Below are positions 1 to 64,000 of a stretch of DNA of 64,000 nucleotides, in pieces. The DNA lies in contig DJWO01000001.1 of the NCBI GenBank assembly GCA_002441005.1, forward strand, positions 64,155 to 128,154. Direction: 5' to 3'. Both the position numbers and the translations under genes were made by a program. How positions within the stretch are numbered: position 1 is the stretch's first letter; every line of letters starts with the position of its first letter. The notes below the pieces were generated by a model. The model searched no databases, had not been told where the DNA came from, and worked only from the letters and a program-made list of their open reading frames with translations. Source of the DNA: Candidatus Aminicenantes bacterium UBA6228 (GTDB lineage: Bacteria > Acidobacteriota > Aminicenantia > Aminicenantales > Saccharicenantaceae).

Positions 1-14
1 TTGAGGCGGAAAAC

Positions 15-980
15 ATGAAACCAAAAGTCCTTCTAACTCATCCCCTGTTAAAGGAAGCCATGGATTATTTAGCTCGACAGACAGAACTCGAACTGGCCAC
101 CAGCGGAGACTTTCTTCCCCCGGCTGAGCTGGCCGAAAAAATTCAAGATAAAGAAGGCCTGCTTTGTTTTTTGTCTGACCTGGTTGACCGGGAATTATTA
201 GAAAAGGCTCCCGCCTTGCGAGCTATTTCCAATTGTGCCGTCGGGGTTAATAATATTGACCTTAAGTCAGCCAGAAGCCGTGGAATTATTGTCACCAATA
301 CTCCGGATATTCTGACCGAGCCCACGGCTGACCTGACTCTGGCTCTTATTCTGGCCACCACCAGGCGATTAATAGAAGCTGATGACTTTTGCCGCCAGAG
401 CCAGTTTAAAGGCTGGAGAATTGACCTGTTTCTCGGGCAGGGACTACAGGGAAAAACTCTGGGTATCATTGGCCTGGGTCAAATCGGTCAGGCGGTGGCC
501 CGGAGAGCTCAGGCTTTCGGTTTGAAAATAATCTATTATAACCGCCAGCGGCTAAGCCCCGAAAAGGAATCGGCTTTAAAGGCTGAATATCGTGAACTTA
601 ATTCACTCCTGATAGAAGCCGACATTGTCTCCATTCATGCCTCGCTCAATCCCGACTCAGATCATTTAATCTCGAGTGAGAAGCTATCACTTATGAAACA
701 ATCGGCTGTCCTGATCAATGTGGCCCGGGGGGCCATAGTTGATGAGAAAGCTCTGACAGAAGCTTTAAAAAATGGCCGGCTGTGGGCAGCCGGGTTCGAT
801 GTCTATGAGCATGAGCCCCGGATTGAGCCAGAATTGTTTTCGCTAAAAAATGCGGTCGTCCTGCCTCATATCGGCAGTGCCACCTATGAAACCAGGCTGA
901 AGATGAGCTTGATGGCTGTTAATAATCTGCTGGAAGCTCTGGCCGGGAAGAGGCCGGCTAATGAGGTAAAGGATAGCTGA
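15..980 (+). CDS. D-isomer-specific 2-hydroxyacid dehydrogenase (glyoxylate/hydroxypyruvate reductase-like)
   Basis: 321 aa. Rossmann NAD-binding motif GLGQIGQAVARRA. Conserved catalytic region NVARGAIVDE...PHIGSAT typical of the D-2-hydroxyacid dehydrogenase family. Confidence 0.85.
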   Translation: MKPKVLLTHPLLKEAMDYLARQTELELATSGDFLPPAELAEKIQDKEGLLCFLSDLVDRELLEKAPALRAISNCAVGVNNIDLKSARSRGIIVTNTPDILTEPTADLTLALILATTRRLIEADDFCRQSQFKGWRIDLFLGQGLQGKTLGIIGLGQIGQAVARRAQAFGLKIIYYNRQRLSPEKESALKAEYRELNSLLIEADIVSIHASLNPDSDHLISSEKLSLMKQSAVLINVARGAIVDEKALTEALKNGRLWAAGFDVYEHEPRIEPELFSLKNAVVLPHIGSATYETRLKMSLMAVNNLLEALAGKRPANEVKDS

Positions 981-1014
981 TACAAAGATACTGGTGTCTC
1001 TTATTGGCCCCTTA

Positions 1015-1896
1015 TTATTTCACTGCCGGTGGGTTAAGGCTGCCTGTCCGGTAGCCTTCCAGATCAAGGACGACATACCGGTAGCCAAGCTTTTTTAAAG
1101 AAGACACGGCCCTGGTTCTGATCTCTGGCTTTAACCAGCGGGAGAAGTCCTCCAGGTTGATCTCGATTCTGGCTATTTCCCCATGATGCCTCAATCTTAC
1201 CTGGCTAAAGCCCAATGAAATCAGGGCTCTCTCTCCCCTTTCTATTTTGCTCAGAAGCTTCCGGTCAAGCGGCTGGCCATAGGGAATTCTGGAAGCTAAA
1301 CAGGCGGCTTCCGGCTTATTCCAGTTGGGTAAACCAAGATATTTGGCCAGTTGTCTGATGTCTTTTTTTCTGAAACCGGCTTCCACCAGAGGTGACCTGA
1401 TTCCAAGTTCTTTAATGGCCTTTTCACCCGGACGAAAATCCTTAGTGTCATCAAGGTTGGAGCCTTCCACAATTTGATTCAGACCTTTGTTCTTAGCTAT
1501 TTGTTTAAGACCGGAGAAAAGAAATAATTTACAATAATAGCAGCGCTGGTTAGAATTTTTAGCCACGGCTGGAAGCTCCAGGCTGTTAGCTTTGACGATC
1601 ATCAAATTGACCTGGAGGCTTTTAGCCAGTTTTTGAACCGCCCGCATTTCCTGCCGGCTAAAGAGGGGTGTATCAACCGTGACTGCCAGAACCTGGTCTT
1701 TAAGAACGTCAGCTGCCACCCGAAGAAGCAGGCTGCTATCCACCCCGCCGGAAAAAGCGACCAGAACACTGCCGGCTGCTTTCAACTCGTTTTTTAATCT
1801 TTCGTACTTTCGGACCAGGCTCTGGTTTAGCCGCCGGCCCGTTCTGTTCTCCGGCCTGTTTTTTCCCCGCTGGGGACTGCCGCCTGTTCGCATCAC
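1015..1896 (-). CDS. PP-loop superfamily ATPase, LarE/TIGR00268 (COG1606) family
   Basis: 293 aa. PP-loop SGGVDSS near N-terminus (VLVAFSGGVDSSLLL). Conserved Cys in ACLASRIPYG resembling the LarE sacrificial-sulfur region. 24 nt downstream of ispG on the same strand. Confidence 0.6.
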   Translation of the reverse strand: MMRTGGSPQRGKNRPENRTGRRLNQSLVRKYERLKNELKAAGSVLVAFSGGVDSSLLLRVAADVLKDQVLAVTVDTPLFSRQEMRAVQKLAKSLQVNLMIVKANSLELPAVAKNSNQRCYYCKLFLFSGLKQIAKNKGLNQIVEGSNLDDTKDFRPGEKAIKELGIRSPLVEAGFRKKDIRQLAKYLGLPNWNKPEAACLASRIPYGQPLDRKLLSKIERGERALISLGFSQVRLRHHGEIARIEINLEDFSRWLKPEIRTRAVSSLKKLGYRYVVLDLEGYRTGSLNPPAVK

Positions 1897-1920
1897 GATT
1901 CTCTTTTTTATGGTTTTTTA

Positions 1921-3009
1921 TTACCTGCTATTTTTTTCTTCAGCAGCCAGACTGAAGACTTCTTTGACCAGCTCTTCCACGATTTTGTCCGCTGGCACTT
2001 TCTTAACGGCCTTTCCCTTTTTAAAAATTAGGCCTGTCCCCTTCCCGCCAGCTACGCCGATATCAGCCTCCTTAGCTTCTCCCGGGCCATTGACCGGACA
2101 GCCCATCACCGCCACCGTCAGATTAGCCTTGACGGCTGAAATTCTTTTCTCCACCTGACTGGCCAGCTTTTCTATATCTATCTGGCTCCGGCCGCAGCCC
2201 GGGCAGGAAATAAAGTTTATTCCTGACTTTTTTAAGCCCAGATCCTGGAGGATCAGGTTGGCCACTTCCACTTCTCTTTCAGGCGGAGCAGTTAGTGAGA
2301 CTCTAATCGTATCGGCCAGTCCTTCTCTGATCAGCAGGCTCAGACCAGCGGCCGACTTAAGGCTGCCCCGGAATAAAGTCCCGGCTTCAGTGATTCCGGC
2401 GTGAAAAGGATAATCCACCTTGTTGGCCAGGAGCCGGTAAGCTTCGAGGGTTCTTTCGATATCAGAAGCTTTAAGCGAAATCTTAATATCATAAAAGCCC
2501 AGATCTTCGAGGAGCTTGATTTCTCTCTGAGCACTTTCGACCATAGCTTCTGGAGTAACCTCTCCGTATTTAGACCTTAAGTCCTTTTCCAGTGAACCTG
2601 AATTAATACCAATTCTAATCGGAATTTTTCTCTCTTCAGCCAGAGTCACCACCTCTTTTAGCCTGCTTTTTGAACCGAAAGTTCCCGGATTAATCCTCAG
2701 GCCATCCACTCCAGCCTCTATCGAGGTTATAGCCAGACGCGGGTCAAAATGAATATCGGCCACCACCGGCAGATTGACTTTTTTCTTGATTTCCCTGAGA
2801 GCCAAGGCATCAGCCATCTCAGGCACGGCCAGCCGGACAAGCTGGCAGCCGGCTTTCTCCAGCCTGTTAATCTGCCTGACCGTCGCCTCGACCTGAGCTG
2901 TTCTGGTCTTGGTCATTGACTGGACAACGATTGGGGCTCCCCCGCCGATTTCCACCTGTCCAATCCTGATCACTCTTGTCCGTCGCCGGGGAAAAAGAAG
3001 TTCGCTCAT
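1921..3009 (-). CDS. ispG: 4-hydroxy-3-methylbut-2-en-1-yl diphosphate synthase (flavodoxin)
   Basis: 362 aa. TIM-barrel N-domain (VQSMTKT, VNLPVVADIHF). C-terminal 4Fe-4S region with CPGCGR...C motif. Confidence 0.9.
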   Translation of the reverse strand: MSELLFPRRRTRVIRIGQVEIGGGAPIVVQSMTKTRTAQVEATVRQINRLEKAGCQLVRLAVPEMADALALREIKKKVNLPVVADIHFDPRLAITSIEAGVDGLRINPGTFGSKSRLKEVVTLAEERKIPIRIGINSGSLEKDLRSKYGEVTPEAMVESAQREIKLLEDLGFYDIKISLKASDIERTLEAYRLLANKVDYPFHAGITEAGTLFRGSLKSAAGLSLLIREGLADTIRVSLTAPPEREVEVANLILQDLGLKKSGINFISCPGCGRSQIDIEKLASQVEKRISAVKANLTVAVMGCPVNGPGEAKEADIGVAGGKGTGLIFKKGKAVKKVPADKIVEELVKEVFSLAAEEKNSR

Positions 3010-3023
3010 TTTTCCAGTTAATC

Positions 3024-4394
3024 CTAATGATTAAAAAGATGACCCAGGCTGTCACCCAATTTTTTAAAAATATCACCCAAGCTTTTCCAACCATCCGGCA
3101 TGGTCTTAATTAAATCATTTAATATGACAAAAGCCATGATAAAGATCACCAGCAAGAAACCGATCTGCAGCCAGATTTCTCTCATCCTGGGGCTTAGATC
3201 CCTTCTAATAATAGCTTCAATCAGCAACACAAAAATCTGGCCACCGTCAAAAACCGGAATGGGCAGCAGGTTCAAAATCCCGAGTTGCAAGCTGATGATG
3301 GCGATCCAGGCCAGCAGTTGCAGCAGCCCCATTTTCATGGCTGCATAAGAAAATTTGGCAATTTCGAGTGGACCACCCAGCTGTTTGGCCGAAGCCCGGC
3401 CGGTGAACAGGTCTTTAAGAAAATTCATAACCAGGAAAGTGTTTTTAGCATTATCATTCAGACTGCGGGCAATAGCCGGGAAAAAAGAGTACTTCTCAGT
3501 AACCGATTTGGCCCCCTGCATAACGCCAATTTTTCCCACCTTGCCTTCTTTTCTGGGAGTAACAGTCAAATCCAGTGTCTGTCCCTGACGATCAACAGTT
3601 ACCTTGACCGGCACGTCAGGACTTTTTTCTATTTTCTCCACAAAATTATAGAAAAAGACCGGCTGGTCGTTGATGGCCAGAATGACGTCTCCTGGTTTAA
3701 CCCCGGCTTTTTCCGCCGGCGAACCGGGAGTAACCATCATGACCTGGGTAAGAATTTTCGCCCGGAAGCCGGCGTAGCCCATGTCATACTTGGTAATTTT
3801 ATCAGTCTTGAGTGGAACATTTAGAATTTCGCCAGACCTTTTAACCTCCAGGGTTAAAACCTGGTCAGGTTTCGAGCCAATGGTTATTTCGACATCATTC
3901 CAGGTTTTTACCTGACGGCCATTGATTTTAAGAATTTCATCATCAATCAGCAGCCCCGCTTTTTCAGCCGGTGAACCAGGATCAATATAGCCGATGACCG
4001 GTGGCTGTTCCTGATATTCAGGCACAGTCACTCCGGCCATATTGATAATGGCCACCAGGACGATGGCCAGAATGATATTCATGATTGAACCCATGACCAG
4101 GATCAAAAACCGCTGAAACCGGTTTTTAGCCATAAAATCATCCGGGGCTAACTCCCGGTTCTTATCGAACATACCTTCACCCAGCAGTTTCACATAACCG
4201 CCGAGTGGAATGAGGCAAACCCGGTAATCAGTCTCCCCTTTTTTAAAACCAAACAGGCGCTGGCCAAAGCCTAAGGAAAAGACTTCGACTCTAACCCCAA
4301 CCAGCTTGGCCGTAAAAAAATGTCCGAATTCATGAATAAACACCAGCACGCCGAAAACAATGATAAAGGCAACTATGGTGCCGACAATGGTCAT
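3024..4394 (-). CDS. rseP: RIP metalloprotease RseP (site-2 protease, M50 family) with PDZ domains
   Basis: 456 aa. HEFGHF zinc motif in first TM helix. Two PDZ-like segments (GSPAEKAG repeated). C-terminal LDG-type motif region. Multiple TM helices. Confidence 0.85.
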   Translation of the reverse strand: MTIVGTIVAFIIVFGVLVFIHEFGHFFTAKLVGVRVEVFSLGFGQRLFGFKKGETDYRVCLIPLGGYVKLLGEGMFDKNRELAPDDFMAKNRFQRFLILVMGSIMNIILAIVLVAIINMAGVTVPEYQEQPPVIGYIDPGSPAEKAGLLIDDEILKINGRQVKTWNDVEITIGSKPDQVLTLEVKRSGEILNVPLKTDKITKYDMGYAGFRAKILTQVMMVTPGSPAEKAGVKPGDVILAINDQPVFFYNFVEKIEKSPDVPVKVTVDRQGQTLDLTVTPRKEGKVGKIGVMQGAKSVTEKYSFFPAIARSLNDNAKNTFLVMNFLKDLFTGRASAKQLGGPLEIAKFSYAAMKMGLLQLLAWIAIISLQLGILNLLPIPVFDGGQIFVLLIEAIIRRDLSPRMREIWLQIGFLLVIFIMAFVILNDLIKTMPDGWKSLGDIFKKLGDSLGHLFNH

Positions 4395-4396
4395 TT

Positions 4397-5584
4397 CTAC
4401 TTTCCCTTCATATTGACTAACTGATTTAGATATTGATTAGCCATAATTCTTGTCTTCCGGTCTATTTCAAAAATGTCTTCAATTGAACCGATCCCGCCCG
4501 GCTGAGGCTGCCGGTAGCAATGCTCAACTATTAAATTTATCTGGCCGAACTTAATTTTGCCATTCAGAAAAGCGGTTACTGCCACTTCGTTGGCGGCATT
4601 CAGCCTCACCGGATAACTCAGGTCAGCTAGCAGGGCTTTTCTGGCCAGGAAAAAGAGTGGATATCTCTCTTCCTCCTCCACCGGATAAAATTCCAGACCG
4701 GTCAGGCTGGCCAGATCCAGAGGTGGCAGGCAGGATTCCAGCCGCTCGGGATAACTCAAAGCATACTGGATCGGGATTCTCATGTCTGTCTGGCTCAATT
4801 GAGCCAGAATTGAACCATCCTGAAACTCAACCAGGGCATGAACAAGGCTCTGAGGGTGAATCAGTACCTGCAACTGGTCCGGCTGCAAATTAAATAACCA
4901 TTTAGCTTCAATTAGCTCCAGGCCTTTATTCATCAGAGTGGCTGAATCAATGGTTACCTTTTTCCCCATGCTCCAGCGTGGATGTTTTAAAGCTTCCTCT
5001 ACCTGACGGTCAGCCAGATCACTTAAAGGCAACCGGAAAAAGGGGCCGCCTGAAGCTGTTAAATAAACCCTTTTCAGATATTTTTTTCTCTGTCCCTGAA
5101 GACACTGGAAAATAGCCGAATGTTCGCTGTCAACCGGAATAATCCTGGCCCCTGTCCTGGAAGCTATTTTCTTTAAAAATGGGCCAGCCACCACCATTGA
5201 TTCTTTATTGGCCAGAGCTATATCTTTTCCAGCCTCGAGAGCTGCCAGGGTTGGCTTCAGCCCGGCAATGCCGGTGATAGCTGAGACAACCAGGTCAGCC
5301 TGGAGATCGGTGACCAGGTCAATCAAGCCAGTCTCGCCGGCTAAAATTTTTGTCCCGGTCCGGTGAAACTTTTTCTGGAGGCGAAGCGAATCAGCCGGTC
5401 TTTTAACCACCGCCGCCTGGGGCCTGAATTCCTCAATCTGTTCCGACAGAAGCTTGATGTTCTGGCCCCCGGCTAAGCCGGCAACTTCGAATTTGCCGGG
5501 ATAGTGGCGAATGACATCGAGGGTGCTGCTGCCAATTGAACCGGTGCTCCCGAGAATAATGACTTTTTTTCTGGTTTTATTCAT
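4397..5584 (-). CDS. dxr: 1-deoxy-D-xylulose 5-phosphate reductoisomerase
   Basis: 395 aa. N-terminal NADPH motif ILGSTGSIGSSTLDV. Conserved LANKESMV and SEHSAIFQCL catalytic segments. Confidence 0.9.
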   Translation of the reverse strand: MNKTRKKVIILGSTGSIGSSTLDVIRHYPGKFEVAGLAGGQNIKLLSEQIEEFRPQAAVVKRPADSLRLQKKFHRTGTKILAGETGLIDLVTDLQADLVVSAITGIAGLKPTLAALEAGKDIALANKESMVVAGPFLKKIASRTGARIIPVDSEHSAIFQCLQGQRKKYLKRVYLTASGGPFFRLPLSDLADRQVEEALKHPRWSMGKKVTIDSATLMNKGLELIEAKWLFNLQPDQLQVLIHPQSLVHALVEFQDGSILAQLSQTDMRIPIQYALSYPERLESCLPPLDLASLTGLEFYPVEEEERYPLFFLARKALLADLSYPVRLNAANEVAVTAFLNGKIKFGQINLIVEHCYRQPQPGGIGSIEDIFEIDRKTRIMANQYLNQLVNMKGK

Positions 5585-5610
5585 CTTCAGTTTTTGATTC
5601 AGATTTTCTT

Positions 5611-6420
5611 TTATTTAATGATCAGAAGCTTCATCAGATAATAAAAAAGCGGGCAGGCCAGAGTAAAACTATCAATCCTGTCCAGGATGCCGCCATGCCC
5701 GGGAATAAGATTAGATGAATCCTTAACGCCAGCTGCTCTTTTAAAAAGCGATTCGAGCGGGTCAGCTACCTGGGCTCCAGCATGGACGACGGCGCTCAAA
5801 ACCAAAATCTCTAATAACGGGAACCCGGGCAGAAGAACTGTTCTGGCCAGCCAGCCGCCGGCTACCGCCCAGATAATCCCGCCGATCGCTCCCTCCCAGG
5901 TCTTATTCGGACTGGCAATCGGGGTCATTTTATGACGGCCAAACTTTTTCCCGATCAAAAAAGCCCCGGTATCTCCAAGGAAGATAACGGCAAACAGCAG
6001 ATAAAGCCAGAGTAACCCGAAATCTCTTCTGATCCAGTAAAAAAAGTTGATAGTCAGGCTGACATAGACCACGCCTGAAACGGTTATACTGAAAGAACCC
6101 GGAAATATAGCCAGCTTCTCCAGGCTATTGGTATCAACCACAAAATAGATAAAGGCAATGATGGTAATCAGAGAGAAACCCAGCAAAAAAGGGAACTGAT
6201 CAAAATAAAAAGTGGCTCCAATGATTAAGGCAAACAGGCAACCCAGCAATTTTTTGGGATAAAATTTACGCCGGTTGCTCAGGTTATAGAACTCCAGCAA
6301 CCCGCCAATAATAATCGCCTGAATCAACAGGAAAAATATCCAGGCTGGAGTAAACTGGATAATTAAAAATAAGCCTACAATCAGGATTAAAGCTGATTTT
6401 GTTCTTTGAGCTAAACTCAT
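5611..6420 (-). CDS. cdsA: Phosphatidate cytidylyltransferase
   Basis: 269 aa polytopic membrane protein. C-terminal CTP_transf_1 signature region (KRAAGVKDSSNLIPGHGGILDRIDS). Confidence 0.8.
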   Translation of the reverse strand: MSLAQRTKSALILIVGLFLIIQFTPAWIFFLLIQAIIIGGLLEFYNLSNRRKFYPKKLLGCLFALIIGATFYFDQFPFLLGFSLITIIAFIYFVVDTNSLEKLAIFPGSFSITVSGVVYVSLTINFFYWIRRDFGLLWLYLLFAVIFLGDTGAFLIGKKFGRHKMTPIASPNKTWEGAIGGIIWAVAGGWLARTVLLPGFPLLEILVLSAVVHAGAQVADPLESLFKRAAGVKDSSNLIPGHGGILDRIDSFTLACPLFYYLMKLLIIK

Positions 6421-6425
6421 CTCAA

Positions 6426-7235
6426 TTAATCTTCTTTCTGGCTGACGCCCCCGAATCTTCTTTCCCTTTTCTGGTAATCAACAATGGCTTGCAGGAGGTC
6501 TTTTTTCCGGAAATCAGGCCAGAGAACAGGGGTAATCCAGAATTCAGTGTAGGCGCACTGCCAGAGTAGAAAATTCGATAGTCTCATCTCGCCGCTGGTC
6601 CTGATCAGCAGATCAGGATCAGGCAAATTAGCTGTATCCAAGAAGAGCGAAAAGGTCTTTTCATCCAACTGATCAGGCTGGACAGGCTTTTTCAACAGCT
6701 GTTGACAGGCCTTTAGGATTTCCTGCCGGCCGCCATAATTCAGGGCCAGAATGAGAGACATCCGGCTATTGTTTCGGGTCATTTTTTCCAGCCGGTTAAG
6801 TTCATGACGGACAAAAAAAGGGATACCTTTTCTCTCTCCTATAACCTGTAATCTTAAATCATTGTCAATCAGGGTTTTTTCGGCCTGTTTGAGGTTTTCG
6901 GCCAGTAATTCCCAGAGAGTTTTGACCTCATCTGGCGGTCTTTTCCAGTTTTCCTGAGAAAAGGCATAAAGAGTAAGGTGTTTTATTCCCAGGCGGGTAG
7001 AAGCCTCGATCGTTTCCTGAACTGATTCCTTAGCTGCCCGGTGGCCTTCGGTCCGCGGTAAATTCCTTTTCTGAGCCCAGCGGCCATTGCCGTCCATAAT
7101 GATGGCAATATGAACAGGCAGGCGGGAAAAATCTATCTGGCCAACCAGTTCCTCCTCAGGACTGCCTGGCCGGATGTAGTCTTTAAGATTATCAGGCATG
7201 CCAAACATTATAAGTAGCCTTAAGAAATTTGTCAA
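6426..7235 (-). CDS. uppS: Isoprenyl transferase (di-trans,poly-cis-undecaprenyl-diphosphate synthase)
   Basis: 269 aa. HIAIIMDGNGRWA substrate-binding motif. LTLYAFSQENWKRP and RTSGEMRLSNFLLWQ motifs of cis-prenyltransferases. Confidence 0.9.
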   Translation of the reverse strand: MTNFLRLLIMFGMPDNLKDYIRPGSPEEELVGQIDFSRLPVHIAIIMDGNGRWAQKRNLPRTEGHRAAKESVQETIEASTRLGIKHLTLYAFSQENWKRPPDEVKTLWELLAENLKQAEKTLIDNDLRLQVIGERKGIPFFVRHELNRLEKMTRNNSRMSLILALNYGGRQEILKACQQLLKKPVQPDQLDEKTFSLFLDTANLPDPDLLIRTSGEMRLSNFLLWQCAYTEFWITPVLWPDFRKKDLLQAIVDYQKRERRFGGVSQKED

Positions 7236-7295
7236 AAAAGCCGGTTTTATAGACAGGCTGCCGGGTCTATGCTAATATTTTTAAAAGAGGATGAT

Positions 7296-7517
7296 ATGTG
7301 CCTGGCAGTACCCGGAAAAGTAATCAGTTTAAATGATAACGGGACAGGTCAGGTTGACTATTTAGGCAGTCAGGTTCTGGCCAATTTTTCCCTCTTACCC
7401 GGCCTCAGAATTGGCGACTGGGTTATAGTTCATGCCGGTTTTGCTATCTCCAGGCTCGATCAAAAAGAAGCGCGCCGGACTCTCAAGCTCTTCCAGGAAC
7501 TGGAAAAGCAGTCTTAG
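7296..7517 (+). CDS. hypC: [NiFe]-hydrogenase maturation factor HypC
   Basis: Internal ATG at 7296 gives MCLAVPGKV... with the essential Cys2. RBS aagagga just upstream. The ORF-track start at 7269 is probably too long. Confidence 0.85.
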   Translation: MCLAVPGKVISLNDNGTGQVDYLGSQVLANFSLLPGLRIGDWVIVHAGFAISRLDQKEARRTLKLFQELEKQS

Positions 7518-7527
7518 GGTAGCAGCC

Positions 7528-8667
7528 ATGACCGGGTCAGTTTCTCACCGCACGCCCTTCTCTGATTGGAGAACAAGAGAAACCACTGAGCATTTACTTC
7601 GGGCCATTGAAGCCGAAACCAGGCACCTCCCCGCTGCTCTCAAGCTAATGGAAGTCTGTGGTACCCATACCATGGCCCTTCATCGCTCAGGCTTAAAGCC
7701 GCGGCTACGGGAAGCCGGGATTGAGCTGATTTCGGGCCCTGGCTGTCCAGTCTGCATTACACCTGATTATTATCATGAAGCAGTGATTGACCTCCTGACC
7801 ACCCGCAATGATATTATCGTTTGCACTTTTGGTGATCTGACCAGAGTCCCGACCAGGAAAGGCTCTTTACAAACTGTTGTCCCGCAGCCAGGCTCCAGGC
7901 TAAAAATAGTTTACTCGCCGGAAGAAGCCGTCCAGGAGGCCAGGAGCCAGCCTGACAAGCAGGTAATCTTTTTTGGCGCCGGCTTTGAAACCACCATTCC
8001 GGGCATCACTTTTACCGTCAAGACAGCCACCGAACTGAATTTAAAAAATTATTCACTCCTGACGGCTTTCTGGCTGATTCCACCGGCTCTAAAGGCCATT
8101 ATTGAATCGGGAGAGCTGGCCATTAACGGCTTTATCTACCCGGGGCACGTCAGTGTCATCATCGGCGAAAAACCCTATGCCTTTATCGCTGAAAAATATC
8201 ATCTGCCTGGAGCTATTTCCGGTTTTGAGCCGGCCGATATCCTTCTGGGCGTTCTATCAGTGGTCAGACAAATAAGAAGCGGGAAGCCGCTGGTCGCCAA
8301 TGAATATCAGAGAGTGGTCAAACCTCAAGGCAACCCCCAGGCCCTGGCTCTGATGGAGAAATATCTGAGCAAAACCCCTGCCGACTGGCGCGGACTGGGG
8401 ATAATTCCAGATAGCGGGCTGAAATTGAAACCAGACTACTCTGCTTTTGATGCCCTGAAAAAGTTTTCGCTCAAGCTGAAGCCAGGCCAGGCGGGAAAAA
8501 CAGCCTGCCGGTGCGGAGAGGTACTTAAAGGCCTGATTGATCCTGGCAACTGTCCCCTGTTTGGCCGGCAATGCCGACCCGACAGCCCCCAGGGGCCCTG
8601 CATGGTTTCCTATGAAGGAGCTTGCCTCATAGAATACAAATTTTCTGGAGCGAAAGATCATGACTAA
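7528..8667 (+). CDS. hypD: [NiFe]-hydrogenase maturation factor HypD
   Basis: Conserved HypD motifs CGTH, GPGCPVC, FETT, CRCG, CPLF. Start chosen at MTGSV (7528), after the hypC stop. The ORF-track 7432 start would overlap hypC. Confidence 0.85.
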   Translation: MTGSVSHRTPFSDWRTRETTEHLLRAIEAETRHLPAALKLMEVCGTHTMALHRSGLKPRLREAGIELISGPGCPVCITPDYYHEAVIDLLTTRNDIIVCTFGDLTRVPTRKGSLQTVVPQPGSRLKIVYSPEEAVQEARSQPDKQVIFFGAGFETTIPGITFTVKTATELNLKNYSLLTAFWLIPPALKAIIESGELAINGFIYPGHVSVIIGEKPYAFIAEKYHLPGAISGFEPADILLGVLSVVRQIRSGKPLVANEYQRVVKPQGNPQALALMEKYLSKTPADWRGLGIIPDSGLKLKPDYSAFDALKKFSLKLKPGQAGKTACRCGEVLKGLIDPGNCPLFGRQCRPDSPQGPCMVSYEGACLIEYKFSGAKDHD

Positions 8668-9646
8668 AATCAGCCTGGAGCTGGGTAGCGGCGGAAGATT
8701 AATGAGGGATTTCATCTCGGGAAAAGTCGTCCCGCTCTTCAAAAACCCGATCTTAAGTGAACTTCACGATGCCGCTCACCTACCCGGGGGCTTAGCCCTG
8801 ACCACTGATTCCTATACAGTTGATCCGCTGTTTTTCCCGGGTGGGGATATTGGCAGTCTCTGTATCAACGGGACGGTCAATGATCTGGTCGTTTCCGGAG
8901 CCAGGCCAGCCTACCTTACTCTGTCCCTGATCATAGAAGAAGGTTTTGAGCTCGAACAGCTGGAGAAAATACTTCAATCAATAAAAAGGACAGCCAGGAA
9001 AAATTCAGTAGAAATCGTAACCGGTGATACCAAAGTTGTTCCCCAGGGACAGGGAGGGAAAATCTATATCAACACCGCCGGGGTCGGGCGCCTGCTGGGC
9101 AGGCCGCAGCCCCGTAAGATTAAACCAGGTGATAAAATCCTCGTCACCGGAGAGATTGGAGAGCATGGGCTGGCCATTATGCTGAGCAGGAATAACTTTC
9201 CACTTGTTTCCGGGGTCAAGAGTGATTGTGCCCCGCTCCTTTTTCTTCTTCCCCTCTGGACGCAGGGCGCCCTGTGGATGAGAGATATCACCCGGGGCGG
9301 GCTGGCTACCGTCCTGGCTGAACTGGCTCAGACAATTTCTTATCCTCTGCTCGTAGAAGAAGACAAAATTCCCTATTCCACCCGGCTGCAGGGAGCAGTG
9401 GAAATTCTCGGAATTGATCCCCTCTACTTAGCCTGTGAAGGCCGGGCTTTAATAGTCGCCCCGGCCAGAAAAGCAGAATTGATTTTAAAAAGGCTAAGGT
9501 CTAATCCCCGGGGAAGAAAAGCTGCCATTATCGGCGAGGTTCAAACTAAAACCGGACAACCGGGTGAAACCCTGCTCAAAACTTCCACCGGCGGGTTGCG
9601 CCTGCTCGAGCCCCTCACCTCAGAATTGCTGCCGAGAATTTGCTAA
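8660..9646 (+). CDS. hypE: [NiFe]-hydrogenase maturation carbamoyl dehydratase HypE
   Basis: 328 aa. AIR-synthase-like fold signatures. C-terminal PRIC with the catalytic terminal Cys. 8-nt overlap (ATGA) with the hypD stop. Confidence 0.85.
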   Translation: MTKISLELGSGGRLMRDFISGKVVPLFKNPILSELHDAAHLPGGLALTTDSYTVDPLFFPGGDIGSLCINGTVNDLVVSGARPAYLTLSLIIEEGFELEQLEKILQSIKRTARKNSVEIVTGDTKVVPQGQGGKIYINTAGVGRLLGRPQPRKIKPGDKILVTGEIGEHGLAIMLSRNNFPLVSGVKSDCAPLLFLLPLWTQGALWMRDITRGGLATVLAELAQTISYPLLVEEDKIPYSTRLQGAVEILGIDPLYLACEGRALIVAPARKAELILKRLRSNPRGRKAAIIGEVQTKTGQPGETLLKTSTGGLRLLEPLTSELLPRIC

Positions 9647-9669
9647 AAACCAGAACCTGGCCAGGATAG

Positions 9670-10617
9670 TCAGGCGGGCTGCTTTTTATACCAGTCAACT
9701 GTTAGCCGCAAACCAGACTTGAAATCAATGCCCGGCTCAAAGGTCAGAAGTTTCCTGGCTTTATCGACACTGGCATAGGAATCTTTGATATCACCGGGAC
9801 GGGGCGGGGCATATTCAGGTTTTAAAGTCTGTCCCAGGCAGCTGGCAATTTCTGTCGCTAAAGAATTGATTGTCAGCCTCTCAGAAGAGCCAATATTAAA
9901 GGCTTCTCCCCGGAAATGTTCAGCCTGAGCAGCCAGCAGGTTGGCTTTGACCACGTTGCCGACGTAGATAAAATCACGGGTTTGCTGGCCATCGCCAAAA
10001 ATTGTGGGTGCCTGCCCTCCAAGCATCCGTTTGATAAAAACGGGAATAACGGCTGCATATTGGGAATCGGGGTCCTGGCGGGGCCCGAAAACATTAAAAT
10101 AACGGAGGCAAACGGCATTAAAATTATAGAGATAGCTGAAGACCTGGCAGTATTTCTCAGAGGCCAGCTTCTGGGCGGCATAAGGTGACAGAGGTTTGCC
10201 TTCACTCCCCTCCTTCTTAGGGAAAACTTCGTCATCTCCATAGACAGCTGAAGAGGAAGCTAAAACAAAGCTCTTAACTCCAGCTTTGACTCCAGCCTGA
10301 AGCAGATTCAGTGTTCCGGTTAGATTTATGTCATGAGCCAGAAAAGGCTCGGAGATTGACCTGGGGACAGAAGCTAAAGCCGCCTGATGTAAAATTACCT
10401 CCATCCCGGCCGCCGCTTCAAGGCAGAGGTCTTTGTTCCTGATATCTCCCCTGATTATTTCTATTTTTGAGCTCAATCCTGCCAGGTTTTCTTCTTTGCC
10501 GGATGAAAAATCATCAAGAACTCTGACCTGGTACTGGCGCCTGACCAATTCGTCAACTAAATGCGAGCCAATAAAACCAGCTCCCCCGGTGACCAAATAT
10601 TTTTTATATTCTGGCAT
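9670..10617 (-). CDS. NAD-dependent epimerase/dehydratase (UDP-sugar 4-epimerase-like, SDR extended family)
   Basis: 315 aa. N-terminal VTGGAGFIGSHL Rossmann motif. Catalytic S...YxxxK region (SPYAAQKLASEKY). Immediately downstream of cysC on the same strand. Confidence 0.75.
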   Translation of the reverse strand: MPEYKKYLVTGGAGFIGSHLVDELVRRQYQVRVLDDFSSGKEENLAGLSSKIEIIRGDIRNKDLCLEAAAGMEVILHQAALASVPRSISEPFLAHDINLTGTLNLLQAGVKAGVKSFVLASSSAVYGDDEVFPKKEGSEGKPLSPYAAQKLASEKYCQVFSYLYNFNAVCLRYFNVFGPRQDPDSQYAAVIPVFIKRMLGGQAPTIFGDGQQTRDFIYVGNVVKANLLAAQAEHFRGEAFNIGSSERLTINSLATEIASCLGQTLKPEYAPPRPGDIKDSYASVDKARKLLTFEPGIDFKSGLRLTVDWYKKQPA

Positions 10618-10633
10618 TTTTTATTCCTGAAAC

Positions 10634-11179
10634 TTATCTGTGCTCATCAAGATAACCCGCCTGGTGGAGATAAGCCAGGACTTTTCTGGCACTTTCTTCG
10701 AGTGTTTCCCGGTCAGTCTGGAGGACCAGTTCCGGTTGAAGCGGCTCTTCATAGGGATCGGAAATGCCGGTAAATTCCTTTATCTCGCCTTTGATGGCTT
10801 TTTGATACATGCCTTTGACATCGCGGGACATACAGACCTCCAGGGGGCATTTCACATAAACTTCAATAAAGTCGCCTATCTCCCGCCTGGCTTCTTCTCT
10901 TATCTCCCGGTAAGGAGAAATAAAGGAAGTCAGAACGGCCACTCCATTTCTGGTCAGAAGTTTAGCCACGAAAGTTACCCGTCTGATATTTTCATCGCGG
11001 TCGTGGCGGGAAAAGCCAAGATCCCGGCAAAGGCTCTGGCGAACAACATCTCCATCCAGGCGTTCAACTTTTAAACCATCTTCCCTTAGCAGACTGGCCA
11101 CCCGGTCAGCTATGGCTGACTTGCCCGAGCAGGGCAGTCCGGTAAACCACAGGGTAAAACCTTTTTGTTCCTGACACAT
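10634..11179 (-). CDS. cysC: Adenylyl-sulfate kinase (APS kinase)
   Basis: 181 aa. P-loop GLPCSGKS. Conserved LDGDVVR and FISPYREIR motifs. Confidence 0.9.
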   Translation of the reverse strand: MCQEQKGFTLWFTGLPCSGKSAIADRVASLLREDGLKVERLDGDVVRQSLCRDLGFSRHDRDENIRRVTFVAKLLTRNGVAVLTSFISPYREIREEARREIGDFIEVYVKCPLEVCMSRDVKGMYQKAIKGEIKEFTGISDPYEEPLQPELVLQTDRETLEESARKVLAYLHQAGYLDEHR

Positions 11180-11243
11180 GAAGCTACTCCTTTGTTGATC
11201 TTCTTGCTTTATTTTTTATCAATTTTTACCAGCCAGTTAATAA

Positions 11244-12626
11244 TCAGCTTATAGCCTGACCTTGGAGATCGGGCACTGCCGGCCCACCCAGCAATTTAAG
11301 GACCGTTGGCGCAATATCAATAATACTGGCTCCTTTCTTTCTTCCGCCGGGCGACGCAGGATCATAAAGAATGTATATTCCATTATAATCATGAACAGCG
11401 TCATCCGGCCCGGTATCATTTTCTTCAAGATAAAGACTACCATAGCCAAGTGTCCCGGCCGACCGCCAGTATAAATCATCAAAATAGACCATAAGATCAG
11501 GATAATCGCCATTAACCACTGGATAGTGCTCCTGAGGTTTGATGACCACCGTCTGCCATTCTTCTCCCCGTGGCCCTCGGATAGCTTTAAGGCGAGAGGC
11601 CAGCTCATCGCGCACTGTCTCATAATCTTCCGGTTTAATAATTCCCTGTGGCTCGCGCCCCTCAACATTTAAGAAGATGCGGGCATAATAACCGCCCCAG
11701 CCCCAGGCTCTGGTCCGCTTCCAGTCAATTTTAAGATTATCAACGCTCTGCCCCCGGGCTGGCGGCTCAGAAATCACCAGGTCACCCTGTTCAATTAGCC
11801 AGTCATTGACGCAAAAAGCCCCTTTCATCCCCTTGGCTCCATGGTCAGAGACCACCAGAACCGCTGTGTTTTGATCTATCTTCTTCAGGAGCTGCCCGAT
11901 TTTCTCATCGAGAAATTGATAATAATCATAAATAGCTGATTCAAAAGAATTTCCAGGCTTGTAGAGGTGATGATTTTTATCCATAAATTTCCAGAAGGCA
12001 TGGTGCATCCGGTCCACGCCGATTTCCACCAGCCAGAAAAGAGACCAATCCTGACGGTCAAGAAGATAATCAACCACTCGAAAATGATATTCGGTCATCT
12101 GGTAAATTTCTTTTAAAACCTCGGAGCGGTCTTCGGTCCGGAAAACAACGTCAAACAGGAAAGGACCAAAATGCTCTTCTATTTCCGCCTTCAGTTCTTC
12201 CGGATAGGTGTATGATTTTTCGCTGGAAGGCGTTATAAAGCAGGAAATCAGTTCACCCCTGACCGGCTTCGGGGGATAACTGGGCGGAACGCCGACCAGA
12301 ATGCTCTTTTTCCCCTGCTCGCCTAAATAATCCCAGACGGTTTTGGCTTTGACTGCGGTCGAGTTGGCAATCCACATTTTGTTGTACTCATAACTTTTTC
12401 TATGCCGGAAGCCATACAACCCGAGTTCGCCTGGATCCCGGCCGGTGGCCATAACCATCCAGGCCGGAATAGTAATCGGCGGATCACAGCTTCTGAGCGG
12501 CCCAGAGACGCCGTCAGTCATCAGCCGATTCAGATTGGGCAGCTTGTCTGCCCGGTCAAAGATTAAAGAGGGAGGAGCACAATCAAGACCAATAATCAGA
12601 AGTCTTTTGTCTTTCAATTCAGGCAC
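11244..12626 (-). CDS. Alkaline-phosphatase-superfamily nucleotide pyrophosphatase/phosphodiesterase (NPP/PF01663-like)
   Basis: 460 aa. NPP-type N-terminal core (IIGLDC..., PNLNRLMTDGVSG, candidate Thr nucleophile in PITIPAWMVMATGRDP). VVSDHG metal-ligand motif. No sulfatase C/S-x-P-x-R signature seen. Confidence 0.6.
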   Translation of the reverse strand: MPELKDKRLLIIGLDCAPPSLIFDRADKLPNLNRLMTDGVSGPLRSCDPPITIPAWMVMATGRDPGELGLYGFRHRKSYEYNKMWIANSTAVKAKTVWDYLGEQGKKSILVGVPPSYPPKPVRGELISCFITPSSEKSYTYPEELKAEIEEHFGPFLFDVVFRTEDRSEVLKEIYQMTEYHFRVVDYLLDRQDWSLFWLVEIGVDRMHHAFWKFMDKNHHLYKPGNSFESAIYDYYQFLDEKIGQLLKKIDQNTAVLVVSDHGAKGMKGAFCVNDWLIEQGDLVISEPPARGQSVDNLKIDWKRTRAWGWGGYYARIFLNVEGREPQGIIKPEDYETVRDELASRLKAIRGPRGEEWQTVVIKPQEHYPVVNGDYPDLMVYFDDLYWRSAGTLGYGSLYLEENDTGPDDAVHDYNGIYILYDPASPGGRKKGASIIDIAPTVLKLLGGPAVPDLQGQAIS

Positions 12627-12657
12627 CTTTCATTTCCTGACTGTCATTAATCACCGG

Positions 12658-13857
12658 TTATTCATTAAAAGGCTGTTTAAAAGATAAAATCACTCTGGCT
12701 ACTTCCGGCCGCATCAGTTCAGGCGGCGGTACTTCCCCTTTCACCAGCATTTCTCTGATTTTCGTCCCTGAGAATTCCAGATGTTCAGACCGGTCGTGGG
12801 GGCAGGTTTTTTCATTTTCTACCGACTGGCATTTCCGGCAGAAAAAGAAAGAGGTAAAGAAAAGAGGCACAATCCCCAGATCCGGAAACTGTTCAAAAAT
12901 TTCCTGCGCAGCATAAGGGGGGTAATAATTGCCGACGCCGGCATGATCCCGCCCGATAATGATATGGCTGCAGCCAAAATTTTTTCTGATGATGGCATGA
13001 TGAATAGCCTCACGCGGGCCGGCATAACGCATTTCCATCTTCAAGATAGCCATGACCGCCCGGTTCTTAAGGTAATAATGCTTGATAAGCTCATCATAGG
13101 CGGCCAGGATAACTTCATCTTTAAAGTCTCCCTTTTTTTTCCGGCCGATGACCGGATTGATGAACAGGCCGTCAGTAAAGGTCAAAGCGGTTTTTTGAAC
13201 ATATTCATGGCCAAGATGGGGGGTATTTCTGGTTTGAAAACCAACCACTGTCTGCCAGCCCTTCTCCCGGAAAAGAAGCCTGGTTTCCCGGGGCGAAAGA
13301 CGATAGCTATCGAAAGGTGTGGGCAGGAGATTAATCACATCCACTTTTCCGCCCAGGAGAATGTCCTTCATGGCTGACAATCTGGCTACCCCCGGATGCT
13401 TCAGGTCAGTCGTGCCGTAAATCTTCAAAGCAAATTCTTCTTTATCATAGGGATATTTGTCCTCAAGATAGAGAACAGCTACCGGTTGCCCTGCTTCTGA
13501 CCGCAAAGCCACCTTTTGTCCGATTTCTAACCGGTCAGCTGTTTCGCGGTCGGTATCAAGAACAATGGGAATAGTCCAGGGCAGGTCGTTAGCCAGCCTC
13601 ATCTCTTTGAGGACACTTTCAAAATCAGGCCTGGTCAAAAAACCTTCTAAGGGAGAATAGACACCGGTTGCCATGTTCTCCACATCTGAGATGAGATCGG
13701 GATCAAGGGTGAGAGAGGGCAACCGGTCAAGACTGCTCAGAGTCTTCTCCTTTTCACCTTCCTCCAGCAGGCGATTTGTTAGTTTTCCACCATGGGGATT
13801 AATCATCAATTTCTCCTTAAGGTTTAGCTTGGGGGCTGGAAGCCGCTGCTCAGTCAA
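12658..13857 (-). CDS. sat: Sulfate adenylyltransferase (ATP sulfurylase)
   Basis: 399 aa. Conserved QTRNTPHLGHEY and GRDHAG motifs. PUA-like N-domain. Confidence 0.9.
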   Translation of the reverse strand: MTEQRLPAPKLNLKEKLMINPHGGKLTNRLLEEGEKEKTLSSLDRLPSLTLDPDLISDVENMATGVYSPLEGFLTRPDFESVLKEMRLANDLPWTIPIVLDTDRETADRLEIGQKVALRSEAGQPVAVLYLEDKYPYDKEEFALKIYGTTDLKHPGVARLSAMKDILLGGKVDVINLLPTPFDSYRLSPRETRLLFREKGWQTVVGFQTRNTPHLGHEYVQKTALTFTDGLFINPVIGRKKKGDFKDEVILAAYDELIKHYYLKNRAVMAILKMEMRYAGPREAIHHAIIRKNFGCSHIIIGRDHAGVGNYYPPYAAQEIFEQFPDLGIVPLFFTSFFFCRKCQSVENEKTCPHDRSEHLEFSGTKIREMLVKGEVPPPELMRPEVARVILSFKQPFNE

Positions 13858-14065
13858 TATAGCCGAGAGCTTTTAGCCTTTCCTTGATTTTTTCCTCTTC
13901 CTCCGGGGTAAAAACCTCTTTGTTTTCTTCTTCCTTAGCCAGATTTTCCCTTAAAACTCTGGCCACATAACTTGAGACCGAGCTGATGTCTGTTCCCTTT
14001 ATTTTTTCTTCTATTTTTTTATAAAGAGAAGTTGGAATCGAAACTGAAGTGAACTCTTTTTCCAT
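13850..14065 (-). CDS. Ribbon-helix-helix (CopG/Arc/MetJ-type) DNA-binding protein
   Basis: 71 aa from ATG at 14065 (MEKEF...). Strong RBS aggagga 5 nt upstream on the minus strand. RHH pattern: beta strand TSVSIPTSL, then helices YKKIEEKI and SVSSYVARVLRENL. Overlaps the sat start by 8 nt, so probably co-transcribed. The longer ORF-track start at 14167 is probably spurious. Confidence 0.5.
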   Translation of the reverse strand: MEKEFTSVSIPTSLYKKIEEKIKGTDISSVSSYVARVLRENLAKEEENKEVFTPEEEEKIKERLKALGYID

Positions 14066-14254
14066 TTTTCCTCCTGAGGAAATTTTATATAACAGACTGA
14101 GCTTTTTTGCAACTGGATTCAGGCTCGAGGCCAGGCCGGGACCTGAGCCAGCCGGCTTTCTTGACAAAACCTGACAGGCGTGATTTAATTTTGGTTAGTT
14201 TGTTAGCTGTCTCTATGAGTAGAAAACAGGAAAGAGGAAAATTAGCCTTTTAAA

Positions 14255-15199
14255 ATGGAAAAAATTACCCGCCATTTTCTTCAGGGAGTTTCCTATTCAG
14301 GCAGCCTTGAGAAAAGCCTCAAACGCCTCGAAAGCCGGCTGGGCCTGAACCTGTCGCTGCGGGGTGATAAGCTGATTCTTGAAGGTTCGCCGGAAAAAGT
14401 CAAGCTGGCCAGAAAGTTCTTTGATAGGCTGCAGGAGCTCGAAGACAAAGGTTTTCATTTAAGAGAAGATGATTTTCAGATAGCTCTTGACTTCATGGAA
14501 GAAAATCACGGACAACTCGAAGATTATGCTCCAGCTGAGTCTCTCTGCCTTCAGCGGAAATCTGTTGCTCCCAAGAGCCTGAACCAGAAAGATTATATGG
14601 AAGCAATCAAAGACTATGACCTGGTCTTTGGCATTGGTCCAGCCGGTACCGGTAAAACTTATCTGGCCATGGCTTTAGCCCTGTCCTATTTGCAGAGCAA
14701 GCAGGTTAACCGCATCATCCTGACCAGGCCGGCGGTTGAAGCCGGGGAAAAGCTTGGCTTTTTGCCTGGTGATATGTTTCAAAAAGTTAATCCTTACCTG
14801 AGGCCGCTATATGATGCCTTATTTGATCTGACCTCCTATGAACAGGCCAACCGTCTGATCGAAAAAGGCGTTATTGAGATTGCCCCTTTAGCTTATATGA
14901 GAGGGCGCACCTTGAACAATGCTTTTGTCATTCTGGACGAAGCTCAAAATACCAGCCGCGAACAGATGAAAATGATTCTGACCAGGCTGGGGTTTGATTC
15001 CAAACTGGTGGTAACAGCTGATATCACCCAGATCGATCTGCCTCAGCCCAGGAAATCGGGTGTGCTGCAAGCCATTAAAGTCCTGTCTTCGATTAAGGAG
15101 ATTGCTTTCGTTTACTTTACCGAGAAAGATGTGGTCCGTCACCCCTTAGTGGCCAGGATCATCAAGGCCTATGCCAGGTCAGAAGCTCAATCACTTTAA
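14255..15199 (+). CDS. ybeZ: PhoH-family ATPase
   Basis: 314 aa. Walker A GPAGTGKTYLA. PhoH signature region. First gene of the conserved phoH-HD-ybeY-corC-era block. Confidence 0.85.
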   Translation: MEKITRHFLQGVSYSGSLEKSLKRLESRLGLNLSLRGDKLILEGSPEKVKLARKFFDRLQELEDKGFHLREDDFQIALDFMEENHGQLEDYAPAESLCLQRKSVAPKSLNQKDYMEAIKDYDLVFGIGPAGTGKTYLAMALALSYLQSKQVNRIILTRPAVEAGEKLGFLPGDMFQKVNPYLRPLYDALFDLTSYEQANRLIEKGVIEIAPLAYMRGRTLNNAFVILDEAQNTSREQMKMILTRLGFDSKLVVTADITQIDLPQPRKSGVLQAIKVLSSIKEIAFVYFTEKDVVRHPLVARIIKAYARSEAQSL

Positions 15200-15211
15200 T
15201 TATAAAATCAG

Positions 15212-17605
15212 ATGAAAATTATTCAGTTTCGCCAGTTCCGCCTGTTTAAGAGCGATGAAATTATACCTTTCCGGAAAAAGACTCCACCTGGCCTCAAAGA
15301 AAAACTTTCCTGGCTTAAAAAGACCGTCTCCAGCCCATTTTTTTATATAGCTATTTTTTCCCTTTTGCTGTCCTTTGTCATTTCTTTTTTCCCGGCCAGG
15401 CCTTTGCCTTTACCCGGGGTCGGGGAAATTGCCGCTAAGGATATTACCTCTCCGCTTGAACTTACTATTGAGGATGTGCAGGCCACTGAAAAAAGAAGAA
15501 GTCAGGCTGAAGGTTTAGTCCCGCCTGTTTATTTTTACAATCAGAGAATTATCTCCAGTGTCCAGGAAAAAATAAGGCAGATGTTTGCCCTCGGGCGGGC
15601 AGCAGCCGCCGGTCAGGCGCCCGGCACCGTTCAGAATTTACAGGCATCCCTGTCAGAAAACCTGGCTATTGACCTTGACCAGCAGGCGCTTGATCAGCTG
15701 CTCAAGTTAAAGTTCCCGGTTGAGCTGGAAAATCTTTCCACGCAGATCATGGCTTCTATCCTGAACCAGGAGATTGTCCTGTCACGTGAATTGATGAACC
15801 ACGGCGAGTTAGAAACCGGACTCCTGGTTATTAAAGGCCAGGAAGAAAGATTGTTAAAAGCGGGAGAGATTATTGATCTGAAAGAAGCCAGACAGCAACT
15901 CCTGTCTGAAATTGAAGCCCTGGAATTGCCGGCCCGAACCAAGCTTATTCTTCAATCCTGGCTGCCGGCCTTTCTCTCCCCGACTATCAGTTATGATCAG
16001 ACCGAAACTGAAGCCAGAAAACTCAAAATTAGAAATTCAGTTGAACCTGTCTTTTATACTATCAAAAAAGGCAAGGTCATTATCAGAAAAGGCGATGAGG
16101 TAACCTCAGAAAGCCTCAAGCAAATTATGCTGATTAATCAGGAAATCAGCCAGCGGCCTAACTGGCTGTTTAATTTCTCTGGCCTGGCTATTTTATACTT
16201 TATCTTTTTCTATTTTATCTGGCTGGTCATCCAGACAGCCTCAAGAGCTGAAAAAAAACTATCCATCTTAGTCATGATGGGCTTGACCCTTTTTCTGAGT
16301 TTTCTGGCCACCAAAGCCAGTCTTTTCCTGGCTGAAGCCTTAAGCACTTCGGCAGCCCTTGTTACCCTGGAAAAAGAAGCCCTGGTCTTTGCTTACCCGC
16401 TGCAATTTGGTGCCTTTCTCATTACCCTGGCCGCTTCAGCCGAGACAGCTGTCGTCTATTGTGTTATTAATAGCCTGCTTACCGGTTATCTGCTTAACGG
16501 CGATTATTTCTTAATTATCTTCATTCTTCTGGGCGGAGTCTCCATTATTTATGGCCTCAAGTACTTTTTCCCGCAGAGCCGCAGTTCTGTCTTAAAAACC
16601 GGGTTGATGATCCTGGCTCCTTTCCAGATCATCCTGGTCTTAATCTTCCATCTGATCAAACAGAGCTTTGAGAATCTTTCCTTTTTAGGCACAGAAATAG
16701 TAAGCGCCCTTGTTGGCGGATTACTCAGCGCCGCTATTGCTTATGTTCTAATGCCGGTCTTTGAAAGTATTTTTGGCTTTCTAACGCCCTCCAAGCTGTT
16801 TGAACTCAGCAATTCCGACCTGCCCATTTTCCGCCGTTTAGCTCTGGAGGCTCCAGGCACTTATCATCATTCTCTGATTGTAGCTACTCTGGCTGAAAAG
16901 GCAGCGGAAATCATCAAAGCAGATTCAGTTCTGGTCAGAGCTGGCGGGCTTTACCATGATCTCGGCAAACTGAAACGGCCTGAATACTTCAGCGAAAATC
17001 AGACTCCTGGTTATGATATTCACCGCGAGCTGACTCCGTCGCTCAGCACCCTGGTCATCATCAATCATGTCCGGGACGGAGTGGAAATGGCCAGGAAACT
17101 CAGATTGCCCAGGAGGATTATTGATCTTATTGCCCAGCACCACGGGACCTCAGTTGTCCGCTATTTCTTTCATAAAGCCAAAGAAAAATATGATCCTGAG
17201 CTGCATAAAATCGAGGCCGAGGATTTCCGTTATCCAGGCCCTCTGCCCAAAAGCAAAGAAGCCGGCCTGATCCTGCTGGCCGATTCGGTGGAGGCCGCGG
17301 CCAGAAGCCTTAAATCTCCAACCAGAGAAAACCTCAAGCGGGTCATTACCGAGATTTTCAATGCTCACCTTCAGGATGGCCAGCTGGATGAATGCGGTTT
17401 TTCTCTCAAGGATTTACACGCGATTGCCAATTCTTACCTGACTACTCTTTATGCTATTTATCATCCACGCCCAACCTACCCGGGCTTTGATTTCGAAAAA
17501 AAAGCTGAAAAAACCGATAAAGATAAAAAAGAAGAAGTGAAAAAAAACAATGGTCATAATAATAAACCAGCTGAAGAAAAGACCGCTACCTCGAAAAAGA
17601 ATTAA
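15212..17605 (+). CDS. 7TM-receptor-linked HD-family phosphohydrolase (YqfF/7TM-HD family)
   Basis: 797 aa. Extracytoplasmic N-domain, then 7 TM helices (aa ~320-520). HD domain (HHSLIVATL...HDLGK...QHHG). K/E-rich low-complexity C-terminal tail of about 40 aa. Confidence 0.8.
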   Translation: MKIIQFRQFRLFKSDEIIPFRKKTPPGLKEKLSWLKKTVSSPFFYIAIFSLLLSFVISFFPARPLPLPGVGEIAAKDITSPLELTIEDVQATEKRRSQAEGLVPPVYFYNQRIISSVQEKIRQMFALGRAAAAGQAPGTVQNLQASLSENLAIDLDQQALDQLLKLKFPVELENLSTQIMASILNQEIVLSRELMNHGELETGLLVIKGQEERLLKAGEIIDLKEARQQLLSEIEALELPARTKLILQSWLPAFLSPTISYDQTETEARKLKIRNSVEPVFYTIKKGKVIIRKGDEVTSESLKQIMLINQEISQRPNWLFNFSGLAILYFIFFYFIWLVIQTASRAEKKLSILVMMGLTLFLSFLATKASLFLAEALSTSAALVTLEKEALVFAYPLQFGAFLITLAASAETAVVYCVINSLLTGYLLNGDYFLIIFILLGGVSIIYGLKYFFPQSRSSVLKTGLMILAPFQIILVLIFHLIKQSFENLSFLGTEIVSALVGGLLSAAIAYVLMPVFESIFGFLTPSKLFELSNSDLPIFRRLALEAPGTYHHSLIVATLAEKAAEIIKADSVLVRAGGLYHDLGKLKRPEYFSENQTPGYDIHRELTPSLSTLVIINHVRDGVEMARKLRLPRRIIDLIAQHHGTSVVRYFFHKAKEKYDPELHKIEAEDFRYPGPLPKSKEAGLILLADSVEAAARSLKSPTRENLKRVITEIFNAHLQDGQLDECGFSLKDLHAIANSYLTTLYAIYHPRPTYPGFDFEKKAEKTDKDKKEEVKKNNGHNNKPAEEKTATSKKN

Positions 17606-17999
17606 AGACCTGCTGGAGAGGTTAAGCCTGAAATATAAAAGGCAGCGGGCAGAGGTAGCCGTCAGTCTTGTGGGTCCGCAGACTATGCGCCAGCTTAACC
17701 GGAAATACCGGCATCAGGACAAGCCAACTGATGTGCTGAGCTTTACCATGAATGAACAGGGACCGGACGGCCAGTATTATTTAGGCGATATCATTATCTG
17801 TCCGCAAGTTGCCAGCCGTCAGGCCAAACAGCAGGGCCATTCACTCAGCCGCGAGCTGGAGATCCTGGCTATTCATGGTTATCTCCATCTGCTGGGCTTT
17901 GAACATGGGGCCGGTCTGGAAGAAGAAGATGAAAAGGTCAGGTTACAGCTGCTAAAAAATTATAAGCCAGAACCAGGCCAAAGGCGGGTGACCAGATGA
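17550..17999 (+). CDS. ybeY: rRNA maturation endoribonuclease YbeY
   Basis: 149 aa. DVLSF motif. Zinc-binding HGYLHLLGFEH. Overlaps the upstream HD gene by 56 nt in another frame, so the true start may be internal. Confidence 0.85.
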   Translation: MVIIINQLKKRPLPRKRIKDLLERLSLKYKRQRAEVAVSLVGPQTMRQLNRKYRHQDKPTDVLSFTMNEQGPDGQYYLGDIIICPQVASRQAKQQGHSLSRELEILAIHGYLHLLGFEHGAGLEEEDEKVRLQLLKNYKPEPGQRRVTR

Positions 18000-19258
18000 G
18001 ACCACCTCCTCTGGAACTGGCTGGCCTTCTGCTCAGCGCCTTGCTTTGTTTTCTTCTGTCTCTCTTTTACATTATTGTCTCCTATTACTCCCGCCTCGGT
18101 TTTTCCCGCCTGCTTGGCCAGGTCAAGACCGAAACCAAACAAAAGGTCCTTGATCATTACGATGAACTGAAAATCGCCGTTGATTATGCCCGGATGTTTT
18201 TCTTTCTGGCTTTTATAGTTTATGTTTATCTTCTCTGGCCAAAAGTTAGTCTCTGGCCCTTGTGGCTTTTTCTCGGTCTGGCCGCCGGTTATTTGATTCT
18301 TTTTGATTATTTGCCACGGCTGGCCTTCTATCTGGTAAAGGAACACGGCCTTGGTATTTTTTTGCCGGCCTTACGTGGTCTCATCTGGCTGCTGACTCCG
18401 GCCCTGATCCTGCCTCGCTTCTGGTTGAAAAAGGAAGAACTGAGGCAGGCGGCTGATCGTAGCCATGAAACTTCTGATCAAGAGATAGACACTTTCATTG
18501 ATGAAGCCACCGAGGAAGGCATCATTGAAAAAGATCAGAATGAACTCCTGCGAGGAGTGGTCGAATTCGGAGACCGGACTGTCCGGGAAATCATGACCCC
18601 CCGGACAAAAATTATAGCCATTGAGCGGGGAACAACCATCCGGGAGCTAAAAGAGCTGATCGTCCGGGAAAAATATTCCAGAATTCCTGTCTATAAAGAC
18701 CGTCTTGATAATATCGAAGGCATGGTCATAGCCAAGGATCTGCTGGAATATACTGACGGACAGCAGGCCGGTCGCCAGATTGATTTTCTGGTCAGGCAGG
18801 TGATGTTTGTACCGGAAACGATGCAGGTCAAAGACCTGCTCAAAGAATTTAAAAAGGTCAGGCAAAAAATAGCCATGGTCGTTGATGAATACGGCGGCGT
18901 AGCCGGCCTGGTAACAATGGAAGATCTTCTGGAGGAGATTGTCGGAGATATCCAGGATGAATATGATATTGAAGAACCACAGATTATCGTTGAGAAGCCT
19001 GACTCCTATCTCGTCGGGGGTGAAACTGAAATAGAAGACCTGGAAGAGATTTTGAAGGCAGATCTGGCTGAAGACAATTATCTGACAGTCAACGGCCTGC
19101 TCAATCAATGTCTGGGGCGGCTGCCCCGGCCGGGAGAAAAAGTGAAAATAGGCGAATTCAATTTTGAAGTCCTGGAAGTTAATGACAAGAGTATTAAAAG
19201 AGTCCGGCTGACCAGAAACCCCTCTGGGGCTCAAAACGGAACTGATCAGAAGGAGTAA
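17996..19258 (+). CDS. CNNM/CorC-HlyC family protein (DUF21 TM domain + tandem CBS + CorC_HlyC)
   Basis: 420 aa. Four N-terminal TM helices. CBS pair (IMTPRTKIIAI..., IEGMVIAKDLL). C-terminal transporter-associated domain. 4-nt overlap with ybeY. Confidence 0.85.
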   Translation: MRPPPLELAGLLLSALLCFLLSLFYIIVSYYSRLGFSRLLGQVKTETKQKVLDHYDELKIAVDYARMFFFLAFIVYVYLLWPKVSLWPLWLFLGLAAGYLILFDYLPRLAFYLVKEHGLGIFLPALRGLIWLLTPALILPRFWLKKEELRQAADRSHETSDQEIDTFIDEATEEGIIEKDQNELLRGVVEFGDRTVREIMTPRTKIIAIERGTTIRELKELIVREKYSRIPVYKDRLDNIEGMVIAKDLLEYTDGQQAGRQIDFLVRQVMFVPETMQVKDLLKEFKKVRQKIAMVVDEYGGVAGLVTMEDLLEEIVGDIQDEYDIEEPQIIVEKPDSYLVGGETEIEDLEEILKADLAEDNYLTVNGLLNQCLGRLPRPGEKVKIGEFNFEVLEVNDKSIKRVRLTRNPSGAQNGTDQKE

Positions 19259-19264
19259 GCAGGC

Positions 19265-20239
19265 ATGCCAGCCAGAAAAAAAGAGAAAAAGAGCCAGTTT
19301 CGGACCGGTTATGTAGCTCTGGTTGGAAGACCAAATAGCGGCAAATCAACCCTGCTTAATACCCTGATCGGCCAGAAAATTGCCATCGTTTCCAATAAGC
19401 CTCAGACCACCAGAATCAGTTTGCTGGGGATTAAGACTACCAGCCGCGGTCAGATTATTTTTGTTGATAATCCCGGTATTCATAAGCCTTTGCATCTGAT
19501 GAACAGAAGAATGATGAATTATGTTTATTCTTCGCTGGAAACAGCTGATCTGATTCTGCTCCTGATCGAAGCCAATAAAAAATTCGGCCAGGGCGATAGA
19601 TATGTCCTCGAAATCTTGAAAAAGGTCAAGACGCCGGTTTTTCTCTTGATTAACAAGATTGACCTGGTTAAAAAGGATAGACTATTGCCCGTCATTGATA
19701 AATACAAAGATCTTTTCCCTTTTCGTGAAATCATTCCCATCTCGGCTCTTAAGGGCGACAATCTTGACCTCCTGGAAAACTTAATCTATGACTATTTACC
19801 GCAGGCCGAAAAAATATACTCGGATGAAGAGATAACCGATCAATCAGAAAGATTCCTGCTGTCAGAAATAATCAGAGAGAAAATCTTAAATCTGGTGGAA
19901 GAAGAATTGCCCTATACTACCGCTGTGGTCATCCGCTCGATTGAGCGGCCTCAGGCGGCGGATAGCGCTCTGGAGGGGGAAGAAAGTTCCGGACCAAGTT
20001 CATCAGGGAACCAGCCTCTGACCAGGATCAAAGCCGATATCCTGGTCGAAAGGGAAAATCACAAGGGTATTATCATCGGGCGCCAGGGCGGAATGATCAA
20101 GACCATCGGCACCCAGGCTCGAAAAGAAATAGAAGACATTCTGGAAAGCCGGGTCTTCCTCGAGTTAAGCGTCAGAGTAAGAGAAAAATGGCGTGATTCA
20201 GAAGAAGTCCTTGACCTGATTGAAGAGCAAAAAGAATAA
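19265..20239 (+). CDS. era: GTPase Era
   Basis: 324 aa. G1 GRPNSGKST, G3 DNPG, G4 NKID. C-terminal KH domain (IIGRQGGMIKTIG). Roughly 25-aa Ser/Gly-rich insertion between GTPase and KH domains. Confidence 0.9.
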   Translation: MPARKKEKKSQFRTGYVALVGRPNSGKSTLLNTLIGQKIAIVSNKPQTTRISLLGIKTTSRGQIIFVDNPGIHKPLHLMNRRMMNYVYSSLETADLILLLIEANKKFGQGDRYVLEILKKVKTPVFLLINKIDLVKKDRLLPVIDKYKDLFPFREIIPISALKGDNLDLLENLIYDYLPQAEKIYSDEEITDQSERFLLSEIIREKILNLVEEELPYTTAVVIRSIERPQAADSALEGEESSGPSSSGNQPLTRIKADILVERENHKGIIIGRQGGMIKTIGTQARKEIEDILESRVFLELSVRVREKWRDSEEVLDLIEEQKE

Positions 20240-20298
20240 AGCTGAATTAATATTGTCAAAGTTCAAAGCCAGGAACAGTCAATCTTAACTCCTGCTTA

Positions 20299-20327
20299 TT
20301 GACAACTTTCTTGTTTGATGAGAAAAT
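20299..20327 (+). promoter_or_regulatory. Candidate sigma70-type promoter for tRNA-His
   Basis: TTGACA at 20299-20304. 17-18 nt spacer. A-rich -10-like hexamer (gaaaat/aaaatt). About 15-20 nt upstream of the mature tRNA 5' end. Read by eye only. Confidence 0.35.
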
Positions 20328-20342
20328 TCTAATCCTTCCGGT

Positions 20343-20419
20343 GGTGAGTGTAGCTCAACGGTTAGAGCACTGGACTGTGGATCCAGTGGTTGGGGGTTCG
20401 ATTCCCCTCACTCACCCCA
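20343..20419 (+). tRNA. tRNA-His (anticodon GTG)
   Basis: Cloverleaf folded by hand. Encoded G-1 plus acceptor GTGAGTG pairing with CACTCAC. D-arm GCTC/GAGC. Anticodon stem CTGGA/TCCAG with loop CTGTGGA. T-arm GGGGG-TTCGATT-CCCCT. Discriminator C. Encoded CCA. Confidence 0.85.
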
Positions 20420-20509
20420 GTTCCCATCTATTGAAGCGATTGTTCTTTTCTAACCTTTTCTGCCGGTGATAATTTTAGGATGGCTGTGGCTTCGTTAGCA
20501 GCCAACAGA

Positions 20510-21148
20510 CTAAAAGCCTAAACCTAATAACACCGCCAGGCCATTGTTTTTTATGGATTCACCTTCAAAGCTGGAGGTGGCAATATTGGTCAGCCCGAGG
20601 TGATAGCGGCCTTCGATTGATAGTTTAAACTTCTTGATTTTAGTTTCGATTCCGGCGCCCATGGTCAGGCCGATTTCGGTTTTTTTGTACATATCTTTTA
20701 GATCAATTGATTCGCCCTCTCCGCCGGCCGCCGGGTTGAGAACAGCTTTAGCTCTGGTCAGAAAACCAAAAGAAGGACCAGCCATAATGACCGGCTTCAC
20801 CGGCCCGATTTTAACCACCCTCCATTTCAAAAGGAGAAGCCCTTCGAGATAATCAAACTGGTATTGGGCCCGGTATGGAAGATCATCAATATAAAGATCA
20901 AATTTCGTTCCATAAGGCGCATAGAGAACCTCTGGCTGGATAGCTAAAGGTCCCAGATCAAACGAAACAAAGATCCCGCCCGTAAAGCTGAAGCGGTTCT
21001 TAAACTGAGGCAGATCAGGCATGGCCGGACCGACCTTGAGGCTGGTCAGATTAAACCCGCCTTTAAGGCCAACTGTCATTCCGCCCAGATTGCCCGCCAG
21101 GACCAGTATTAAAAAGTTGACCATAACCAGAGTCAAGATTTTTTTCAT
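20510..21148 (-). CDS. Outer-membrane beta-barrel protein (porin/OmpW-like small OMP)
   Basis: 212 aa. N-terminal signal peptide MKKILTLVMVNFLILVLAG. Alternating amphipathic beta-strand pattern. C-terminal LGLGF with terminal aromatic residue typical of OMPs. Confidence 0.7.
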   Translation of the reverse strand: MKKILTLVMVNFLILVLAGNLGGMTVGLKGGFNLTSLKVGPAMPDLPQFKNRFSFTGGIFVSFDLGPLAIQPEVLYAPYGTKFDLYIDDLPYRAQYQFDYLEGLLLLKWRVVKIGPVKPVIMAGPSFGFLTRAKAVLNPAAGGEGESIDLKDMYKKTEIGLTMGAGIETKIKKFKLSIEGRYHLGLTNIATSSFEGESIKNNGLAVLLGLGF

Positions 21149-21285
21149 CTTGCCCTCCTTCTTCCTCAGGCTTTCCTTAAGCTATTTTCCTTCCGGTTAA
21201 TTTAACTTTAAACCATTTTGAGCTTGATTGCCATTAAGATCAGTCAACTCAGGTTGACCGCATCCGGCCGCGCCTCTCCACTTTT

Positions 21286-23985
21286 TCAGTCATCATCTGC
21301 CTGTTCTAAGGTCACCGCCCAATCCGGATAAGGCACCTCAGGCCCTTTGACTGAATGCCAGATAATTTTATTCAGGACAGTTTCCGGGCAAGCATCTATT
21401 ATTTTGAAATTTAACCGGGCAGAAACCAGGGCATTTTTTTTAAGCAGTTGATTCTGGATGTCCTCCGGCCGGGGATTGAGCTCATCCAGCGGAATCCGGT
21501 TGGCCACAGGCATAAACGGCCGGAAATCAGCCTGGCTGGTAAAGCAGTCAAACATAGGACTGGCCGCCGCATCAAACTGATTCATCGGCGTCAGGCCGAG
21601 AATCTGTTCAATTGTCCGGAGGAGACTGGTGGTATTGTAATTAGTCTTAATAACTTCGCCTCTTTTGACATAGGGGCCGGCTAAATAAGCCGTCGTCCGG
21701 TAACCGCTGATATGATCAAAGCCATTTTGAGGGTCATCTTCAATGGCCATAATGACCATTTCGCGCCAGAAATTGCTGTGGCTTAAAGCCTCAATAATCT
21801 GACCGAAAGCCAGATCATTATCGGCCACGGCCGCCCTGGGTGTCGGCCAGCCAGCCCTGGTTCCGCTGGTATGATCTCCTGGCAGGCAAATGAGGACGAG
21901 CGATGGCATCTCGCCTTTCTCCTCCCATTTTTTTACCTGACCCTTGATGTATCTGGCTCTCCAGACATCGGGCACATCCAGGTTCCAGCCGACGTAATCA
22001 CGGGAGGTAAAGGCTTCAATAGAGGGCAGGCTGGGTTTACTGCCTATGATCACTTCCCCTTTTTGGTAGAGATATTCTTCCCAGAAATCCTTCCAGCCGG
22101 GCGCCCCGGCCCTGGCCGGATCTTTCCAGCCGCAGTCCGGTCCGGTAAATTCACCAAAATTCCAGATAGTTAGCCCGTGCCGCCGGCAATTATCCCAGAT
22201 AAAACCAGTCGGGGCATAGGCTAAGGCATCAACTTCATCTTCTCCCATGCCATCTGGGTAACTGCGTGGCCAGCCGGCAAAAGATTTTTCAAGATAATCA
22301 GTCCCAAAGGCTGTCGTTGACCACTGGTGCCCATCAGCGCTCAGAATTCCGCTGCAGTAAGTATTGTCCAGAAGAACGAATTCCCGGACCAATTTATGCT
22401 GATTGGGCGTAACCTCTTCACCAAAGAGGCAAAGAGACGGATTACCATTGCCTTCACCCACATCGCCCAGAATCTGGTCATAACTTCTGTTTTCTTTAAT
22501 GATATAAACTACGTGTTTAATTAAAGAAGGTTCGCCAATTCTTTCCGGTACCGGCACTGGTCTCACTCCGGTCCGTGGTCCTTTTAAAGCCTCTTTGATT
22601 CTTTCCCGGTGAAAACCGGCCAGAACCCGGGAGGTCAATGACTTTAATTGTTTTTTGGCTGGCGGTTTAAAAACTGAGACTGAACCCGTGTACTGGTGGC
22701 TGTTAAACCCTGTCATCCCGGTCTTTTCATCGGTCTGCGGGCGGTCGGCCAGCCCTTTAATATTGGCCACCCAGAGCTGACCGCGCTGTTTGTCCCAGGC
22801 TACGACTCCCGGAAACCAGCCAGCGGGAATCAGGCCAGCCAGGCGGGATTTTTTCTTGCCCGGTCTAAAATCAACCACCGCCACTGCATTCTGAGTACCA
22901 TTGGCTACATAGAGCCACCGGCCGTCAGGCGAAAAGCAAAGGGCGTTGGGTGAAGCCCCGAATAAATCAGCCGGGCTTCTTTTAACCCAGATCGTCTCAA
23001 CCACCTGATCCCTGGCCGTATCTATGACACTGAGGTTATCAGCGGCGGCATTGGCACAGACTATATATTTCTGGTCAGGAGACAGGGCCAGATCGGAAGC
23101 ATGTAATCCGGTTATGATTTCTTTGACCATCTGACCGGAGGCCAGATCAATGACAGAAACCGAGCCTTCACAGGCGAAAAATTTTTCCTGATCAACTTTA
23201 ACCACAGTCCCACGGCCGGCCGGGCCAACTGTATCCCCCGGGCCAGGGCGTCCACCGCCCCAGTTGCTGACATAAGCTTTTGGCCCGAGGAGAATAACCT
23301 CATAAGGAGCCACACCGACTGGCAGCTGTCTTAAAGTTTCACCGCTTCTGGCCTCAATTTCGAGGAGAGTGTTGGATAGATTGCCGCAAACATAAAGCTT
23401 CTGGCCGTCCTGACTGAGAGCTAAGCCAGCTGGAATTTCTTCTTTCCTTCTGGGAGCACCGGCCGGTGGCAGAACAATAGTCTTAAACGGCTTGACCAGG
23501 CCATTCTGGTCCACCGAAAAAACCTTGATACTTCCATTGACATTGCTGAGATAAATATAATGTCCATCAGGAGAGAAAATCAGGCCATTATAACTAAGCT
23601 GACCCCTTTTATCAGGTTCAAGTATGTTGGCCGAGGCCGCTCCGGCCGGAGGTTCAGTTTGCCCTTCAGCCGGCAAATTAACTTTTTGCCTGATTTTTAA
23701 ATCGTCCGGGTCAATGATAATCAGCTCACTGGTTTTGCCAGAGACTGCCACCAGCCGGCCATCGGGAGAAATGGCCAGCCCCTGAGGCCTCAGAGACGGC
23801 AATGGCAGGTCTGAGCCATAAGGAGAAACGGTTTGATTAACTGGCACGACCTGACCCTCAGCTGTTATTTCACCGACTTTTTCTTCCGAGATAGCCGGTT
23901 CATCCGGCCGCTGACAGGCCATCGCCAGTAAACCCAGGCTTAAAACCAGGACGGCTAAGTTCCAGAAGCAAGGCTTTGGTTTCAT
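21286..23985 (-). CDS. Bifunctional lipoprotein: YncE/YVTN-type beta-propeller fused to phosphoesterase-family domain (PLC/AcpA-like, PF04185)
   Basis: 899 aa. Lipobox LLAMAC. Repeated SPDG.xL/YV.N blades (GLAISPDGRLVAVSG, FSPDGHYIYLSN, LSQDGQKLYVCG, FSPDGRWLYVANG). C-terminal IKENRSYDQILGD...DGHQWS resembling the phospholipase C/acid phosphatase phosphoesterase family. Confidence 0.7.
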   Translation of the reverse strand: MKPKPCFWNLAVLVLSLGLLAMACQRPDEPAISEEKVGEITAEGQVVPVNQTVSPYGSDLPLPSLRPQGLAISPDGRLVAVSGKTSELIIIDPDDLKIRQKVNLPAEGQTEPPAGAASANILEPDKRGQLSYNGLIFSPDGHYIYLSNVNGSIKVFSVDQNGLVKPFKTIVLPPAGAPRRKEEIPAGLALSQDGQKLYVCGNLSNTLLEIEARSGETLRQLPVGVAPYEVILLGPKAYVSNWGGGRPGPGDTVGPAGRGTVVKVDQEKFFACEGSVSVIDLASGQMVKEIITGLHASDLALSPDQKYIVCANAAADNLSVIDTARDQVVETIWVKRSPADLFGASPNALCFSPDGRWLYVANGTQNAVAVVDFRPGKKKSRLAGLIPAGWFPGVVAWDKQRGQLWVANIKGLADRPQTDEKTGMTGFNSHQYTGSVSVFKPPAKKQLKSLTSRVLAGFHRERIKEALKGPRTGVRPVPVPERIGEPSLIKHVVYIIKENRSYDQILGDVGEGNGNPSLCLFGEEVTPNQHKLVREFVLLDNTYCSGILSADGHQWSTTAFGTDYLEKSFAGWPRSYPDGMGEDEVDALAYAPTGFIWDNCRRHGLTIWNFGEFTGPDCGWKDPARAGAPGWKDFWEEYLYQKGEVIIGSKPSLPSIEAFTSRDYVGWNLDVPDVWRARYIKGQVKKWEEKGEMPSLVLICLPGDHTSGTRAGWPTPRAAVADNDLAFGQIIEALSHSNFWREMVIMAIEDDPQNGFDHISGYRTTAYLAGPYVKRGEVIKTNYNTTSLLRTIEQILGLTPMNQFDAAASPMFDCFTSQADFRPFMPVANRIPLDELNPRPEDIQNQLLKKNALVSARLNFKIIDACPETVLNKIIWHSVKGPEVPYPDWAVTLEQADDD

Positions 23986-24196
23986 TACTATCTCCAGTTC
24001 CTATAAAGTTCTTCCCTATCCTATAAAAGGCTCAAAATTGCGTCAACAACAGTTTTCTGACCTGCCGGTCAGGAAGAATTTGGAACAATTCTCGTCACAA
24101 TTATCTCAGGAGAAATTTAGAGGTTCTTTTGAGCTTGACTTTATAGATTGCTTTTTGGTTTTACCCTTCATCCAAGGCTCTGAAAGGCTGGATATT

Positions 24197-26506
24197 ATGG
24201 CCATCAGAAGAAAAAGATTAAAGTTCCATCCTTCTTTAAAATCCTATCCTTCTCGCCTGGTCAAGAGGGCACTCCTCCTGGGCCTGTTATTTTTTATCTC
24301 CCTGGGCGGTGCCGCCCTGGCCAGGGGGCCAGAAACCACCTCTTCCAGGTCAGTTTCCATTCGCTATAATCTTGAGCCAGGTCAAGTTATGACCTACTTG
24401 CAGAACCTTGATTTCCAGATCACCTTGGTGGACAATCCGGCTGCTAAATTTAGAGTGAGTCTGGTCTGGCTGGTTAAGACAGCCGTTACCAGCCGGGATG
24501 GAGGCAGGACAAACCTTGTTACCCAGTACAACCTGAAGAGCAAAGACATTTATGGAAAAAAAGAGCTGGAAGCAATCCTGGGCCAGGAGGAAGCCAGAAA
24601 TATTCTTCTCCCCTATGAGCAGGCCAGCCCGGTTTATATCTGGAATTTTTCCACAAATGACCGGGGAAAAATCCTTGACGGCTCCTATAATTTTATTCAA
24701 TCGTTTTCCTTCGTTAATAATTCCATGTCTCAAATCTTCGAACTGCCTGAAGGACAGCTGGAAAACGGCCAGGCCTATGAGGTCGAGGGAGAAGCAGGAG
24801 TTAAGGTCAATTATCTGGGTGAAACGAGCCGGCCGCCTTATGATCTTTACTACTTTACCGGCCTCCATCCGGCCGGCCTGATCATTTACCTGATAAATAA
24901 GCAACTGGGAGTTCCCGATAAGCTGGAGTACACCGTCCACTATTCTGCCGCTGGCCAGAACCGGGAAGAAAAGTTCAGCCTCCTTCTGGCCGGTGTTCAG
25001 AAAAATCAATTAACCGAACTCTATAAAGACCCTGAAATCAAAGTGGCAGTGCTTAAAGCGGCTTTAACTGATAACAACCTGCCTATCTCGACTGACCTCG
25101 TTCAGGAGCTGCTCGAATCGAAAGACACCGAGCTCGAAATTCTGGCTGCTTCGGCCTGCGCTCTGAGAGGCCTGCCACCAAGTCTTAATCTTAAACCTTA
25201 CCTCAAGACCAAAAATCCGGAAGTCAGGTTTAACCTGGCCAAAGCCCTTTATCTTTATGGTGGAGATAGTGGCCCGATGCAGGAGCTGCTGACCAGCTCA
25301 GACAGTTATCTTAAGGAGAGGGCTCAAGCTTTCCTGCAGAAAAGTAATTATGTTCTGGCCGATGAAGACCGCCAGCTTTACTCCACCCTCAGAGACTGGT
25401 TTTATAATTCTGGTCCGGAGATACCGCCTGAACTCAAGAATCTCCCGGTAGAAAAGCTGCGCCGTCTGGTTAATTTCTTAAAACCTGATGGCCAAAGGTT
25501 AAACGGCTTCTTTAAATTCTTTTTGTCTGATTCAGACGAAGACCTGAAGAGGCCCTATTATCTCTATCTCCCTGATGATTATGATCCGGCTGAAAACTTT
25601 CCCCTGGTCATCTATCTTGGCATGGGAGAAGGCCGTGGAGATCTGTCCCTTCTTTCTTTTTATAGCGCCCTTAAACTGGATAACCATCTTTCCAGGTATA
25701 TTCTTCTTGTTCCTCAGGCTTTCGGTCACTGGTGGGATAAAGAGGTAGAAACAGCGGTCAAAAGGACCTGGCGGCAGGTGTTCAATTCTTACAGCCTTGA
25801 TACCAACCGGATCTATCTGGCCGGCAGTTCCAACGGCGGGATAGGAACAATTTACTATGCCACTACTTTCCCTGACCGCTTAGCGGCCCTGGCCGAGAAT
25901 ATGGGTTTCCCGATGGTAGAGCCAAACAACTTTGATCTCAATTCGGATCTGAGCAAGCTGGGCAATTTATTGAACAGTGAAGTTCTGATGGCCCATGGTC
26001 TGGCCGATGACAATATTACTCCAGAAGGGGACAAAAAGGCTTTTGACTATTTGAAAAAGAATGATATTGAGGTCTATTTTAAAACCTTCGAGGAGAAAAA
26101 GCATAACATTGACCCGGCCGATATCATCCACCTGATTACCGGCATTTTCGACCGGAGTGTCCGGAATCCTTTCCCGGCCAGGATCAAAATGATCCTGACT
26201 GATCCCCAATATCTACAAAGTTACTGGATCAAAGTCACCGACTACAAAAGCCTGCCGGCCGAAGTTGAGGCTGAGGTCAAGCATAATGACATCAACCTGG
26301 TAACCAGAAATATAAAAGCTCTGAGACTTTACCTGGATGAAACCTTAATTGATTTCACTCAACCAGTAAAGATAATTATCAATGGCCGGGCCGGATTCCA
26401 GGGCTGGCTGGAGCCGAGCCCCGATAGCCTGCTCCTTTCGGTTAGAGAAAAGGATGACCCAGCCATGGGCTCCTGTGCCATTCTTGACCTGGCCATGCCT
26501 GATTAA
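24197..26506 (+). CDS. Secreted HEAT-repeat / alpha-beta-hydrolase (esterase/peptidase S9-like) protein
   Basis: Start chosen at MAIRRKRLKF (24197), which gives a signal peptide LLLGLLFFISLGGAALA. Central HEAT-like helical repeats. C-terminal alpha/beta hydrolase with nucleophile elbow LAGSSNGG and later HGLADDNITPEGD (Asp/His region). Confidence 0.55.
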   Translation: MAIRRKRLKFHPSLKSYPSRLVKRALLLGLLFFISLGGAALARGPETTSSRSVSIRYNLEPGQVMTYLQNLDFQITLVDNPAAKFRVSLVWLVKTAVTSRDGGRTNLVTQYNLKSKDIYGKKELEAILGQEEARNILLPYEQASPVYIWNFSTNDRGKILDGSYNFIQSFSFVNNSMSQIFELPEGQLENGQAYEVEGEAGVKVNYLGETSRPPYDLYYFTGLHPAGLIIYLINKQLGVPDKLEYTVHYSAAGQNREEKFSLLLAGVQKNQLTELYKDPEIKVAVLKAALTDNNLPISTDLVQELLESKDTELEILAASACALRGLPPSLNLKPYLKTKNPEVRFNLAKALYLYGGDSGPMQELLTSSDSYLKERAQAFLQKSNYVLADEDRQLYSTLRDWFYNSGPEIPPELKNLPVEKLRRLVNFLKPDGQRLNGFFKFFLSDSDEDLKRPYYLYLPDDYDPAENFPLVIYLGMGEGRGDLSLLSFYSALKLDNHLSRYILLVPQAFGHWWDKEVETAVKRTWRQVFNSYSLDTNRIYLAGSSNGGIGTIYYATTFPDRLAALAENMGFPMVEPNNFDLNSDLSKLGNLLNSEVLMAHGLADDNITPEGDKKAFDYLKKNDIEVYFKTFEEKKHNIDPADIIHLITGIFDRSVRNPFPARIKMILTDPQYLQSYWIKVTDYKSLPAEVEAEVKHNDINLVTRNIKALRLYLDETLIDFTQPVKIIINGRAGFQGWLEPSPDSLLLSVREKDDPAMGSCAILDLAMPD

Positions 26507-26610
26507 TTCAGCTCCTGACTCCTGTCTGGTTCCAGATTAATTTCCTTTTTCCTCTCTTCTTGTGCTATAAGCTATAATCTTAAACAAACTAAAAAGTTCA
26601 GGAGTTCAGG

Positions 26611-29157
26611 ATGAAAAGTTATTTGACTCGGCCCCAGGTTAGAAAAAACGTCAGCTGGTTGTTGTTTTTTGTTCTTCTCCTTCTATCAAGCTGGTTAAGT
26701 ATAAGCTGCGGCGGGAAGAAGCAACCGGCCGCAACCACCGTGACTCAAGTTGCTACTAAAATTCCAGACCGGCTGCCAGCTCGAATTGCTGATGGGGCCA
26801 ATAAAGAAGTCCTGGTCATGACCCTGGGTGATATAAAGACACCGCTGGCCGACGGTACTTTTTACCCGGTAGAAGATAGAATTGTTCTCAACAACGGGCA
26901 GGAAATAAATGATTATTTCAAAACTAAGCTCGGAATAAAATTTTACCGGCCTCTCGATAAAAGTATTTTTCCGCTGCCGCCTTCGGGCTGGTGTACCTGG
27001 TACTATTATTACGGGGAAGTTAACCAGGAAGAAGTAGAAAAAAATGCCGTCTGGCTGGCCAGAAATCTCAAAGATTATGGTCTGAAGTACTGTCAACTTG
27101 ATGATGGTTGGCAGGGTCGCGGCCAGGGCAGTCCGGTTGATTATCGTGACTGGTCAAACGTCAACCAGCGTTTCTCCAAAGGGCTGGACAGCTTAGCCAG
27201 ATTTATCAAAGGCCAGGGACTGGTCCCGGGTCTGTGGCTGGCTCCTCACGGCCAGAGCAATGAAGAAGTGGTTAAGGCCAGCCGGGCCTTCCTGTTGACC
27301 CCGGACGGCCAGTCCCCTTCTTCCACCTGGGAAGGTAAATTCTTGCTTGATCCTTCCAAACCCGAAGCTCTGAGCTATTTAACTGAGCTGTTTACCAAAC
27401 TTTCTGCTGACTGGGGCTTTGAGTATTTTAAAATCGATGGCCAGCCGATTGTCGTTGATGAGTATCGTCAAAAGCAGCAGTTCATGGCCTCTCCTGGTGA
27501 TCCTGAACAGCTTTACCGCCGGACTCTGGAAACCATCAGGCAGGCTATCGGCCCCAACCGTTTTCTTCTTGGCTGCTGGGGAACTCCTTTAGAAGGAGCC
27601 GGTATTTTTAATGGTTCCCGAACCGGCGGAGATATTGTTCCTGCCTGGGAAGGGTTTCAAGTGGCGGCCGAAGCCACCATGAAATACTATTTCCTTCATA
27701 ATATCGTCTGGTACTCCGACCCGGATGTGATGCTGGTCCGCTATCCCCTGACCCAGGACATGGCCAGAGCCTGGGCCAGCCTGCAGGGCTTAACCGGCCA
27801 GGCTTTGATGGCTTCTGACCGGATGTATGATTTACCGGCTGACCGGGTGGAAATTCTCAAGCGGGCCTATCCGGCGGTGGATATCAGACCGCTTGATTTA
27901 TTTCCTGCCAGCCGCTTCAAGAAAATCTGGGACCTCAAAATCAATCACCTTGGCCGTCAATATGATGTGGTCGGCTGCTTCAACTATGATCAGACTCAAA
28001 GTCAGGGGCTGGAAGTCAAATGGGCCGACCTCGGTCTCGAAGATAACGCCCGTTACCATATTTATGATTTCTGGAACAAGGACTATTTAGGCTGTGTGGA
28101 GAAAGGCATCTATGTGACCATCCCGCCAGCCGGAGTGAGGGTTTTAACTTTAGTCAAAGACAACGGCCAGCCCCAGCTCATTTCAACCTCCCGTCATATC
28201 ACTCAGGGCTGGGTAGAGCTGGAGTCACTCGCCTATGAACCTGAAAACAGGGTGATCAGGGGCCAGAGCCGGGTGATTAAAGGTGATCCCTATGAATTAA
28301 GGTTTGCCTTCCCGAGGAATGAACGCTATCTCAGAATAAAAAGAGTCGAAGCCCCCGGTTATAATTTCAGTTTAGAAAATCATGATGGCTGGGCAACGGT
28401 AACTCTCAGCAGCCAGTCAAATGACACTGTTTCATGGGAAGTCTATTTTGAAGCGGGTGATGTTTATAATTATCCAGCCAGGACGCCGGCCGGACTGAAG
28501 GCTGAAATCAGGAGCTTGAATAAAGTCAGGCTCGACTGGCAGCCGCTTTATTATCTTAATGCCGGTTATTTTATTTATCTTAATGGCCAGCCCTATCTTT
28601 ACACACCGGTTAACCGCGGCGAGTTGAGCGGACTCAATCCGGATGAGGACTATCTGGTTGAAGTCAAAGGAGCCTGGCTGGATGGTTCAACCAGTGAGAA
28701 AGCCGCTTCGCTTCAATTGAGACTGTCGGCTGTCCTGCCGGCAGAGGTCTATTTATCTGATCTTGAACCTGAATATCTGGTCTCAGACTGGGGTTCTCCC
28801 AGAATGAACCGCTCCGCTGCCGGAACCCCGCTTAAAATTGGTGACCGGCCCTACCGCTCTGGAATTGGAACTAACGCCAGGTCAGAAGTCGTCTTCGACC
28901 TGGGCGGAATATTTAAAACCTTTGAAAGCGAAGTCGGACTGGATGCCGCCTCCGGTGGTCGAGGTTCGGTTGAATTTAAGATCTTTGGCGATACTAAGCT
29001 TCTCTGGAAAAGCGGGCTCGTTAAGGGCCGGGCTCCAGCCAGAAAGGTCAGAGTCAATATCAGCGGAGTCAAGGAACTCCGCCTGGTAACCGAAGATGGC
29101 GGAGACGGACCGCGTTCCGACCTGGCCGATTGGGCGGAAGCCAGGGTCAGAAAGTAG
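26611..29157 (+). CDS. Lipoprotein glycoside hydrolase (clan GH-D, alpha-galactosidase-like catalytic domain) with FN3-like and C-terminal NPCBM domains
   Basis: 848 aa. Lipobox LSISCGG. Catalytic core SGWCTWYYY...CQLDDGWQ and putative nucleophile region EYFKIDG. FN3-like segment (RLDWQP...). C-terminal NPCBM-like domain (YLSDLEP...DWGSP...GIGTNARSEVVFDLGG...GSVEFKIFGD...DLADWAEARV). Confidence 0.6.
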   Translation: MKSYLTRPQVRKNVSWLLFFVLLLLSSWLSISCGGKKQPAATTVTQVATKIPDRLPARIADGANKEVLVMTLGDIKTPLADGTFYPVEDRIVLNNGQEINDYFKTKLGIKFYRPLDKSIFPLPPSGWCTWYYYYGEVNQEEVEKNAVWLARNLKDYGLKYCQLDDGWQGRGQGSPVDYRDWSNVNQRFSKGLDSLARFIKGQGLVPGLWLAPHGQSNEEVVKASRAFLLTPDGQSPSSTWEGKFLLDPSKPEALSYLTELFTKLSADWGFEYFKIDGQPIVVDEYRQKQQFMASPGDPEQLYRRTLETIRQAIGPNRFLLGCWGTPLEGAGIFNGSRTGGDIVPAWEGFQVAAEATMKYYFLHNIVWYSDPDVMLVRYPLTQDMARAWASLQGLTGQALMASDRMYDLPADRVEILKRAYPAVDIRPLDLFPASRFKKIWDLKINHLGRQYDVVGCFNYDQTQSQGLEVKWADLGLEDNARYHIYDFWNKDYLGCVEKGIYVTIPPAGVRVLTLVKDNGQPQLISTSRHITQGWVELESLAYEPENRVIRGQSRVIKGDPYELRFAFPRNERYLRIKRVEAPGYNFSLENHDGWATVTLSSQSNDTVSWEVYFEAGDVYNYPARTPAGLKAEIRSLNKVRLDWQPLYYLNAGYFIYLNGQPYLYTPVNRGELSGLNPDEDYLVEVKGAWLDGSTSEKAASLQLRLSAVLPAEVYLSDLEPEYLVSDWGSPRMNRSAAGTPLKIGDRPYRSGIGTNARSEVVFDLGGIFKTFESEVGLDAASGGRGSVEFKIFGDTKLLWKSGLVKGRAPARKVRVNISGVKELRLVTEDGGDGPRSDLADWAEARVRK

Positions 29158-29194
29158 AAATCAAAAAGCAGAAAAATAAAAAATAAATAGATGC

Positions 29195-30190
29195 TTATTT
29201 TCTGATCGGAAAATGAACGTCGGTCTTTTCTTCGCTGCGGTCAGTGGCCGGAGCTGGTTCTGGAGATAAATTTGAGATTTGCTGGCGGAGTTCTGGGGTC
29301 ATATTTATTTCCGTAGCAGCTAAAATATCCTTCAATTGGTTGACATTTCTGGCCCCAATAATCGGAGCGCTGACGACCGGATGACTGCCCACCCAGGCCA
29401 CGGCCAGGCTGACCGGATTATAACCACACTCCCGGGCGAACTCTGTAAACCTTTCAGCTACCTCGAAGGCCTGCTCATCCTGATATCTCGTTTTATAAAT
29501 TTTATTTTCGACCAGACGGCCAGAAGCGGGACGCTTATTTTTCCCGTATTTGCCGGAGAGCAGGCCACCGGCCAGCGGGCTATAGGGCAGGACACCGAGT
29601 TTTTCAGCTTCAGCCATGGGCAAAATTTCCACTTCGGCCTGGCGCTTGATCAGATTATACATCGGCTGAATACAGGCCACCGGAGCCAGGCTGTAAAGGG
29701 CTGAAACCCCGATAGCTTTTTCTATCTGCCAGGCAGCCATGTTGCTCAAACCCAAATAAACAACTTTTCCCTGGTGGACCAGGTCATCGAGCGCCCGGAG
29801 GGTCTCTTCGAGCGGAGTGATATCATCAAAACGGTGAATAAAATAGATATCCAGCCGGTCAGTTTGCAGCCGCCGGAGACTGCCTTCGACTGCATACATG
29901 ATATGGCGCCGGTTGGCTCCCATGGCATTCTGATCAGGCCCGGTCGGGAAATAAACTTTGCTGGTGAGGATGACTTCTTCCCGGCAATCTTTAATCAGCC
30001 GGCCCAGTATTTCTTCTGCCTGTCCGCGGGCATAGAGGTCAGCACAATCAAAGATATTAAGGCCCTCATCCCGGCAGACAGCCAGCATTTCCGCTGAAGT
30101 CTTCTCGTCGGCTTCAGCTCCAAAAGACATTGTTCCAAAACATAATTCTGATATTTTCAGTCCAGTCTGGCCAAAGTTTTTATATTTCAT
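29195..30190 (-). CDS. Aldo/keto reductase family oxidoreductase
   Basis: 331 aa. AKR catalytic tetrad context (DCADLYARGQAEEILG, K in TSKV, H in IHRFD). Typical Tas/YhdN-like length. Confidence 0.85.
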   Translation of the reverse strand: MKYKNFGQTGLKISELCFGTMSFGAEADEKTSAEMLAVCRDEGLNIFDCADLYARGQAEEILGRLIKDCREEVILTSKVYFPTGPDQNAMGANRRHIMYAVEGSLRRLQTDRLDIYFIHRFDDITPLEETLRALDDLVHQGKVVYLGLSNMAAWQIEKAIGVSALYSLAPVACIQPMYNLIKRQAEVEILPMAEAEKLGVLPYSPLAGGLLSGKYGKNKRPASGRLVENKIYKTRYQDEQAFEVAERFTEFARECGYNPVSLAVAWVGSHPVVSAPIIGARNVNQLKDILAATEINMTPELRQQISNLSPEPAPATDRSEEKTDVHFPIRK

Positions 30191-31977
30191 CTTTCCTCCT
30201 GTTTATTTATCTTTTCCAGGTCAAGTCCTTCTCCCCGCTGGTAAAGGCCAGGGATGGAAACAGGCAGCCGGCCAGAAAGACGGATCTCTCCGGCGAGAGC
30301 CATAGCCGCCAGTTCCTGGGTTTCAGGCGTGTTGCGGTACAGGCAGAGATAACTATCAACCTGGGGCAAATGGCGTATAAAATAAGGACTGCCAAAAGAC
30401 AGAGCCACCACCGGCCGGCCAGCTTCCTTGATTTTCCGGAGAAGCTCAATCTGCCCTGGCACCAGATCAACACTCCCCTTACCGGCCTGGAGGTTGGAAA
30501 AGAGAGCAGCTATGACCACCTCAGCCTGAAGAGAAGCAGTCAAAGCCTCTTCTAATTTTTCCTGCCCGGTATCCCCATCAGCATAAAAAGTCTGAGCAGC
30601 AGGAAATCTTTCAGTCAGAGCAGCAGCTAACCTTCTGCCGGCATAAAAATCACCTGGATCACTGCTTAAAGAAAGAATAACCATTTTCTTTCCGGGCCGA
30701 ACTGGCAGAAGATTATTCTCATTTTTGACTAAAGTAATGGCTGACTCAAAAGTCTTCCAGGCAGTTTCTTTAAACTCTGGCCGCCCAAGAATCAGCGGCA
30801 AATCGTCAAGTGAAACCTGCGAGCTGCGGTTGAGTCCCAGCCTGGCTTTAGCCGCCAGCACCCGCCGCACCGATTCTTCCACCCGGCTCAAGGGCAAATC
30901 GCCTTTCCCCACAGCTTGTTTCAAATAATTGATGACCTTGACGGGCTCGGGCGGGAGAAGAAGGAGATCAACTCCAGACTTAAGAGCCCGGAGGGAGGCT
31001 TCTTCCTGACTAAAATAACGCATGATGCCAGCCATCTCGATAGCATCGGTGACAATGAGACCTTTAAAACCCATCTTATTTCTGAGCAAATCACTTAGAA
31101 TCAGCGGCGATAAAGTGGCCGGCAAGCCTGGTTCTGGTTCAAGAGCTGGCACATAGAGGTGGGCGGTCATGATGGCTTCGACTCCCTGGTCTATAGCCTT
31201 TTGAAATGGATAAAGCTCAACTTTTTCGAGCCGGTCAAGGTCGGCCTTGATGACCGGCAGCAGGCTGTGCGAATCCTGGTCAGTATCACCATGACCGGGG
31301 AAATGTTTGGCAGTGGCTATCATCCCCTTTGACTGGCAGCCGCGAATAAAAGCTCCGGTCAGACGGGCAACTTGCTCCGGGTCTTCGCCGGCTGATCTGA
31401 CGTTAATAATCGGATTATCCGGGTTAATATTAACATCCACCACCGGGGCATAAGTCATATGAATGCCCAGAGCCCGGCCCTCGATAGCGGTAATCCGGCC
31501 CATCTCATAGGCCAGTTGTTCCGAACCGGTGGCGCCCAGAGCCATAAGCGGCGGAAACAGAGTCGCCCCGGTCACCTGATTGCCCGTTCCCCTTTCCAGG
31601 TCAGAGGCAATAAGAAGCGGAACATCAGCCAGCTGCTGGAAATGATTGGTAAAATAGGCTGTCTCCAAGGGTTCTCCGCCAAAGAGAATCAGCCCGCCTA
31701 AGTGATAATCACGGACCAGGCTTTCCAGCTGCTTGAAATCTTCATCCTGGCGGTTATAGAATTCGCCATGATAACGGGCGACCACCAGCTGGCCGATCTT
31801 TTCTTCCAGACTCATTTTTCGCATGGTCTTTTCTATCCATTTTTGCTGACTGGCAGTCAGGCCTGAGTCTTTAGCCGGTTTGACCTGGGTCAAACAGCTG
31901 GCCATAAATACTACTAAAATAGTAGGGATTAGTCCTTTCCAGAGGTTTCTTGGTTTCATTGGTTTCTTCCTTTCCAA
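30187..31977 (-). CDS. Glycoside hydrolase family 3 (beta-N-acetylhexosaminidase / beta-glucosidase-like), lipoprotein
   Basis: 596 aa. Lipobox FMASC. GH3 N-domain motifs (KIGQL, KHFPGHGDT, catalytic D in GLIVTDAIEM). C-terminal alpha/beta sandwich domain. 4-nt overlap with the downstream AKR gene. Confidence 0.8.
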   Translation of the reverse strand: MERKKPMKPRNLWKGLIPTILVVFMASCLTQVKPAKDSGLTASQQKWIEKTMRKMSLEEKIGQLVVARYHGEFYNRQDEDFKQLESLVRDYHLGGLILFGGEPLETAYFTNHFQQLADVPLLIASDLERGTGNQVTGATLFPPLMALGATGSEQLAYEMGRITAIEGRALGIHMTYAPVVDVNINPDNPIINVRSAGEDPEQVARLTGAFIRGCQSKGMIATAKHFPGHGDTDQDSHSLLPVIKADLDRLEKVELYPFQKAIDQGVEAIMTAHLYVPALEPEPGLPATLSPLILSDLLRNKMGFKGLIVTDAIEMAGIMRYFSQEEASLRALKSGVDLLLLPPEPVKVINYLKQAVGKGDLPLSRVEESVRRVLAAKARLGLNRSSQVSLDDLPLILGRPEFKETAWKTFESAITLVKNENNLLPVRPGKKMVILSLSSDPGDFYAGRRLAAALTERFPAAQTFYADGDTGQEKLEEALTASLQAEVVIAALFSNLQAGKGSVDLVPGQIELLRKIKEAGRPVVALSFGSPYFIRHLPQVDSYLCLYRNTPETQELAAMALAGEIRLSGRLPVSIPGLYQRGEGLDLEKINKQEER

Positions 31978-32088
31978 AACCGGCCAGTTTCTTCCGGTCT
32001 AAGTATTGTCAATTCATATTTAAATTCAAAGTTAACCTTTAATCCAGCCATTAACCTGTATGATATTCAGTCAGCTTATTTTTTCAAC

Positions 32089-33414
32089 TTAATCCAAAAA
32101 ATAGCGAGCTAAGAGCAACAAAGCGATGAGATAAACCAGCCAGTGAACTTTTCGGCCTTCTCCTTTAAAAATCTTAAGGAGCGAGTAGCTGATAAAACCA
32201 AAAGCCAGACCGTCGGTGATACTGACGGTGAGCGGAGTGACCACTAAGGTCAAAAAGGCCGGAACAGCTTCAGTGACATCTTCCCAGTCTATCCGGGCCA
32301 CAGCCTTGATCATCATGAAACCGACAATGATCAGAGCCGGGGCAATGACCGGCCGCAGAACCTGGCCATTATCAACATAGCTGCCTCCAATCATTTCAGC
32401 TAAGGGGTTCAAGAACAAAGCAGCCAGAAAGAAAAGAGAGGTAAAAACGTTGGCCAGGCCGGTGCGGGCTCCCTGGGCAATCCCGGTTGAACTTTCTACA
32501 TAGCTGCTGACCGTCGAAGTCCCAAGCAGGGTTCCGGCGACGGTACCAATGGCATCGGCCAGCATGGCCTGGTTGGCCCGGGGAAGTTTTTTATTCTTAA
32601 AGAAACCAGCCGGACTGCCGACCCCGACCAGTGTCCCAACCGTATCAAAAACGTCAAGAAAGAAAAAGACAAAAATAATTGGAATCAGTCCGCCTCTAAG
32701 AGCCCCGGTTATATCCAGTTTTAAAAATGTCGGGGAGAGAGAAGGAGGAGCCGAAAACAGGCCCTGGAATTTAACCACTCCCAGAACCAGGCCTAAAAGG
32801 GCTGAAGATAGAATCCCCCAGAGTAAAGCCCCTGGAATTCTCCTGGTCAGGAGAATAGCTATGACTGCCAGTCCGAAGAGAGAAACCAGAACCGGCCGGC
32901 TGCCCAGACGGCCAAGCCCGACCAGTACCCCGGGAGTGGCAACCACGATCCCGGCATATTCCAATCCAACCAGGCCAATCAACAACCCGATGCCAGCAGC
33001 TATAGCCTGCTTCAGAGACTCGGGAACAATATCTACCAGCTTGCCTGCCACACCCATCAGCGCCAGGAGAGCAAAAATGCAACCGGAAATAAAATTAGCC
33101 CCCAGAGCTACCTGCCAGGAATAGCCCATCAGGCCACAGACGGTGACGGCAAAAAAAACATTATGACCCATGGCCGGGGCCTGGGCGATGGGATAATTGG
33201 ACAGCAGGCCGGTCAGCAGAGTGGCTAAAGCACTGGCCAGGCAGGTAGCCACCATAACCGCCGCGGTATTCATCCCAACTCCTCCCAGAATGGCTGGCTG
33301 AACAAAGATGATATAGGACATGGTCATAAAGGTGGTCAGGCCACCGAGGAATTCTGTTCGGAAGTCAGTCCGGTTTTCACTGAGCTTAAAAGTTTTTTCT
33401 AACCAGGACTTCAT
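32089..33414 (-). CDS. NCS2/AzgA-family purine (adenine/guanine/hypoxanthine) permease
   Basis: 441 aa, roughly 12-14 TM helices. AzgA-type N-terminus MKSWLEKTFKLSENRTDFRTEFLGGLTTFMTMSYIIFVQP. Confidence 0.8.
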   Translation of the reverse strand: MKSWLEKTFKLSENRTDFRTEFLGGLTTFMTMSYIIFVQPAILGGVGMNTAAVMVATCLASALATLLTGLLSNYPIAQAPAMGHNVFFAVTVCGLMGYSWQVALGANFISGCIFALLALMGVAGKLVDIVPESLKQAIAAGIGLLIGLVGLEYAGIVVATPGVLVGLGRLGSRPVLVSLFGLAVIAILLTRRIPGALLWGILSSALLGLVLGVVKFQGLFSAPPSLSPTFLKLDITGALRGGLIPIIFVFFFLDVFDTVGTLVGVGSPAGFFKNKKLPRANQAMLADAIGTVAGTLLGTSTVSSYVESSTGIAQGARTGLANVFTSLFFLAALFLNPLAEMIGGSYVDNGQVLRPVIAPALIIVGFMMIKAVARIDWEDVTEAVPAFLTLVVTPLTVSITDGLAFGFISYSLLKIFKGEGRKVHWLVYLIALLLLARYFLD

Positions 33415-33509
33415 TCTCCCGCCTCCTTTCGAGTCATCGTGGTTGTAATCAGTTCGGCTGGCTGGATAAAGTAATTATTGCCCGCTGGGCAGCCTTGGAC
33501 TGACAAAAT

Positions 33510-34046
33510 TTAAAATTTAATCAAGCTATAAATTGGAACTTCAGGGTGAGCAGCCGCCATCCGGCTCGAACCTTCCAGTGAGGTCAGCTCAACCACCGCT
33601 TCAAAAGCGGCCACTTTCCCGCCCAGCTGTTCGACCAGTTCAATAGCACTGATGCCGGAAGAGCCGGTGGCAATTAAATCATCAACAATGATGACCTTTT
33701 CGCCCTGTCCAACGCTGTCCACATGAGCTTCGAAATACTCGACGGCATATTCATTCGGAGCCAGAATAGTCAGGGATTTCCGGGGGAGCTTGCCTTTTTT
33801 CCTGATCAGACTGAAACCAAGCCTTAGCTCCCGGGCCAGGGCGGCGCCGAAAATGAAACCTCGCGATTCAATAGCCGCTATCCTGTCAGGCGAGTATTCC
33901 CTGGCGATGGCCGCCAGGTCGTCAATGGCCTGATTAAAAGCCTGCCGGTCCTGGATGACCGGGGTTAAATCCTTGAAGATTACTCCCTTCTTCGGGAAAT
34001 CAGGAACATCAACAATCATTGCTTTAAGATCTAACATCATGCCCAT
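33510..34046 (-). CDS. apt: Adenine phosphoribosyltransferase
   Basis: 178 aa. PRPP-binding motif VIIVDDLIATGSS. Type I PRTase fold pattern. The true start is probably the 3rd or 4th Met (SD aaagga upstream). Confidence 0.9.
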   Translation of the reverse strand: MGMMLDLKAMIVDVPDFPKKGVIFKDLTPVIQDRQAFNQAIDDLAAIAREYSPDRIAAIESRGFIFGAALARELRLGFSLIRKKGKLPRKSLTILAPNEYAVEYFEAHVDSVGQGEKVIIVDDLIATGSSGISAIELVEQLGGKVAAFEAVVELTSLEGSSRMAAAHPEVPIYSLIKF

Positions 34047-34129
34047 CCTTTCAGCTGAGAAGTTGTCAGCTCCTCAGTCTAATCAATCCGGGTATATTCA
34101 AGAAACAGGCGCGCCCAGATACCAGAGGT

Positions 34130-34675
34130 TTAATCACTCTCTTTTCGTCCCTCATTCCTGGCTCTTCTTTTCCTGTTATTATTCTGGCCGGAAAAAAAGC
34201 CAACCCCTGGCTCCAGGCCAGAAATTTTTATCCGCCGCTCCTTATCGCCAATGACTTTGATAAAAATCTTGATGACCTTAACCCCTTTGATTTCAAAGGG
34301 TAATTTTTCTGCCCACTCAATAGCCACTACCCCGCTGCCCAATAAATCCTCCAGACCAAGGTCGGCAATTTCTTGAGCTTCTCCCAGCCGGTAAAGATCC
34401 AGATGATAGAGAGGCACCCGGCCCTCATAAATATTAAGCAAAGTAAAAGACGGGCTGCAGACATAAGTTTGGTCGCCAACCCCCAGACCGGCCGCCAGGC
34501 CGCCGACCATCAGCGTCTTACCAGCCCCCAGCTCGCCGATGAGCAGAATGACTTCATCTCCGCCGAGGCTTTGACCGAGATTTTTAGCCAGTTCAAAAGT
34601 TTCTTCTTCCGAACCGGTGGTAAAAACCAAATCAGCTCCGTCAGTCTTCATTGTCCTCTCCACGCCGGGCAACAA
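34130..34675 (-). CDS. tsaE: tRNA threonylcarbamoyladenosine biosynthesis ATPase TsaE
   Basis: 181 aa. P-loop GELGAGKT. Conserved SPSFTLLNIYEG region. About 35-aa basic (R/K-rich) C-terminal extension. The ORF-track start overlaps nnr by 35 nt, so the start is probably internal (MKTDG...). Confidence 0.75.
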   Translation of the reverse strand: MLPGVERTMKTDGADLVFTTGSEEETFELAKNLGQSLGGDEVILLIGELGAGKTLMVGGLAAGLGVGDQTYVCSPSFTLLNIYEGRVPLYHLDLYRLGEAQEIADLGLEDLLGSGVVAIEWAEKLPFEIKGVKVIKIFIKVIGDKERRIKISGLEPGVGFFSGQNNNRKRRARNEGRKESD

Positions 34676-36221
34676 ACGAAATGGCTGAAGGCAGATAGCG
34701 AATCAAATCGGTGGCCAGGAGAGGCCTCTCCCCTATCTTATCCGCCGCTAAGTCCCCGCTCAGTCCATGAACAAAGACAGCATTGACCACCGCCTGGGTC
34801 AGATCCTTAGTCTGCATCGCTTCAGAAGCAATAAAGCCGGAGAGGACATCGCCGCTTCCGCCGGAGGCCATGCCCGGATTACCGGTTGGATTAACCCAGA
34901 TCTTTCCCTGGGGGGAAACAGTCAGGGATTTGTAGCCTTTAAAAACCAGATGCAGATGGTATTTGGCGGCAAATTCAGGCCCAACTTCCAGCCGGTGGCG
35001 GAGGGCTTCGCCGGTTGGAATTCCAGACAGCCTGGAAAATTCTCCAGGATGAGGCGTTAAAACTGTTTTAGCCGGTAGAGACGATAGAATTTCACGCCTG
35101 GAGGAGATGATATTGAGGCCATCGGCATCAATAATAACCGGCAGCTTGGTCTTTTTTATCCGTTCCAATAAGTTTAAAACTAAAGAAGAAGTCTCGGAAT
35201 GAGTGGAAAGACCAGGCCCCAGGAGCAGAGCATCTTTGCCCTCCAGAAGCTCAAGCACCCGGCTCAAGGCCCGTTCAGAAATAGTCCTGGCACTGGTTTC
35301 GGGCAGGGGCTCAGTCATTAATTCAGGCATGGTTTTAGCCACTACCGGCAGGCAGCTGTCAGCCGTGGCCACTGTCACCAGTCCAGCCCCCATCTTCAGG
35401 GCAGCTTTCCCAGCCATAGCCGCGGCTCCGGTTTTGCCATAAGAGCCAGCCAGAATCAGTAAATGGCCATAGCTGCCTTTATGAGTGCCTTTCTCCCGTG
35501 GTTGAAAATATGGCTGGAGGGAATCAATTTCAACCAGCTCTATTGAAAAATCCGGCCGGTTGAAAAGAAAAGGCGGAACACTGATATCAGCCACATAGAG
35601 TTCGCCGGTATAATCTTCAGCTGGCGGGAAAATATGAGCAATCTTGGGCGCGGCCATGGTCACTGTAAAATCAGCTTTGACCGCCGGGCCGATAAGTTCA
35701 AAACTATCAGCCGAGAGCCCGGATGGAATATCAACAGCCACAATCAAATCTCCGGAGTTATTAAGGTCATTAATAACCTGAGCATACAGCCCGGAGAGAG
35801 GACTGGACAGCCCGGTGCCAAACAGGGCATCAATGACGACCGGCGCTTCTTTTAAAAGAGGCCGGTATCTTCTCCAGAGAGCGGGAGTAGGAACAGCTTT
35901 GATTTTTATCCCGGTTTTTTTAGCAATCTGGAGATTGACCAGGGCATCGCCCTTGACTTCTTCCTCCCGGCTGACCAGGAGAACTTCACAGTCAACTCCA
36001 TAGTTAAAAAGATGGCGGGCAGCCACCAAGCCGTCTCCGCCGTTATTGCCTTTTCCAGCGATGACCAAAACCGGGCAGCCAGGGCCGATCTTGAGCTCAT
36101 TGGAGAGAAGGCTGGCCACTTCCCGCCCGGCATTTTCCATTAAAACCAGGCCCGGAATCCCCAGGTTTTCTATCGCCTGGCGGTCTATTTCTCTCATCTG
36201 GCTGGCAGTCAGAATTTTCAT
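34641..36221 (-). CDS. nnr: Bifunctional NAD(P)H-hydrate repair enzyme (epimerase + ADP-dependent dehydratase)
   Basis: 526 aa. YjeF-N domain (GKGNNGGDGLVAARHL) fused to a carbohydrate-kinase-like YjeF-C domain (GSGDVLSG). Confidence 0.85.
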   Translation of the reverse strand: MKILTASQMREIDRQAIENLGIPGLVLMENAGREVASLLSNELKIGPGCPVLVIAGKGNNGGDGLVAARHLFNYGVDCEVLLVSREEEVKGDALVNLQIAKKTGIKIKAVPTPALWRRYRPLLKEAPVVIDALFGTGLSSPLSGLYAQVINDLNNSGDLIVAVDIPSGLSADSFELIGPAVKADFTVTMAAPKIAHIFPPAEDYTGELYVADISVPPFLFNRPDFSIELVEIDSLQPYFQPREKGTHKGSYGHLLILAGSYGKTGAAAMAGKAALKMGAGLVTVATADSCLPVVAKTMPELMTEPLPETSARTISERALSRVLELLEGKDALLLGPGLSTHSETSSLVLNLLERIKKTKLPVIIDADGLNIISSRREILSSLPAKTVLTPHPGEFSRLSGIPTGEALRHRLEVGPEFAAKYHLHLVFKGYKSLTVSPQGKIWVNPTGNPGMASGGSGDVLSGFIASEAMQTKDLTQAVVNAVFVHGLSGDLAADKIGERPLLATDLIRYLPSAISFVARRGEDNED

Positions 36222-36310
36222 GGCTGACCTCTTTTCTCAGAAGAAAAATTTTATCATAAAATGGCTGCCTGGATAACAGTTAATCTGACAATTTAAAATC
36301 GGCCTCAATC

Positions 36311-36339
36311 TTGATTCAACTTTTCTTCTGTGCTAAATT
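36311..36339 (+). promoter_or_regulatory. Candidate sigma70 promoter of the gap-pgk-tpiA-secG operon
   Basis: TTGATT (36311-36316), exact 17-nt spacer, then TAAATT (36334-36339). About 50 nt upstream of the gap start. Read by eye. Confidence 0.45.
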
Positions 36340-36344
36340 TATAA

Positions 36345-37397
<1,053 letters not shown>

Positions 37398-37414
37398 GAG
37401 GACTGGAGGACCTG

Positions 37415-38593
37415 ATGAAATTTCTGGAAGATATCGATTATAAGGACAAACTTGTTTTTCTCCGCGTGGATTTCAATGTTCCCTTAGATGAAAACCTCAA
37501 GATTAGAGACGAAACCAGGATTCAGGCTTCTCTTCCGACCATTAAATATTTGCTGGAAAAAGGCGCCCGCCTGGTGGTTGCTTCTCATCTGGGCCGGCCT
37601 AAGGGTCAATTCAATCCAAAAATGAGCCTCAAACCGGTGGCTGAGAGGCTGCAGCAACTTTTAGCCGGGACAAGAGTCATCATGGCTCCAGACGTGATTG
37701 GTCCGGAAGTGGAACGGTTGAAAGCTAACCTAAAACCAGGCGAGCTGCTGCTACTCGAAAATGTCAGATTCTATAAACAGGAAACCGACAACGATCCTGA
37801 CTTTTCTAAAAAGCTGGCTGAAGGCTGTCAGGTTTTTGTCAATGATGCTTTTGGCTCCTGTCACCGGGCCCATGCCTCGGTCGTCGGGATTACAGCTTAT
37901 ACTGGAGACAAGGCTGCCGGCTTCCTGCTCAAGGAAGAAGTTGAACACCTCAGCCGCATAACTCATCACCCGGAAAGGCCTTACGTGGCTATCCTGGGCG
38001 GGGCCAAGATAGAAGATAAGATTCCGGTTCTGGAAAGCCTGGTCAGTCAAGCTGATGTCCTGCTGATTGGCGGGGCCATGGCTTATACTTTCCTTAAGGC
38101 CCAGGGCCGGGGGGTCGGAAAATCCTTAGTGGAAGAAGATAAGCTCCAGATTGCAGCCAGCATTCTGAAGAAAGCCGAAGACAGCGGGGTGAAATTCATT
38201 CTGCCTCTTGACCACATTCTGACTTCAGCTATTGACAGCCAGGAAATAGCCCTGGTGGCTGATTCTTATCCGCTGCCAGACCAGTTGATAGCGGTTGATA
38301 TCGGTCCCAAAACGATCGCCGAGTATGAAAAATACATAAAATCGGCCAGAACTATTTTCTGGAACGGCCCTCTGGGGGTCTTTGAGGTCAAAGCCTTTTC
38401 TAAAGGAACAGTAGAAATTGCCCGGGCGGTAGCCAGCTCCGGTGCCTTTTCGGTAGTTGGCGGCGGTGATTCGATAGCGGCTATTCATCAGGCCGGTGTG
38501 GCTGACCGCATCAGCCATATTTCAACTGGCGGCGGGGCCTCACTTGAATATATCGCCTACGGAACCCTGCCCGGGATTGAAGCTTTGAAATAA
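37415..38593 (+). CDS. pgk: Phosphoglycerate kinase
   Basis: 392 aa. N-terminal RVDFNVP motif. Hinge and nucleotide-binding motifs (GGGASLE, VGGGDS). Confidence 0.95.
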   Translation: MKFLEDIDYKDKLVFLRVDFNVPLDENLKIRDETRIQASLPTIKYLLEKGARLVVASHLGRPKGQFNPKMSLKPVAERLQQLLAGTRVIMAPDVIGPEVERLKANLKPGELLLLENVRFYKQETDNDPDFSKKLAEGCQVFVNDAFGSCHRAHASVVGITAYTGDKAAGFLLKEEVEHLSRITHHPERPYVAILGGAKIEDKIPVLESLVSQADVLLIGGAMAYTFLKAQGRGVGKSLVEEDKLQIAASILKKAEDSGVKFILPLDHILTSAIDSQEIALVADSYPLPDQLIAVDIGPKTIAEYEKYIKSARTIFWNGPLGVFEVKAFSKGTVEIARAVASSGAFSVVGGGDSIAAIHQAGVADRISHISTGGGASLEYIAYGTLPGIEALK

Positions 38594-38623
38594 AAGCCCC
38601 GGGCCAAAATGGGAGTCAGGTCA

Positions 38624-39403
38624 ATGGAAGAACTGGTCAAACCGGTCGTAGCCGGCAACTGGAAAATGTACAAAACTATAAGCGAGGCCCGGGAATTAAC
38701 GGCCGAGATTGTCAACCAGTCAGCCGATTTATCCGGAGCCAGCCTGATTCTCATTCCGCCTTTTACCGCTATCCAGGAAGTAAAAAAAACGGCCGGAGGC
38801 AGCCGCCTTAAAGTTGGAGGGCAGGATCTTTTCTGGGAAGAGGAAGGAGCTTTTACCGGTGAAATTTCTCCCCGCCAGCTAAAGGAAGCAGGCTGTGATT
38901 TCGTCCTGGTTGGCCATTCAGAAAGAAGACAGATTTTTGGCGAAACCGATGAGATGGTCAGGAAAAAAGTTCTGGCTGCCCTCCGCCATGATCTTATTCC
39001 AATTGTCTGCATCGGGGAAAATCTGGAAGAGAGGAAAAACGGTCAAACCCTGAATAAAATCAAGAGCCAGTTAGAAAACAGCCTGTTTGGCCTGCCGGAG
39101 GAAGAATTTAAGATGATCATTCTGGCTTATGAGCCCATCTGGGCAATTGGAACAGGGCAGAATGCTACTCCGGAGCAGGCTGAAGAAGTCCATGACTATA
39201 TCCGCCAGTTAATTGCGGGCAGGTATGGTAAAAGCCTGTCAGCCTGTGCTATAATCCTTTACGGCGGGTCGGTTAAACCGGCCAATGCCTCTTCTTTGAT
39301 AAAAGAAAAAGATGTTGATGGATTTTTAGTCGGCGGTGCTTCTCTTAGTGCCGGGTCCTTTCTGGGCATAGTCAGGGAAGCCAGCCGTCCGAATGAGGGT
39401 TAG
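38624..39403 (+). CDS. tpiA: Triose-phosphate isomerase
   Basis: Start at [16 protein letters not shown] (38624), with SD GGGAG 8 nt upstream. The ORF-track start at 38609 is probably too early. Catalytic region [11 protein letters not shown] and GGSV motif. Confidence 0.9.
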
Positions 39404-39405
39404 AA

Positions 39406-39792
39406 GTGACTACTTTTTTGATTGTTCTCCATGTAATTGTCTGTATCGTGCTGATTCTGGCTGTTTTGCTTCAATCGGGCAAGGCGGCCGACCTGGCCGG
39501 GGCCTTCGGCGGAGGTGGCAGTCAAACTGCTTTCGGACCACGGAGCAGCCAGACTATCCTGAGCAAAATCACAACTGTCGGTGCTGTTTTGTTCATGCTA
39601 ACTTCAATTGGCCTGTGGATCTTATCCGGTAAGACTTCATCCGTGGCCAAGGATATTCCGGCTCAGCCGGCAGCCACCGAGACTCAACAGCCGGCTCAAA
39701 AGCAGGAACCGGCTAATCAAACAGCTCCGGCCGAGACCAGTAAGACCACTACTCAGACAGAGCAGCCCCAGACCGATCAGACTAAAAAGTAA
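39406..39792 (+). CDS. secG: Preprotein translocase subunit SecG
   Basis: 128 aa. Conserved [24 protein letters not shown] loop. Two TM helices. About 50-aa Q/T/P/A-rich C-terminal extension. Confidence 0.8.
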
Positions 39793-39814
39793 GCAGAAGC
39801 AAGAAGCAACTTAT

Positions 39815-39902
39815 GCCGAAGTGGTGGAATTGGCAGACACGCTAGCTTGAGGGGCTAGTTCCCGCAAAAATGGGAGTAGGGGTTCGAGTCCCCTCTTCGG
39901 CA
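39815..39902 (+). tRNA. tRNA-Leu (anticodon GAG), type II with long variable arm
   Basis: Acceptor GCCGAAG/CTTCGGC. Anticodon stem CTAGC/GCTAG with loop TTGAGGG. Variable arm TCCCG-CAAAAA-TGGGA. T-arm AGGGG-TTCGAGT-CCCCT. Discriminator A. CCA not encoded. Confidence 0.85.
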
Positions 39903-39932
39903 TTTCCTTTCTTCATTAAAAAAAATAACAAA

Positions 39933-40373
39933 TCAGGCTAATTTTGCCACCCACAAGGCCAGGTCTGTTTCGGGCATGGCTCCTGAGGTTCGTCCCCTTT
40001 CGGCATTACGATGAAAAACAATTAGAGTGGGCACAGCCTGAAGGCCAAATCTGGTAGCCAGCTCAGGATGTTTATCGATATCAACCTTAATGACCATTAT
40101 TTCTCCGCTCCGCCGTTTGGCCAGCCGCTCCAGAACTGGGCCCATCAGCTGACAGGGACGGCAGGTTGGTGAAAAGAAATCGGTCAGAACCGGCAGACTG
40201 GATCTGGAAATCAGGTTAAGAGCCTGAACTGGATTGACTTCCAGGACATCGCCCGGCCGGGGCAACGGACTGTGGCACCGTCCGCAGACGACTTTTTTCT
40301 CCTGAGCTTCATCTGGATAATAATTGGTCTGCCCACAATTCAAGCAACTGACTTTAACCTTTCTTTCATCCAT
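39933..40373 (-). CDS. Thioredoxin with N-terminal zinc-ribbon (thioredoxin-2/TrxC-like)
   Basis: 146 aa. N-terminal CxxC...CxxC (CLNCGQ...CGRCH). Thioredoxin fold with active site TCRPC in place of the canonical WCGPC. Conserved VPTLIVF. Confidence 0.75.
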   Translation of the reverse strand: MDERKVKVSCLNCGQTNYYPDEAQEKKVVCGRCHSPLPRPGDVLEVNPVQALNLISRSSLPVLTDFFSPTCRPCQLMGPVLERLAKRRSGEIMVIKVDIDKHPELATRFGLQAVPTLIVFHRNAERGRTSGAMPETDLALWVAKLA

Positions 40374-40457
40374 GTTGAATTCACCTCAACTCTTTTTTTT
40401 ATATTTTAGCGGCCAGAGAAATTAAAGACAAGAACAGGCAGAGTTTAGAATAAAAGT

Positions 40458-41633
40458 TTAAAATAAAAGCTCGCTTAAAATTAAATTGGCTACCAGAAAC
40501 CGGCTGGAAGGTATCCTGAGTCTGGAGCCGGCCAGTTCCAGACAGCCATTAGCTGCAAGCTCAGTTATTTTTTCTTCATAAGATGAAAAATCCAGACCGG
40601 CATATTCTTCCTTTATCAGTCCCCAATCAACTCCGGCTGCCAGGCGCAAGCCGGACATCAGTTTTTCCTTTAAAGCCGTTTCCTGACTTAAAACCAGATA
40701 TTCACTGAGATTCATCTGACTCTCAAGAATAGCTTTCGACCAGAGTTTAAGGTCGGGAATATCTTGCCAGCGCAGAAACGCCAAGTGAGAAGCAGCCGAG
40801 GGTCCAAAGCCAATGACGGGCTTATATTCCCAGTACTTAAGATTGTGCCGGCAGGCATAACCTTGGCGGGCATAGTTGGAAATTTCATATTGCTCGTAGC
40901 CCAGCTGGCCCAGAGCAGTCTGGTAATTTTCATAAGTTTCAGCCAGTTCTTCTTCCGAAACCGGATTTTCTTCCCAGGCTTTTTTAAATGGAACTTCATC
41001 CAGTTCTTCCAGCATATAAACTGCCACCTGTTCAGGCCTGGTAATCTCAATCCCCTTCGTATTGTCCTCGAAAACCGGGGTATCTTCTCCGGGAAGTCCG
41101 ATCATCAGGTCAAGATTCAGGTTGGTAAATCCGGCTTTTCTGGCCTGGTTGATGGTCTCAAAGATGTCGTCCACAGAATGAAGGCGGCCCAGGCTTTTAA
41201 GCATCCAGTCAGAAAAAGACTGAGCCCCAAGGCTCAGGCGGTTTACTCCGGCCTGCTTGAACCCCAAAAGCTTCTGGCCAGAGGTTTCCGGATTAAATTC
41301 TAAGGTTATTTCTTTAAGATCGCAGTTGAAATTTTTACTCAGACTGGAAAGCAGGCCTTCAATTTCTTCCGGCCTCAAACTGGAGGGAGTTCCACCACCA
41401 AAATAAACCGTCTCAATTTCGAACAGGCCGGATAACTGCTCAGCCACTAAGCTAATTTCCTGCTGGATGCCTGACAGCCAGAGGCGGTGCTCTTCTTCCT
41501 GGCCTGGATAGCTATAAAAATGGCAGTAAGGGCATTTTTTCAGACAAAAAGGATAATGAAAATAGGCGCCAGCCTTCAGATTCTTTTCTTTGATTTTAAG
41601 CTTTCCTTTGAGCTGGCCTGGACTTAGAATCAT
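40458..41633 (-). CDS. hemW: Radical SAM heme chaperone HemW (HemN-like, coproporphyrinogen oxidase family)
   Basis: 391 aa. Radical SAM CxxxCxxC as FCLKKCPYCHF. HemN_C-like C-terminal domain. Confidence 0.8.
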   Translation of the reverse strand: MILSPGQLKGKLKIKEKNLKAGAYFHYPFCLKKCPYCHFYSYPGQEEEHRLWLSGIQQEISLVAEQLSGLFEIETVYFGGGTPSSLRPEEIEGLLSSLSKNFNCDLKEITLEFNPETSGQKLLGFKQAGVNRLSLGAQSFSDWMLKSLGRLHSVDDIFETINQARKAGFTNLNLDLMIGLPGEDTPVFEDNTKGIEITRPEQVAVYMLEELDEVPFKKAWEENPVSEEELAETYENYQTALGQLGYEQYEISNYARQGYACRHNLKYWEYKPVIGFGPSAASHLAFLRWQDIPDLKLWSKAILESQMNLSEYLVLSQETALKEKLMSGLRLAAGVDWGLIKEEYAGLDFSSYEEKITELAANGCLELAGSRLRIPSSRFLVANLILSELLF

Positions 41634-41691
41634 TTCAATCTAAAACTTTGAAACCTGGATACTCCGCCTGCCCAGCTGGCCGGAGACGATT

Positions 41692-42159
41692 TTAAATCTG
41701 GTGATAATAACCTATGATAGCATAATAAAGGGCTCGGTCAAAAAAAGTCACCAGCCGGTCATAAAGATCCAGAGCCTGATAAAGGTCAAGGGCGTTGTCC
41801 AGCAGGCCTTCAGATTGAATCTTATGCCAGACCTGCTTCCGTTCCAGGCAAAGAGAGAGGAAAATCTCCGGCAGGGTAAATCCTTCCTGGCGCCTTTTCT
41901 CCCCGAGAGCTATCCAGTTGTCCTGCATTTCCTTTGAATCCAGCTTATAGGAAATCCAGTGTCCCAGCTGGCTGTAGACCGCATAGGTGCGGTCAAAAAC
42001 CTCCTTTTCCGGAAACGACTGATAAGTAGCCATATTCGGATTTCTCTTTACTTCCCGCAAATAAGCTAAAGCTAATTCCCTGGCATCCCTTTCTATTAAT
42101 TCGACCAGTTTCCGGGAAAAAGGACTTAATTGATTTTCCCTGGCTGTCGAGTCATCCAT
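41692..42159 (-). CDS. Hypothetical all-alpha protein
   Basis: 155 aa. No recognised catalytic motif. Helical, with weak resemblance to globin-like sensor N-domains. Reasonable codon usage. Upstream of hemW on the same strand. Confidence 0.4.
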   Translation of the reverse strand: MDDSTARENQLSPFSRKLVELIERDARELALAYLREVKRNPNMATYQSFPEKEVFDRTYAVYSQLGHWISYKLDSKEMQDNWIALGEKRRQEGFTLPEIFLSLCLERKQVWHKIQSEGLLDNALDLYQALDLYDRLVTFFDRALYYAIIGYYHQI

Positions 42160-42238
42160 TTTCCCCTCCCTTTTTAAATTTAATTCCTCCCTCTCAGCTT
42201 GTCAAATTATCAGGCCTTTTTCCTCTTTGGGCAGAAAG

Positions 42239-42312
42239 CGCGCCCGGGGAGATTCGAACTCCCGGCCTCAGGATTCGAAGTCCTTCGCTCTATCCAGCTG
42301 AGCTACGGGCGC
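42239..42312 (-). tRNA. tRNA-Arg (anticodon TCG)
   Basis: Reverse complement folds as GCGCCCG-TA-GCTC-AGCTGGATA-GAGC-G-AAGGA-CTTCGAA-TCCTG-AGGCC-GGGAG-TTCGAAT-CTCCC-CGGGCGC-G. Anticodon TCG. CCA not encoded. Confidence 0.8.
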
Positions 42313-42584
42313 AGAAATTTTTTAATTTATTTTATCTTAACCTACTTATCAGGCGACTGCAACCACTGAGCCAGACCCGTTTTCCCCGGCGATCATCAAG
42401 CCGATTCCGGGCGTCAGGGTCAAGTGATGATTAGCCAAATGGCAGTTTCTAGCTGAAAATGGTTCAGATAGCTTTTTTACAATTTTAAAAGTTTTTATAT
42501 CTTTCCATTTTATTTTTGACTACAATGACCTCTGTAATCTGGCCTGTTGATAACGAGGGAGTCTGAACAAGAAAGAACTTCCCT

Positions 42585-44375
42585 ATGAAACCAATTAAAG
42601 GGCAACAGAAGAAGGGCAAAATAACGAGAAAAACTTCCCTGAATAACCGAGGGCTTTCCCGGAAATTATGGGATCAGGCCCCTTTCGCCTGTCTTCTTCT
42701 AAATACCAAAGGCATCATTACCAGCGTTAATCAGACAGAAGCCAGACTACTGGGCTATAAAAAAGAGGAGCTGGTCGGTCAGCCAATATTTAATTTTATT
42801 CTGCCCGAGCAACAGGCCGAAGCTAAAAAAAAGTTTCAGCAAAAGTTAGCCGGGAAGCCTGTTCCCAGAATCAATGACAGAATTCTGGTTAGAAAGGATG
42901 GTTCAAAAATCCAGCTGGCAGTTAATGACCTGATTGTACGGGATGACCGGGGGAAGCCAACCGGTGTTTATGGCACCATGTTCGATATAACAGATTATAA
43001 GAAGATAGAAGCCGACCTGAGGACATCCGAGGAGCGCTACAAGGACCTGGTGGAAAAAGCCGGAATTGCGATTCTCATTGATGATCAGCGGGGAAATTTT
43101 ATCTATGCCAATAAGAGGTATGCTGAAATTTTTGGCTATCCTGCCGAAGAGATAAAAAACTTATCAATTTTTTCAGTGGTTCATCCTGATGACCGGAAGA
43201 AAGTCAGGTCCTATCACCAGGGACGTTTGGTGGGAAAAAAGGTGCCAGCCAGGTATGAATTTAAAGGGATTAAAAAAGATGGTTCTATTATTTATTGCGA
43301 AGTAGACAGTGCACCTCTTAAAGAAGGTAAAGTAGCAGTTGGAACACGTTCTTACCTCTGGGATATAACTACGCGCAAAAGGACAGAAGCAGCTACCTTA
43401 GAGAGCGAAGGGCTCTACCGCTCGATTGTTGAACATTCTCATGATGGCATTTTATTGATTGATGAGAATTACAAGATTATCTATTCCAACAACGAATTAA
43501 ACCATAATCTGGATTATTCCTCTGATGAGATTCTGGGCCATGACTTCCGGGACTTTCTGGATGAAGAAAGCCGGCCACTGGTGGCTGACCATTATCTTCG
43601 AAGACAGAGAGGAGAAAAAGTTCCACCCCGTTATGAATTCAATATAGTTAGAAAAGACGGAACCAAACGAAGGGTAGAAATTAGCTCTGACGTCATAAAA
43701 GATGCGGCCGGTAAGAAGAGGACCGTGGCTCAGCTTCTGGACATTACTGACCGTAAAAAAGCTGAAGAGCTGAATAGGGAAATGATGAAGAACCTGCGGA
43801 AAGCACTGGACGGCACCATCAACGTCATCGCTTTGACGGTTGAAGCCCGTGATCCATTCACTTCCGGTCACCAGCGGCGGGTGGCTGATTTAGCCCGGGC
43901 CATAGCCACGGAAATGGGTTTGCCCAGAGACTCGATTGAAGCTATCAGGTCGGCCGCTATCATCCACGACTTAGGGAAAATACATGTTCCGGCTGATATT
44001 CTCAACAAACCCAGCAGTTTGACGGAGATAGAGTTTAACTTCATCAAGGTTCACCCCGAAGTGGCTTACAATATTCTCAAGGATATAGAATTTCCCTGGC
44101 CGGTGGCGGAGATTATCTATGAGCACCATGAAAGATGGAACGGCTCTGGCTATCCCCGGGGTCTATCCGGCCAGAACATCCTGCTGGAGGCCAGAATTCT
44201 GGGGGTAGCTGATGTGGTCGAAGCCATGGCTTCTCACCGGCCTTACCGGCCGCCGCTTGGGATAGAGAAAGCCCTGGAAGAGCTGGTGGCGAACAGTGGC
44301 CGGCTTTACGATCCAGAGGTGGTTGAGGCCTGCCTGATGGTCTTTAACCAAAAACACTATGCTTTTAAGTCATGA
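42585..44375 (+). CDS. Triple-PAS sensor with C-terminal HD-GYP domain (putative c-di-GMP phosphodiesterase)
   Basis: 596 aa. Three PAS/PAC modules (ITSVNQTEARLLGYKKEEL, IYANKRYAEIFGYPAEEI, IYSNNELNHNLDYSSDEI). HD-GYP region HQRRVADL...IHDLGK...HHERWNGSGYPRGL. Confidence 0.8.
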   Translation: MKPIKGQQKKGKITRKTSLNNRGLSRKLWDQAPFACLLLNTKGIITSVNQTEARLLGYKKEELVGQPIFNFILPEQQAEAKKKFQQKLAGKPVPRINDRILVRKDGSKIQLAVNDLIVRDDRGKPTGVYGTMFDITDYKKIEADLRTSEERYKDLVEKAGIAILIDDQRGNFIYANKRYAEIFGYPAEEIKNLSIFSVVHPDDRKKVRSYHQGRLVGKKVPARYEFKGIKKDGSIIYCEVDSAPLKEGKVAVGTRSYLWDITTRKRTEAATLESEGLYRSIVEHSHDGILLIDENYKIIYSNNELNHNLDYSSDEILGHDFRDFLDEESRPLVADHYLRRQRGEKVPPRYEFNIVRKDGTKRRVEISSDVIKDAAGKKRTVAQLLDITDRKKAEELNREMMKNLRKALDGTINVIALTVEARDPFTSGHQRRVADLARAIATEMGLPRDSIEAIRSAAIIHDLGKIHVPADILNKPSSLTEIEFNFIKVHPEVAYNILKDIEFPWPVAEIIYEHHERWNGSGYPRGLSGQNILLEARILGVADVVEAMASHRPYRPPLGIEKALEELVANSGRLYDPEVVEACLMVFNQKHYAFKS

Positions 44376-44444
44376 GGCAAGTGCTATATAAACTATCTCA
44401 GAGAAGTCTATCCGGCCTTCAAAACGAGCTGACCGCCTGCCAGA

Positions 44445-45587
44445 TCAATTACTTTCTGGATTGAAGTCTTTTTCCAGAAGCTTTAATTTGAGCTCAAAAG
44501 GCTCTTCCCAGGTTCTCTTAAAAGCAAAGCCAGCGATAACCCAGATGACTCCTGGCTCCGGCTCAAAAACATAAGGATAACTTAGCTGGCCGCCTGGCTG
44601 CCGGGCAATAATCACCGGCGGTGACCAGTTAAAGCCGTCGTCAGAAAAGGCTAAGCTCAGCTCTTCCCGGTGCCAGGAAGCAGGCAGTTCAGAATGAAAA
44701 GGGGTTGGTCTGGTTTTAGGCCAGGTGCGGCCCTCAGGATTAAGCCTGTTCCAGACGAGAACAAAACGGCCGCTTTGAAGCTTCAGGAGATAACCTGGTG
44801 AGCTGCTGGCCTCAATTAAAGATGGCCAGATTCTCCGCCAGTAGCGGCCATCTTCTGAGATAGCCTGCCAGAAACGGTCAAGGCCGGTTCGGATGAGCAT
44901 CAGCAACCGCCCATCGGGCAGTTCGGCCATGGCTGGTTCAAAGGCCCCATCGTGATGGCCATGTCCACCCAGATCAATCCAGTTGCTGCGACTCCAGGTC
45001 AGCCCTTCGTCGTCAGAATAGAAGGAACAAACCACCAGCCGCCCGGGGTTAGAGACTAAATGCTGGAGAGGAACCACCACCCGGCCGGAAGAGGTCTGGA
45101 CCAAACCAAAAAAGTTCGGGTTATAGCCAGAGAGAAGCCTCTGATTGTCAACCCAGGTTTTCCCGCCGTCCTGGCTCCGGATTGACCAGACTTCCAGCTG
45201 GCAGTCGCCGGGCTCATTCTTTTCCTGGTCCCAGTTGAATTGTCTGCCGTTAAAATTAAGGTAAACAAGGATCAGAACATTGTTTTTTGTCCGGAGAAGA
45301 TAATAAGAAGCAGGTTCTCTGGAATTGAGACCCGAGCAAACAAAAACAGGTTCGGACCAGCTGTGGCCGCCATCATAACTTAAAGAAAATCCTTTCTCAT
45401 CGACAGTGGCCAGGGCGCCCTCAGCCATCAAAATAAAAGGCCCTTTTTTGCCGATGTCAAGAGCCTGACAGGAAGGATGGACCCAGACAGGTTTATCAGT
45501 AGAAAACGAACTCAAAGTAAGGGCCAGCAGCATCCCGGTCAAAACCAGGCTGGTTAAAAAGAAATTGTGCTTCATCATATTTTGCAC
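44445..45587 (-). CDS. Secreted BNR/Asp-box repeat protein (sialidase-like beta-propeller)
   Basis: 380 aa. Signal peptide. At least three Asp-box motifs S-x-D-x-G-x-T-W (SYDGGHSWS, SQDGGKTW, SDDEGLTWS). Confidence 0.6.
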   Translation of the reverse strand: MQNMMKHNFFLTSLVLTGMLLALTLSSFSTDKPVWVHPSCQALDIGKKGPFILMAEGALATVDEKGFSLSYDGGHSWSEPVFVCSGLNSREPASYYLLRTKNNVLILVYLNFNGRQFNWDQEKNEPGDCQLEVWSIRSQDGGKTWVDNQRLLSGYNPNFFGLVQTSSGRVVVPLQHLVSNPGRLVVCSFYSDDEGLTWSRSNWIDLGGHGHHDGAFEPAMAELPDGRLLMLIRTGLDRFWQAISEDGRYWRRIWPSLIEASSSPGYLLKLQSGRFVLVWNRLNPEGRTWPKTRPTPFHSELPASWHREELSLAFSDDGFNWSPPVIIARQPGGQLSYPYVFEPEPGVIWVIAGFAFKRTWEEPFELKLKLLEKDFNPESN

Positions 45588-45629
45588 TTTAGCTTTTTAT
45601 ATTCTTTTTAAATCTGAATCGCGAGATCT

Positions 45630-46613
45630 TTAGCGACCGAACCGCAGCAACCCCCGGCTGCAACTGCCGGTGCATCTGGTACAGGAGAAGCAATCAGGCC
45701 TCAGAACCGAGCCCTTAACGATCTCGGCAACCGCCGGACAGGGAGATTTAATTATACAGGCCTGACAGTCGGTGCAGTTGTCTTTCTTTTTAATCACCCG
45801 AAAGAGGGCGATCTGTTCAACGACGTTGGCCATCAGGCCAACCGGACAGACTAAGTAACAGAAGGGACGGTAGGTAAAAAAGGCAAAGATAATAGTTAAA
45901 ATAAGCGGCAAAAAGTTGATGAGATTATCAATCAGGGCAGCTGCCCAGCTCCATTCATAGCCATGAAAGGCATTGATATAATCATAAAGCGACAGCGGAA
46001 CAACCCGGCCGTTAGAAACAGTGTGGATGACCGCTGTCCAGCTCAGAAAGATAAAGGCGATAAAAATCAGGATCCTGATGGTCTGGGTCAGCCGGAAACT
46101 CAGCTTGTGTCTTTTTATTTTCAATTTATCGGCCAGCATGGAGATAAGTTCCTGAATGGCCCCGACCGGGCAGACCCAGCCGCAAAACAGCTTTGGCCCG
46201 ATTAAGGTCAGGAATAAAATAACCGCCAGGAAAACCATCATTGGCAGACCAAAGCCATAAAGGATGGACTTGGTCACGGTGCAGACCGGAGAGGGATGCA
46301 TCGAGAAACCGGAAAAAAACTTAATCCCTAAATTGGCTGAAACCCCATAGAGGAAAGTTGAAACCAGCAAAATCAGCACTTTAAACCGGTCATTCATTTT
46401 TCTGGAGAGGAGCAAAATTAGAACCAGGGCGGCAATGATGAGCATGGTCAGGAACTTGGGTCTCATTAAAAACTGAAGAAAAGTGGGCGCAGCCTGACGG
46501 CCTTGTCCCCCGCCACTCCCGGTTCTCTCCTGAGCCAGAGCCAGAACTGGCAAGCTCAATAGACTGGCCAAAAACAACCAGAGGCCAAAACGCCGAAAAT
46601 TTCTCTTTAACAT
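45630..46613 (-). CDS. NapH/MauN-type integral-membrane polyferredoxin
   Basis: 327 aa. TM helices. Two cytoplasmic CxxxCP motifs (CGWVCPVG, CYLVCPVG). C-terminal CxxCxxC...CP and CxxCxxCxxxC ferredoxin-like clusters (CTDCQACIIKSPCP, CFSCTRCTGSC). Confidence 0.65.
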   Translation of the reverse strand: MLKRNFRRFGLWLFLASLLSLPVLALAQERTGSGGGQGRQAAPTFLQFLMRPKFLTMLIIAALVLILLLSRKMNDRFKVLILLVSTFLYGVSANLGIKFFSGFSMHPSPVCTVTKSILYGFGLPMMVFLAVILFLTLIGPKLFCGWVCPVGAIQELISMLADKLKIKRHKLSFRLTQTIRILIFIAFIFLSWTAVIHTVSNGRVVPLSLYDYINAFHGYEWSWAAALIDNLINFLPLILTIIFAFFTYRPFCYLVCPVGLMANVVEQIALFRVIKKKDNCTDCQACIIKSPCPAVAEIVKGSVLRPDCFSCTRCTGSCSRGLLRFGR

Positions 46614-46796
46614 GCCGGCCTTCTCCTTTTCCTGGGATTAGTTTTCTATCATGCCAGAAGAAGAAAAAAAAGTAAAACAGAATTTCTGGAGGGCCCCGAC
46701 TAAAGTACCGGTCACAAAATCCCCGTTTGAGTCAGGCTTAAAATTTTGTCTTTTTTCCCTTAGAGTTAAGTTGTAAAATTCCTGGCAGGTTAACCA

Positions 46797-48533
46797 ATGG
46801 CTAAAACTCAATCACCCCTGCCTGTTTCCTACTGGGAGCTTCAAAAAAAACAAAGGATTGTTTCCACTCTTTTATTTATTTTTCTTTTTATTTTCTATCT
46901 GGTTGCTATCGGCCTGCTTCTGACCATAATTCTCCTTGGAGGGCAGGTTTTCCTGCCTGGCTCCAATCCATTTTCCTCTTCGAATTTATTTTTATATGCA
47001 GCAGTCGCCACTTTACTGGCGGCAGTGGTCACGGTCTTAAACTTTCTCCAGGCGAAAAAGGCTGGGGTCAGTTATATTCTGAGTAACCTCCGGGCTTACC
47101 CGCCAGACCCTGATGACCGTTATCATTTGAGTTTTATTAATGTGGCTGAAGAGATGAAAATTTCTTCCGGGCTTCCCCGCCTTAAGACTTATGTTATCCC
47201 TTCGGTCAACATTAATTCTCTCTCGCTTTTCGATCAGGACAATACTCCAGCCATAGCCGTAACCGAAGGGCTGCTGGCTGAAGCCAGCCGCGACGAACTC
47301 CAGGCAGTAGCTGCTCATGAAGCCGCTCATATCCAGAAGGGCGACACTTTTCTTTTGACTCTGATCTGTTCTCTGACCGCTTTTTATGAAAAGTTCTTAG
47401 ATTCGCTGGAAAAAGAGCCAGAAGATTATCAGCGCTTCCAGCTCTCCCGCACCGGCCACCAGGCCACCTCTGCTCCCTTAGCTTATGTGGCCAGTTCAAT
47501 CTCCTTTCTCTTGATTAAATTTTTTACCATGCTGGTTTCGCAGAACCGGGAGCTGCTGGCTGATGCCACCGCCGTTGAATTAAGCCGGGATCCCGCTGCT
47601 CTGGCCCGGATTATTTATAAAGCCTGGATAGCTAATTCTTACCTGGGAGATACCTCTACTCTGACGCCTCTTTTCCTGGTTCCACCGGACTCAAAAGAGA
47701 CTACTGATAACCGCTGGAGCCGGCTGTTCAGTACTCATCCACCTGTGGAAAAAAGGCTGAGTCTGCTGGCCGGGATGACTCACCGGACGGTAGAAGAAAT
47801 AAAAAATGAGGTCAGACAGCAAGAGAAACAAAGAGAAGATAGCCGCCAGGTCATCCAGGCTTCGCTCGAAGGTGGTTATCCGGAAAAGGAAAAAGCTATC
47901 TTAAATTTAAAAGAACAGGCCGAGACTGAGCTCCACAAAACTGAGGTCTGGGAAATCAAACAGGCCGGAGGGCAATGGGCCGGGCCCTTTACCCTCGGGG
48001 CCCTGGTTTCCCAGCCGTCTTTCAGCCCGGCCATCAGGGTTAGAAACCTTAAAGAAAACCGCCAGGGCCGGGCCCTGGAATTTCCTCAAATCAGGTTTGC
48101 CCTCTATCGCCAGGCCAAGAATCAGCCAGTTGACCCGGCCTTAGCCAATCTGTGCCCGGCCTGCCAGACCGGGCTCCAGGAGTCTTTTTACGAAGGAGTC
48201 CAGATCAAAATCTGTCCTGCCTGCTCGGGCCAGCTGATCAGAATGGCTGACATTGAAAAAGTCCTGGCCCGCCAGGAATATGATTTTTCGCCAGCTCTTA
48301 GAGAGAAAGCCAGCCTTTATCAGGAAGCACTGCTAAACCCGGGCAAAAGGGCCTTAGTTTTTCCCAAAAAGAAACCTCTCCCCTGCCCGGCTTGTGGACT
48401 TCAACTGGTGGTTAAACCTTTTAATTACTATTATGTTTTCCCTGTCTATAAATGCTATCGATGCCAGTTGATCTGGTTTGAGACTGATGAACTGGAAATC
48501 CTTCAGATTCTTTTCCAGAACCGGGATCATTAG
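46797..48533 (+). CDS. HtpX-like M48 zinc metalloprotease with C-terminal GYF-like segment and two zinc ribbons
   Basis: 578 aa. Two N-terminal TM helices. HEAAH zinc motif, then a further TM hairpin and downstream Glu region (NRELLAD). Coiled-coil linker. GYF/DUF4339-like segment W-x-I-x(4)-G-Q-W-x-G-P-F. Two CPxC-x15-18-CxxC ribbons (CPACQT...CPACSG and CPACGL...CYRCQ). Confidence 0.7.
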   Translation: MAKTQSPLPVSYWELQKKQRIVSTLLFIFLFIFYLVAIGLLLTIILLGGQVFLPGSNPFSSSNLFLYAAVATLLAAVVTVLNFLQAKKAGVSYILSNLRAYPPDPDDRYHLSFINVAEEMKISSGLPRLKTYVIPSVNINSLSLFDQDNTPAIAVTEGLLAEASRDELQAVAAHEAAHIQKGDTFLLTLICSLTAFYEKFLDSLEKEPEDYQRFQLSRTGHQATSAPLAYVASSISFLLIKFFTMLVSQNRELLADATAVELSRDPAALARIIYKAWIANSYLGDTSTLTPLFLVPPDSKETTDNRWSRLFSTHPPVEKRLSLLAGMTHRTVEEIKNEVRQQEKQREDSRQVIQASLEGGYPEKEKAILNLKEQAETELHKTEVWEIKQAGGQWAGPFTLGALVSQPSFSPAIRVRNLKENRQGRALEFPQIRFALYRQAKNQPVDPALANLCPACQTGLQESFYEGVQIKICPACSGQLIRMADIEKVLARQEYDFSPALREKASLYQEALLNPGKRALVFPKKKPLPCPACGLQLVVKPFNYYYVFPVYKCYRCQLIWFETDELEILQILFQNRDH

Positions 48534-48765
48534 AGTAAAAACATTTCTGCCTTACTGTCCGGGCCGACTCCTGGTGAACTTCAGGGCATTTCTGTATCAG
48601 AAGAGCTCATCTCCGCCTGAAAAAAAGATAACTGTCAGGGCAGGGGGAATTTCATCTGGAGATTCACCTCTAAGGGTGATTGAAGATGAGAAACCGAAGT
48701 GAGATACCATAAGTGCAATGGCCGAAATCCCAGTTTGGGGTTAATTTTTGAAAGAGGGTAAGACC

Positions 48766-50577
48766 ATGACGAAAAACAAAATCCTGCTGATAGACTTCGA
48801 CAACGAGTTCCTGAAATTTCTGGGCCAGGCCTTAAGCCAGGAAGGGTATGAAATCCAGACAGCAACTGATGGCCTGGCCGGCTTTGAAAAATTTTCTGAG
48901 TTTCAACCGGATCTGGTCATCATGGAAGCGATGCTGCCCAAATTCCACGGTTTTGAACTCTGTTCGCGTATTACTTCCCATCCGACCAAAAAAGCACCGG
49001 TTATAATTGTTACCGGAATTTACAAAGATTCTGTTTATAAAACCGAGGCTTTAAAAAGCCTGGGAGCTTCCGCCTTTTTTGAGAAGCCATTGAATCTCGA
49101 AGCCCTGCTGACCAGAGTTTATGAGCTGATTGGTAAGCCAGAGGTCAAAAAGCACCAGGTTAAGACTGAAGAAGATAAAGACCTGGATGAGTTATTGAAA
49201 CAAGCTCTGGCTTCGGCTTATACTCCTGCTCAGTCTTCACCAACTGTCAAAACAGTTGAAAAGACTCCCCGGAGAGAAGAAATTAGAAAGACTCCACCTA
49301 CCCCCCAGGATGATGAAATAGATCTGATTTTGAAATCGAAACTTAAAGACCTGATTTCAACTTCAGAGGAAAAAACAGCGGCAGCCGCCGTTCACCAGGC
49401 CCCGGCTTCAGCTCCGCCTAAAAAGGCTGAAGCCCCCAGGCCGGCACCAGTGACTCAAACTAAAAAGCCGGAACCGGCTGTAAGTCAAGCCTCAACCGGA
49501 AGCCAGGCTGTTAAAAAGCTGGCTGAAAAAGAAGCAAAGACTACCGGTCTCAGTCAAACTATGAGACCTGAACCAAGAGCTCCCCAGAAATCTGATCAAC
49601 CGAGAACCAGTCCTCCAGCGGCGGCCAGTTTCGAAGAGACCTCCAGGCCAGCACCGGCTGCCGTTAATCCTTTTAAGGCTTATACCGAAAGCAACGGGAA
49701 AAAGAGTACCAGGAAGAGTCCGGCCAAATATATTGGCCTGGCGGCCTCGGCCCTGGCCGTCATCGGGCTGGTTGCCTTTTTAACTTTAAACAAGAAAAAA
49801 ACTCCAGAATTTTCGGGCCAGCCGGCCAACCAGACAGCTGCCCTGCAAACAGCTGGAGCTGATCAGAACCAGAGCCTGCCAGTTCAAGACAATCTTAATA
49901 AGGAAGAAGATATAAATAAAGAAATCGAAAAACAGATGGCCGAATACCGCAGTCAGCAGGCCCGGGCAGATAAAAATGCTCCCTCTGCCGCCAATCAGAA
50001 CCTGAAAGGCAGCCCGGCCGGCCGGACTTCTAATAAAACGGCGGCTATTCCGGCTGCACCTATTATTCCTGAGGAAACACCAAAAATAGAAGTAAATATG
50101 GAGAGCGGACAACAAACCACAGTTCCAGCTCAATCTAATCCAGCTCCAGTGACCTCCGTTCAACCTGAAGAAACAAAAGTGAACAATGAAGAGCCTCCGG
50201 TCACAGCCAGTCAGGACAATCAGGCCAAAACTGAAGACCAGCCGGTTAGCCTGGCCAGCCAGAAGGCTAAGCCAGGGGAAGTCTTTCCCCTTTCTGCCGT
50301 TGATGTCGAACCAAAAGTAGTTAAGAGTATAGACCCCATCTACCCCGAAGTTGACCGACGGGCAGGCGTCAGGGGCAATATTATCGTCAACGCCCTGATT
50401 TCAGAAAATGGCGATGTCCTGGAGGCGGTGGTAATTAGGGGAATCAGTGGCTCAGTCACTTTAGAGAAAGAGGCCGTTTCGGCCGTCAAAAAATGGAAGT
50501 TCTTGCCAGCTGAAAAAGATGGTGTTAAAGTAAAGGTCTGGAAACCAATTACCATTGGTTTCGGTTTAAATAAATAG
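48766..50577 (+). CDS. Pseudo-receiver (REC, Asp->Glu)-Pro/Ala-rich linker-TM-TonB C-terminal domain fusion
   Basis: Start at ATG 48766 (MTKNKILLID), with RBS agaggg upstream. The ORF-track start at 48748 is a TTG. Residues 1-125 align position by position with CheY-like REC (KILLIDFDNEF, Thr in VIIVTGI, Lys in FFEKP), but the phospho-acceptor position reads DLVIMEAMLP, with Glu instead of Asp. About 200-aa P/A/K/E-rich linker. One TM helix (IGLAASALAVIGLVAFL). Periplasmic segment. C-terminal TonB_C fold signature (EPKVVKSIDPIYPEVDRRAGVRGNIIVNALISENGDV...KKWKF). Confidence 0.7.
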   Translation: MTKNKILLIDFDNEFLKFLGQALSQEGYEIQTATDGLAGFEKFSEFQPDLVIMEAMLPKFHGFELCSRITSHPTKKAPVIIVTGIYKDSVYKTEALKSLGASAFFEKPLNLEALLTRVYELIGKPEVKKHQVKTEEDKDLDELLKQALASAYTPAQSSPTVKTVEKTPRREEIRKTPPTPQDDEIDLILKSKLKDLISTSEEKTAAAAVHQAPASAPPKKAEAPRPAPVTQTKKPEPAVSQASTGSQAVKKLAEKEAKTTGLSQTMRPEPRAPQKSDQPRTSPPAAASFEETSRPAPAAVNPFKAYTESNGKKSTRKSPAKYIGLAASALAVIGLVAFLTLNKKKTPEFSGQPANQTAALQTAGADQNQSLPVQDNLNKEEDINKEIEKQMAEYRSQQARADKNAPSAANQNLKGSPAGRTSNKTAAIPAAPIIPEETPKIEVNMESGQQTTVPAQSNPAPVTSVQPEETKVNNEEPPVTASQDNQAKTEDQPVSLASQKAKPGEVFPLSAVDVEPKVVKSIDPIYPEVDRRAGVRGNIIVNALISENGDVLEAVVIRGISGSVTLEKEAVSAVKKWKFLPAEKDGVKVKVWKPITIGFGLNK

Positions 50578-50603
50578 ACCGGAGAGAAGTAAGGAGTCAA
50601 AAG

Positions 50604-50843
50604 ATGGGCATCTCAAAAGATCAAGAAGAGCTTTATAAGAAGACTCTGGAAGATGTGCGCAGCCAGCTTTCAGATATTGACGCCGAGGTAGAAAAAGAGC
50701 TGCAGCGGGTCAGACAAACCCTGGCTCAACTGCAGGAGCAGAAAAAATCATTGAAGATGGTTTATGAAGGAATTGCCAAGCTCCTCGGAATCGAAAGTGA
50801 TCTGGAAGACGACTCGGCTGAGACTAGCATCCCAAAGATGTAA
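50604..50843 (+). CDS. Small coiled-coil hypothetical protein
   Basis: 79 aa, 26 nt downstream of the REC-TonB gene on the same strand. Heptad-like charged helix (EELYKKTLEDVRSQLSDIDAEVEKELQRVRQTLAQLQEQKKSLK). No known motif. Confidence 0.35.
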   Translation: MGISKDQEELYKKTLEDVRSQLSDIDAEVEKELQRVRQTLAQLQEQKKSLKMVYEGIAKLLGIESDLEDDSAETSIPKM

Positions 50844-50984
50844 TCATTGATATAGAAGCAACCTGGCCAGAGCCTCACCTTTCTTTCGATTGACCTTTAA
50901 AACCGAGAGGGAAAAGGGTCTTGTCTTGCCAAATAGCTCTTTTTGAGGTATTTTTATACTTTAAATTTTACCCTGGATACCCTG

Positions 50985-51632
50985 ATGTTTATGCTTATTG
51001 GCTTTCTGATCGGGTTCTTTGCAGCTGTTCCGGTTGGCCCGGTCAATATTTACATTGTCTCTCAGACTCTCAAGAGAGACTTTTTTCATGGGATGATAGC
51101 CGGGCTGCTCACTGCCCTGCTTGATCTGACTTTCTGTTTAGTTTCTCTTATTGGCTTCTTTCATATTTCTCTAAATCTTTCAGATTATAGTTTCTGGCTT
51201 AAACTGGCCGCTGGAGCCATCTTGCTTTTTCTTGGCTTGAAATTATTTCACGATGCCAGGGCTTTTAAGCTCAATACCGAAAAAAATGGTCCGGTTTCCA
51301 AAACTGCCCGGCCTCTCTTCGGGGTAATTCTATTGTATGTCTCCAATCCCTCTCTCTACGCTTTCTGGATTGGAGTGGCCGGGGCAGTGAATGCTCATGG
51401 CCTGCTTAAGAACGGATTCTGGCCAGCTGTCTTCTTCGGTCTATCCTGCGGCCTGGGTGCTCTTCTCTGGTACTTCTTTTTAGTCAGGCTGGTTTCTCAT
51501 CATCAAGCCAGATTCCAGGAGACTACTTTTAAAAAATTGTTTATCATCCTGGGACTCTTTTTGATTGGTTTTGCTCTTTTTACTTTTGTTTCAGCCTTTG
51601 CCAATATTAAACTGGCCGGCCAGGTGTTTTGA
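50985..51632 (+). CDS. LysE/RhtB-family amino-acid efflux translocator
   Basis: Start at ATG 50985 (MFMLIGFLIGFFAAVPVGPVNIY). The ORF-track start at 50943 is a TTG. Six TM helices. LysE-type N-terminal PVGP motif. Confidence 0.7.
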   Translation: MFMLIGFLIGFFAAVPVGPVNIYIVSQTLKRDFFHGMIAGLLTALLDLTFCLVSLIGFFHISLNLSDYSFWLKLAAGAILLFLGLKLFHDARAFKLNTEKNGPVSKTARPLFGVILLYVSNPSLYAFWIGVAGAVNAHGLLKNGFWPAVFFGLSCGLGALLWYFFLVRLVSHHQARFQETTFKKLFIILGLFLIGFALFTFVSAFANIKLAGQVF

Positions 51633-51690
51633 ATCTGGACTCGATAAAATAGTTTTCTTTTTGCTTACCTTTTTGCTAATATCCTAATCT

Positions 51691-54600
51691 ATGACCGGGG
51701 AGTTAATTCTACCAAAAGATACGGAGGTTTCCAGGCCGGAGTTTATCTTACTTGAGGCTTCCGCCGGTACCGGTAAAACTCATGCTCTGACCTTAAGGTT
51801 TGCTCAATTTCTGCTGTCAGATAAAATCAGGAATAACCAGCTCAATCAAATTCTGGCCATCACCTTCACTCATAACGCCGCCAATGAAATGAAAGACAGA
51901 ATAATCGGTTGGCTTAAAGTCACCCACTTTGGGCAGGACACGGCCCGGCTGAAAGACATTAAAGAGCTGGTCAGCCTGCCGGCAGAAGCTTTTCCCGGCC
52001 GGGCCGAAGAAAAGCTGGAATATCTTTTTGACCATTACAGCGACTTTCAGGTCACAACCATTGACAGCTTCATGACCGATGTTTTTAAGGCGTCTGCCAT
52101 AGAAATGGGCTTCAGCCCTGACTTTGGCATTACTCTCAATACCGCCCCGGTCATCAATTACGCCTTTTACCGGTATTTAAGAAATATTACAGCCGAATCA
52201 CAAGATGGACAGTTATTGCTCAGGATTACGGATAGCCTTAAAGAAATGAAAGGCAGCGATAAAGCCTTCCTCTGGAATCCGGCTGATGAAATTCTCGAGA
52301 CCTTTACTCAGTTTTATCGAAAACTGGAGGCTCTTTACCGCCAGCCTGAAATTAAAAGACCGGAGGAGTTCCAGCTGGAGCTCGAGAAAGCTGAACGTGA
52401 CTGGCATGGCTCTCTACAAAAATTGCGTCAGCTCTTGATAAATACACCTCTGGAAAGAGCTGAGCGCTCGGCCATCTGGCGACGTTTGAACTCAGATAAT
52501 ATAAGGGATTGGTTCGATTGCTCGTTTAAAACTGACCCTGTCAAAAAAACAGAATCGCCTGATCGGCTGGCGATTTATCAGGAAGTTAATAAAGGCCTGA
52601 ATGCTTTTAAAGAAAAGCTAAAAAAATATAAAAGGCTCTATGCCGCCTCTTATTTTCAGCCTCATCTTCAGGTTTATCACCGGCTCCTCGACCGTCTGGA
52701 TTTTATCAAAAAAGAAAAGGGCCTGATTTTTCTGGACGATGTCAATCGCCATCTGGCTGCTTATCTTCAGACCGGCGTGGTGCCCGACATCTATCTTTGC
52801 CTCGGTGGCCAGATTTACCATTTCCTGATTGATGAATTTCAGGATACCTCCCCTATTCAATGGAAGAATCTGGTACCACTGATCGATAATGCCCTTTCCC
52901 AGGGTGGAAGTTTGTTCATCGTTGGCGACACCAAACAGGCAATTTATGGCTTCCGGGAAGCTGATTATCAGATCATGGTTGACCTGAAAAAAGGGGACGA
53001 AAAATTCTATTCAGTTGAGGTCTGTGTCAAACCGCTGGTTACCAACCGCCGTAGCCGGCAAGCTATCCTTGATTTTGTCTCGAGCATTTTCCCCAAAGGA
53101 ATTAAGAGCCTGGATGTCGGCCAGGATAATAAGAAAATGGCTGATAAGATAGAGCCCTGGAAGCAAGCCGCCAACAGCAGCGGGCTGGATAACTTCGAAT
53201 GTCAGGGAGTTGAGGATAAAACTCAAGGTGGCGGTGACATTTTTCCCGGTTACGTGGAAATGGAGTTTTTTCAACCGCCCCAAAAATCAAAAAATAAGGA
53301 CGAACAGACCGAAGATAATGGCGAAGAAGTTCCCTCCGGGCCGGAGGCCGAAGAAGAGGTTGAGCTGGAAGACGCAGCCCTCAAAAAAAGAGTTCAGGAA
53401 CTGATCCCTGATCTTCAAAAACGTGGCTATGACCTCTCGGATATAACCATTTTAGCCTACAAAAACGAGACGGTGGTCAGAGCCGCCTCCTGGTTAAATG
53501 AGAAACAAATCCCCTTTGTGACCTTTTCTTCACTTGATATCAGACAGCGGCCGGTTATTAAAGAAATTATGGCTCTGTTGCAGTTTCTTGATTTTCCACT
53601 CGATAATCTGAACTTTTCTACTTTTCTTCTTGGCGGTCTTTTTCAAAACAAGCTCAGAGCTGATGGCCATTCCGGGCAAGAAAGGGAGAAACTTGCGGAA
53701 TTCATTCTGGAAACCAGGCTCAGGAGCGGCCAGAAAGATTATCCCCTTTACACTTATTTCAAGCAAAAATATCAGGATCTCTGGGAATCATATTTTGAGC
53801 CTCTTTACAGGACAGTTGGCTATTTGCCTCTTTATGATCTGGTCAGCGAGATTTACCGCACCTTTTCTGTTTTTGATCCCGGCCTTACCGGTGATGAACA
53901 GTCTTCGCTGATTAAACTTCTGGAAGTTATAAAACAATTTGAGGGTGAGGGCGGCAGCAATCTCCGGGATTTTATGCGATTTTCCGGAGAAGAAACAGAA
54001 GACACTTCAGTTTGGACAGTGGATGTGCCCGAAAGTATTAAGGCGGTCAGGATTATGACCATCCATAAGGCCAAGGGACTTGAATCCCCGGTGATCATTT
54101 TGCTTCTCTACCGCGAACAAAGCCAGTCTATTCCCTTTTTCCTTAAAGAAGAAGATAGCGGCCAGGGGCCGGCCCGGGTAAAGGTTCTTAAGCTTTCTAA
54201 AGACATCATTTCCGACGATGAAGAATTAAAAGAAATCCACCAAGAAGCCACCAGAAAGGAACTGGCCAATCGGTTGAATACTTTTTACGTCGCCCTGACC
54301 AGAGCTAAAGAAGAGCTTTATATTTTAGGGCAGCGTGGCCAAAAAAATTATTTCCCTTTTAACTTTTTAGAATCATTAGGTTTTCCACTAGATCAGAAAT
54401 TTCAATCGGCCGAAGAGAAGCCGGCCAGAAAAGCCAGGCAAACAGCTGGCGGCCTTCCCGGCCAGCTGGAAATGCCGAATCCACCTCTCAGTTTTCTCCA
54501 TGAAGCTCCGGACAGATTCCGTCTGGTTAAAAATCTTCCCCATTACCGTCAGGAGAGGCGTGGTGAGTTAATTCATGCCATCCTCGAGAAAATTGATTTC

Positions 54601-55008
54601 CTGGAAGAGAACCTTGAGGAGCAACTGGAAAAAATCATCTCTGACCGGGCCTTCCGAAAATATCAGGCAGAAGAAAAGGAAGAGGCCAGAAAATCTCTCC
54701 TCCAGTTTTTAAAGAGACCGGAGGTGGCTGAATTTTTTAGACAGCGGCCGGGCCGGGAGGTAAGAACAGAAGCCGATATGGTAAATAGACAAGGTGAGCT
54801 TTACCGCACTGACCGCCTGCTGATCGAGCCTGAAGTCATCTCGATTATTGATTTTAAAACAGGCCAGTTCTCCGATGAGGCTATTAAAAAAGGTCACGCC
54901 AGGCAGGTAAAAAACTATAAGGCTATTCTCGAAGAAATATATCCAGGCAGAAAGATAAGTGGCTGGCTTCTTTATATTGATTCTGCTGAGCGGGAGGAGG
55001 TTCTTTGA
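51691..55008 (+). CDS. addA: ATP-dependent helicase/nuclease subunit A (UvrD-like helicase with C-terminal PD-(D/E)xK nuclease)
   Basis: 1105 aa. Walker A EASAGTGKTHAL. Motif II FLIDEFQDTSPIQW. Motif VI-like VALTRAKEELY. C-terminal RecB-type nuclease (IIDFKTG...QVKNYKAILEE). Confidence 0.8.
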   Translation: MTGELILPKDTEVSRPEFILLEASAGTGKTHALTLRFAQFLLSDKIRNNQLNQILAITFTHNAANEMKDRIIGWLKVTHFGQDTARLKDIKELVSLPAEAFPGRAEEKLEYLFDHYSDFQVTTIDSFMTDVFKASAIEMGFSPDFGITLNTAPVINYAFYRYLRNITAESQDGQLLLRITDSLKEMKGSDKAFLWNPADEILETFTQFYRKLEALYRQPEIKRPEEFQLELEKAERDWHGSLQKLRQLLINTPLERAERSAIWRRLNSDNIRDWFDCSFKTDPVKKTESPDRLAIYQEVNKGLNAFKEKLKKYKRLYAASYFQPHLQVYHRLLDRLDFIKKEKGLIFLDDVNRHLAAYLQTGVVPDIYLCLGGQIYHFLIDEFQDTSPIQWKNLVPLIDNALSQGGSLFIVGDTKQAIYGFREADYQIMVDLKKGDEKFYSVEVCVKPLVTNRRSRQAILDFVSSIFPKGIKSLDVGQDNKKMADKIEPWKQAANSSGLDNFECQGVEDKTQGGGDIFPGYVEMEFFQPPQKSKNKDEQTEDNGEEVPSGPEAEEEVELEDAALKKRVQELIPDLQKRGYDLSDITILAYKNETVVRAASWLNEKQIPFVTFSSLDIRQRPVIKEIMALLQFLDFPLDNLNFSTFLLGGLFQNKLRADGHSGQEREKLAEFILETRLRSGQKDYPLYTYFKQKYQDLWESYFEPLYRTVGYLPLYDLVSEIYRTFSVFDPGLTGDEQSSLIKLLEVIKQFEGEGGSNLRDFMRFSGEETEDTSVWTVDVPESIKAVRIMTIHKAKGLESPVIILLLYREQSQSIPFFLKEEDSGQGPARVKVLKLSKDIISDDEELKEIHQEATRKELANRLNTFYVALTRAKEELYILGQRGQKNYFPFNFLESLGFPLDQKFQSAEEKPARKARQTAGGLPGQLEMPNPPLSFLHEAPDRFRLVKNLPHYRQERRGELIHAILEKIDFLEENLEEQLEKIISDRAFRKYQAEEKEEARKSLLQFLKRPEVAEFFRQRPGREVRTEADMVNRQGELYRTDRLLIEPEVISIIDFKTGQFSDEAIKKGHARQVKNYKAILEEIYPGRKISGWLLYIDSAEREEVL

Positions 55009-57998
55009 AAGTAACCATTGTTCCGGCCGGGGTTAATCTCATCGAGCTTTTGGCCAGACACTTAGTGGCTTCCTCTACTGACTTCAGCCGTATCCTGGTC
55101 GTTTTCCCCGAGCAAAGGCCAGGTCATTATCTGAGGAAGACTCTCGGCGAAATGATCGGCCGCAGTTTCCTGCCTCCCTCTATCTTTTCCCTGGATGAGT
55201 TTATTGATTTTTCCTACAGCCGCTTTCTTCAGAGAGATGAACCTCTGCTCGAAACGGTGGAGGCGATCAGCCTCTTATATAACTTAAATGAGGCCAATCT
55301 GGAAAACTCTTTTCGCGGGCAGAAAGAGTCGAGGCTGACCTTTGATGAGTTTTTCCCCATCGGCAATAAGATTTTTCAGGATCTCGAAGAACTCAAAATG
55401 GGGTTGATAACCCCGGATAAGTTTCTGGCCATAGATGAGCTGGCCGGTGAAAAAATACCGGAGAAAACCAGAGCCAGACTGCAGAAAATGTCTTATTTTT
55501 ATGAGCATTTTTACCGGGAGGTGGAACGCCAGGGCTTTTCAACTCCGGCCAGCCGGCTCGAAAAAGTTCTGGAAAAAATTGAACCTGGCTGGTTTAGCTC
55601 CTTTGATGAAGTTATTCTGGCCGGTTTTTACCTTCTGACCTCCGCCGAATTTGAACTGCTCAATAAAGTGCTGGAGGCAGAAAGAACCCGGTTATTTGTC
55701 CTCAAAGGGACCGGCTGGGAAGACCTGCTGAAAAGAATCAGAGCTGACCGGTCAGAAATAGAGGAAATTGACGGACCGGAAGGAATAGCCGAGCCAGAGC
55801 TTGAATTCAATCAGAGCCCGGACGGTCATGGCCAGCTTTTTCATCTAAATAGTCTTCTTCAGGATAAAATTTCCCGGCCTTCCGAGCTCAGCGAAAAACA
55901 GGTTATTGTCCTCCCGGCAGTTGAGACTTTAATTCCGGTTGTCGAACAGACCCTGGCCCGGCTGCCAGAGACCGGTTACAATATTTCTGTCGGTTATCCC
56001 CTGACCAGAACCCCACTATATAATTTCTTTGACTCGCTTTTTAAGCTGCTGGAAACAGCTGAAGAAGACAGCTCAGATGGAGCTTCGGCTCGGCCGCCAG
56101 AAGAAAGGTTCAGGCTCTATGTCTCCGATTATCTTAATTTTGTGCTTCATCCTTATACCAAAAATATCTATTTCCCGACGACACCCAGGACAGCTGAACA
56201 CACCAGAATACTCTTTCATCTCATGGAAAATAATTTTAACCAGAAAAAAGGCCGGCTTTTCTGGTCGCTGGAGGAAATGGCTGCTGATCCAGATCTCAGG
56301 GACAGTCTGGAAAAATACACCGGCGAAAATCCGGCCTATCCTCGAAGCTCCGAATTCATTCAGCATCTTCGCTCGATACACCAGCAGACCATTATTCCCT
56401 TCCTGAGCCTTAAAAATATCAATGACTTCGCAGCCAAATTAATTGGTCTTCTGGATTTTATTTCAGAAGAAAGCACTGCGCCTCTTCATGTTTTATTTGA
56501 GCCTTATGCCCGGGCCTTTTACCAGCAACTGGAAATTCTCCAGAGCCAGCTTCTGACCAGACAGAAATTCAGCCGGCGCTCTGGTTATTTTCAGCTATTC
56601 CGGCGTTTGTTTTCTGAGGCCCGCGTCCGCTTTCCAGGCACACCGCTTCGTGGCCTGCAGGTCCTTGGTTTCTGGGAAACGCGCTGCCTCCAGTTTGATG
56701 ATGTCTATCTTCTCGATCTGAACGATGATGTTCTGCCCGGGACGAGCAAAGTTGATTCGCTTCTTCCTGCACCCTTAAGAAAGGCTCTTGGCCTCCGTTA
56801 TCATGAAAATCTGGAAAAAAGAATTGAATATTATCTCAGCCTGTTAGTGGCCGGAGCAAAGAACATTCATTATTTCTTTATCGAAAATGATGAAAAACAG
56901 AAAAGCCGCTATATAGAAAAATCCCTCTGGAAAAAGCAAAAGAAAGAAAAAGAAACAGACGAAAATAAATATATTAAAAAAGTCAGCTATCGTCTTGCTC
57001 TCCAGACACCAAACCCGCCCGATATCCCCAAGACAGAAAAAATCCTCGGCTATCTCGACAATATGACCTTCAGCGCTTCCAGCCTGAATACCTATCTTAA
57101 GTGTCCGGTCGAGTTTTTCTATGCCCACGTTCTCGGGCTGAGTGAAAAAGAAGAACTGGCCGAATCGCTGGAAAGTAGCGAAATCGGGACGCTGGTTCAT
57201 GCCATTTTAAGACAGTATTTCTGGCCTGACCTGAAGAAAAAAATGCTACCCGAATCGGATACCGACAGGTTAAAAACTCTGATTGATGCCGAATTTAACC
57301 AGCGGCGTTATCCTTCACCGCTCACCGGCAGTCTCTTTTTGATGAGAAAACAGATAGAACAACATTTAGAGGAATTTCTCCTGGCTTACCAGCAAAAAGT
57401 GGCCGGCGAGCTCCAGGCTGCCGGACAGAATCTAATCCTGCTGGCGCTGGAAAAAGATCTGAAACTCGATTATAAGCTGGGCCAAAGGACCTTTCAGTTC
57501 AAGGGAAAGATTGACCGGATAGAAAAGCGCGGCGAGTATCTTTGTCTCCTTGATTATAAGACTTCAGCCAGCGAAAAGAACCAGGTAATTAATATTGATA
57601 AGCTCGAGCTTGGAGATCGAAGCTCCTGGCCCCAGGCCATAAAAAGTTTACAGCTTCCTTTCTATCAGCTTCTGGCTTCAGCCAAATATAAACTGCCGCC
57701 CGAAGATATTTATTCAGCGGTCATCATTCTGGGCAGGAACCATCTCAACGAAAAGATTGAATATTCGCCGCTTAAAGGCAGAAAAGGAAGCAAGCCAAAA
57801 GGCCAGGTGGAGAAAATTTTCCCTTTATCGGAATCAGATGAAGAGAAGCTAAAGCGTCAGCAATATTTCCGGTTGATAGAACAGGTGATTGATCAATTGC
57901 TGCTGGAAATTGTCGATAGCAACCAGCCCTTTTCAGCCAGATTCAAGGCCGAAGACAGCTGCACCTATTGTCCCTTTACCAGCTTTTGTGGCCAGTAA
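55005..57998 (+). CDS. addB: ATP-dependent helicase/nuclease subunit B (degenerate helicase + PD-(D/E)xK nuclease with Fe-S cysteines)
   Basis: 997 aa. 4-nt overlap with addA. C-terminal nuclease LLDYKTS. Four-Cys Fe-S staple pattern (YLKCPVEFFY plus CTYCPFTSFC at the extreme C-terminus), characteristic of AddB. Confidence 0.75.
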   Translation: MKVTIVPAGVNLIELLARHLVASSTDFSRILVVFPEQRPGHYLRKTLGEMIGRSFLPPSIFSLDEFIDFSYSRFLQRDEPLLETVEAISLLYNLNEANLENSFRGQKESRLTFDEFFPIGNKIFQDLEELKMGLITPDKFLAIDELAGEKIPEKTRARLQKMSYFYEHFYREVERQGFSTPASRLEKVLEKIEPGWFSSFDEVILAGFYLLTSAEFELLNKVLEAERTRLFVLKGTGWEDLLKRIRADRSEIEEIDGPEGIAEPELEFNQSPDGHGQLFHLNSLLQDKISRPSELSEKQVIVLPAVETLIPVVEQTLARLPETGYNISVGYPLTRTPLYNFFDSLFKLLETAEEDSSDGASARPPEERFRLYVSDYLNFVLHPYTKNIYFPTTPRTAEHTRILFHLMENNFNQKKGRLFWSLEEMAADPDLRDSLEKYTGENPAYPRSSEFIQHLRSIHQQTIIPFLSLKNINDFAAKLIGLLDFISEESTAPLHVLFEPYARAFYQQLEILQSQLLTRQKFSRRSGYFQLFRRLFSEARVRFPGTPLRGLQVLGFWETRCLQFDDVYLLDLNDDVLPGTSKVDSLLPAPLRKALGLRYHENLEKRIEYYLSLLVAGAKNIHYFFIENDEKQKSRYIEKSLWKKQKKEKETDENKYIKKVSYRLALQTPNPPDIPKTEKILGYLDNMTFSASSLNTYLKCPVEFFYAHVLGLSEKEELAESLESSEIGTLVHAILRQYFWPDLKKKMLPESDTDRLKTLIDAEFNQRRYPSPLTGSLFLMRKQIEQHLEEFLLAYQQKVAGELQAAGQNLILLALEKDLKLDYKLGQRTFQFKGKIDRIEKRGEYLCLLDYKTSASEKNQVINIDKLELGDRSSWPQAIKSLQLPFYQLLASAKYKLPPEDIYSAVIILGRNHLNEKIEYSPLKGRKGSKPKGQVEKIFPLSESDEEKLKRQQYFRLIEQVIDQLLLEIVDSNQPFSARFKAEDSCTYCPFTSFCGQ

Positions 57999-58071
57999 AT
58001 TAAGAACCGGTAAACTTTTTTGAGCGGATTTTCGTTTAACTTTAAAACATCTGAAAATGAAAGGTTGATAA

Positions 58072-58269
58072 ATGATCAAGTTCTTACTCTGGTTGATTTT
58101 ATTCGTTCTGTGCTGGCCACTGGCTCTGGCAGCATTGATTCTATACCCAATAGTCTGGCTTCTGTCTCTGCCTTTCCGCTTGCTGGGCATTACCGTCAAA
58201 GCAGTTTTTGACCTGCTCAAAGCGATTTTGACCCTGCCTGCCCGTTGCCTGAAGAAGCTGGCCGCTTAA
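58072..58269 (+). CDS. Small hydrophobic hypothetical protein (two predicted TM helices)
   Basis: 65 aa. Almost entirely hydrophobic (LLWLILFVLCWPLALAALILYPIVWLLSLPF). 73 nt downstream of addB. Coding status uncertain. Confidence 0.3.
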   Translation: MIKFLLWLILFVLCWPLALAALILYPIVWLLSLPFRLLGITVKAVFDLLKAILTLPARCLKKLAA

Positions 58270-58500
58270 GAGAAAGAAAGGCTGGTTTCGCTAAGACCTG
58301 ATTGAAGCCGGCTCGTTTGATCCGGTGGCCAGTGGATAGGCGGGTAGGCGGTGGTATCTTATGTTTTTTTATTCACTTATCTCTCTACTCTTTATCTTTT
58401 CTTCTTTTGCCCTTCTATTTTCCCCGGCCAAAGAAAAACCTCTTTGGCCCTGAACCCGGTCATTAGCTTTGTCCCTTCAGCTGGGATAAAATTAAGAGCC

Positions 58501-59796
58501 ATGGAACTCAGAATAGAAAAAATAGTTTATCCTGGCCGGGCTCTCGGCCTTCATGAGGGGCGGGTTGTTTTTACCGATGAAGGTCTGCCAGGCGAACTGA
58601 TCAGAGTTGAAATTCTGGCTGAGAGAAAAAACTTTCTCGAGGCAAAAACCGTGGAGATTCTTGAACCGGTACCTGGCCGAATCGAACCTCGCTGCTCTCA
58701 TTACCGGGCCTGCTCTCCCTATCAGATTATGACCTACGAACTCGAAACTAAAATCAAATCAGGGCAGCTGGCTGAAATTCTCAGCCGTTTTAAAGTTCCA
58801 TACCCTCCCGCCGGTGGAAAATTGCCTGACCTTGTCCCTTCACCTCAAATTTACGGTTACCGAAATAAAATCAAGCTGGCTGTTGTCTGGGAAAGCCCGC
58901 AGCCATTTCTGGCCTACCATGAACCAGGCTCTCTAACTGACCTTCTGCCGGTCGAAAACTGCGCTCTGGTCAGTAGCGAAGCAAATTTCCTGCTCTCCGC
59001 ATTTAAAGAATTAATCGAGACTTCTCCCCTTCCCGCCATCAGCCAGATTGAAATCCGCCAGAGCTTCTCCTCAAGAGCACTTCTGGCCATCCTTTATAGT
59101 GAAAACAAACTGGGCCTGACTGAAGCGGCCCGCAGGTGGTTGCCCCGGTTGAGTGCCCAGCCTGGCCTGACAGGTGTTGCTGGCCTTCTTAACCGCGACC
59201 CTGGAGCCAGGCCGGTTCCTATCTACGGTCAGCTCGATCTTGAGGAAAAATTCGAAAAAGTTAGCCTGCGTTATGGCCCTGCATGCTTTTTCCAGGTTAA
59301 TCCGCTGCAGTTACTTAAAGTGGTCGAGGAGCTTAAGACCTGGCTTAAAGAAAGTAAGCCGGCTCGCCTTCTCGATTTATATGCCGGTGTGGGCACCTTC
59401 AGTTTTTTTCTTTCCAACCTGGCTTCAGAGGTTCTGGCCGTAGAATCAGAGCCAGCCAATGTCTTTTATTTTAAGGAGAATCTTAGACTGAACGAGGCCG
59501 CCGATATCAAGCTCGCCGCCGGGCACGTCGAGCAGAGACTGAAAGAAATAACCACCTTCCAGCCGGAGGTGGCGATGCTCGACCCTCCACGTAAGGGTCT
59601 CGAGCCGGAGTTAATTGTCACTTTAAAAAAGATTCCCCTGCGCTCAATTTTTTATCTTTCCTGCGATCCGGCCACTCTGGCTCGTGATCTAAACCGGTTT
59701 CGGCCAGAATTTGAGCCCCAAACCATCAGGGCTTTTGACTTTTTCCCCCGAACACCGCATCTTGAAGTCTTAAGCCGGCTCGAACGGGCAGATTAA
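58501..59796 (+). CDS. rlmD: 23S rRNA (uracil-C5)-methyltransferase RlmD/RumA family (TRAM + SAM MTase)
   Basis: Start at MELRIEKIVYPG (58501). N-terminal TRAM domain, then a Cys cluster (CSHYRAC). SAM motif DLYAGVGTFS. Catalytic DPPRKG...C region. The ORF-track start at 58351 adds an implausible hydrophobic leader. Confidence 0.8.
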   Translation: MELRIEKIVYPGRALGLHEGRVVFTDEGLPGELIRVEILAERKNFLEAKTVEILEPVPGRIEPRCSHYRACSPYQIMTYELETKIKSGQLAEILSRFKVPYPPAGGKLPDLVPSPQIYGYRNKIKLAVVWESPQPFLAYHEPGSLTDLLPVENCALVSSEANFLLSAFKELIETSPLPAISQIEIRQSFSSRALLAILYSENKLGLTEAARRWLPRLSAQPGLTGVAGLLNRDPGARPVPIYGQLDLEEKFEKVSLRYGPACFFQVNPLQLLKVVEELKTWLKESKPARLLDLYAGVGTFSFFLSNLASEVLAVESEPANVFYFKENLRLNEAADIKLAAGHVEQRLKEITTFQPEVAMLDPPRKGLEPELIVTLKKIPLRSIFYLSCDPATLARDLNRFRPEFEPQTIRAFDFFPRTPHLEVLSRLERAD

Positions 59797-59822
59797 CTTC
59801 TGGCTGATCACTTACTTGCTGC

Positions 59823-60851
59823 TTATTGAAATTTTCCGGCCAGCTGGCCGCAGGCAGCAGCAATGTCCATCCCTTTTGACTGCCTGATGGTCACCCGAAC
59901 TTTTCTTTCCTCCAGCCACATCTTAAACCGCTCAACTTCTTCTTCCGCCGGCGGCTGCCATTTAAAGCCAGCAACCGGACTATAGGCAATGAGATTTACT
60001 TTAGCTTTTAGCCGGCGCGAAATGGCAGCCAGGGCTTCGGCGTCATAAAGTGAATCATTAAAGCCACCGATAACAATGTATTCCAGCGTGAGCTGCCGCC
60101 CGCCCGCCTGAAGGTAATCCTCGGCCGCTTTGATCAGTTCCTCCAGCGGATATTTTTTGTTGACCGGCATCAGCTTGCTCCTTTTTTCTTCGAGGGCACT
60201 GTGAATGGATAGCGATAGGTTAATCTGCAAATCAAAGTTCATCAGTTTCTTTAAAGCCGGTATCAGACCGACCGTAGAAACAGTTATCCGCCTGGCCCCG
60301 ATAGCCAATCCTTGCTGGTCGTTTAGAATTCTTATGGCTTTAAGCCCATTATCCAGATTATCCAGAGGCTCACCCATACCCATCAGGACGAGGTTGGTTG
60401 GCTGATGACCATAGTTATATTTGAGGTTTAAAACCTGCGAGACAATTTCCCCGGCCTCCAGATTTCGCTTGAAGCCATGGAGCCCGCTGGCACAAAAAGC
60501 ACAGTGGAATTTGCAACCGACCTGGGTAGAAAGGCAAAAGGTCTGCCTCTTTCCGGCTGGAATCATGACCGTCTCAATAAAATTGCCGTCCAGAAGCTCA
60601 AAAAGATATTTGACCGTTCCATCCTTAGAACTGACTTTCTCCTTTAGCTGGAGGGGGTTAATTATAAAATCCGCCTCAAGTTGCTGCCTCAAGTCGAGTG
60701 GTAAATCAGTAAATTCCGACGGCTGGCTCTTCCCGGCTTGATAAACCCACCTGAAAATCTGGCCGGCCCGGTATGACGGCTGTCCGCTTCTCCTGAGATA
60801 GTTTTCGACTTCGGCCCTGGTCAAAGAGGTTAAAAGCTTCCTGTCGCTCAT
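59823..60851 (-). CDS. rlmN: Dual-specificity 23S rRNA m2A2503 / tRNA m2A37 methyltransferase (radical SAM)
   Basis: 342 aa. Radical SAM CKFHCAFCASG. Conserved C-terminal Cys region (DIAAACGQL). Confidence 0.9.
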   Translation of the reverse strand: MSDRKLLTSLTRAEVENYLRRSGQPSYRAGQIFRWVYQAGKSQPSEFTDLPLDLRQQLEADFIINPLQLKEKVSSKDGTVKYLFELLDGNFIETVMIPAGKRQTFCLSTQVGCKFHCAFCASGLHGFKRNLEAGEIVSQVLNLKYNYGHQPTNLVLMGMGEPLDNLDNGLKAIRILNDQQGLAIGARRITVSTVGLIPALKKLMNFDLQINLSLSIHSALEEKRSKLMPVNKKYPLEELIKAAEDYLQAGGRQLTLEYIVIGGFNDSLYDAEALAAISRRLKAKVNLIAYSPVAGFKWQPPAEEEVERFKMWLEERKVRVTIRQSKGMDIAAACGQLAGKFQ

Positions 60852-60932
60852 GAGGCCAATCCTTCTTTAAGCCAAGTCAAACCAGCCGGAAAGTTCCGCC
60901 GTTAGTTTCACTGGCCATTACCTGCCCTATTC

Positions 60933-62582
60933 TCAAAAACTGGCTGAATATTTTACCCATAGCTCGCCGGCCAGCTTCCAGTAATCAGCCACCGCCTGAC
61001 CGGCCTGTTGCTGACAGTAACTGGTGAGAAACTCTCTGGCTTTTTCCGGATCTTCCTGATAAAGCTTCAGCGCTTCGGCTTCGATCGCCGCCTGCTGCTC
61101 AAAAGCCTTATCTTCCAGTTGCTTCCAGACCCGGGCCGCTTCTTCTTTCATTTCCTGATAACGGAAGGTAACAAGTTTACTGACTGTTCTAAAAGCCCAC
61201 CAGGCACAATCGCGGCGGTAAGCTCCGCGGCCATCAATTTCATAGGAAGGAGGCATGTGCTTTATTCCAGCATAAAAAGGTAAATGGGGCGTGGTCGCCG
61301 GATTATCATAGCCAAGCCAGACCACCCCGCCGATGGCCGGCGGCAGCCATTTTCTCGACTGGGTAATTTGAAGATAAGTGGCGGTTGGCGAACAGATGGT
61401 TCTTTCCCGTTTTAACCGCAAAAGTTCCCGCCAGTCAGCATTCATAAACGGATTGGCTACCGGGCTTTTTACAACCTGATTTTTCCTGTTAACCGTCAGC
61501 AGGCTGGCCGTCAGATCATATTCGGTCCCTTCATAAGTATCACGGAAGATTTCAAGTAAATCTTTGATAGTCACTTTTTTTTCGGGTTTAACTGAAAAAG
61601 GATAATTTTCGGCATTGGGATCAAGTTTGAGGGAGGGAGCCAGCAGGCTGAGGACCCGCCATTCTCTCCGCCGGCAATAGAGGCTGTATCTTGATTCCGG
61701 GGCATAGGCATAGCAAAATTCAAAAGGCTGGCCGCTTTCTTCTTTCCACCAGCCAAATTCTTTAGCCAGACTTAAGACGTTGGCTGAAGCCAGAAAATAA
61801 TTTTTATTTTTCAGGTCAAGCTGCCTGATACGGCTGGCATTGGCTGAAACCCCAATCTCCTCATCTGGAATCCTCTGAGCGGCCCAGACGGCCCCCTTCT
61901 GGCCTTTACCCGGGCCATAAATCTCAAATAACCAGACTTCATCCGGGTCAGCCAGAGTCAGACATTCGCCCCAGTCATTATAGCCGTATTTTCTGGTGAG
62001 CTCGTCAGCTATCTTAATAGCTTCCCTGGCTGTTCTGGCCCGCTCCAGCATCAGCCGTAAAAGTTCCGGGGCATCGAGCAAACCTTCATCACTTTTAAGC
62101 TCGCGCCTGCCACCGATGGTGGTTTCCCCGGCAGCCAGCTGCCATTCATTCATAAAAGGATAAGCAGCATTGAAATAGGCATATGTTTCTCCGACCTGAG
62201 GAATCTCGCCAACTGCCAGGCGGTCAGGATCGTCAAAACTTTCGAGCCTTTTGGGTTCAAAATAGACTTCGGCCTTTTCTCCCGGCTGATGTTTCTGGCG
62301 CGGGACAATATTGATCCAGGTCCGGTCGCTATTGCTGTCACAGGAATGGGAGGTCATGGTCGAGCCGTCGGTTGAGGCCAGCCGTCCGACGATAATACTG
62401 GTGCAGGAATCAAATTCCAGGCTGACCGGCTCTGGCCTGGCAGTCGGCTCTGTCTGATCAAAAACCGACCCACCGGTTAAAGAAATGATTAAAATCAAGC
62501 CCAGGCCAGAAGCCACAACCCATTTTAAATAGCTTAAAAGCTTAAGTTTTGATCCTGAGGTTTTCATTTTTTCTCCTGCCAA
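60933..62582 (-). CDS. Peptidase family C69 (secreted dipeptidase, Ntn-hydrolase)
   Basis: 549 aa. Signal/TM anchor, then the SCTSIIVG segment. Family C69 has an N-terminal nucleophile Cys exposed after processing. Overall C69 length and pattern. Confidence 0.7.
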   Translation of the reverse strand: MAGEKMKTSGSKLKLLSYLKWVVASGLGLILIISLTGGSVFDQTEPTARPEPVSLEFDSCTSIIVGRLASTDGSTMTSHSCDSNSDRTWINIVPRQKHQPGEKAEVYFEPKRLESFDDPDRLAVGEIPQVGETYAYFNAAYPFMNEWQLAAGETTIGGRRELKSDEGLLDAPELLRLMLERARTAREAIKIADELTRKYGYNDWGECLTLADPDEVWLFEIYGPGKGQKGAVWAAQRIPDEEIGVSANASRIRQLDLKNKNYFLASANVLSLAKEFGWWKEESGQPFEFCYAYAPESRYSLYCRRREWRVLSLLAPSLKLDPNAENYPFSVKPEKKVTIKDLLEIFRDTYEGTEYDLTASLLTVNRKNQVVKSPVANPFMNADWRELLRLKRERTICSPTATYLQITQSRKWLPPAIGGVVWLGYDNPATTPHLPFYAGIKHMPPSYEIDGRGAYRRDCAWWAFRTVSKLVTFRYQEMKEEAARVWKQLEDKAFEQQAAIEAEALKLYQEDPEKAREFLTSYCQQQAGQAVADYWKLAGELWVKYSASF

Positions 62583-62686
62583 CCAAAGTTAGCCAGCTTA
62601 AACAAAAGGGGCTTGCTGTCTTCGAGCAAGCCCCTGAAGATCATCTTTTACCGCCGCTCTAAGGCCAAACTGAAATCTCGTGCCGA

Positions 62687-63952
62687 TTATTTAGCTTTGG
62701 TTTCGAATTTAGCCAGCAAATCTGAGACTGCATCCTTGTGAACCATAAAGACCAGCATTTTCAGTTTGACAAAATCATCTCTAAACAGTTCATAACCTTT
62801 ATAAGGTCCGCGGTGCGCCCCGCCGCCTGAATCTTTAATTAAAAACCAGGTATGGTCGTCCTGACGGGCCAGCCCAACAGCATGAATGGCATGATCATCA
62901 GTCGAGGTGCGATTGTAAAATCTGAATTCCCGGCTATCCTGATTGATAAGAGAAGGCAACAGGTCAAAGCTCGGGACAATGGCCAGGCCTTCATCACCGC
63001 TAATTCCAGGCTCGGAAACATCTCCGCCAAAAGCCACGGAATAACCCTTTTCTAAAGAATTGACAATTGCCTGATAAAATTCATCGAGAGGAACATTATA
63101 ATAATCCTCGTTGTGCCACCAGTTATCAGGCACCTTGTATTCGCCTTTGGTGTAAAAAGGCACATATTTAAAGGACATGAAACAAACATAATCATCGAGC
63201 GGGAGCTGCAAGACATTATCAAGGTATTCTTTGGGGGTCATTTTCTGCCCGTTAACTTCAACGGTGGCTGGTGGTTCGCCCAGATATTTATTGAGGATCA
63301 GTTTGACGTAATCCACAGCTTTCTCTTCATCCCAGTAGTCGTTTTTCTGACAGAAAGCCAGATAGTTCTGTATTTCATCAAACAGCTTGGAATGATCATG
63401 TTCAGTCTGTCCTGGCAAAAGCCCGGTATAGGCGCTTTCCGGCAAGGCTCCATATTGTTTCATCATGGCCGTGACCGCATTGGATTCTGAGCCTTCACCC
63501 AGGGCGGACTTGCCCTTTTCCCGGATAAAGCGGCGGGCTTTCTCCACATACTGCCAGTAAACGGTATACATCTCTGACAGTTTGATTTCGCCGCGGCCCA
63601 GCCTCTTGAGCTCAGATTCCAGAAAAGAAGTGGTGGCAAAACACCAGCAGGTCCCGGTGCGGTATTGCTTGACCGGTGGCAGATGAAAGACCTGCTGAAA
63701 ATCAGTGACAGCCGCCGGATGACTGATGGTGGAAAAATCAACCGAGAGATATTCTCTCTTGTGCCCATTAAATTCTCTGGTCTTGTAAATGGCTTCATCC
63801 AGAGTCTGGACTTCCTGCTGGCCGATTTGAAGAACTGTTTTCTGGGCAGTCGGAGCCGGCGTCTCCTGTTTCTGGCCCTGACAGCTAAATGACCAGAGAA
63901 GCGAAAAAACAACTACAGACACCAGCAACAACTGTTTTAGTTTTTTATTCAT
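62687..63952 (-). CDS. Papain-like cysteine peptidase, C1B (aminopeptidase C / bleomycin hydrolase-like), lipoprotein
   Basis: 421 aa. Lipobox LLWSFSCQG. Catalytic Cys motif QYRTGTCWCFATTSF. Conserved His region HAIHAVG. C1B-like length. Confidence 0.7.
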   Translation of the reverse strand: MNKKLKQLLLVSVVVFSLLWSFSCQGQKQETPAPTAQKTVLQIGQQEVQTLDEAIYKTREFNGHKREYLSVDFSTISHPAAVTDFQQVFHLPPVKQYRTGTCWCFATTSFLESELKRLGRGEIKLSEMYTVYWQYVEKARRFIREKGKSALGEGSESNAVTAMMKQYGALPESAYTGLLPGQTEHDHSKLFDEIQNYLAFCQKNDYWDEEKAVDYVKLILNKYLGEPPATVEVNGQKMTPKEYLDNVLQLPLDDYVCFMSFKYVPFYTKGEYKVPDNWWHNEDYYNVPLDEFYQAIVNSLEKGYSVAFGGDVSEPGISGDEGLAIVPSFDLLPSLINQDSREFRFYNRTSTDDHAIHAVGLARQDDHTWFLIKDSGGGAHRGPYKGYELFRDDFVKLKMLVFMVHKDAVSDLLAKFETKAK

Positions 63953-64000
63953 TTATTCCTCCAAAAAATATTTTCTTATAGCATAATTCAATTGCTCCCG

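Follow-up and report, generated by a model that had tools for sequence, protein, structure and literature searches.

A conserved two-gene unit of a receiver-TonB_C fusion and a small coiled-coil protein in Candidatus Aminicenantes, frequently neighbored by an M48 protease

Three co-oriented genes, here called A, B, and C, lie within a 64,000-nt stretch of DNA (the window) from a Candidatus Aminicenantes/Saccharicenans bacterium, and they raise the question of whether all three belong to one functional unit. A sequence-only reading of the window had joined them into a single envelope signaling device gated by proteolysis. We found a narrower unit: B and C are a tight, conserved gene pair in this uncultured lineage, and A is a frequent neighbor of the pair, not an obligate component. 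The open reading frames, their domains, and the gaps of 232 nt (A-B) and 26 nt (B-C) agreed with the earlier description (Table 1), and the three are regarded as real genes because each has many homologues. A TTG codon at position 48748 was considered as an upstream start of B and found no support, because all homologues begin with M-x-K-K-I-L.

Table 1. Positions of the genes and of their predicted elements in the window (first letter of the window = 1).
Feature	Position	Strand	Description or basis
Gene A	46797..48533	+	578 aa, HtpX-like M48 membrane metalloprotease
HEAAH motif of A	47316-47330 (residues 174-178)	+	HExxH zinc site
Beta-beta-alpha-beta-beta-alpha domain of A	47946-48119	+	AlphaFold2 topology
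Two Cys4 zinc ribbons of A	48153-48224, 48384-48464	+	Zn_ribbon_TFIIB (Pfam)
Predicted B-C promoter/operator	48643..48710	+	Inside the A-B gap, conserved
Elements of the predicted B-C promoter	GGGGGAATTTCATCT; palindrome TCACC-TCTAAG-GGTGA, 48664-48679	+	Sequence conservation
-35-like TTGAAG of the B-C promoter	48680-48685	+	TTGACC in most relatives
-10-like A/T-rich hexamer of the B-C promoter	17-19 nt beyond the -35-like element	+	Weak in the window itself
Small hairpin and U-rich run in the B leader	48726..48742	+	Terminator-like site just before the RBS
Gene B	48766..50577	+	603 aa from ATG, TonB-family envelope-spanning protein
Pseudo-receiver of B	48781-49119	+	Response_reg match; Glu54 codon 48925-48927
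Acidic amphipathic linker motifs of B	49180-49209, 49309-49353	+	Sequence analysis
Membrane helix of B	49729-49788	+	Hydrophobic stretch
TonB_C of B	50335-50565	+	Pfam
Ribosome-binding site of C, AAGGAG	50590..50595	+	8 nt upstream of C
Gene C	50604..50843	+	79 aa, cytoplasmic coiled-coil protein (predicted)

The earlier identification of A as a zinc-ribbon M48 protease agrees with its Peptidase_M48 match (E 9.8e-19, Pfam), its HEAAH motif, and its two Zn_ribbon_TFIIB stretches. Residues H174, E175, and H178 were invariant in the homologue alignment, and the AlphaFold2 model (pLDDT 81) gave Foldseek matches to the Ste24, ZMPSTE24, and HtpX folds. Like HtpX and other M48 membrane proteases, A combines an HExxH metalloprotease site with four hydrophobic helices; it differs from HtpX in an extra cytoplasmic tail of 250 residues, which carries a middle domain and the two zinc ribbons. 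A scored far below every NCBIfam HtpX equivalog cut-off (top score 103.4 bits vs. a cut-off of 355).

B consists of a receiver (Response_reg, PF00072, residues 6-118, E 1.2e-20), a single hydrophobic helix (residues 322-341), and a TonB_C domain (PF03544, residues 524-600, E 4e-14), and it exceeded the TIGR01352 cut-off of 27.1 with 44.6 bits. The earlier picture of B, in which it spans the membrane with its pseudo-receiver in the cytoplasm and its TonB_C head in the periplasm, fits the Pfam domains and the one helix. Approximately 320 cytoplasmic residues precede the helix, including a proline-rich linker that is predicted to be disordered. The periplasmic spacer (residues 353-523) is of low complexity and rich in Ala, Gln, and Pro, as expected of a flexible, proline-containing, TonB-like segment. 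The membrane helix contains no His and no conserved Ser or other polar residue among 20 aligned homologues. The label "pseudo-receiver" was also correct: the phospho-acceptor aspartate of response regulators is absent from the B receiver and is replaced by Glu54, while D10, D12, and K107 are invariant and T83 is nearly so. Glu occupied the acceptor site in all 63 of the 63 Aminicenantes-type B copies; Ser or Ala was found there in kinase-bearing copies from sister lineages. Judged by this substitution for the acceptor Asp, the B receiver is fixed in a non-phosphorylatable state. Pfam detected no histidine kinase adjacent to B within the window.

C is predicted to form a single helix (residues 5-61, 57 residues, pLDDT 86) followed by an acidic disordered tail, with regular heptads and a conserved LQ-x2-KK-x5-Y-x-G motif. 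An equivalent ribosome-binding site preceded C in 17 of 17 related loci examined and was AAGGAG-like in 16 of them. At locus L001, C was better conserved than B (87 vs. 52% identity). The C-anchored loci examined were the best 80 of 131. Among 86 loci found through C alone, with at least 400 nt of upstream sequence, the coding end of a TonB_C domain lay 16-78 nt (median 41) upstream of C in 82. This and the other locus counts given here include closely related metagenome contigs, so that the loci are not phylogenetically independent. A receiver was also present in 56/56 C-anchored loci with enough upstream sequence. Conversely, the search anchored on B gave 19 full-length B loci, of which 17 have C; the Terriglobia copies of B are without C. 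With the pair conserved from both sides, we accept the earlier proposal that C is probably co-transcribed with B. The helix prediction and the linkage also agree with the view of C as a small cytoplasmic coiled-coil partner: it is almost certainly a partner of B, and we infer that the two proteins touch. No description of a B-C-like pair was found in the literature searched, in line with the earlier statement that no such module had been described.

The A-B gap contains a conserved element, and B-C is predicted to be expressed from a promoter of its own, with a palindromic operator dedicated to the pair. The consensus TCACC-N6-GGTGA, abutting TTGACC, preceded B in 61 of 64 loci, irrespective of which gene lay upstream. 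Within the 64-kb window, the palindrome has no exact match other than the site in front of B. Across the 1.44 Mb of locus sequence retrieved, the full motif occurred solely upstream of B, or of C at locus L127, where B is missing and the motif stands directly in front of C. The 6-bp stem of the leader hairpin is kept in seven close relatives, with one compensatory pair; the hairpin could serve as an attenuator or as a stabilizing element.

Relatives of the pair extend its domain content. At four loci (L042, L043, L140, and L141), C is preceded by a protein that combines REC, a Ser/Thr kinase, a membrane helix, and TonB_C; at two more, cut at the contig start (L044 and L046), the part from kinase to TonB_C is visible, followed by C. 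C also follows a kinase-only protein at L129-131, which indicates that it goes with the cytoplasmic signaling part and is not tied to TonB_C. The kinase-type relatives carry a long Glu/Lys-rich helical periplasmic spacer instead of the Ala/Gln/Pro-rich one. Outside Aminicenantes, genes for a BtuFCD/FecBCD-type importer follow directly after B or B-C: the gene order is B, C, Peripla_BP_2, FecCD, and ABC ATPase at L140 and L141, with a receptor-like gene upstream at L140, and B, Peripla_BP_2, FecCD, and ABC ATPase at L024 and L028. At L028, a cobalamin riboswitch (90 bits) also precedes a Plug/TonB_dep_Rec receptor. The link to uptake comes mainly from these four loci in two other lineages, because no importer or exbB/exbD was identified beside B-C in the Aminicenantes loci, the window included. 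A receptor-like gene (CarboxypepD_reg plus beta-barrel) was seen upstream of A at L001, L002, and L056-58 only, and the window has no receptor gene beside B-C. The link to TonB-dependent import at related loci had been missed in the sequence-only reading.

We tentatively favor, at a little short of an even chance, a reading of B-C as a self-contained two-gene operon that encodes a TonB variant devoted to signaling together with a new small protein partner, and of which A is not a component. The TonB_C head of B would bind TonB-dependent receptors of the outer membrane at their TonB box, and the coiled-coil helix of C would bind the cytoplasmic part of B. The pair may in this manner couple receptor events at the outer membrane to cytoplasmic partners. 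The direction is most likely outside-in, with TonB_C sensing ligand-loaded receptors and the receiver plus C acting as a cytoplasmic output platform, the position that a Ser/Thr kinase holds in sister lineages. A stronger form, which we regard as rather doubtful, takes TonB_C as a periplasmic sensor of the TonB box exposed by ligand-loaded receptors, not as a force transmitter, and makes B a one-protein transmembrane receptor. Its output would be the Ser/Thr kinase in some lineages and, in Aminicenantes, a permanently "on-like" Glu receiver together with C. Copies with a fused kinase have Ser at the acceptor site and those without one have Glu, a pattern that fits this reading and suggests that phosphorylation was rewired from Asp to Ser and then fixed as a phosphomimic. 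If true, TonB_C sensing would represent a new class of cell-surface signaling without ECF sigma factors.

The idea that A, B, and C make one proteolysis-gated device supposes that B or C is a substrate of the M48 protease, which might use its zinc ribbons or middle domain to recruit the proline-rich linker of B. Such a linker is indeed present in the cytoplasmic part of B, the conserved cytoplasmic domains of A could bind partners, and A was within reach of B, co-oriented and upstream, in 25 of the 42 loci with enough upstream sequence (∼60%), across a divergence that leaves A only 37-46% identical. However, the A-B distance varies from 0.2 to 3.3 kb, and an integrase or genes on the opposite strand can intervene. 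An unrelated LysE gene downstream was present at 24/25 loci with A vs. 1/13 loci without it; A thus tracks LysE almost perfectly, as clade-level synteny would predict. An entire Aminicenantes clade and all of the distant relatives have B-C but no A, and A-type proteases were also found with no B-C within 8 kb. The profile search detected no GYF or other adaptor family in the A middle domain among 30 homologues. The conserved promoter/operator in the A-B gap is predicted to serve B-C and would place A on a separate transcript, an outcome that the sequence-only reading had itself named as counting against the device. Conservation as a unit, which had been proposed as a check of the triplet, therefore holds for B-C and fails for A, and we consider the single three-gene unit highly improbable.

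Two other explanations concern B-C itself. B may be a conventional energy-transducing TonB paralogue that serves chelate or cobalamin uptake with ExbB-ExbD encoded elsewhere; the receiver and C would then only regulate, dimerize, or stabilize B, and information, if it flowed at all, would do so inside-out. The importer genes downstream of B at the four loci named above, the riboswitch-controlled receptor at L028, the TonB-like proline-containing spacer, and a TonB_C domain that passes the TonB C-terminal model all argue for it. Against it, the helix lacks a conserved His or Ser (zero His in the 20 aligned sequences), no exbB/exbD-like cluster was seen within 6-10 kb at ∼100 loci, where only recurrent neighbor clusters were annotated, and some of these genomes carry separate small TonB_C genes. 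A cytoplasmic kinase, a membrane helix, and an outside domain form the standard receptor-kinase layout, and its presence in the relatives favors the outside domain as a sensor. We judge this explanation unlikely, although worth keeping in view. TonB_C and TolA domain III have a common fold, and B-C might instead be a TolA-like structural tether between the inner membrane and either peptidoglycan or the outer membrane (e.g., in division or envelope integrity) with no role in receptor signaling or uptake. The Glu/Lys-rich helical spacer of the kinase-type relatives resembles TolA domain II, C is like small division-associated coiled coils (in kind only), Aminicenantes have no linked importer, and the receptor-like gene lies near B-C at just five loci. 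The domain nevertheless matches TonB_C models specifically, importer genes adjoin B in relatives, the neighborhood showed no tol or pal genes, and the dedicated operator and the receiver/kinase domains point to regulation. A pure tether is very unlikely.

The signaling variant of TonB that we favor can be compared with several known systems. A functional TonB has an N-terminal membrane anchor with conserved Ser/His and couples to ExbB-ExbD. B resembles it in being bitopic, with a long flexible proline-containing spacer and a C-terminal TonB_C with a YP motif, and in having relatives encoded beside BtuFCD/FecBCD-type importers and TonB-dependent receptors. It differs in that its helix is central, without conserved Ser/His, and is preceded by the long cytoplasmic part with the pseudo-receiver; no linked exbBD was seen, and in Aminicenantes a small coiled-coil gene always follows. 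As in FecA-FecR-FecI, the occupancy of a TonB-dependent receptor would be relayed across the periplasm to the cytoplasm by a single-pass inner-membrane protein. In contrast to that system, the periplasmic contact would be TonB_C, not a FecR domain, no ECF sigma or FecR-type anti-sigma factor was found near B-C in the window, and there is no evidence of regulated proteolysis for B-C, A being an M48 and not an M50 site-2 protease. An operon of ECF sigma, anti-sigma, and TonB_C genes lay near B-C only at L035 and L126, and L127 showed a TonB_C gene alone. Pseudo-receivers such as plant PRR/TOC1 (with Glu), FrzS, KaiA, and CikA are phosphorylation-independent interaction modules. B likewise keeps the receiver fold and the other active-site residues, with the acceptor Asp replaced by Glu as in plant PRRs; to our knowledge, none of these pseudo-receivers is fused to a membrane helix and TonB_C. 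In GltJ, which belongs to the Agl-Glt gliding machinery of Myxococcus xanthus, switch domains in the cytoplasm are joined through one membrane helix to a flexible periplasmic region and TonB_C, and the non-catalytic cytoplasmic part (zinc ribbon, linker, and GYF) binds MglA, AglZ, and MglB (PMC11135422). In place of the zinc ribbon and GYF domain of GltJ, B carries a pseudo-receiver and, in its linker, acidic motifs, the zinc ribbons at the present locus being on A; no gliding or Mgl genes were seen near B-C, and GltJ has no equivalent of C. The overall layout of the two proteins is nonetheless the same, and GltJ provides a precedent for a cytoplasmic part that works by protein binding.

ORF calls confirmed three genes of one orientation, which encode an M48 protease (A), a fusion of receiver and TonB_C domains (B) and a coiled-coil protein (C), with gaps of 232 nt (A-B) and 26 nt (B-C). 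Coordinates in the window, its described flanks (42585-46613 and 50943-57998) and homologous loci from other genomes or metagenome contigs (L-numbers) are collected in the table. The domain content proposed for A and B in the sequence-only reading was also supported by Pfam models, by an NCBIfam model for B and by a structure model for A. B carries a receiver domain (residues 6-118), a single hydrophobic helix (residues 322-341) and a TonB_C domain (residues 524-600; TIGR01352 passed). Its homologues have M-x-K-K-I-L at every N-terminus in the alignment, and the ATG at 48766 was therefore taken as the start of B rather than an upstream TTG. C is predicted to fold as one helix (residues 5-61, pLDDT 86) followed by an acidic disordered tail, and its heptads, read from the sequence, have hydrophobic positions at regular 3-4 spacing. 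The source names of homologues indicate Candidatus Aminicenantes/Saccharicenans (Acidobacteriota) as the source organism.

Coordinates of the genes and sequence elements in the window and in homologous loci
Feature	Sequence	Positions	Strand	Remarks
Gene A	window	46797-48533	+	578 aa, ORF
Gene B	window	48766-50577	+	603 aa, ORF
Gene C	window	50604-50843	+	79 aa, ORF
Promoter and putative operator of B-C	window	48643-48710		conserved motif upstream of B
Palindrome	window	48664-48679
Leader hairpin and U-rich run	window	48726-48742		6-bp stem just ahead of B ribosome-binding site
Three PAS + HD-GYP protein	window	42585-44375		flank
BNR/sialidase-like protein	window	44445-45587	minus	flank
NapH-like 4Fe-4S membrane protein	window	45630-46613	minus	flank
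LysE exporter	window	50943-51632		flank
AddA-like helicase-nuclease	window	51691-55008		then 997-aa AddB-like ORF
tRNAs	window	20344-20416; 39815-39902; 42239-42312
Kinase-type gene	L042	5620-9096		full length
Kinase-type gene	L043	9326-12397		full length
Kinase-type gene	L140	6001-8781		full length
Kinase-type gene	L141	6001-8751		full length
Kinase-only gene	L131	3915-5984		C follows
Stand-alone pseudo-receiver	L027	10001-10489
Cobalamin riboswitch	L028	18110-18331		RF00174, 90 bits
Plug/TonB_dep_Rec receptor	L028	18259-20454
ECF sigma/anti-sigma/TonB_C operon	L126	4823-7064
ECF sigma/anti-sigma/TonB_C operon	L035	13207-15488
TonB_C gene	L127	7560-8768		before contig end
Phage-type integrase	L135	9966-11057		between A and B
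Protease-related genes	L137	1741-7844		upstream of A
Receptor-like gene	L001	4779-7706		975 aa, upstream of A

B and C form one unit. In a B-anchored search of the genome collection, a C homologue lay within tens of nt downstream in 17 loci, which comprise all the full-length B genes, whether of Aminicenantes type or of kinase type (homologues with a Ser/Thr kinase between receiver and membrane helix). A ribosome-binding site precedes all 17 copies of C and is AAGGAG-like in 16; in the window it is AAGGAG, 8 nt upstream. In a C-anchored search of the metagenome collection, the TonB_C-coding end was found 16-78 nt upstream of C (median 41) in 82 of the 86 loci whose upstream sequence reached 400 nt or more, and a receiver was also found upstream in all 56 loci where it reached 2.6 kb or more, these locus counts taking in related contigs and being phylogenetically non-independent. 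C is the better conserved of the two (87% identity in L001 vs. 52% for B). A profile search gave 138 relatives of C among 1.84 billion representatives, nearly all of 70-110 aa, and the family of C is therefore unannotated, small and narrow in its distribution. Pfam and NCBIfam yielded only sub-threshold generic coiled-coil matches for it, and a PDB profile search gave no significant match. The source names PspA, FlaC and "Zn-ribbon protein" attached to C homologues are generic coiled-coil mislabels. Apparent fusion partners of C, seen in a few long matches of the representative search, come from ORF calls that ran on into accD, LysE or the TonB_C end; one long match is to a TIR protein, whose coiled coil is generic.

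Inside the A-B gap lie a predicted promoter and a putative operator that belong to B-C itself, and the B-proximal part of this gap is far better conserved than the remainder. The conserved pattern reads AA-n-n-TCATCC, ∼5 nt, TCACC-N6-GGTGA, TTGACC at once, 17-19 nt and an A/T-rich hexamer; the -35-like element in the window is TTGAAG in place of TTGACC. The operator motif was detected in 61 of 64 loci, whichever gene is upstream, and lies 85-152 nt ahead of the B start codon with the exception of two loci. In compact form the motif reads TCACC-N6-GGTGATTGAC. The palindrome is the sole exact match within the 64-kb window, and across the 1.44 Mb of loci that were fetched the complete motif was seen upstream of B only, save in L127, where B is missing and the motif is upstream of C. 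An RNA hairpin was rejected as an explanation of the palindrome, and a protein-binding DNA operator is the probable reading, because the arms are invariant without covariation and abut the -35 box. Rfam reported only three tRNAs in the window and no RNA element in the A-B gap. The hairpin and U-run closer to B are kept in seven close relatives, with one compensatory pair, and may perhaps act as a leader attenuator.

Searches anchored on B, C and A separately rejected A-B-C as an obligate three-gene unit. The three-part proteolytic device that had been proposed is unsupported, and A is a neighbor by synteny counts. A was present in 25 of the 42 loci in which B has 3.5 kb or more of upstream sequence, at gaps of 200 nt to 3.3 kb, and the genes in between (a papain-like peptidase, a helical lipoprotein) can run on the other strand. 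L135 has an integrase gene at the A-B junction, which therefore tolerates insertions. The LysE exporter gene was found downstream of C in 24 of 25 loci with A vs. 1 of 13 without A, which looks like a pattern of clade-level synteny. In a second Aminicenantes clade, B-C is located amid unrelated genes (URO-D-like, radical SAM, ROK-like, GH38, RlmN) with no M48 gene. A-anchored lookups found B-C downstream in three cases; in L133/L134 and L139, B-C was absent within 8 kb. The initial three-gene model is corrected in that membership of the protease in the system is not to be taken for granted.

A itself contains Peptidase_M48 with an HEAAH motif and two Zn_ribbon_TFIIB stretches. Foldseek matches of its AlphaFold2 model (pLDDT 81) were Ste24, ZMPSTE24 and HtpX, and every score against the NCBIfam HtpX equivalog models was far under cut-off. 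A GYF domain in the middle region, suggested by sequence resemblance and the parallel with GltJ, was rejected: Pfam was blank at E up to 10 for the fragment and at E up to 1 for 30 homologues, and Foldseek with the whole model gave M48 matches only and no GYF. Protease genes tend to surround A; in another clade (L137, L006-L010, L038 and L041), a BlaI-like repressor, a BlaR1-like M56 protein and a Tricorn/S41-type protease are found upstream of it. A co-oriented TonB-dependent-receptor-like gene (CarboxypepD_reg and outer-membrane beta-barrel) is directly upstream of A in L001, and also upstream in L002 and L056-58, the closest sister lineages; the opposite-strand NapH-like and BNR genes take its position in the window.

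The label "pseudo-receiver" for B is justified by the Glu that replaces the acceptor in 63 of 63 Aminicenantes-type copies. D10, D12, K107 and P108 are invariant and T83 is nearly so. At the acceptor position, the kinase-type relatives carry Ser in L042, L140 and L141 and Ala in L043, and Ser beside a fused kinase vs. Glu without a kinase hints at a rewired switch. They begin with the receiver, continue with a Ser/Thr kinase and the membrane helix, and end in a spacer rich in Glu/Lys or in Pro and TonB_C, with C as the next gene; in L044 and L046 the contig start cuts the gene, and kinase to TonB_C is visible, then C. In L129-131 a kinase-only protein is followed by C and then accD, and thus C travels with the cytoplasmic signalling part and not with TonB_C. 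Short acidic amphipathic motifs recur in the cytoplasmic linkers (DLDELLKQAL and DDEIDLILKSKLKDL in the window; B peptides 139-148 and 182-196) and are candidate C docking sites, in a noisy linker alignment. In many Aminicenantes, accD, folC and the ATP synthase operon come straight after a stand-alone paralogue of the B pseudo-receiver (∼160 aa, with the LEAMLPKLHGF motif and acceptor Glu that B also has; L011-L040), and neither the C gene nor the palindrome was found at these loci. Since accD and folC also adjoin B-C or kinase-C in L043, L044, L131 and L141, the shared neighbors suggest an ancestral location.

Genes for Peripla_BP_2, FecCD and an ABC ATPase come directly after B or B-C in four loci of two lineages. 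C is present ahead of the importer genes in L140 and L141; in L140 it overlaps the next gene by 11 nt and a receptor-like gene is upstream. In the Terriglobia-like L024 and L028, the importer follows B and there is no C. L028 looks like a corrinoid uptake locus, with a cobalamin riboswitch (Rfam) ahead of a receptor gene, 3.5 kb downstream of B and the clustered importer genes. The importer genes, the riboswitch-receptor pair of L028 and the receptor-like gene of L140 connect the family with the TonB-dependent uptake of chelates or corrinoids, and this neighborhood of the relatives is ancestral. Annotation of recurrent neighbor clusters identified no importer or exbBD genes adjoining B-C in Aminicenantes loci, where the neighbors (URO-D-like, radical SAM, ROK-like, GH38, RlmN, papain-like peptidase, PfkB kinase) show no coherent theme. 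In one clade, an operon of ECF sigma, zinc-finger anti-sigma and a double-TonB_C protein lies at a few kb distance from B-C (L126 and L035; in L127 the TonB_C gene alone is visible), a further case in these genomes of TonB_C employed in signalling.

B thus spans the envelope, is of TonB type and has a receiver that is independent of phosphorylation; a coiled-coil gene is tightly linked to it, and a predicted promoter and putative operator are dedicated to the pair. We infer that C would bind the cytoplasmic part of B and the TonB_C head would bind TonB boxes, such that the pair could relay receptor occupancy to the cytoplasm. TonB is a known energy coupler, and the main rival explanation would make B a normal TonB powered by ExbBD, whose cytoplasmic extension is regulatory. 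Polar helix residues couple TonB to ExbBD; they are missing from the B membrane helix in the alignment of homologues, and no exbBD genes were seen among the annotated neighbors of B. Kinase, membrane helix and outside domain form the standard receptor-kinase layout. For these reasons outside-in signalling is the favored direction.

The claim that no such system had been described agreed with full-text literature searches, which found no prior description of a receiver-TonB protein, a kinase-TonB protein or C. The family comprises TonB-type proteins carrying receiver or kinase domains, and in Aminicenantes, a widespread and uncultured lineage, it comes with a mini-protein whose linkage is invariable and with a putative operator of its own. 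Three concrete parts are B, C and the putative 16-bp operator. To our knowledge, TonB_C on signalling proteins has been shown for none except GltJ of gliding motility. The nearest systems in function are TonB itself and Myxococcus GltJ. B differs from canonical TonB in its anchor and from response regulators in phosphorylatability. In GltJ, cytoplasmic switch domains are joined to TonB_C through one membrane helix and a periplasmic region that is flexible (PMC11135422), but its switch domains are a zinc ribbon and a GYF domain, both absent from B. With this family, the TonB architecture would have been reused more than once, as a link between the outer membrane and cytoplasmic signalling.

Follow-up and report, generated by a model that had tools for sequence, protein, structure and literature searches.

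A pseudo-receiver joined to a TonB C-terminal domain by one transmembrane helix: a protein family of Aminicenantia and Acidobacteriota with a conserved coiled-coil partner gene

Background

In nearly all discussions of TonB_C domains, they figure as the end of the ExbBD motor at which force is delivered. The locus described here raises the question of what such a domain might do when the polypeptide that carries it begins with a cytoplasmic domain of the receiver type. It is situated in a stretch of 64,000 nt from Candidatus Aminicenantes bacterium UBA6228 (GCA_002441005.1 DJWO01000001.1:64155-128154), which is referred to below, at its full length, as the window. An earlier note on this DNA had described a receiver with Glu at the phospho-acceptor position, fused to a TonB_C domain, and had suggested a trans-envelope transducer of an architecture not described before. 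In agreement with the latter statement, no paper on the REC-TonB_C architecture was found in the searchable literature, and searches for REC-TonB, kinase-TonB_C, Aminicenantes TonB, and Saccharicenans yielded no description of the family. Concerning the N-terminal domain, a pseudo-receiver is a receiver by profile that is missing a phosphotransfer residue, and how bacterial pseudo-receivers work is an open question (PMC12632262).

Results

The gene and its product

The complete REC-TonB_C gene (48766..50577, + strand) is an unbroken ORF with a product of 603 aa, as supported by the ORF list, Pfam, and full-length collinear homologues. Two start codons come into question, ATG at 48766 and TTG at 48748; the latter is less likely, since a GAGGG motif is situated around 9 nt 5' of the ATG and the homologues begin at the equivalent Met. 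From the N- to the C-terminus, the protein consists of a receiver, a disordered cytoplasmic linker of around 195 aa, one TM helix, a periplasmic spacer of around 160 aa, and TonB_C. Both terminal domains exceed their Pfam cut-offs (Response_reg, aa 6-118, 74.2 bits vs. a cut-off of 30.2, E=1.2e-20; TonB_C, aa 524-600, 53.3 bits vs. 24.6, E=4e-14), which bears out that a receiver and a genuine TonB_C are fused, with one TM helix between them. Among the NCBIfam models, the generic tonB_Cterm (TIGR01352) alone exceeds its cut-off (44.6 vs. 27.1), and all response-regulator equivalogs stay far under theirs. A chimeric assembly, or the sequencing frameshift between the N-terminal domain and the TonB part that the earlier note had considered, is ruled out as the origin of the ORF, because more than 140 homologue clusters are collinear with the protein from end to end. 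The product is a single-pass inner-membrane protein with its N-terminus in the cytoplasm (Nin-Cout) and its TonB_C domain in the periplasm. Foldseek with the full-length model returned generic receivers only and added nothing to the sequence result.

The pseudo-receiver

The cytoplasmic pseudo-receiver comprises aa 1-125 (48766..49140, +) and is supported by Pfam, reference alignments, AF2, and Foldseek. An AlphaFold model of the receiver with Glu at the acceptor site had been suggested as a check; the AF2 model exhibits the receiver fold with a pLDDT of ~95, and Foldseek places it at TM ~0.9 and an rmsd of 1.1-1.5 A to solved receivers of the OmpR/PhoB class. The signature of the window protein reads D10-F11-D12 ... 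E54 ... H61-G62-F63 ... T83-G-I-Y86-K ... K107-P108. In the alignment to CheY, PhoB, Spo0F, and RpaA, the phospho-acceptor position (CheY D57, end of beta3) is occupied by Glu54, and the conserved Thr of beta4 and Lys of beta5 are kept as Thr83 and Lys107, all three as read before from the DNA alone. The 'acidic pocket' of that reading holds in part: of the DD pair (CheY D12, D13), the first residue is kept as D10, whereas the Mg2+-ligand position (CheY D13) is occupied by Phe11, with D12 one residue past it, such that the pocket is doubly degenerate. With Glu as acceptor and Phe in place of the Mg2+-ligand Asp, phosphotransfer to Asp is impossible, and the domain is a true pseudo-receiver, recognised by profile but devoid of the residues needed for phosphotransfer.

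Of 146 family representatives at 50% identity, 134 carry Glu, 8 Ser, and 2 Asp as acceptor, and 142 have an aromatic residue at the Mg-ligand position (Tyr in 77, Phe in 65); T/S is found at its conserved position in 145 and the conserved Lys in 140 of the same 146. E54, D10, D12, K107, and H61-G62-F63 are invariant across 53 aligned members, and mean column identity in the receiver part of the family alignment amounts to 0.63-0.80. On the basis of both samples, the domain is regarded as being under purifying selection and not as decaying. Concerning its state, the idea that pseudo-receivers are 'constitutively on' has been refuted for some of them (PMC12632262), and for the domain with Glu54 such a state may be put forward as a hypothesis.

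Linker, membrane helix, and periplasmic part

The long Pro/Ala/Lys-rich segment is situated before the single TM helix and is cytoplasmic, as had been supposed. The linker contains two copies of a predicted amphipathic helix with the consensus [DE]-[LIV]-D-x-[LIM]-L-K-x-x-L. Copy 1 (aa 137-151, 49174..49218, +; DLDELLKQAL) is a conservation island and an AF2 helix, and copy 2 (aa 182-197, 49309..49356, +; DEIDLILKSKLKDL), with an AF2 helix at 182-197, is the better conserved one (D186 in 48, L189 in 51, and L193 in 47 of the 53 members). An acidic-plus-helix tail resembling this motif is also found in stand-alone pseudo-receiver paralogues. Pfam gave no match to ZnR or GYF in the protein or its linker.

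Around 320 cytoplasmic residues precede the single TM helix (aa ~321-343, 49726..49794, +), which carries Lys/Arg on both flanks and is supported by hydropathy (peak of 2.42 at aa 323-341), AF2 (helix 326-341), and the family alignment. In E. coli TonB, an N-terminal anchor with a Ser-x3-His face contacts ExbB/ExbD. The TM helix of the window protein (YIGLAASALAVIGLVAFLTL) contains no His, and all 53 aligned members lack both His and SxxxH in this helix; with a mean column identity of ~0.43, it belongs to the less conserved parts of the protein.

The following periplasmic spacer (aa 344-500, 49795..50265, +; composition, AF2) is of low complexity and rich in A/Q/P/E/N, with 14% A, 11% Q, 11% P, and 9% E over aa 351-520 (~160-170 residues). 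It is devoid of a classic (EP)n/(KP)n rod, is sufficiently long to cross the periplasm, has no Pfam match, and contains one predicted helix (aa 379-401, 49900..49968, pLDDT ~76), the remainder having a pLDDT <50. The periplasmic TonB_C domain (aa 501-603, 50266..50574, +) exhibits YP and W-K-F-x-P motifs and is supported by Pfam, NCBIfam, relatives in the PDB, and AF2 (pLDDT 90-97). Its best solved relatives are the CTD of Vibrio TonB2 (2k9k, E=3.8e-6) and Pseudomonas TonB (6fip/6i97), and its mean column identity within the family is 0.62-0.78.

The family, its sister kinase clade, and its paralogues

An exhaustive homologue search revealed the same architecture in at least 140 clusters at 50% identity, and the organism-named members all belong to Aminicenantia/Acidobacteriota. 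P0001 and P0004 (Ca. Saccharicenans) share 95% and 68% identity, respectively, with the window protein. The family is defined by D-[FY]-[DE] ... E/S ... HGF ... TGxYK ... KP, one TM helix, TonB_C, and a gene of ~80 aa directly downstream, and the window protein is a member of it. The architecture is not rare; it forms a large family in metagenomes of Aminicenantia/Acidobacteriota, without a description in the searchable literature. The reservation that it might prove common and already annotated applies in its first part, as the family is large and databases already tag members with PF00072+PF03544, but not in its second, the label being 'TonB family protein' and not that of a known paralogue family.

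The long variants are in all cases (9/9) of the type PsR-Pkinase-TM-TonB_C, with a Hanks Ser/Thr kinase that separates the pseudo-receiver from the TM helix. The VAIK, HRD, and DFG motifs are evident in P0078 and P0083, and, judged from sequence, the kinase of the sister proteins is apparently active. The kinase clade is divergent (31% identity). Its members possess the topology of receptor kinases, with TonB_C in place of the extracytoplasmic ligand-binding domain, and the window protein is the kinase-less form of the family, in which the disordered linker with its two helix motifs takes the kinase's place. The extracytoplasmic domain is swappable, since the same pseudo-receiver is combined in L024 with PEGA as C-terminal domain. 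Both kinase-variant loci examined (L007, L052) are situated directly upstream of Peripla_BP_2, FecCD, and ABC_tran genes, i.e., of a FecBCD-type importer, and in L007 a TBDT-like OMP is encoded near the kinase variant.

Concerning the stand-alone paralogues, the conserved operon that follows (263, 430, 138, ~195, 180, and 505 aa) had been taken from its gene sizes to be ExbB/ExbD/TonB-like, a guess refuted by Pfam, according to which the operon comprises AccD, a FolC-like ligase, and ATP synthase b, b', delta, alpha, and gamma; it gives no clue to function. The kinase-containing sister clade and the stand-alone paralogues themselves are the main clues to the function of the family.

The coiled-coil partner gene

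The gene of an acidic protein of 79 aa (50604..50843, +; supported by 19/19 loci, AF2, and a Shine-Dalgarno sequence) begins 26 nt past the REC-TonB_C stop codon behind a TAAGGAG Shine-Dalgarno motif, and no terminator-like site is found between the two genes. A homologue of 74-89 aa is situated immediately downstream in all of the 19 complete loci, the kinase variants L007 and L052 included, and in L053 the two genes overlap by 4 nt. The 79-aa ORF, which had been named as a candidate partner together with the neighbouring M48 protein, is an obligate partner of the REC-TonB_C gene. Within the same loci, its conservation exceeds that of the large protein (52-89% vs. ~34-68% identity). As to inheritance, adjacency inside one bacterial class could partly be inherited synteny; the partner is kept in the divergent kinase clade, which argues against pure inheritance.

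In the partner, a single long coiled-coil helix (aa 5-61) is followed by an acidic, disordered tail, and the C-terminal PKM is conserved. AF2 models it as a single helix with a pLDDT >90; the 3-4 heptad spacing is conserved and Thr14 is invariant. Its homologues form 1,703 clusters; among the matches listed, they have a length of 75-96 aa and are all without a name. Profile searches against Pfam, NCBIfam, and PDB yielded only sub-threshold coiled-coil noise (YkyA, DUF948, SMC5), and no effector, enzymatic, or DNA-binding domain is recognisable. An assignment as an HPt protein was rejected because the partner lacks His.

Neighbouring genes and the search for ExbBD/TolQR

Upstream of the REC-TonB_C gene lies a membrane metalloprotease of the M48/HtpX type that carries two zinc ribbons at its C-terminus (46797..48533, +; Pfam Peptidase_M48 and two Zn_ribbon_TFIIB), the membership of which in the module is uncertain. 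A weak terminator-like hairpin (48726-48742) precedes the REC-TonB_C gene. The M48 orthologue is loosely syntenic, being found 0-4 kb ahead of the REC-TonB_C gene in 8 of the 14 family loci, and genes on the opposite strand intervene in L005, L008, and L014; as it is present in those 8 loci only, and often outside the transcription unit, the protease was rejected as an obligate partner. Past the partner gene, a LysE-family exporter (50943..51632, +; Pfam LysE, E=1.2e-21), likewise of uncertain membership, follows in the window and in L001, L003, L005, L009-L011, and L053, and it is missing from L006, L008, and the kinase-variant loci.

Pfam searches on the 26 ORFs of the window detected none of ExbB, ExbD, TolQ, and TolR, which agrees with the earlier observation that no exbBD or tolQR genes lie in it. 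Equally, phmmer searches with E. coli queries, run without a positive control, yielded none of the four among the window ORFs of at least 50 aa and 583 kb of loci. The Pfam-annotated neighbourhoods of nine loci contained neither MotA_ExbB (PF01618) nor ExbD (PF02472), and no exbB/exbD genes were found within 6-10 kb at around 20 loci. Two candidates were rejected: a 13.7-bit ExbBD/TolQR match of phmmer is spurious and belongs to an ORF in an ATP-synthase b-subunit region, and a 149-aa ORF (17550..17999) considered as ExbD is YbeY. ExbBD genes frequently sit elsewhere in the genome. FecR and sigma-70_r2/r4 had no match in the REC-TonB_C protein or its neighbours, and in none of the locus contexts examined were an adjacent histidine kinase gene, glt/agl genes (including those of the motor), or other motility or division genes present.

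Discussion

The locus can reasonably be read as encoding a trans-envelope transducer. Tentatively, as the likeliest of the readings considered but with somewhat less than even confidence, we interpret the REC-TonB_C protein and its partner as a trans-envelope signalling/adaptor module and not as a classical ExbBD-energised TonB. This reading draws on the selection acting on the pseudo-receiver, the obligate partner, the receptor-kinase sister clade, and the swappable extracytoplasmic domain, with GltJ and the M56-TonB_C fusions as precedents. The poorly conserved TM helix without His or SxxxH and the lack of exbBD within 6-10 kb of around 20 loci argue against classical TonB coupling. The position of both kinase-variant loci ahead of Peripla_BP_2/FecCD/ABC_tran genes, together with the TBDT-like OMP of L007, links the family to TonB-dependent uptake. 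In the proposed module, an aspartate-less cytoplasmic pseudo-receiver, a linker with two motifs, a TM helix, a spacer, and TonB_C would act together with the predicted cytoplasmic coiled-coil protein of 79 aa, the gene of which would be co-transcribed. TonB_C would bind the TonB box of one or several TonB-dependent transporters of the outer membrane, or another envelope ligand; engagement of the ligand might then alter the protein across the membrane, either in its oligomerisation or in its conformation, upon which the pseudo-receiver and the linker motifs would bind or release the coiled-coil partner as cytoplasmic output. In the sister clade, the kinase may additionally phosphorylate a target, possibly Thr14 of the partner. 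The direction would be outside-in, or that of a scaffold, in trans-envelope signalling built on a TonB domain. A narrower version, possible although rather doubtful, regards TonB_C as the periplasmic sensor of a hitherto unrecognised outside-in route of cell-surface signalling, which would read the TonB boxes of ligand-loaded transporters and report their occupancy via the pseudo-receiver or Hanks kinase and the coiled-coil effector, independently of ExbBD and of ECF sigma/anti-sigma systems. Several points count against the signalling model: TonB_C is fully canonical and the spacer can span the periplasm, as an energy-transducing TonB needs; ExbBD genes frequently sit elsewhere in a genome; the adjacency of the partner gene could partly be inherited synteny; and the partner is devoid of a recognisable effector domain.

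One alternative is an energy-transducing TonB paralogue, the TM helix of which couples to an ExbB-ExbD/TolQR-like motor encoded elsewhere, with the pseudo-receiver, linker, and partner merely regulating, localising, or stabilising it. The canonical YP and W-x-F-x-P motifs, nearest solved relatives that are true TonB CTDs, the Nin-Cout single-pass topology with a long periplasmic spacer, and the database label 'TonB family protein' are all in accordance with it, and so is the importer directly downstream of the kinase variants, which represents the inner-membrane half of TonB-dependent uptake, with a TBDT-like OMP at L007. However, it would leave a strongly selected cytoplasmic region of around 320 aa unexplained, it has to do with a poorly conserved TM helix in which 53 members possess neither SxxxH nor His and with around 20 loci without exbB/exbD within 6-10 kb, and the PEGA swap and the kinase insertion are typical of sensors, not of motors; such a paralogue is considered unlikely, yet deserving of serious attention.

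A static tether of the TolA/Glt type, by which an outer-membrane protein or peptidoglycan is tied to a cytoplasmic coiled coil for envelope integrity, positioning, or surface motility, appears improbable. The domain order resembles that of GltJ, from a folded cytoplasmic domain through a disordered linker that bears a binding motif and a TM helix to the TonB-like C-terminus in the periplasm, both spacers are long and disordered, and a partner that is a pure coiled coil without an enzymatic or DNA-binding domain would suit this function, whereas ZnR/GYF domains are lacking, no context contains glt/agl, motility, or division genes, and the sister clade, with its apparently active Ser/Thr kinase and its association with nutrient importers, points to signalling or uptake. 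As for an ordinary phosphorylatable response regulator with a membrane-anchored output under the control of a histidine kinase, the domain retains the receiver fold together with Thr83 and Lys107, but the acceptor Asp is missing in 144 of the 146 representatives, 142 of them have Phe/Tyr instead of the Mg2+-ligand Asp, and a histidine kinase gene is adjacent in no context; this alternative is effectively refuted by the sequence and retains next to no probability.

Being large and tightly conserved, and joining TonB_C to cytoplasmic signalling components (a pseudo-receiver, in some members a Ser/Thr kinase, and the coiled-coil partner), the family constitutes a concrete and testable case of TonB domains in signalling or scaffolding. 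It also represents a well-defined class of pseudo-receivers with a remodelled pocket, strong selection, and an obvious candidate binding partner; systems of this sort are needed to work out the mechanism of pseudo-receivers. To Aminicenantes, a widespread uncultured lineage, the REC-TonB_C module adds a conserved envelope module.

Comparison with known systems

The REC-TonB_C protein shares with TonB (E. coli TonB, Pseudomonas TonB1, Vibrio TonB2) the TonB_C domain with YP and W-x-[FY]-x-P, the single TM helix in Nin-Cout orientation, and a long flexible periplasmic spacer. The differences are as follows: TonB possesses few cytoplasmic residues, whereas here a pseudo-receiver and linker comprise around 320 aa; the TM helix is unconserved and without SxxxH; and the gene, never situated beside exbBD in the loci examined, is always paired with that of a small coiled-coil protein. 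TonB proteins are generally without a cytoplasmic domain (PMC8262864).

The analogy to GltJ drawn in the earlier note is fair with regard to architecture. GltJ/GltG of the Agl-Glt gliding machinery of Myxococcus xanthus likewise combine a cytoplasmic folded domain and a disordered linker bearing a conserved motif with a TM helix and, in the periplasm, a TonB-like C-terminus, and the cytoplasmic part of GltJ, i.e., its folded domain and linker motif, is a protein-binding switch (PMC11135422). GltJ contains ZnR and GYF domains instead of a receiver, its partners MglA, MglB, and AglZ and the AglRQS motor have no counterpart among the genes found here, and outside TonB_C there is no sequence homology between the proteins.

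FecR-type anti-sigma factors differ by their FecR domain, an adjacent ECF sigma factor, and a signalling TBDT, FecR and sigma domains not being found here. The BlaR1/M56-TonB_C fusions (B. thetaiotaomicron TonB1, TonB10) are similar in that TonB_C is joined to a membrane-embedded module of the signal-transducer type; a signalling role has been suggested for them, and TonB proteins with extra domains are uncharacterised (PMC10350073). They differ in possessing an M56 peptidase with several TM helices, without a cytoplasmic pseudo-receiver and without a coiled-coil partner gene.

Aspartate-less receivers (FrzS, ChxR-type, plant PRRs, ShkA REC1) have in common with the domain described here the receiver fold, a replaced acceptor Asp with Thr and Lys kept, and a presumed role in protein-protein interaction or as a locked conformation. 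Glu is the commonest replacement of the acceptor in this group, and the review concerned contains no occurrence of 'TonB' and no combination of a pseudo-receiver with TonB_C (PMC12632262). The present family differs by a conserved aromatic residue at the Mg-ligand position, by its own H-G-F and T-G-x-Y-K motifs, and by an 'output' that consists of a TM helix and a periplasmic TonB_C.

Finally, receptor kinases of the PknB/PrkC type and the sister clade resemble the window protein in combining a cytoplasmic signalling part, one TM helix, and an extracytoplasmic binding domain, and differ from it in that the window protein has no kinase domain; with the PsR-Pkinase-TM-TonB_C proteins of the sister clade, it further has in common the type of pseudo-receiver, the TM helix, TonB_C, and the gene of the partner.

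Architecture of the REC-TonB_C gene

The gene of the REC-TonB_C protein (48766..50577, plus strand) encodes 603 aa. Its ATG at 48766 is preceded by a GAGGG motif and homologues start at the equivalent Met, such that the TTG at 48748 is an improbable start codon. Judged against curated cut-offs, Pfam matches are found for Response_reg at aa 6-118 (74.2 bits vs. a cut-off of 30.2, E = 1.2e-20) and for TonB_C at aa 524-600 (53.3 bits vs. 24.6, E = 4e-14); NCBIfam adds solely the generic tonB_Cterm domain, and all named response-regulator equivalogs lie far under their cut-offs. Hydropathy indicates a single TM helix at around aa 321-343. In the AlphaFold2 model, based on the 53-sequence family alignment, globular domains are predicted confidently at aa 1-122 (pLDDT around 95) and at around aa 500-600 (pLDDT 90-97); the linkers joining them are of low confidence and contain helices at aa 137-151, 182-197, 326-341 (the TM helix), and 379-401. 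The modelled receiver superimposes on solved OmpR/PhoB-class receivers with a TM score of around 0.9 and an rmsd of 1.1-1.5 Å. Among solved structures, the C-terminal domain is closest by sequence to genuine TonB C-terminal domains, those of Vibrio TonB2 (2k9k) and Pseudomonas TonB (6fip, 6i97), with which the YP and W-K-F-x-P motifs line up. Pfam, hydropathy, the model, and the solved relatives all agree with the succession of receiver, TM helix, and TonB_C described in the earlier note. As the ORF is collinear end to end with many homologues, a frameshift or assembly fusion is ruled out, and the architecture is real and robust.

The cytoplasmic linker of around 195 residues is variable and predicted to be disordered apart from two islands, DLDELLKQAL at aa 139-148 and EIDLILKSKL at aa 184-193. 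The two repeat a single motif, [DE]-[LIV]-D-x-[LIM]-L-K-x-x-L, which 51 of the 53 aligned members have in strict form at least once.

Pseudo-receiver pocket

Alignments with CheY, PhoB, Spo0F, and RpaA place Glu54 at the phospho-acceptor position, Thr83 and Lys107 at the conserved Thr and Lys, and D10 opposite the leading Asp of the acidic pair. The second Asp of this pair, a Mg2+ ligand in CheY (D13), is replaced by Phe11, with D12 following one residue beyond, so that both the nucleophile and one metal ligand are missing. The pseudo-receiver proposed from the sequence alone thus stands with regard to the Glu at the acceptor position and the retained Thr and Lys, whereas the acidic pocket is more degenerate than had been stated.

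The pocket positions were tallied in 146 receiver-containing representatives among the best 150 clusters (50% identity) of 1,364 matches: the acceptor position is occupied by Glu (134), Ser (8), Asp (2), Ala (1), or Arg (1), and the Mg-ligand position by Tyr (77) or Phe (65); the first Asp is present in 138, the conserved Thr position holds Thr or Ser in 145, and the conserved Lys is kept in 140. Two residues are specific to the family, His61 (128 representatives) and Tyr86 (139). Being remodelled yet so strongly conserved, the pocket is under selection; on the simplest reading it would be no relic, and would either bind a partner or keep the domain in a locked conformation. A related receiver sharing the MPKLHGFELC and YK motifs, with the DD pair and the acceptor Asp intact, is situated within a TPR-repeat protein of another lineage (locus L043, 4554..6350); it may stand for the phosphorylatable type from which this pseudo-receiver descends.

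Partner gene

A 79-aa ORF (50604..50843, plus strand) begins 26 nt past the TonB_C stop codon with a TAAGGAG Shine-Dalgarno motif, and no terminator-like site was found in the 26-nt gap. A homologue lies directly downstream in all 19 complete family genes examined (17 loci plus L052 and L053), in L053 overlapping the family-gene stop codon by 4 nt; the partner gene is an obligate companion of the family gene. Across the same loci the partner is the better conserved of the two, with 52-89% identity vs. around 34-68% in the large protein. Its homologues form 1,703 clusters, which among the matches listed are 75-96 aa long and bear no meaningful name, and a Ca. Aminicenantales MAG carries a copy with 100% identity. 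The AlphaFold2 prediction is a single long helix (aa 5-61, pLDDT above 90) and a disordered acidic tail with a conserved PKM at its end; conserved hydrophobic residues show the 3-4 spacing of heptads. No family match above noise was obtained in Pfam, NCBIfam, or the PDB, and identity as an HPt protein is rejected since the sequence contains no His. Y11, T14, A41, Q44, L61, and G62 do not vary even among the copies that have diverged furthest.

Related proteins and distribution

Long variants (866-1147 aa) show the order pseudo-receiver, Pkinase, TM helix, TonB_C in nine of nine cases. The two inspected closely (L007, 8001..13546; L052, 10001..15735) have Ser at the acceptor position and, between pseudo-receiver and TM helix, an apparently active Hanks Ser/Thr kinase with intact VAIK, HRD, and DFG motifs; the predicted topology is that of a receptor Ser/Thr kinase with TonB_C at the sensor position. 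Downstream of both follow the partner gene, Peripla_BP_2, FecCD, and an ABC ATPase (ABC_tran), which ties these variants by locus to that half of a siderophore, heme, or B12-type uptake route which resides at the inner membrane. At L007 the partner ORF and the gene of the binding protein overlap, and a gene for a TBDT-like OMP lies close by, upstream.

The extracytoplasmic module is exchangeable, since one family pseudo-receiver (L024, 4804..6612) carries a C-terminal PEGA domain in place of TonB_C; no partner gene was detected beside it in the locus survey. Stand-alone proteins of 156-183 aa (L017-L042, e.g., L029, 6001..6471) carry the same Glu-type pseudo-receiver, and their acidic-plus-helix tail (DEDDIDEELPD..VIEALS) resembles the first linker motif. 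Stand-alone paralogue and fusion occur together in the genomes CAVTOI (L013 and L025) and CAVSAI (L014 and L020). The stand-alone genes are always followed directly by housekeeping genes, namely accD, a folC-like gene, and those of the ATP synthase operon; as accD-folC also come after the importer in L052, the stand-alone genes may, speculatively, be remnants of an ancestral fusion at that position.

A word-indexed search yielded 76 clusters with PF00072 and PF03544 and a top match of 95% identity; named clusters are all labelled 'TonB family protein', and where the source organism has a name, it is Ca. Saccharicenans or an Aminicenantes or Acidobacteriota MAG. On the strength of these matches and of the identical partner copy in a Ca. 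Aminicenantales MAG, the window is assigned to an Aminicenantales bacterium. Scanning species-representative genomes revealed around 34 loci with a family-type receiver, the named ones from Aminicenantes/Acidobacteriota MAGs and others under generic labels ('uncultured Eubacteriales', Clostridiales). The 1,364 matches (E <= 1e-30) come from searching 1.84 billion representatives exhaustively with HMMER; both domains are present in 140 of the 150 best clusters. The family is neither unique nor rare; it is large and tightly constrained, and together with the partner it constitutes a large module of two genes, as yet uncharacterised, in a lineage without cultured members.

Further genes in the window

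An M48/HtpX-like membrane metalloprotease with two C-terminal TFIIB-type zinc ribbons, an unusual combination, is encoded at 46797..48533 (plus strand); in 8 of 14 family loci such a gene precedes that of the REC-TonB_C protein at a distance of 0-4 kb, often in a separate transcription unit. The 596-aa protein at 42585..44375 (plus strand) has several PAS domains by synteny with L001 and, in its C-terminal part, the motifs HDLGK ... HHERWNGSGYP that typify HD-GYP c-di-GMP phosphodiesterases. At 44445..46613 (minus strand), a BNR/sialidase-like beta-propeller protein adjoins a polytopic Fer4_5 iron-sulfur membrane protein, a pair also present in L001. The large overlapping genes 51691..55008 and 55005..57998 (plus strand) are AddAB/RexAB-like helicase-nuclease genes, corresponding in syntenic L001 to UvrD-helicase plus PDDEXK_1 and to PDDEXK_1 alone. 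A conserved housekeeping cluster (phoH, 7TM-receptor HD hydrolase, ybeY, corC, era) occupies 14255..20239 (plus strand).

Possible mechanism and alternatives

The most likely of the readings, which we tentatively propose, is a trans-envelope signalling mechanism leading from a TonB_C ligand to an output through the partner, as a whole somewhat short of probable, in which every step past the architecture is conjectural. TonB_C would contact a TonB box or another envelope ligand; its engagement would be passed across the single TM helix as a change in oligomeric state or conformation, and the cytoplasmic output would consist in the coiled-coil partner being bound or set free by the pseudo-receiver and linker motifs. 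For the sister clade, phosphorylation by the kinase might come in addition, possibly on the partner's invariant Thr14. That TonB_C acts as sensor in a novel route of surface signalling from outside to inside appears more doubtful.

A regulated yet genuine ExbBD-dependent TonB paralogue would be in keeping with the canonical TonB_C domain, the topology, a periplasmic spacer of sufficient length, and the importer linked to the kinase sister clade. It is nevertheless rather unlikely: the TM helix is one of the protein's less conserved stretches (mean column identity in the family alignment around 0.43 vs. 0.63-0.80 in the receiver and 0.62-0.78 in TonB_C), and it contains no His in any aligned member, so that the SxxxH face with which characterised TonBs contact ExbB/ExbD is missing. 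No MotA_ExbB or ExbD genes were found within 6-10 kb of around 20 loci or in the 64-kb window, for which the absence of exbBD had already been noted; ExbBD may possibly be encoded elsewhere in the genome, beyond the window and the loci surveyed. Furthermore, around 320 cytoplasmic residues that are under selection would have no role in energy transduction. A static tether of TolA- or Glt-like type is improbable, and an ordinary phosphorylatable response regulator, a reading that the sequence in essence refutes, has hardly any likelihood left. The overall reading in the earlier note was right in architecture and in part in interpretation; the degeneracy of the pocket and the abundance of the family went beyond it.

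Comparison with known systems

In the literature searched, no description of a REC-TonB_C, a kinase-TonB_C, or the partner protein was found, in line with the earlier impression that the REC-TonB architecture is undescribed; M56/BlaR1-like TonB_C fusions are known from genomes and uncharacterised (PMC10350073). Since two catalytic residues differ, the receiver falls outside the phospho-accepting receivers and belongs to the pseudo-receivers in the sense of PMC12632262, a review in which Glu is the commonest acceptor replacement and TonB is nowhere mentioned. With TonB energy transducers the protein shares the TonB_C domain, whereas it lacks three of their defining features, i.e., the anchor motif, the short N-terminus, and the linkage to ExbBD; a cytoplasmic domain is generally absent from TonB proteins (PMC8262864). 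The likeness to Glt-type proteins pointed out previously is seen with GltJ in layout and possibly in logic (PMC11135422), whereas the cytoplasmic domains and gene context of GltJ are not shared. Among these systems, REC-TonB_C is TonB-like while possessing a cytoplasmic domain and is, equally, a pseudo-receiver whose output is unusual.
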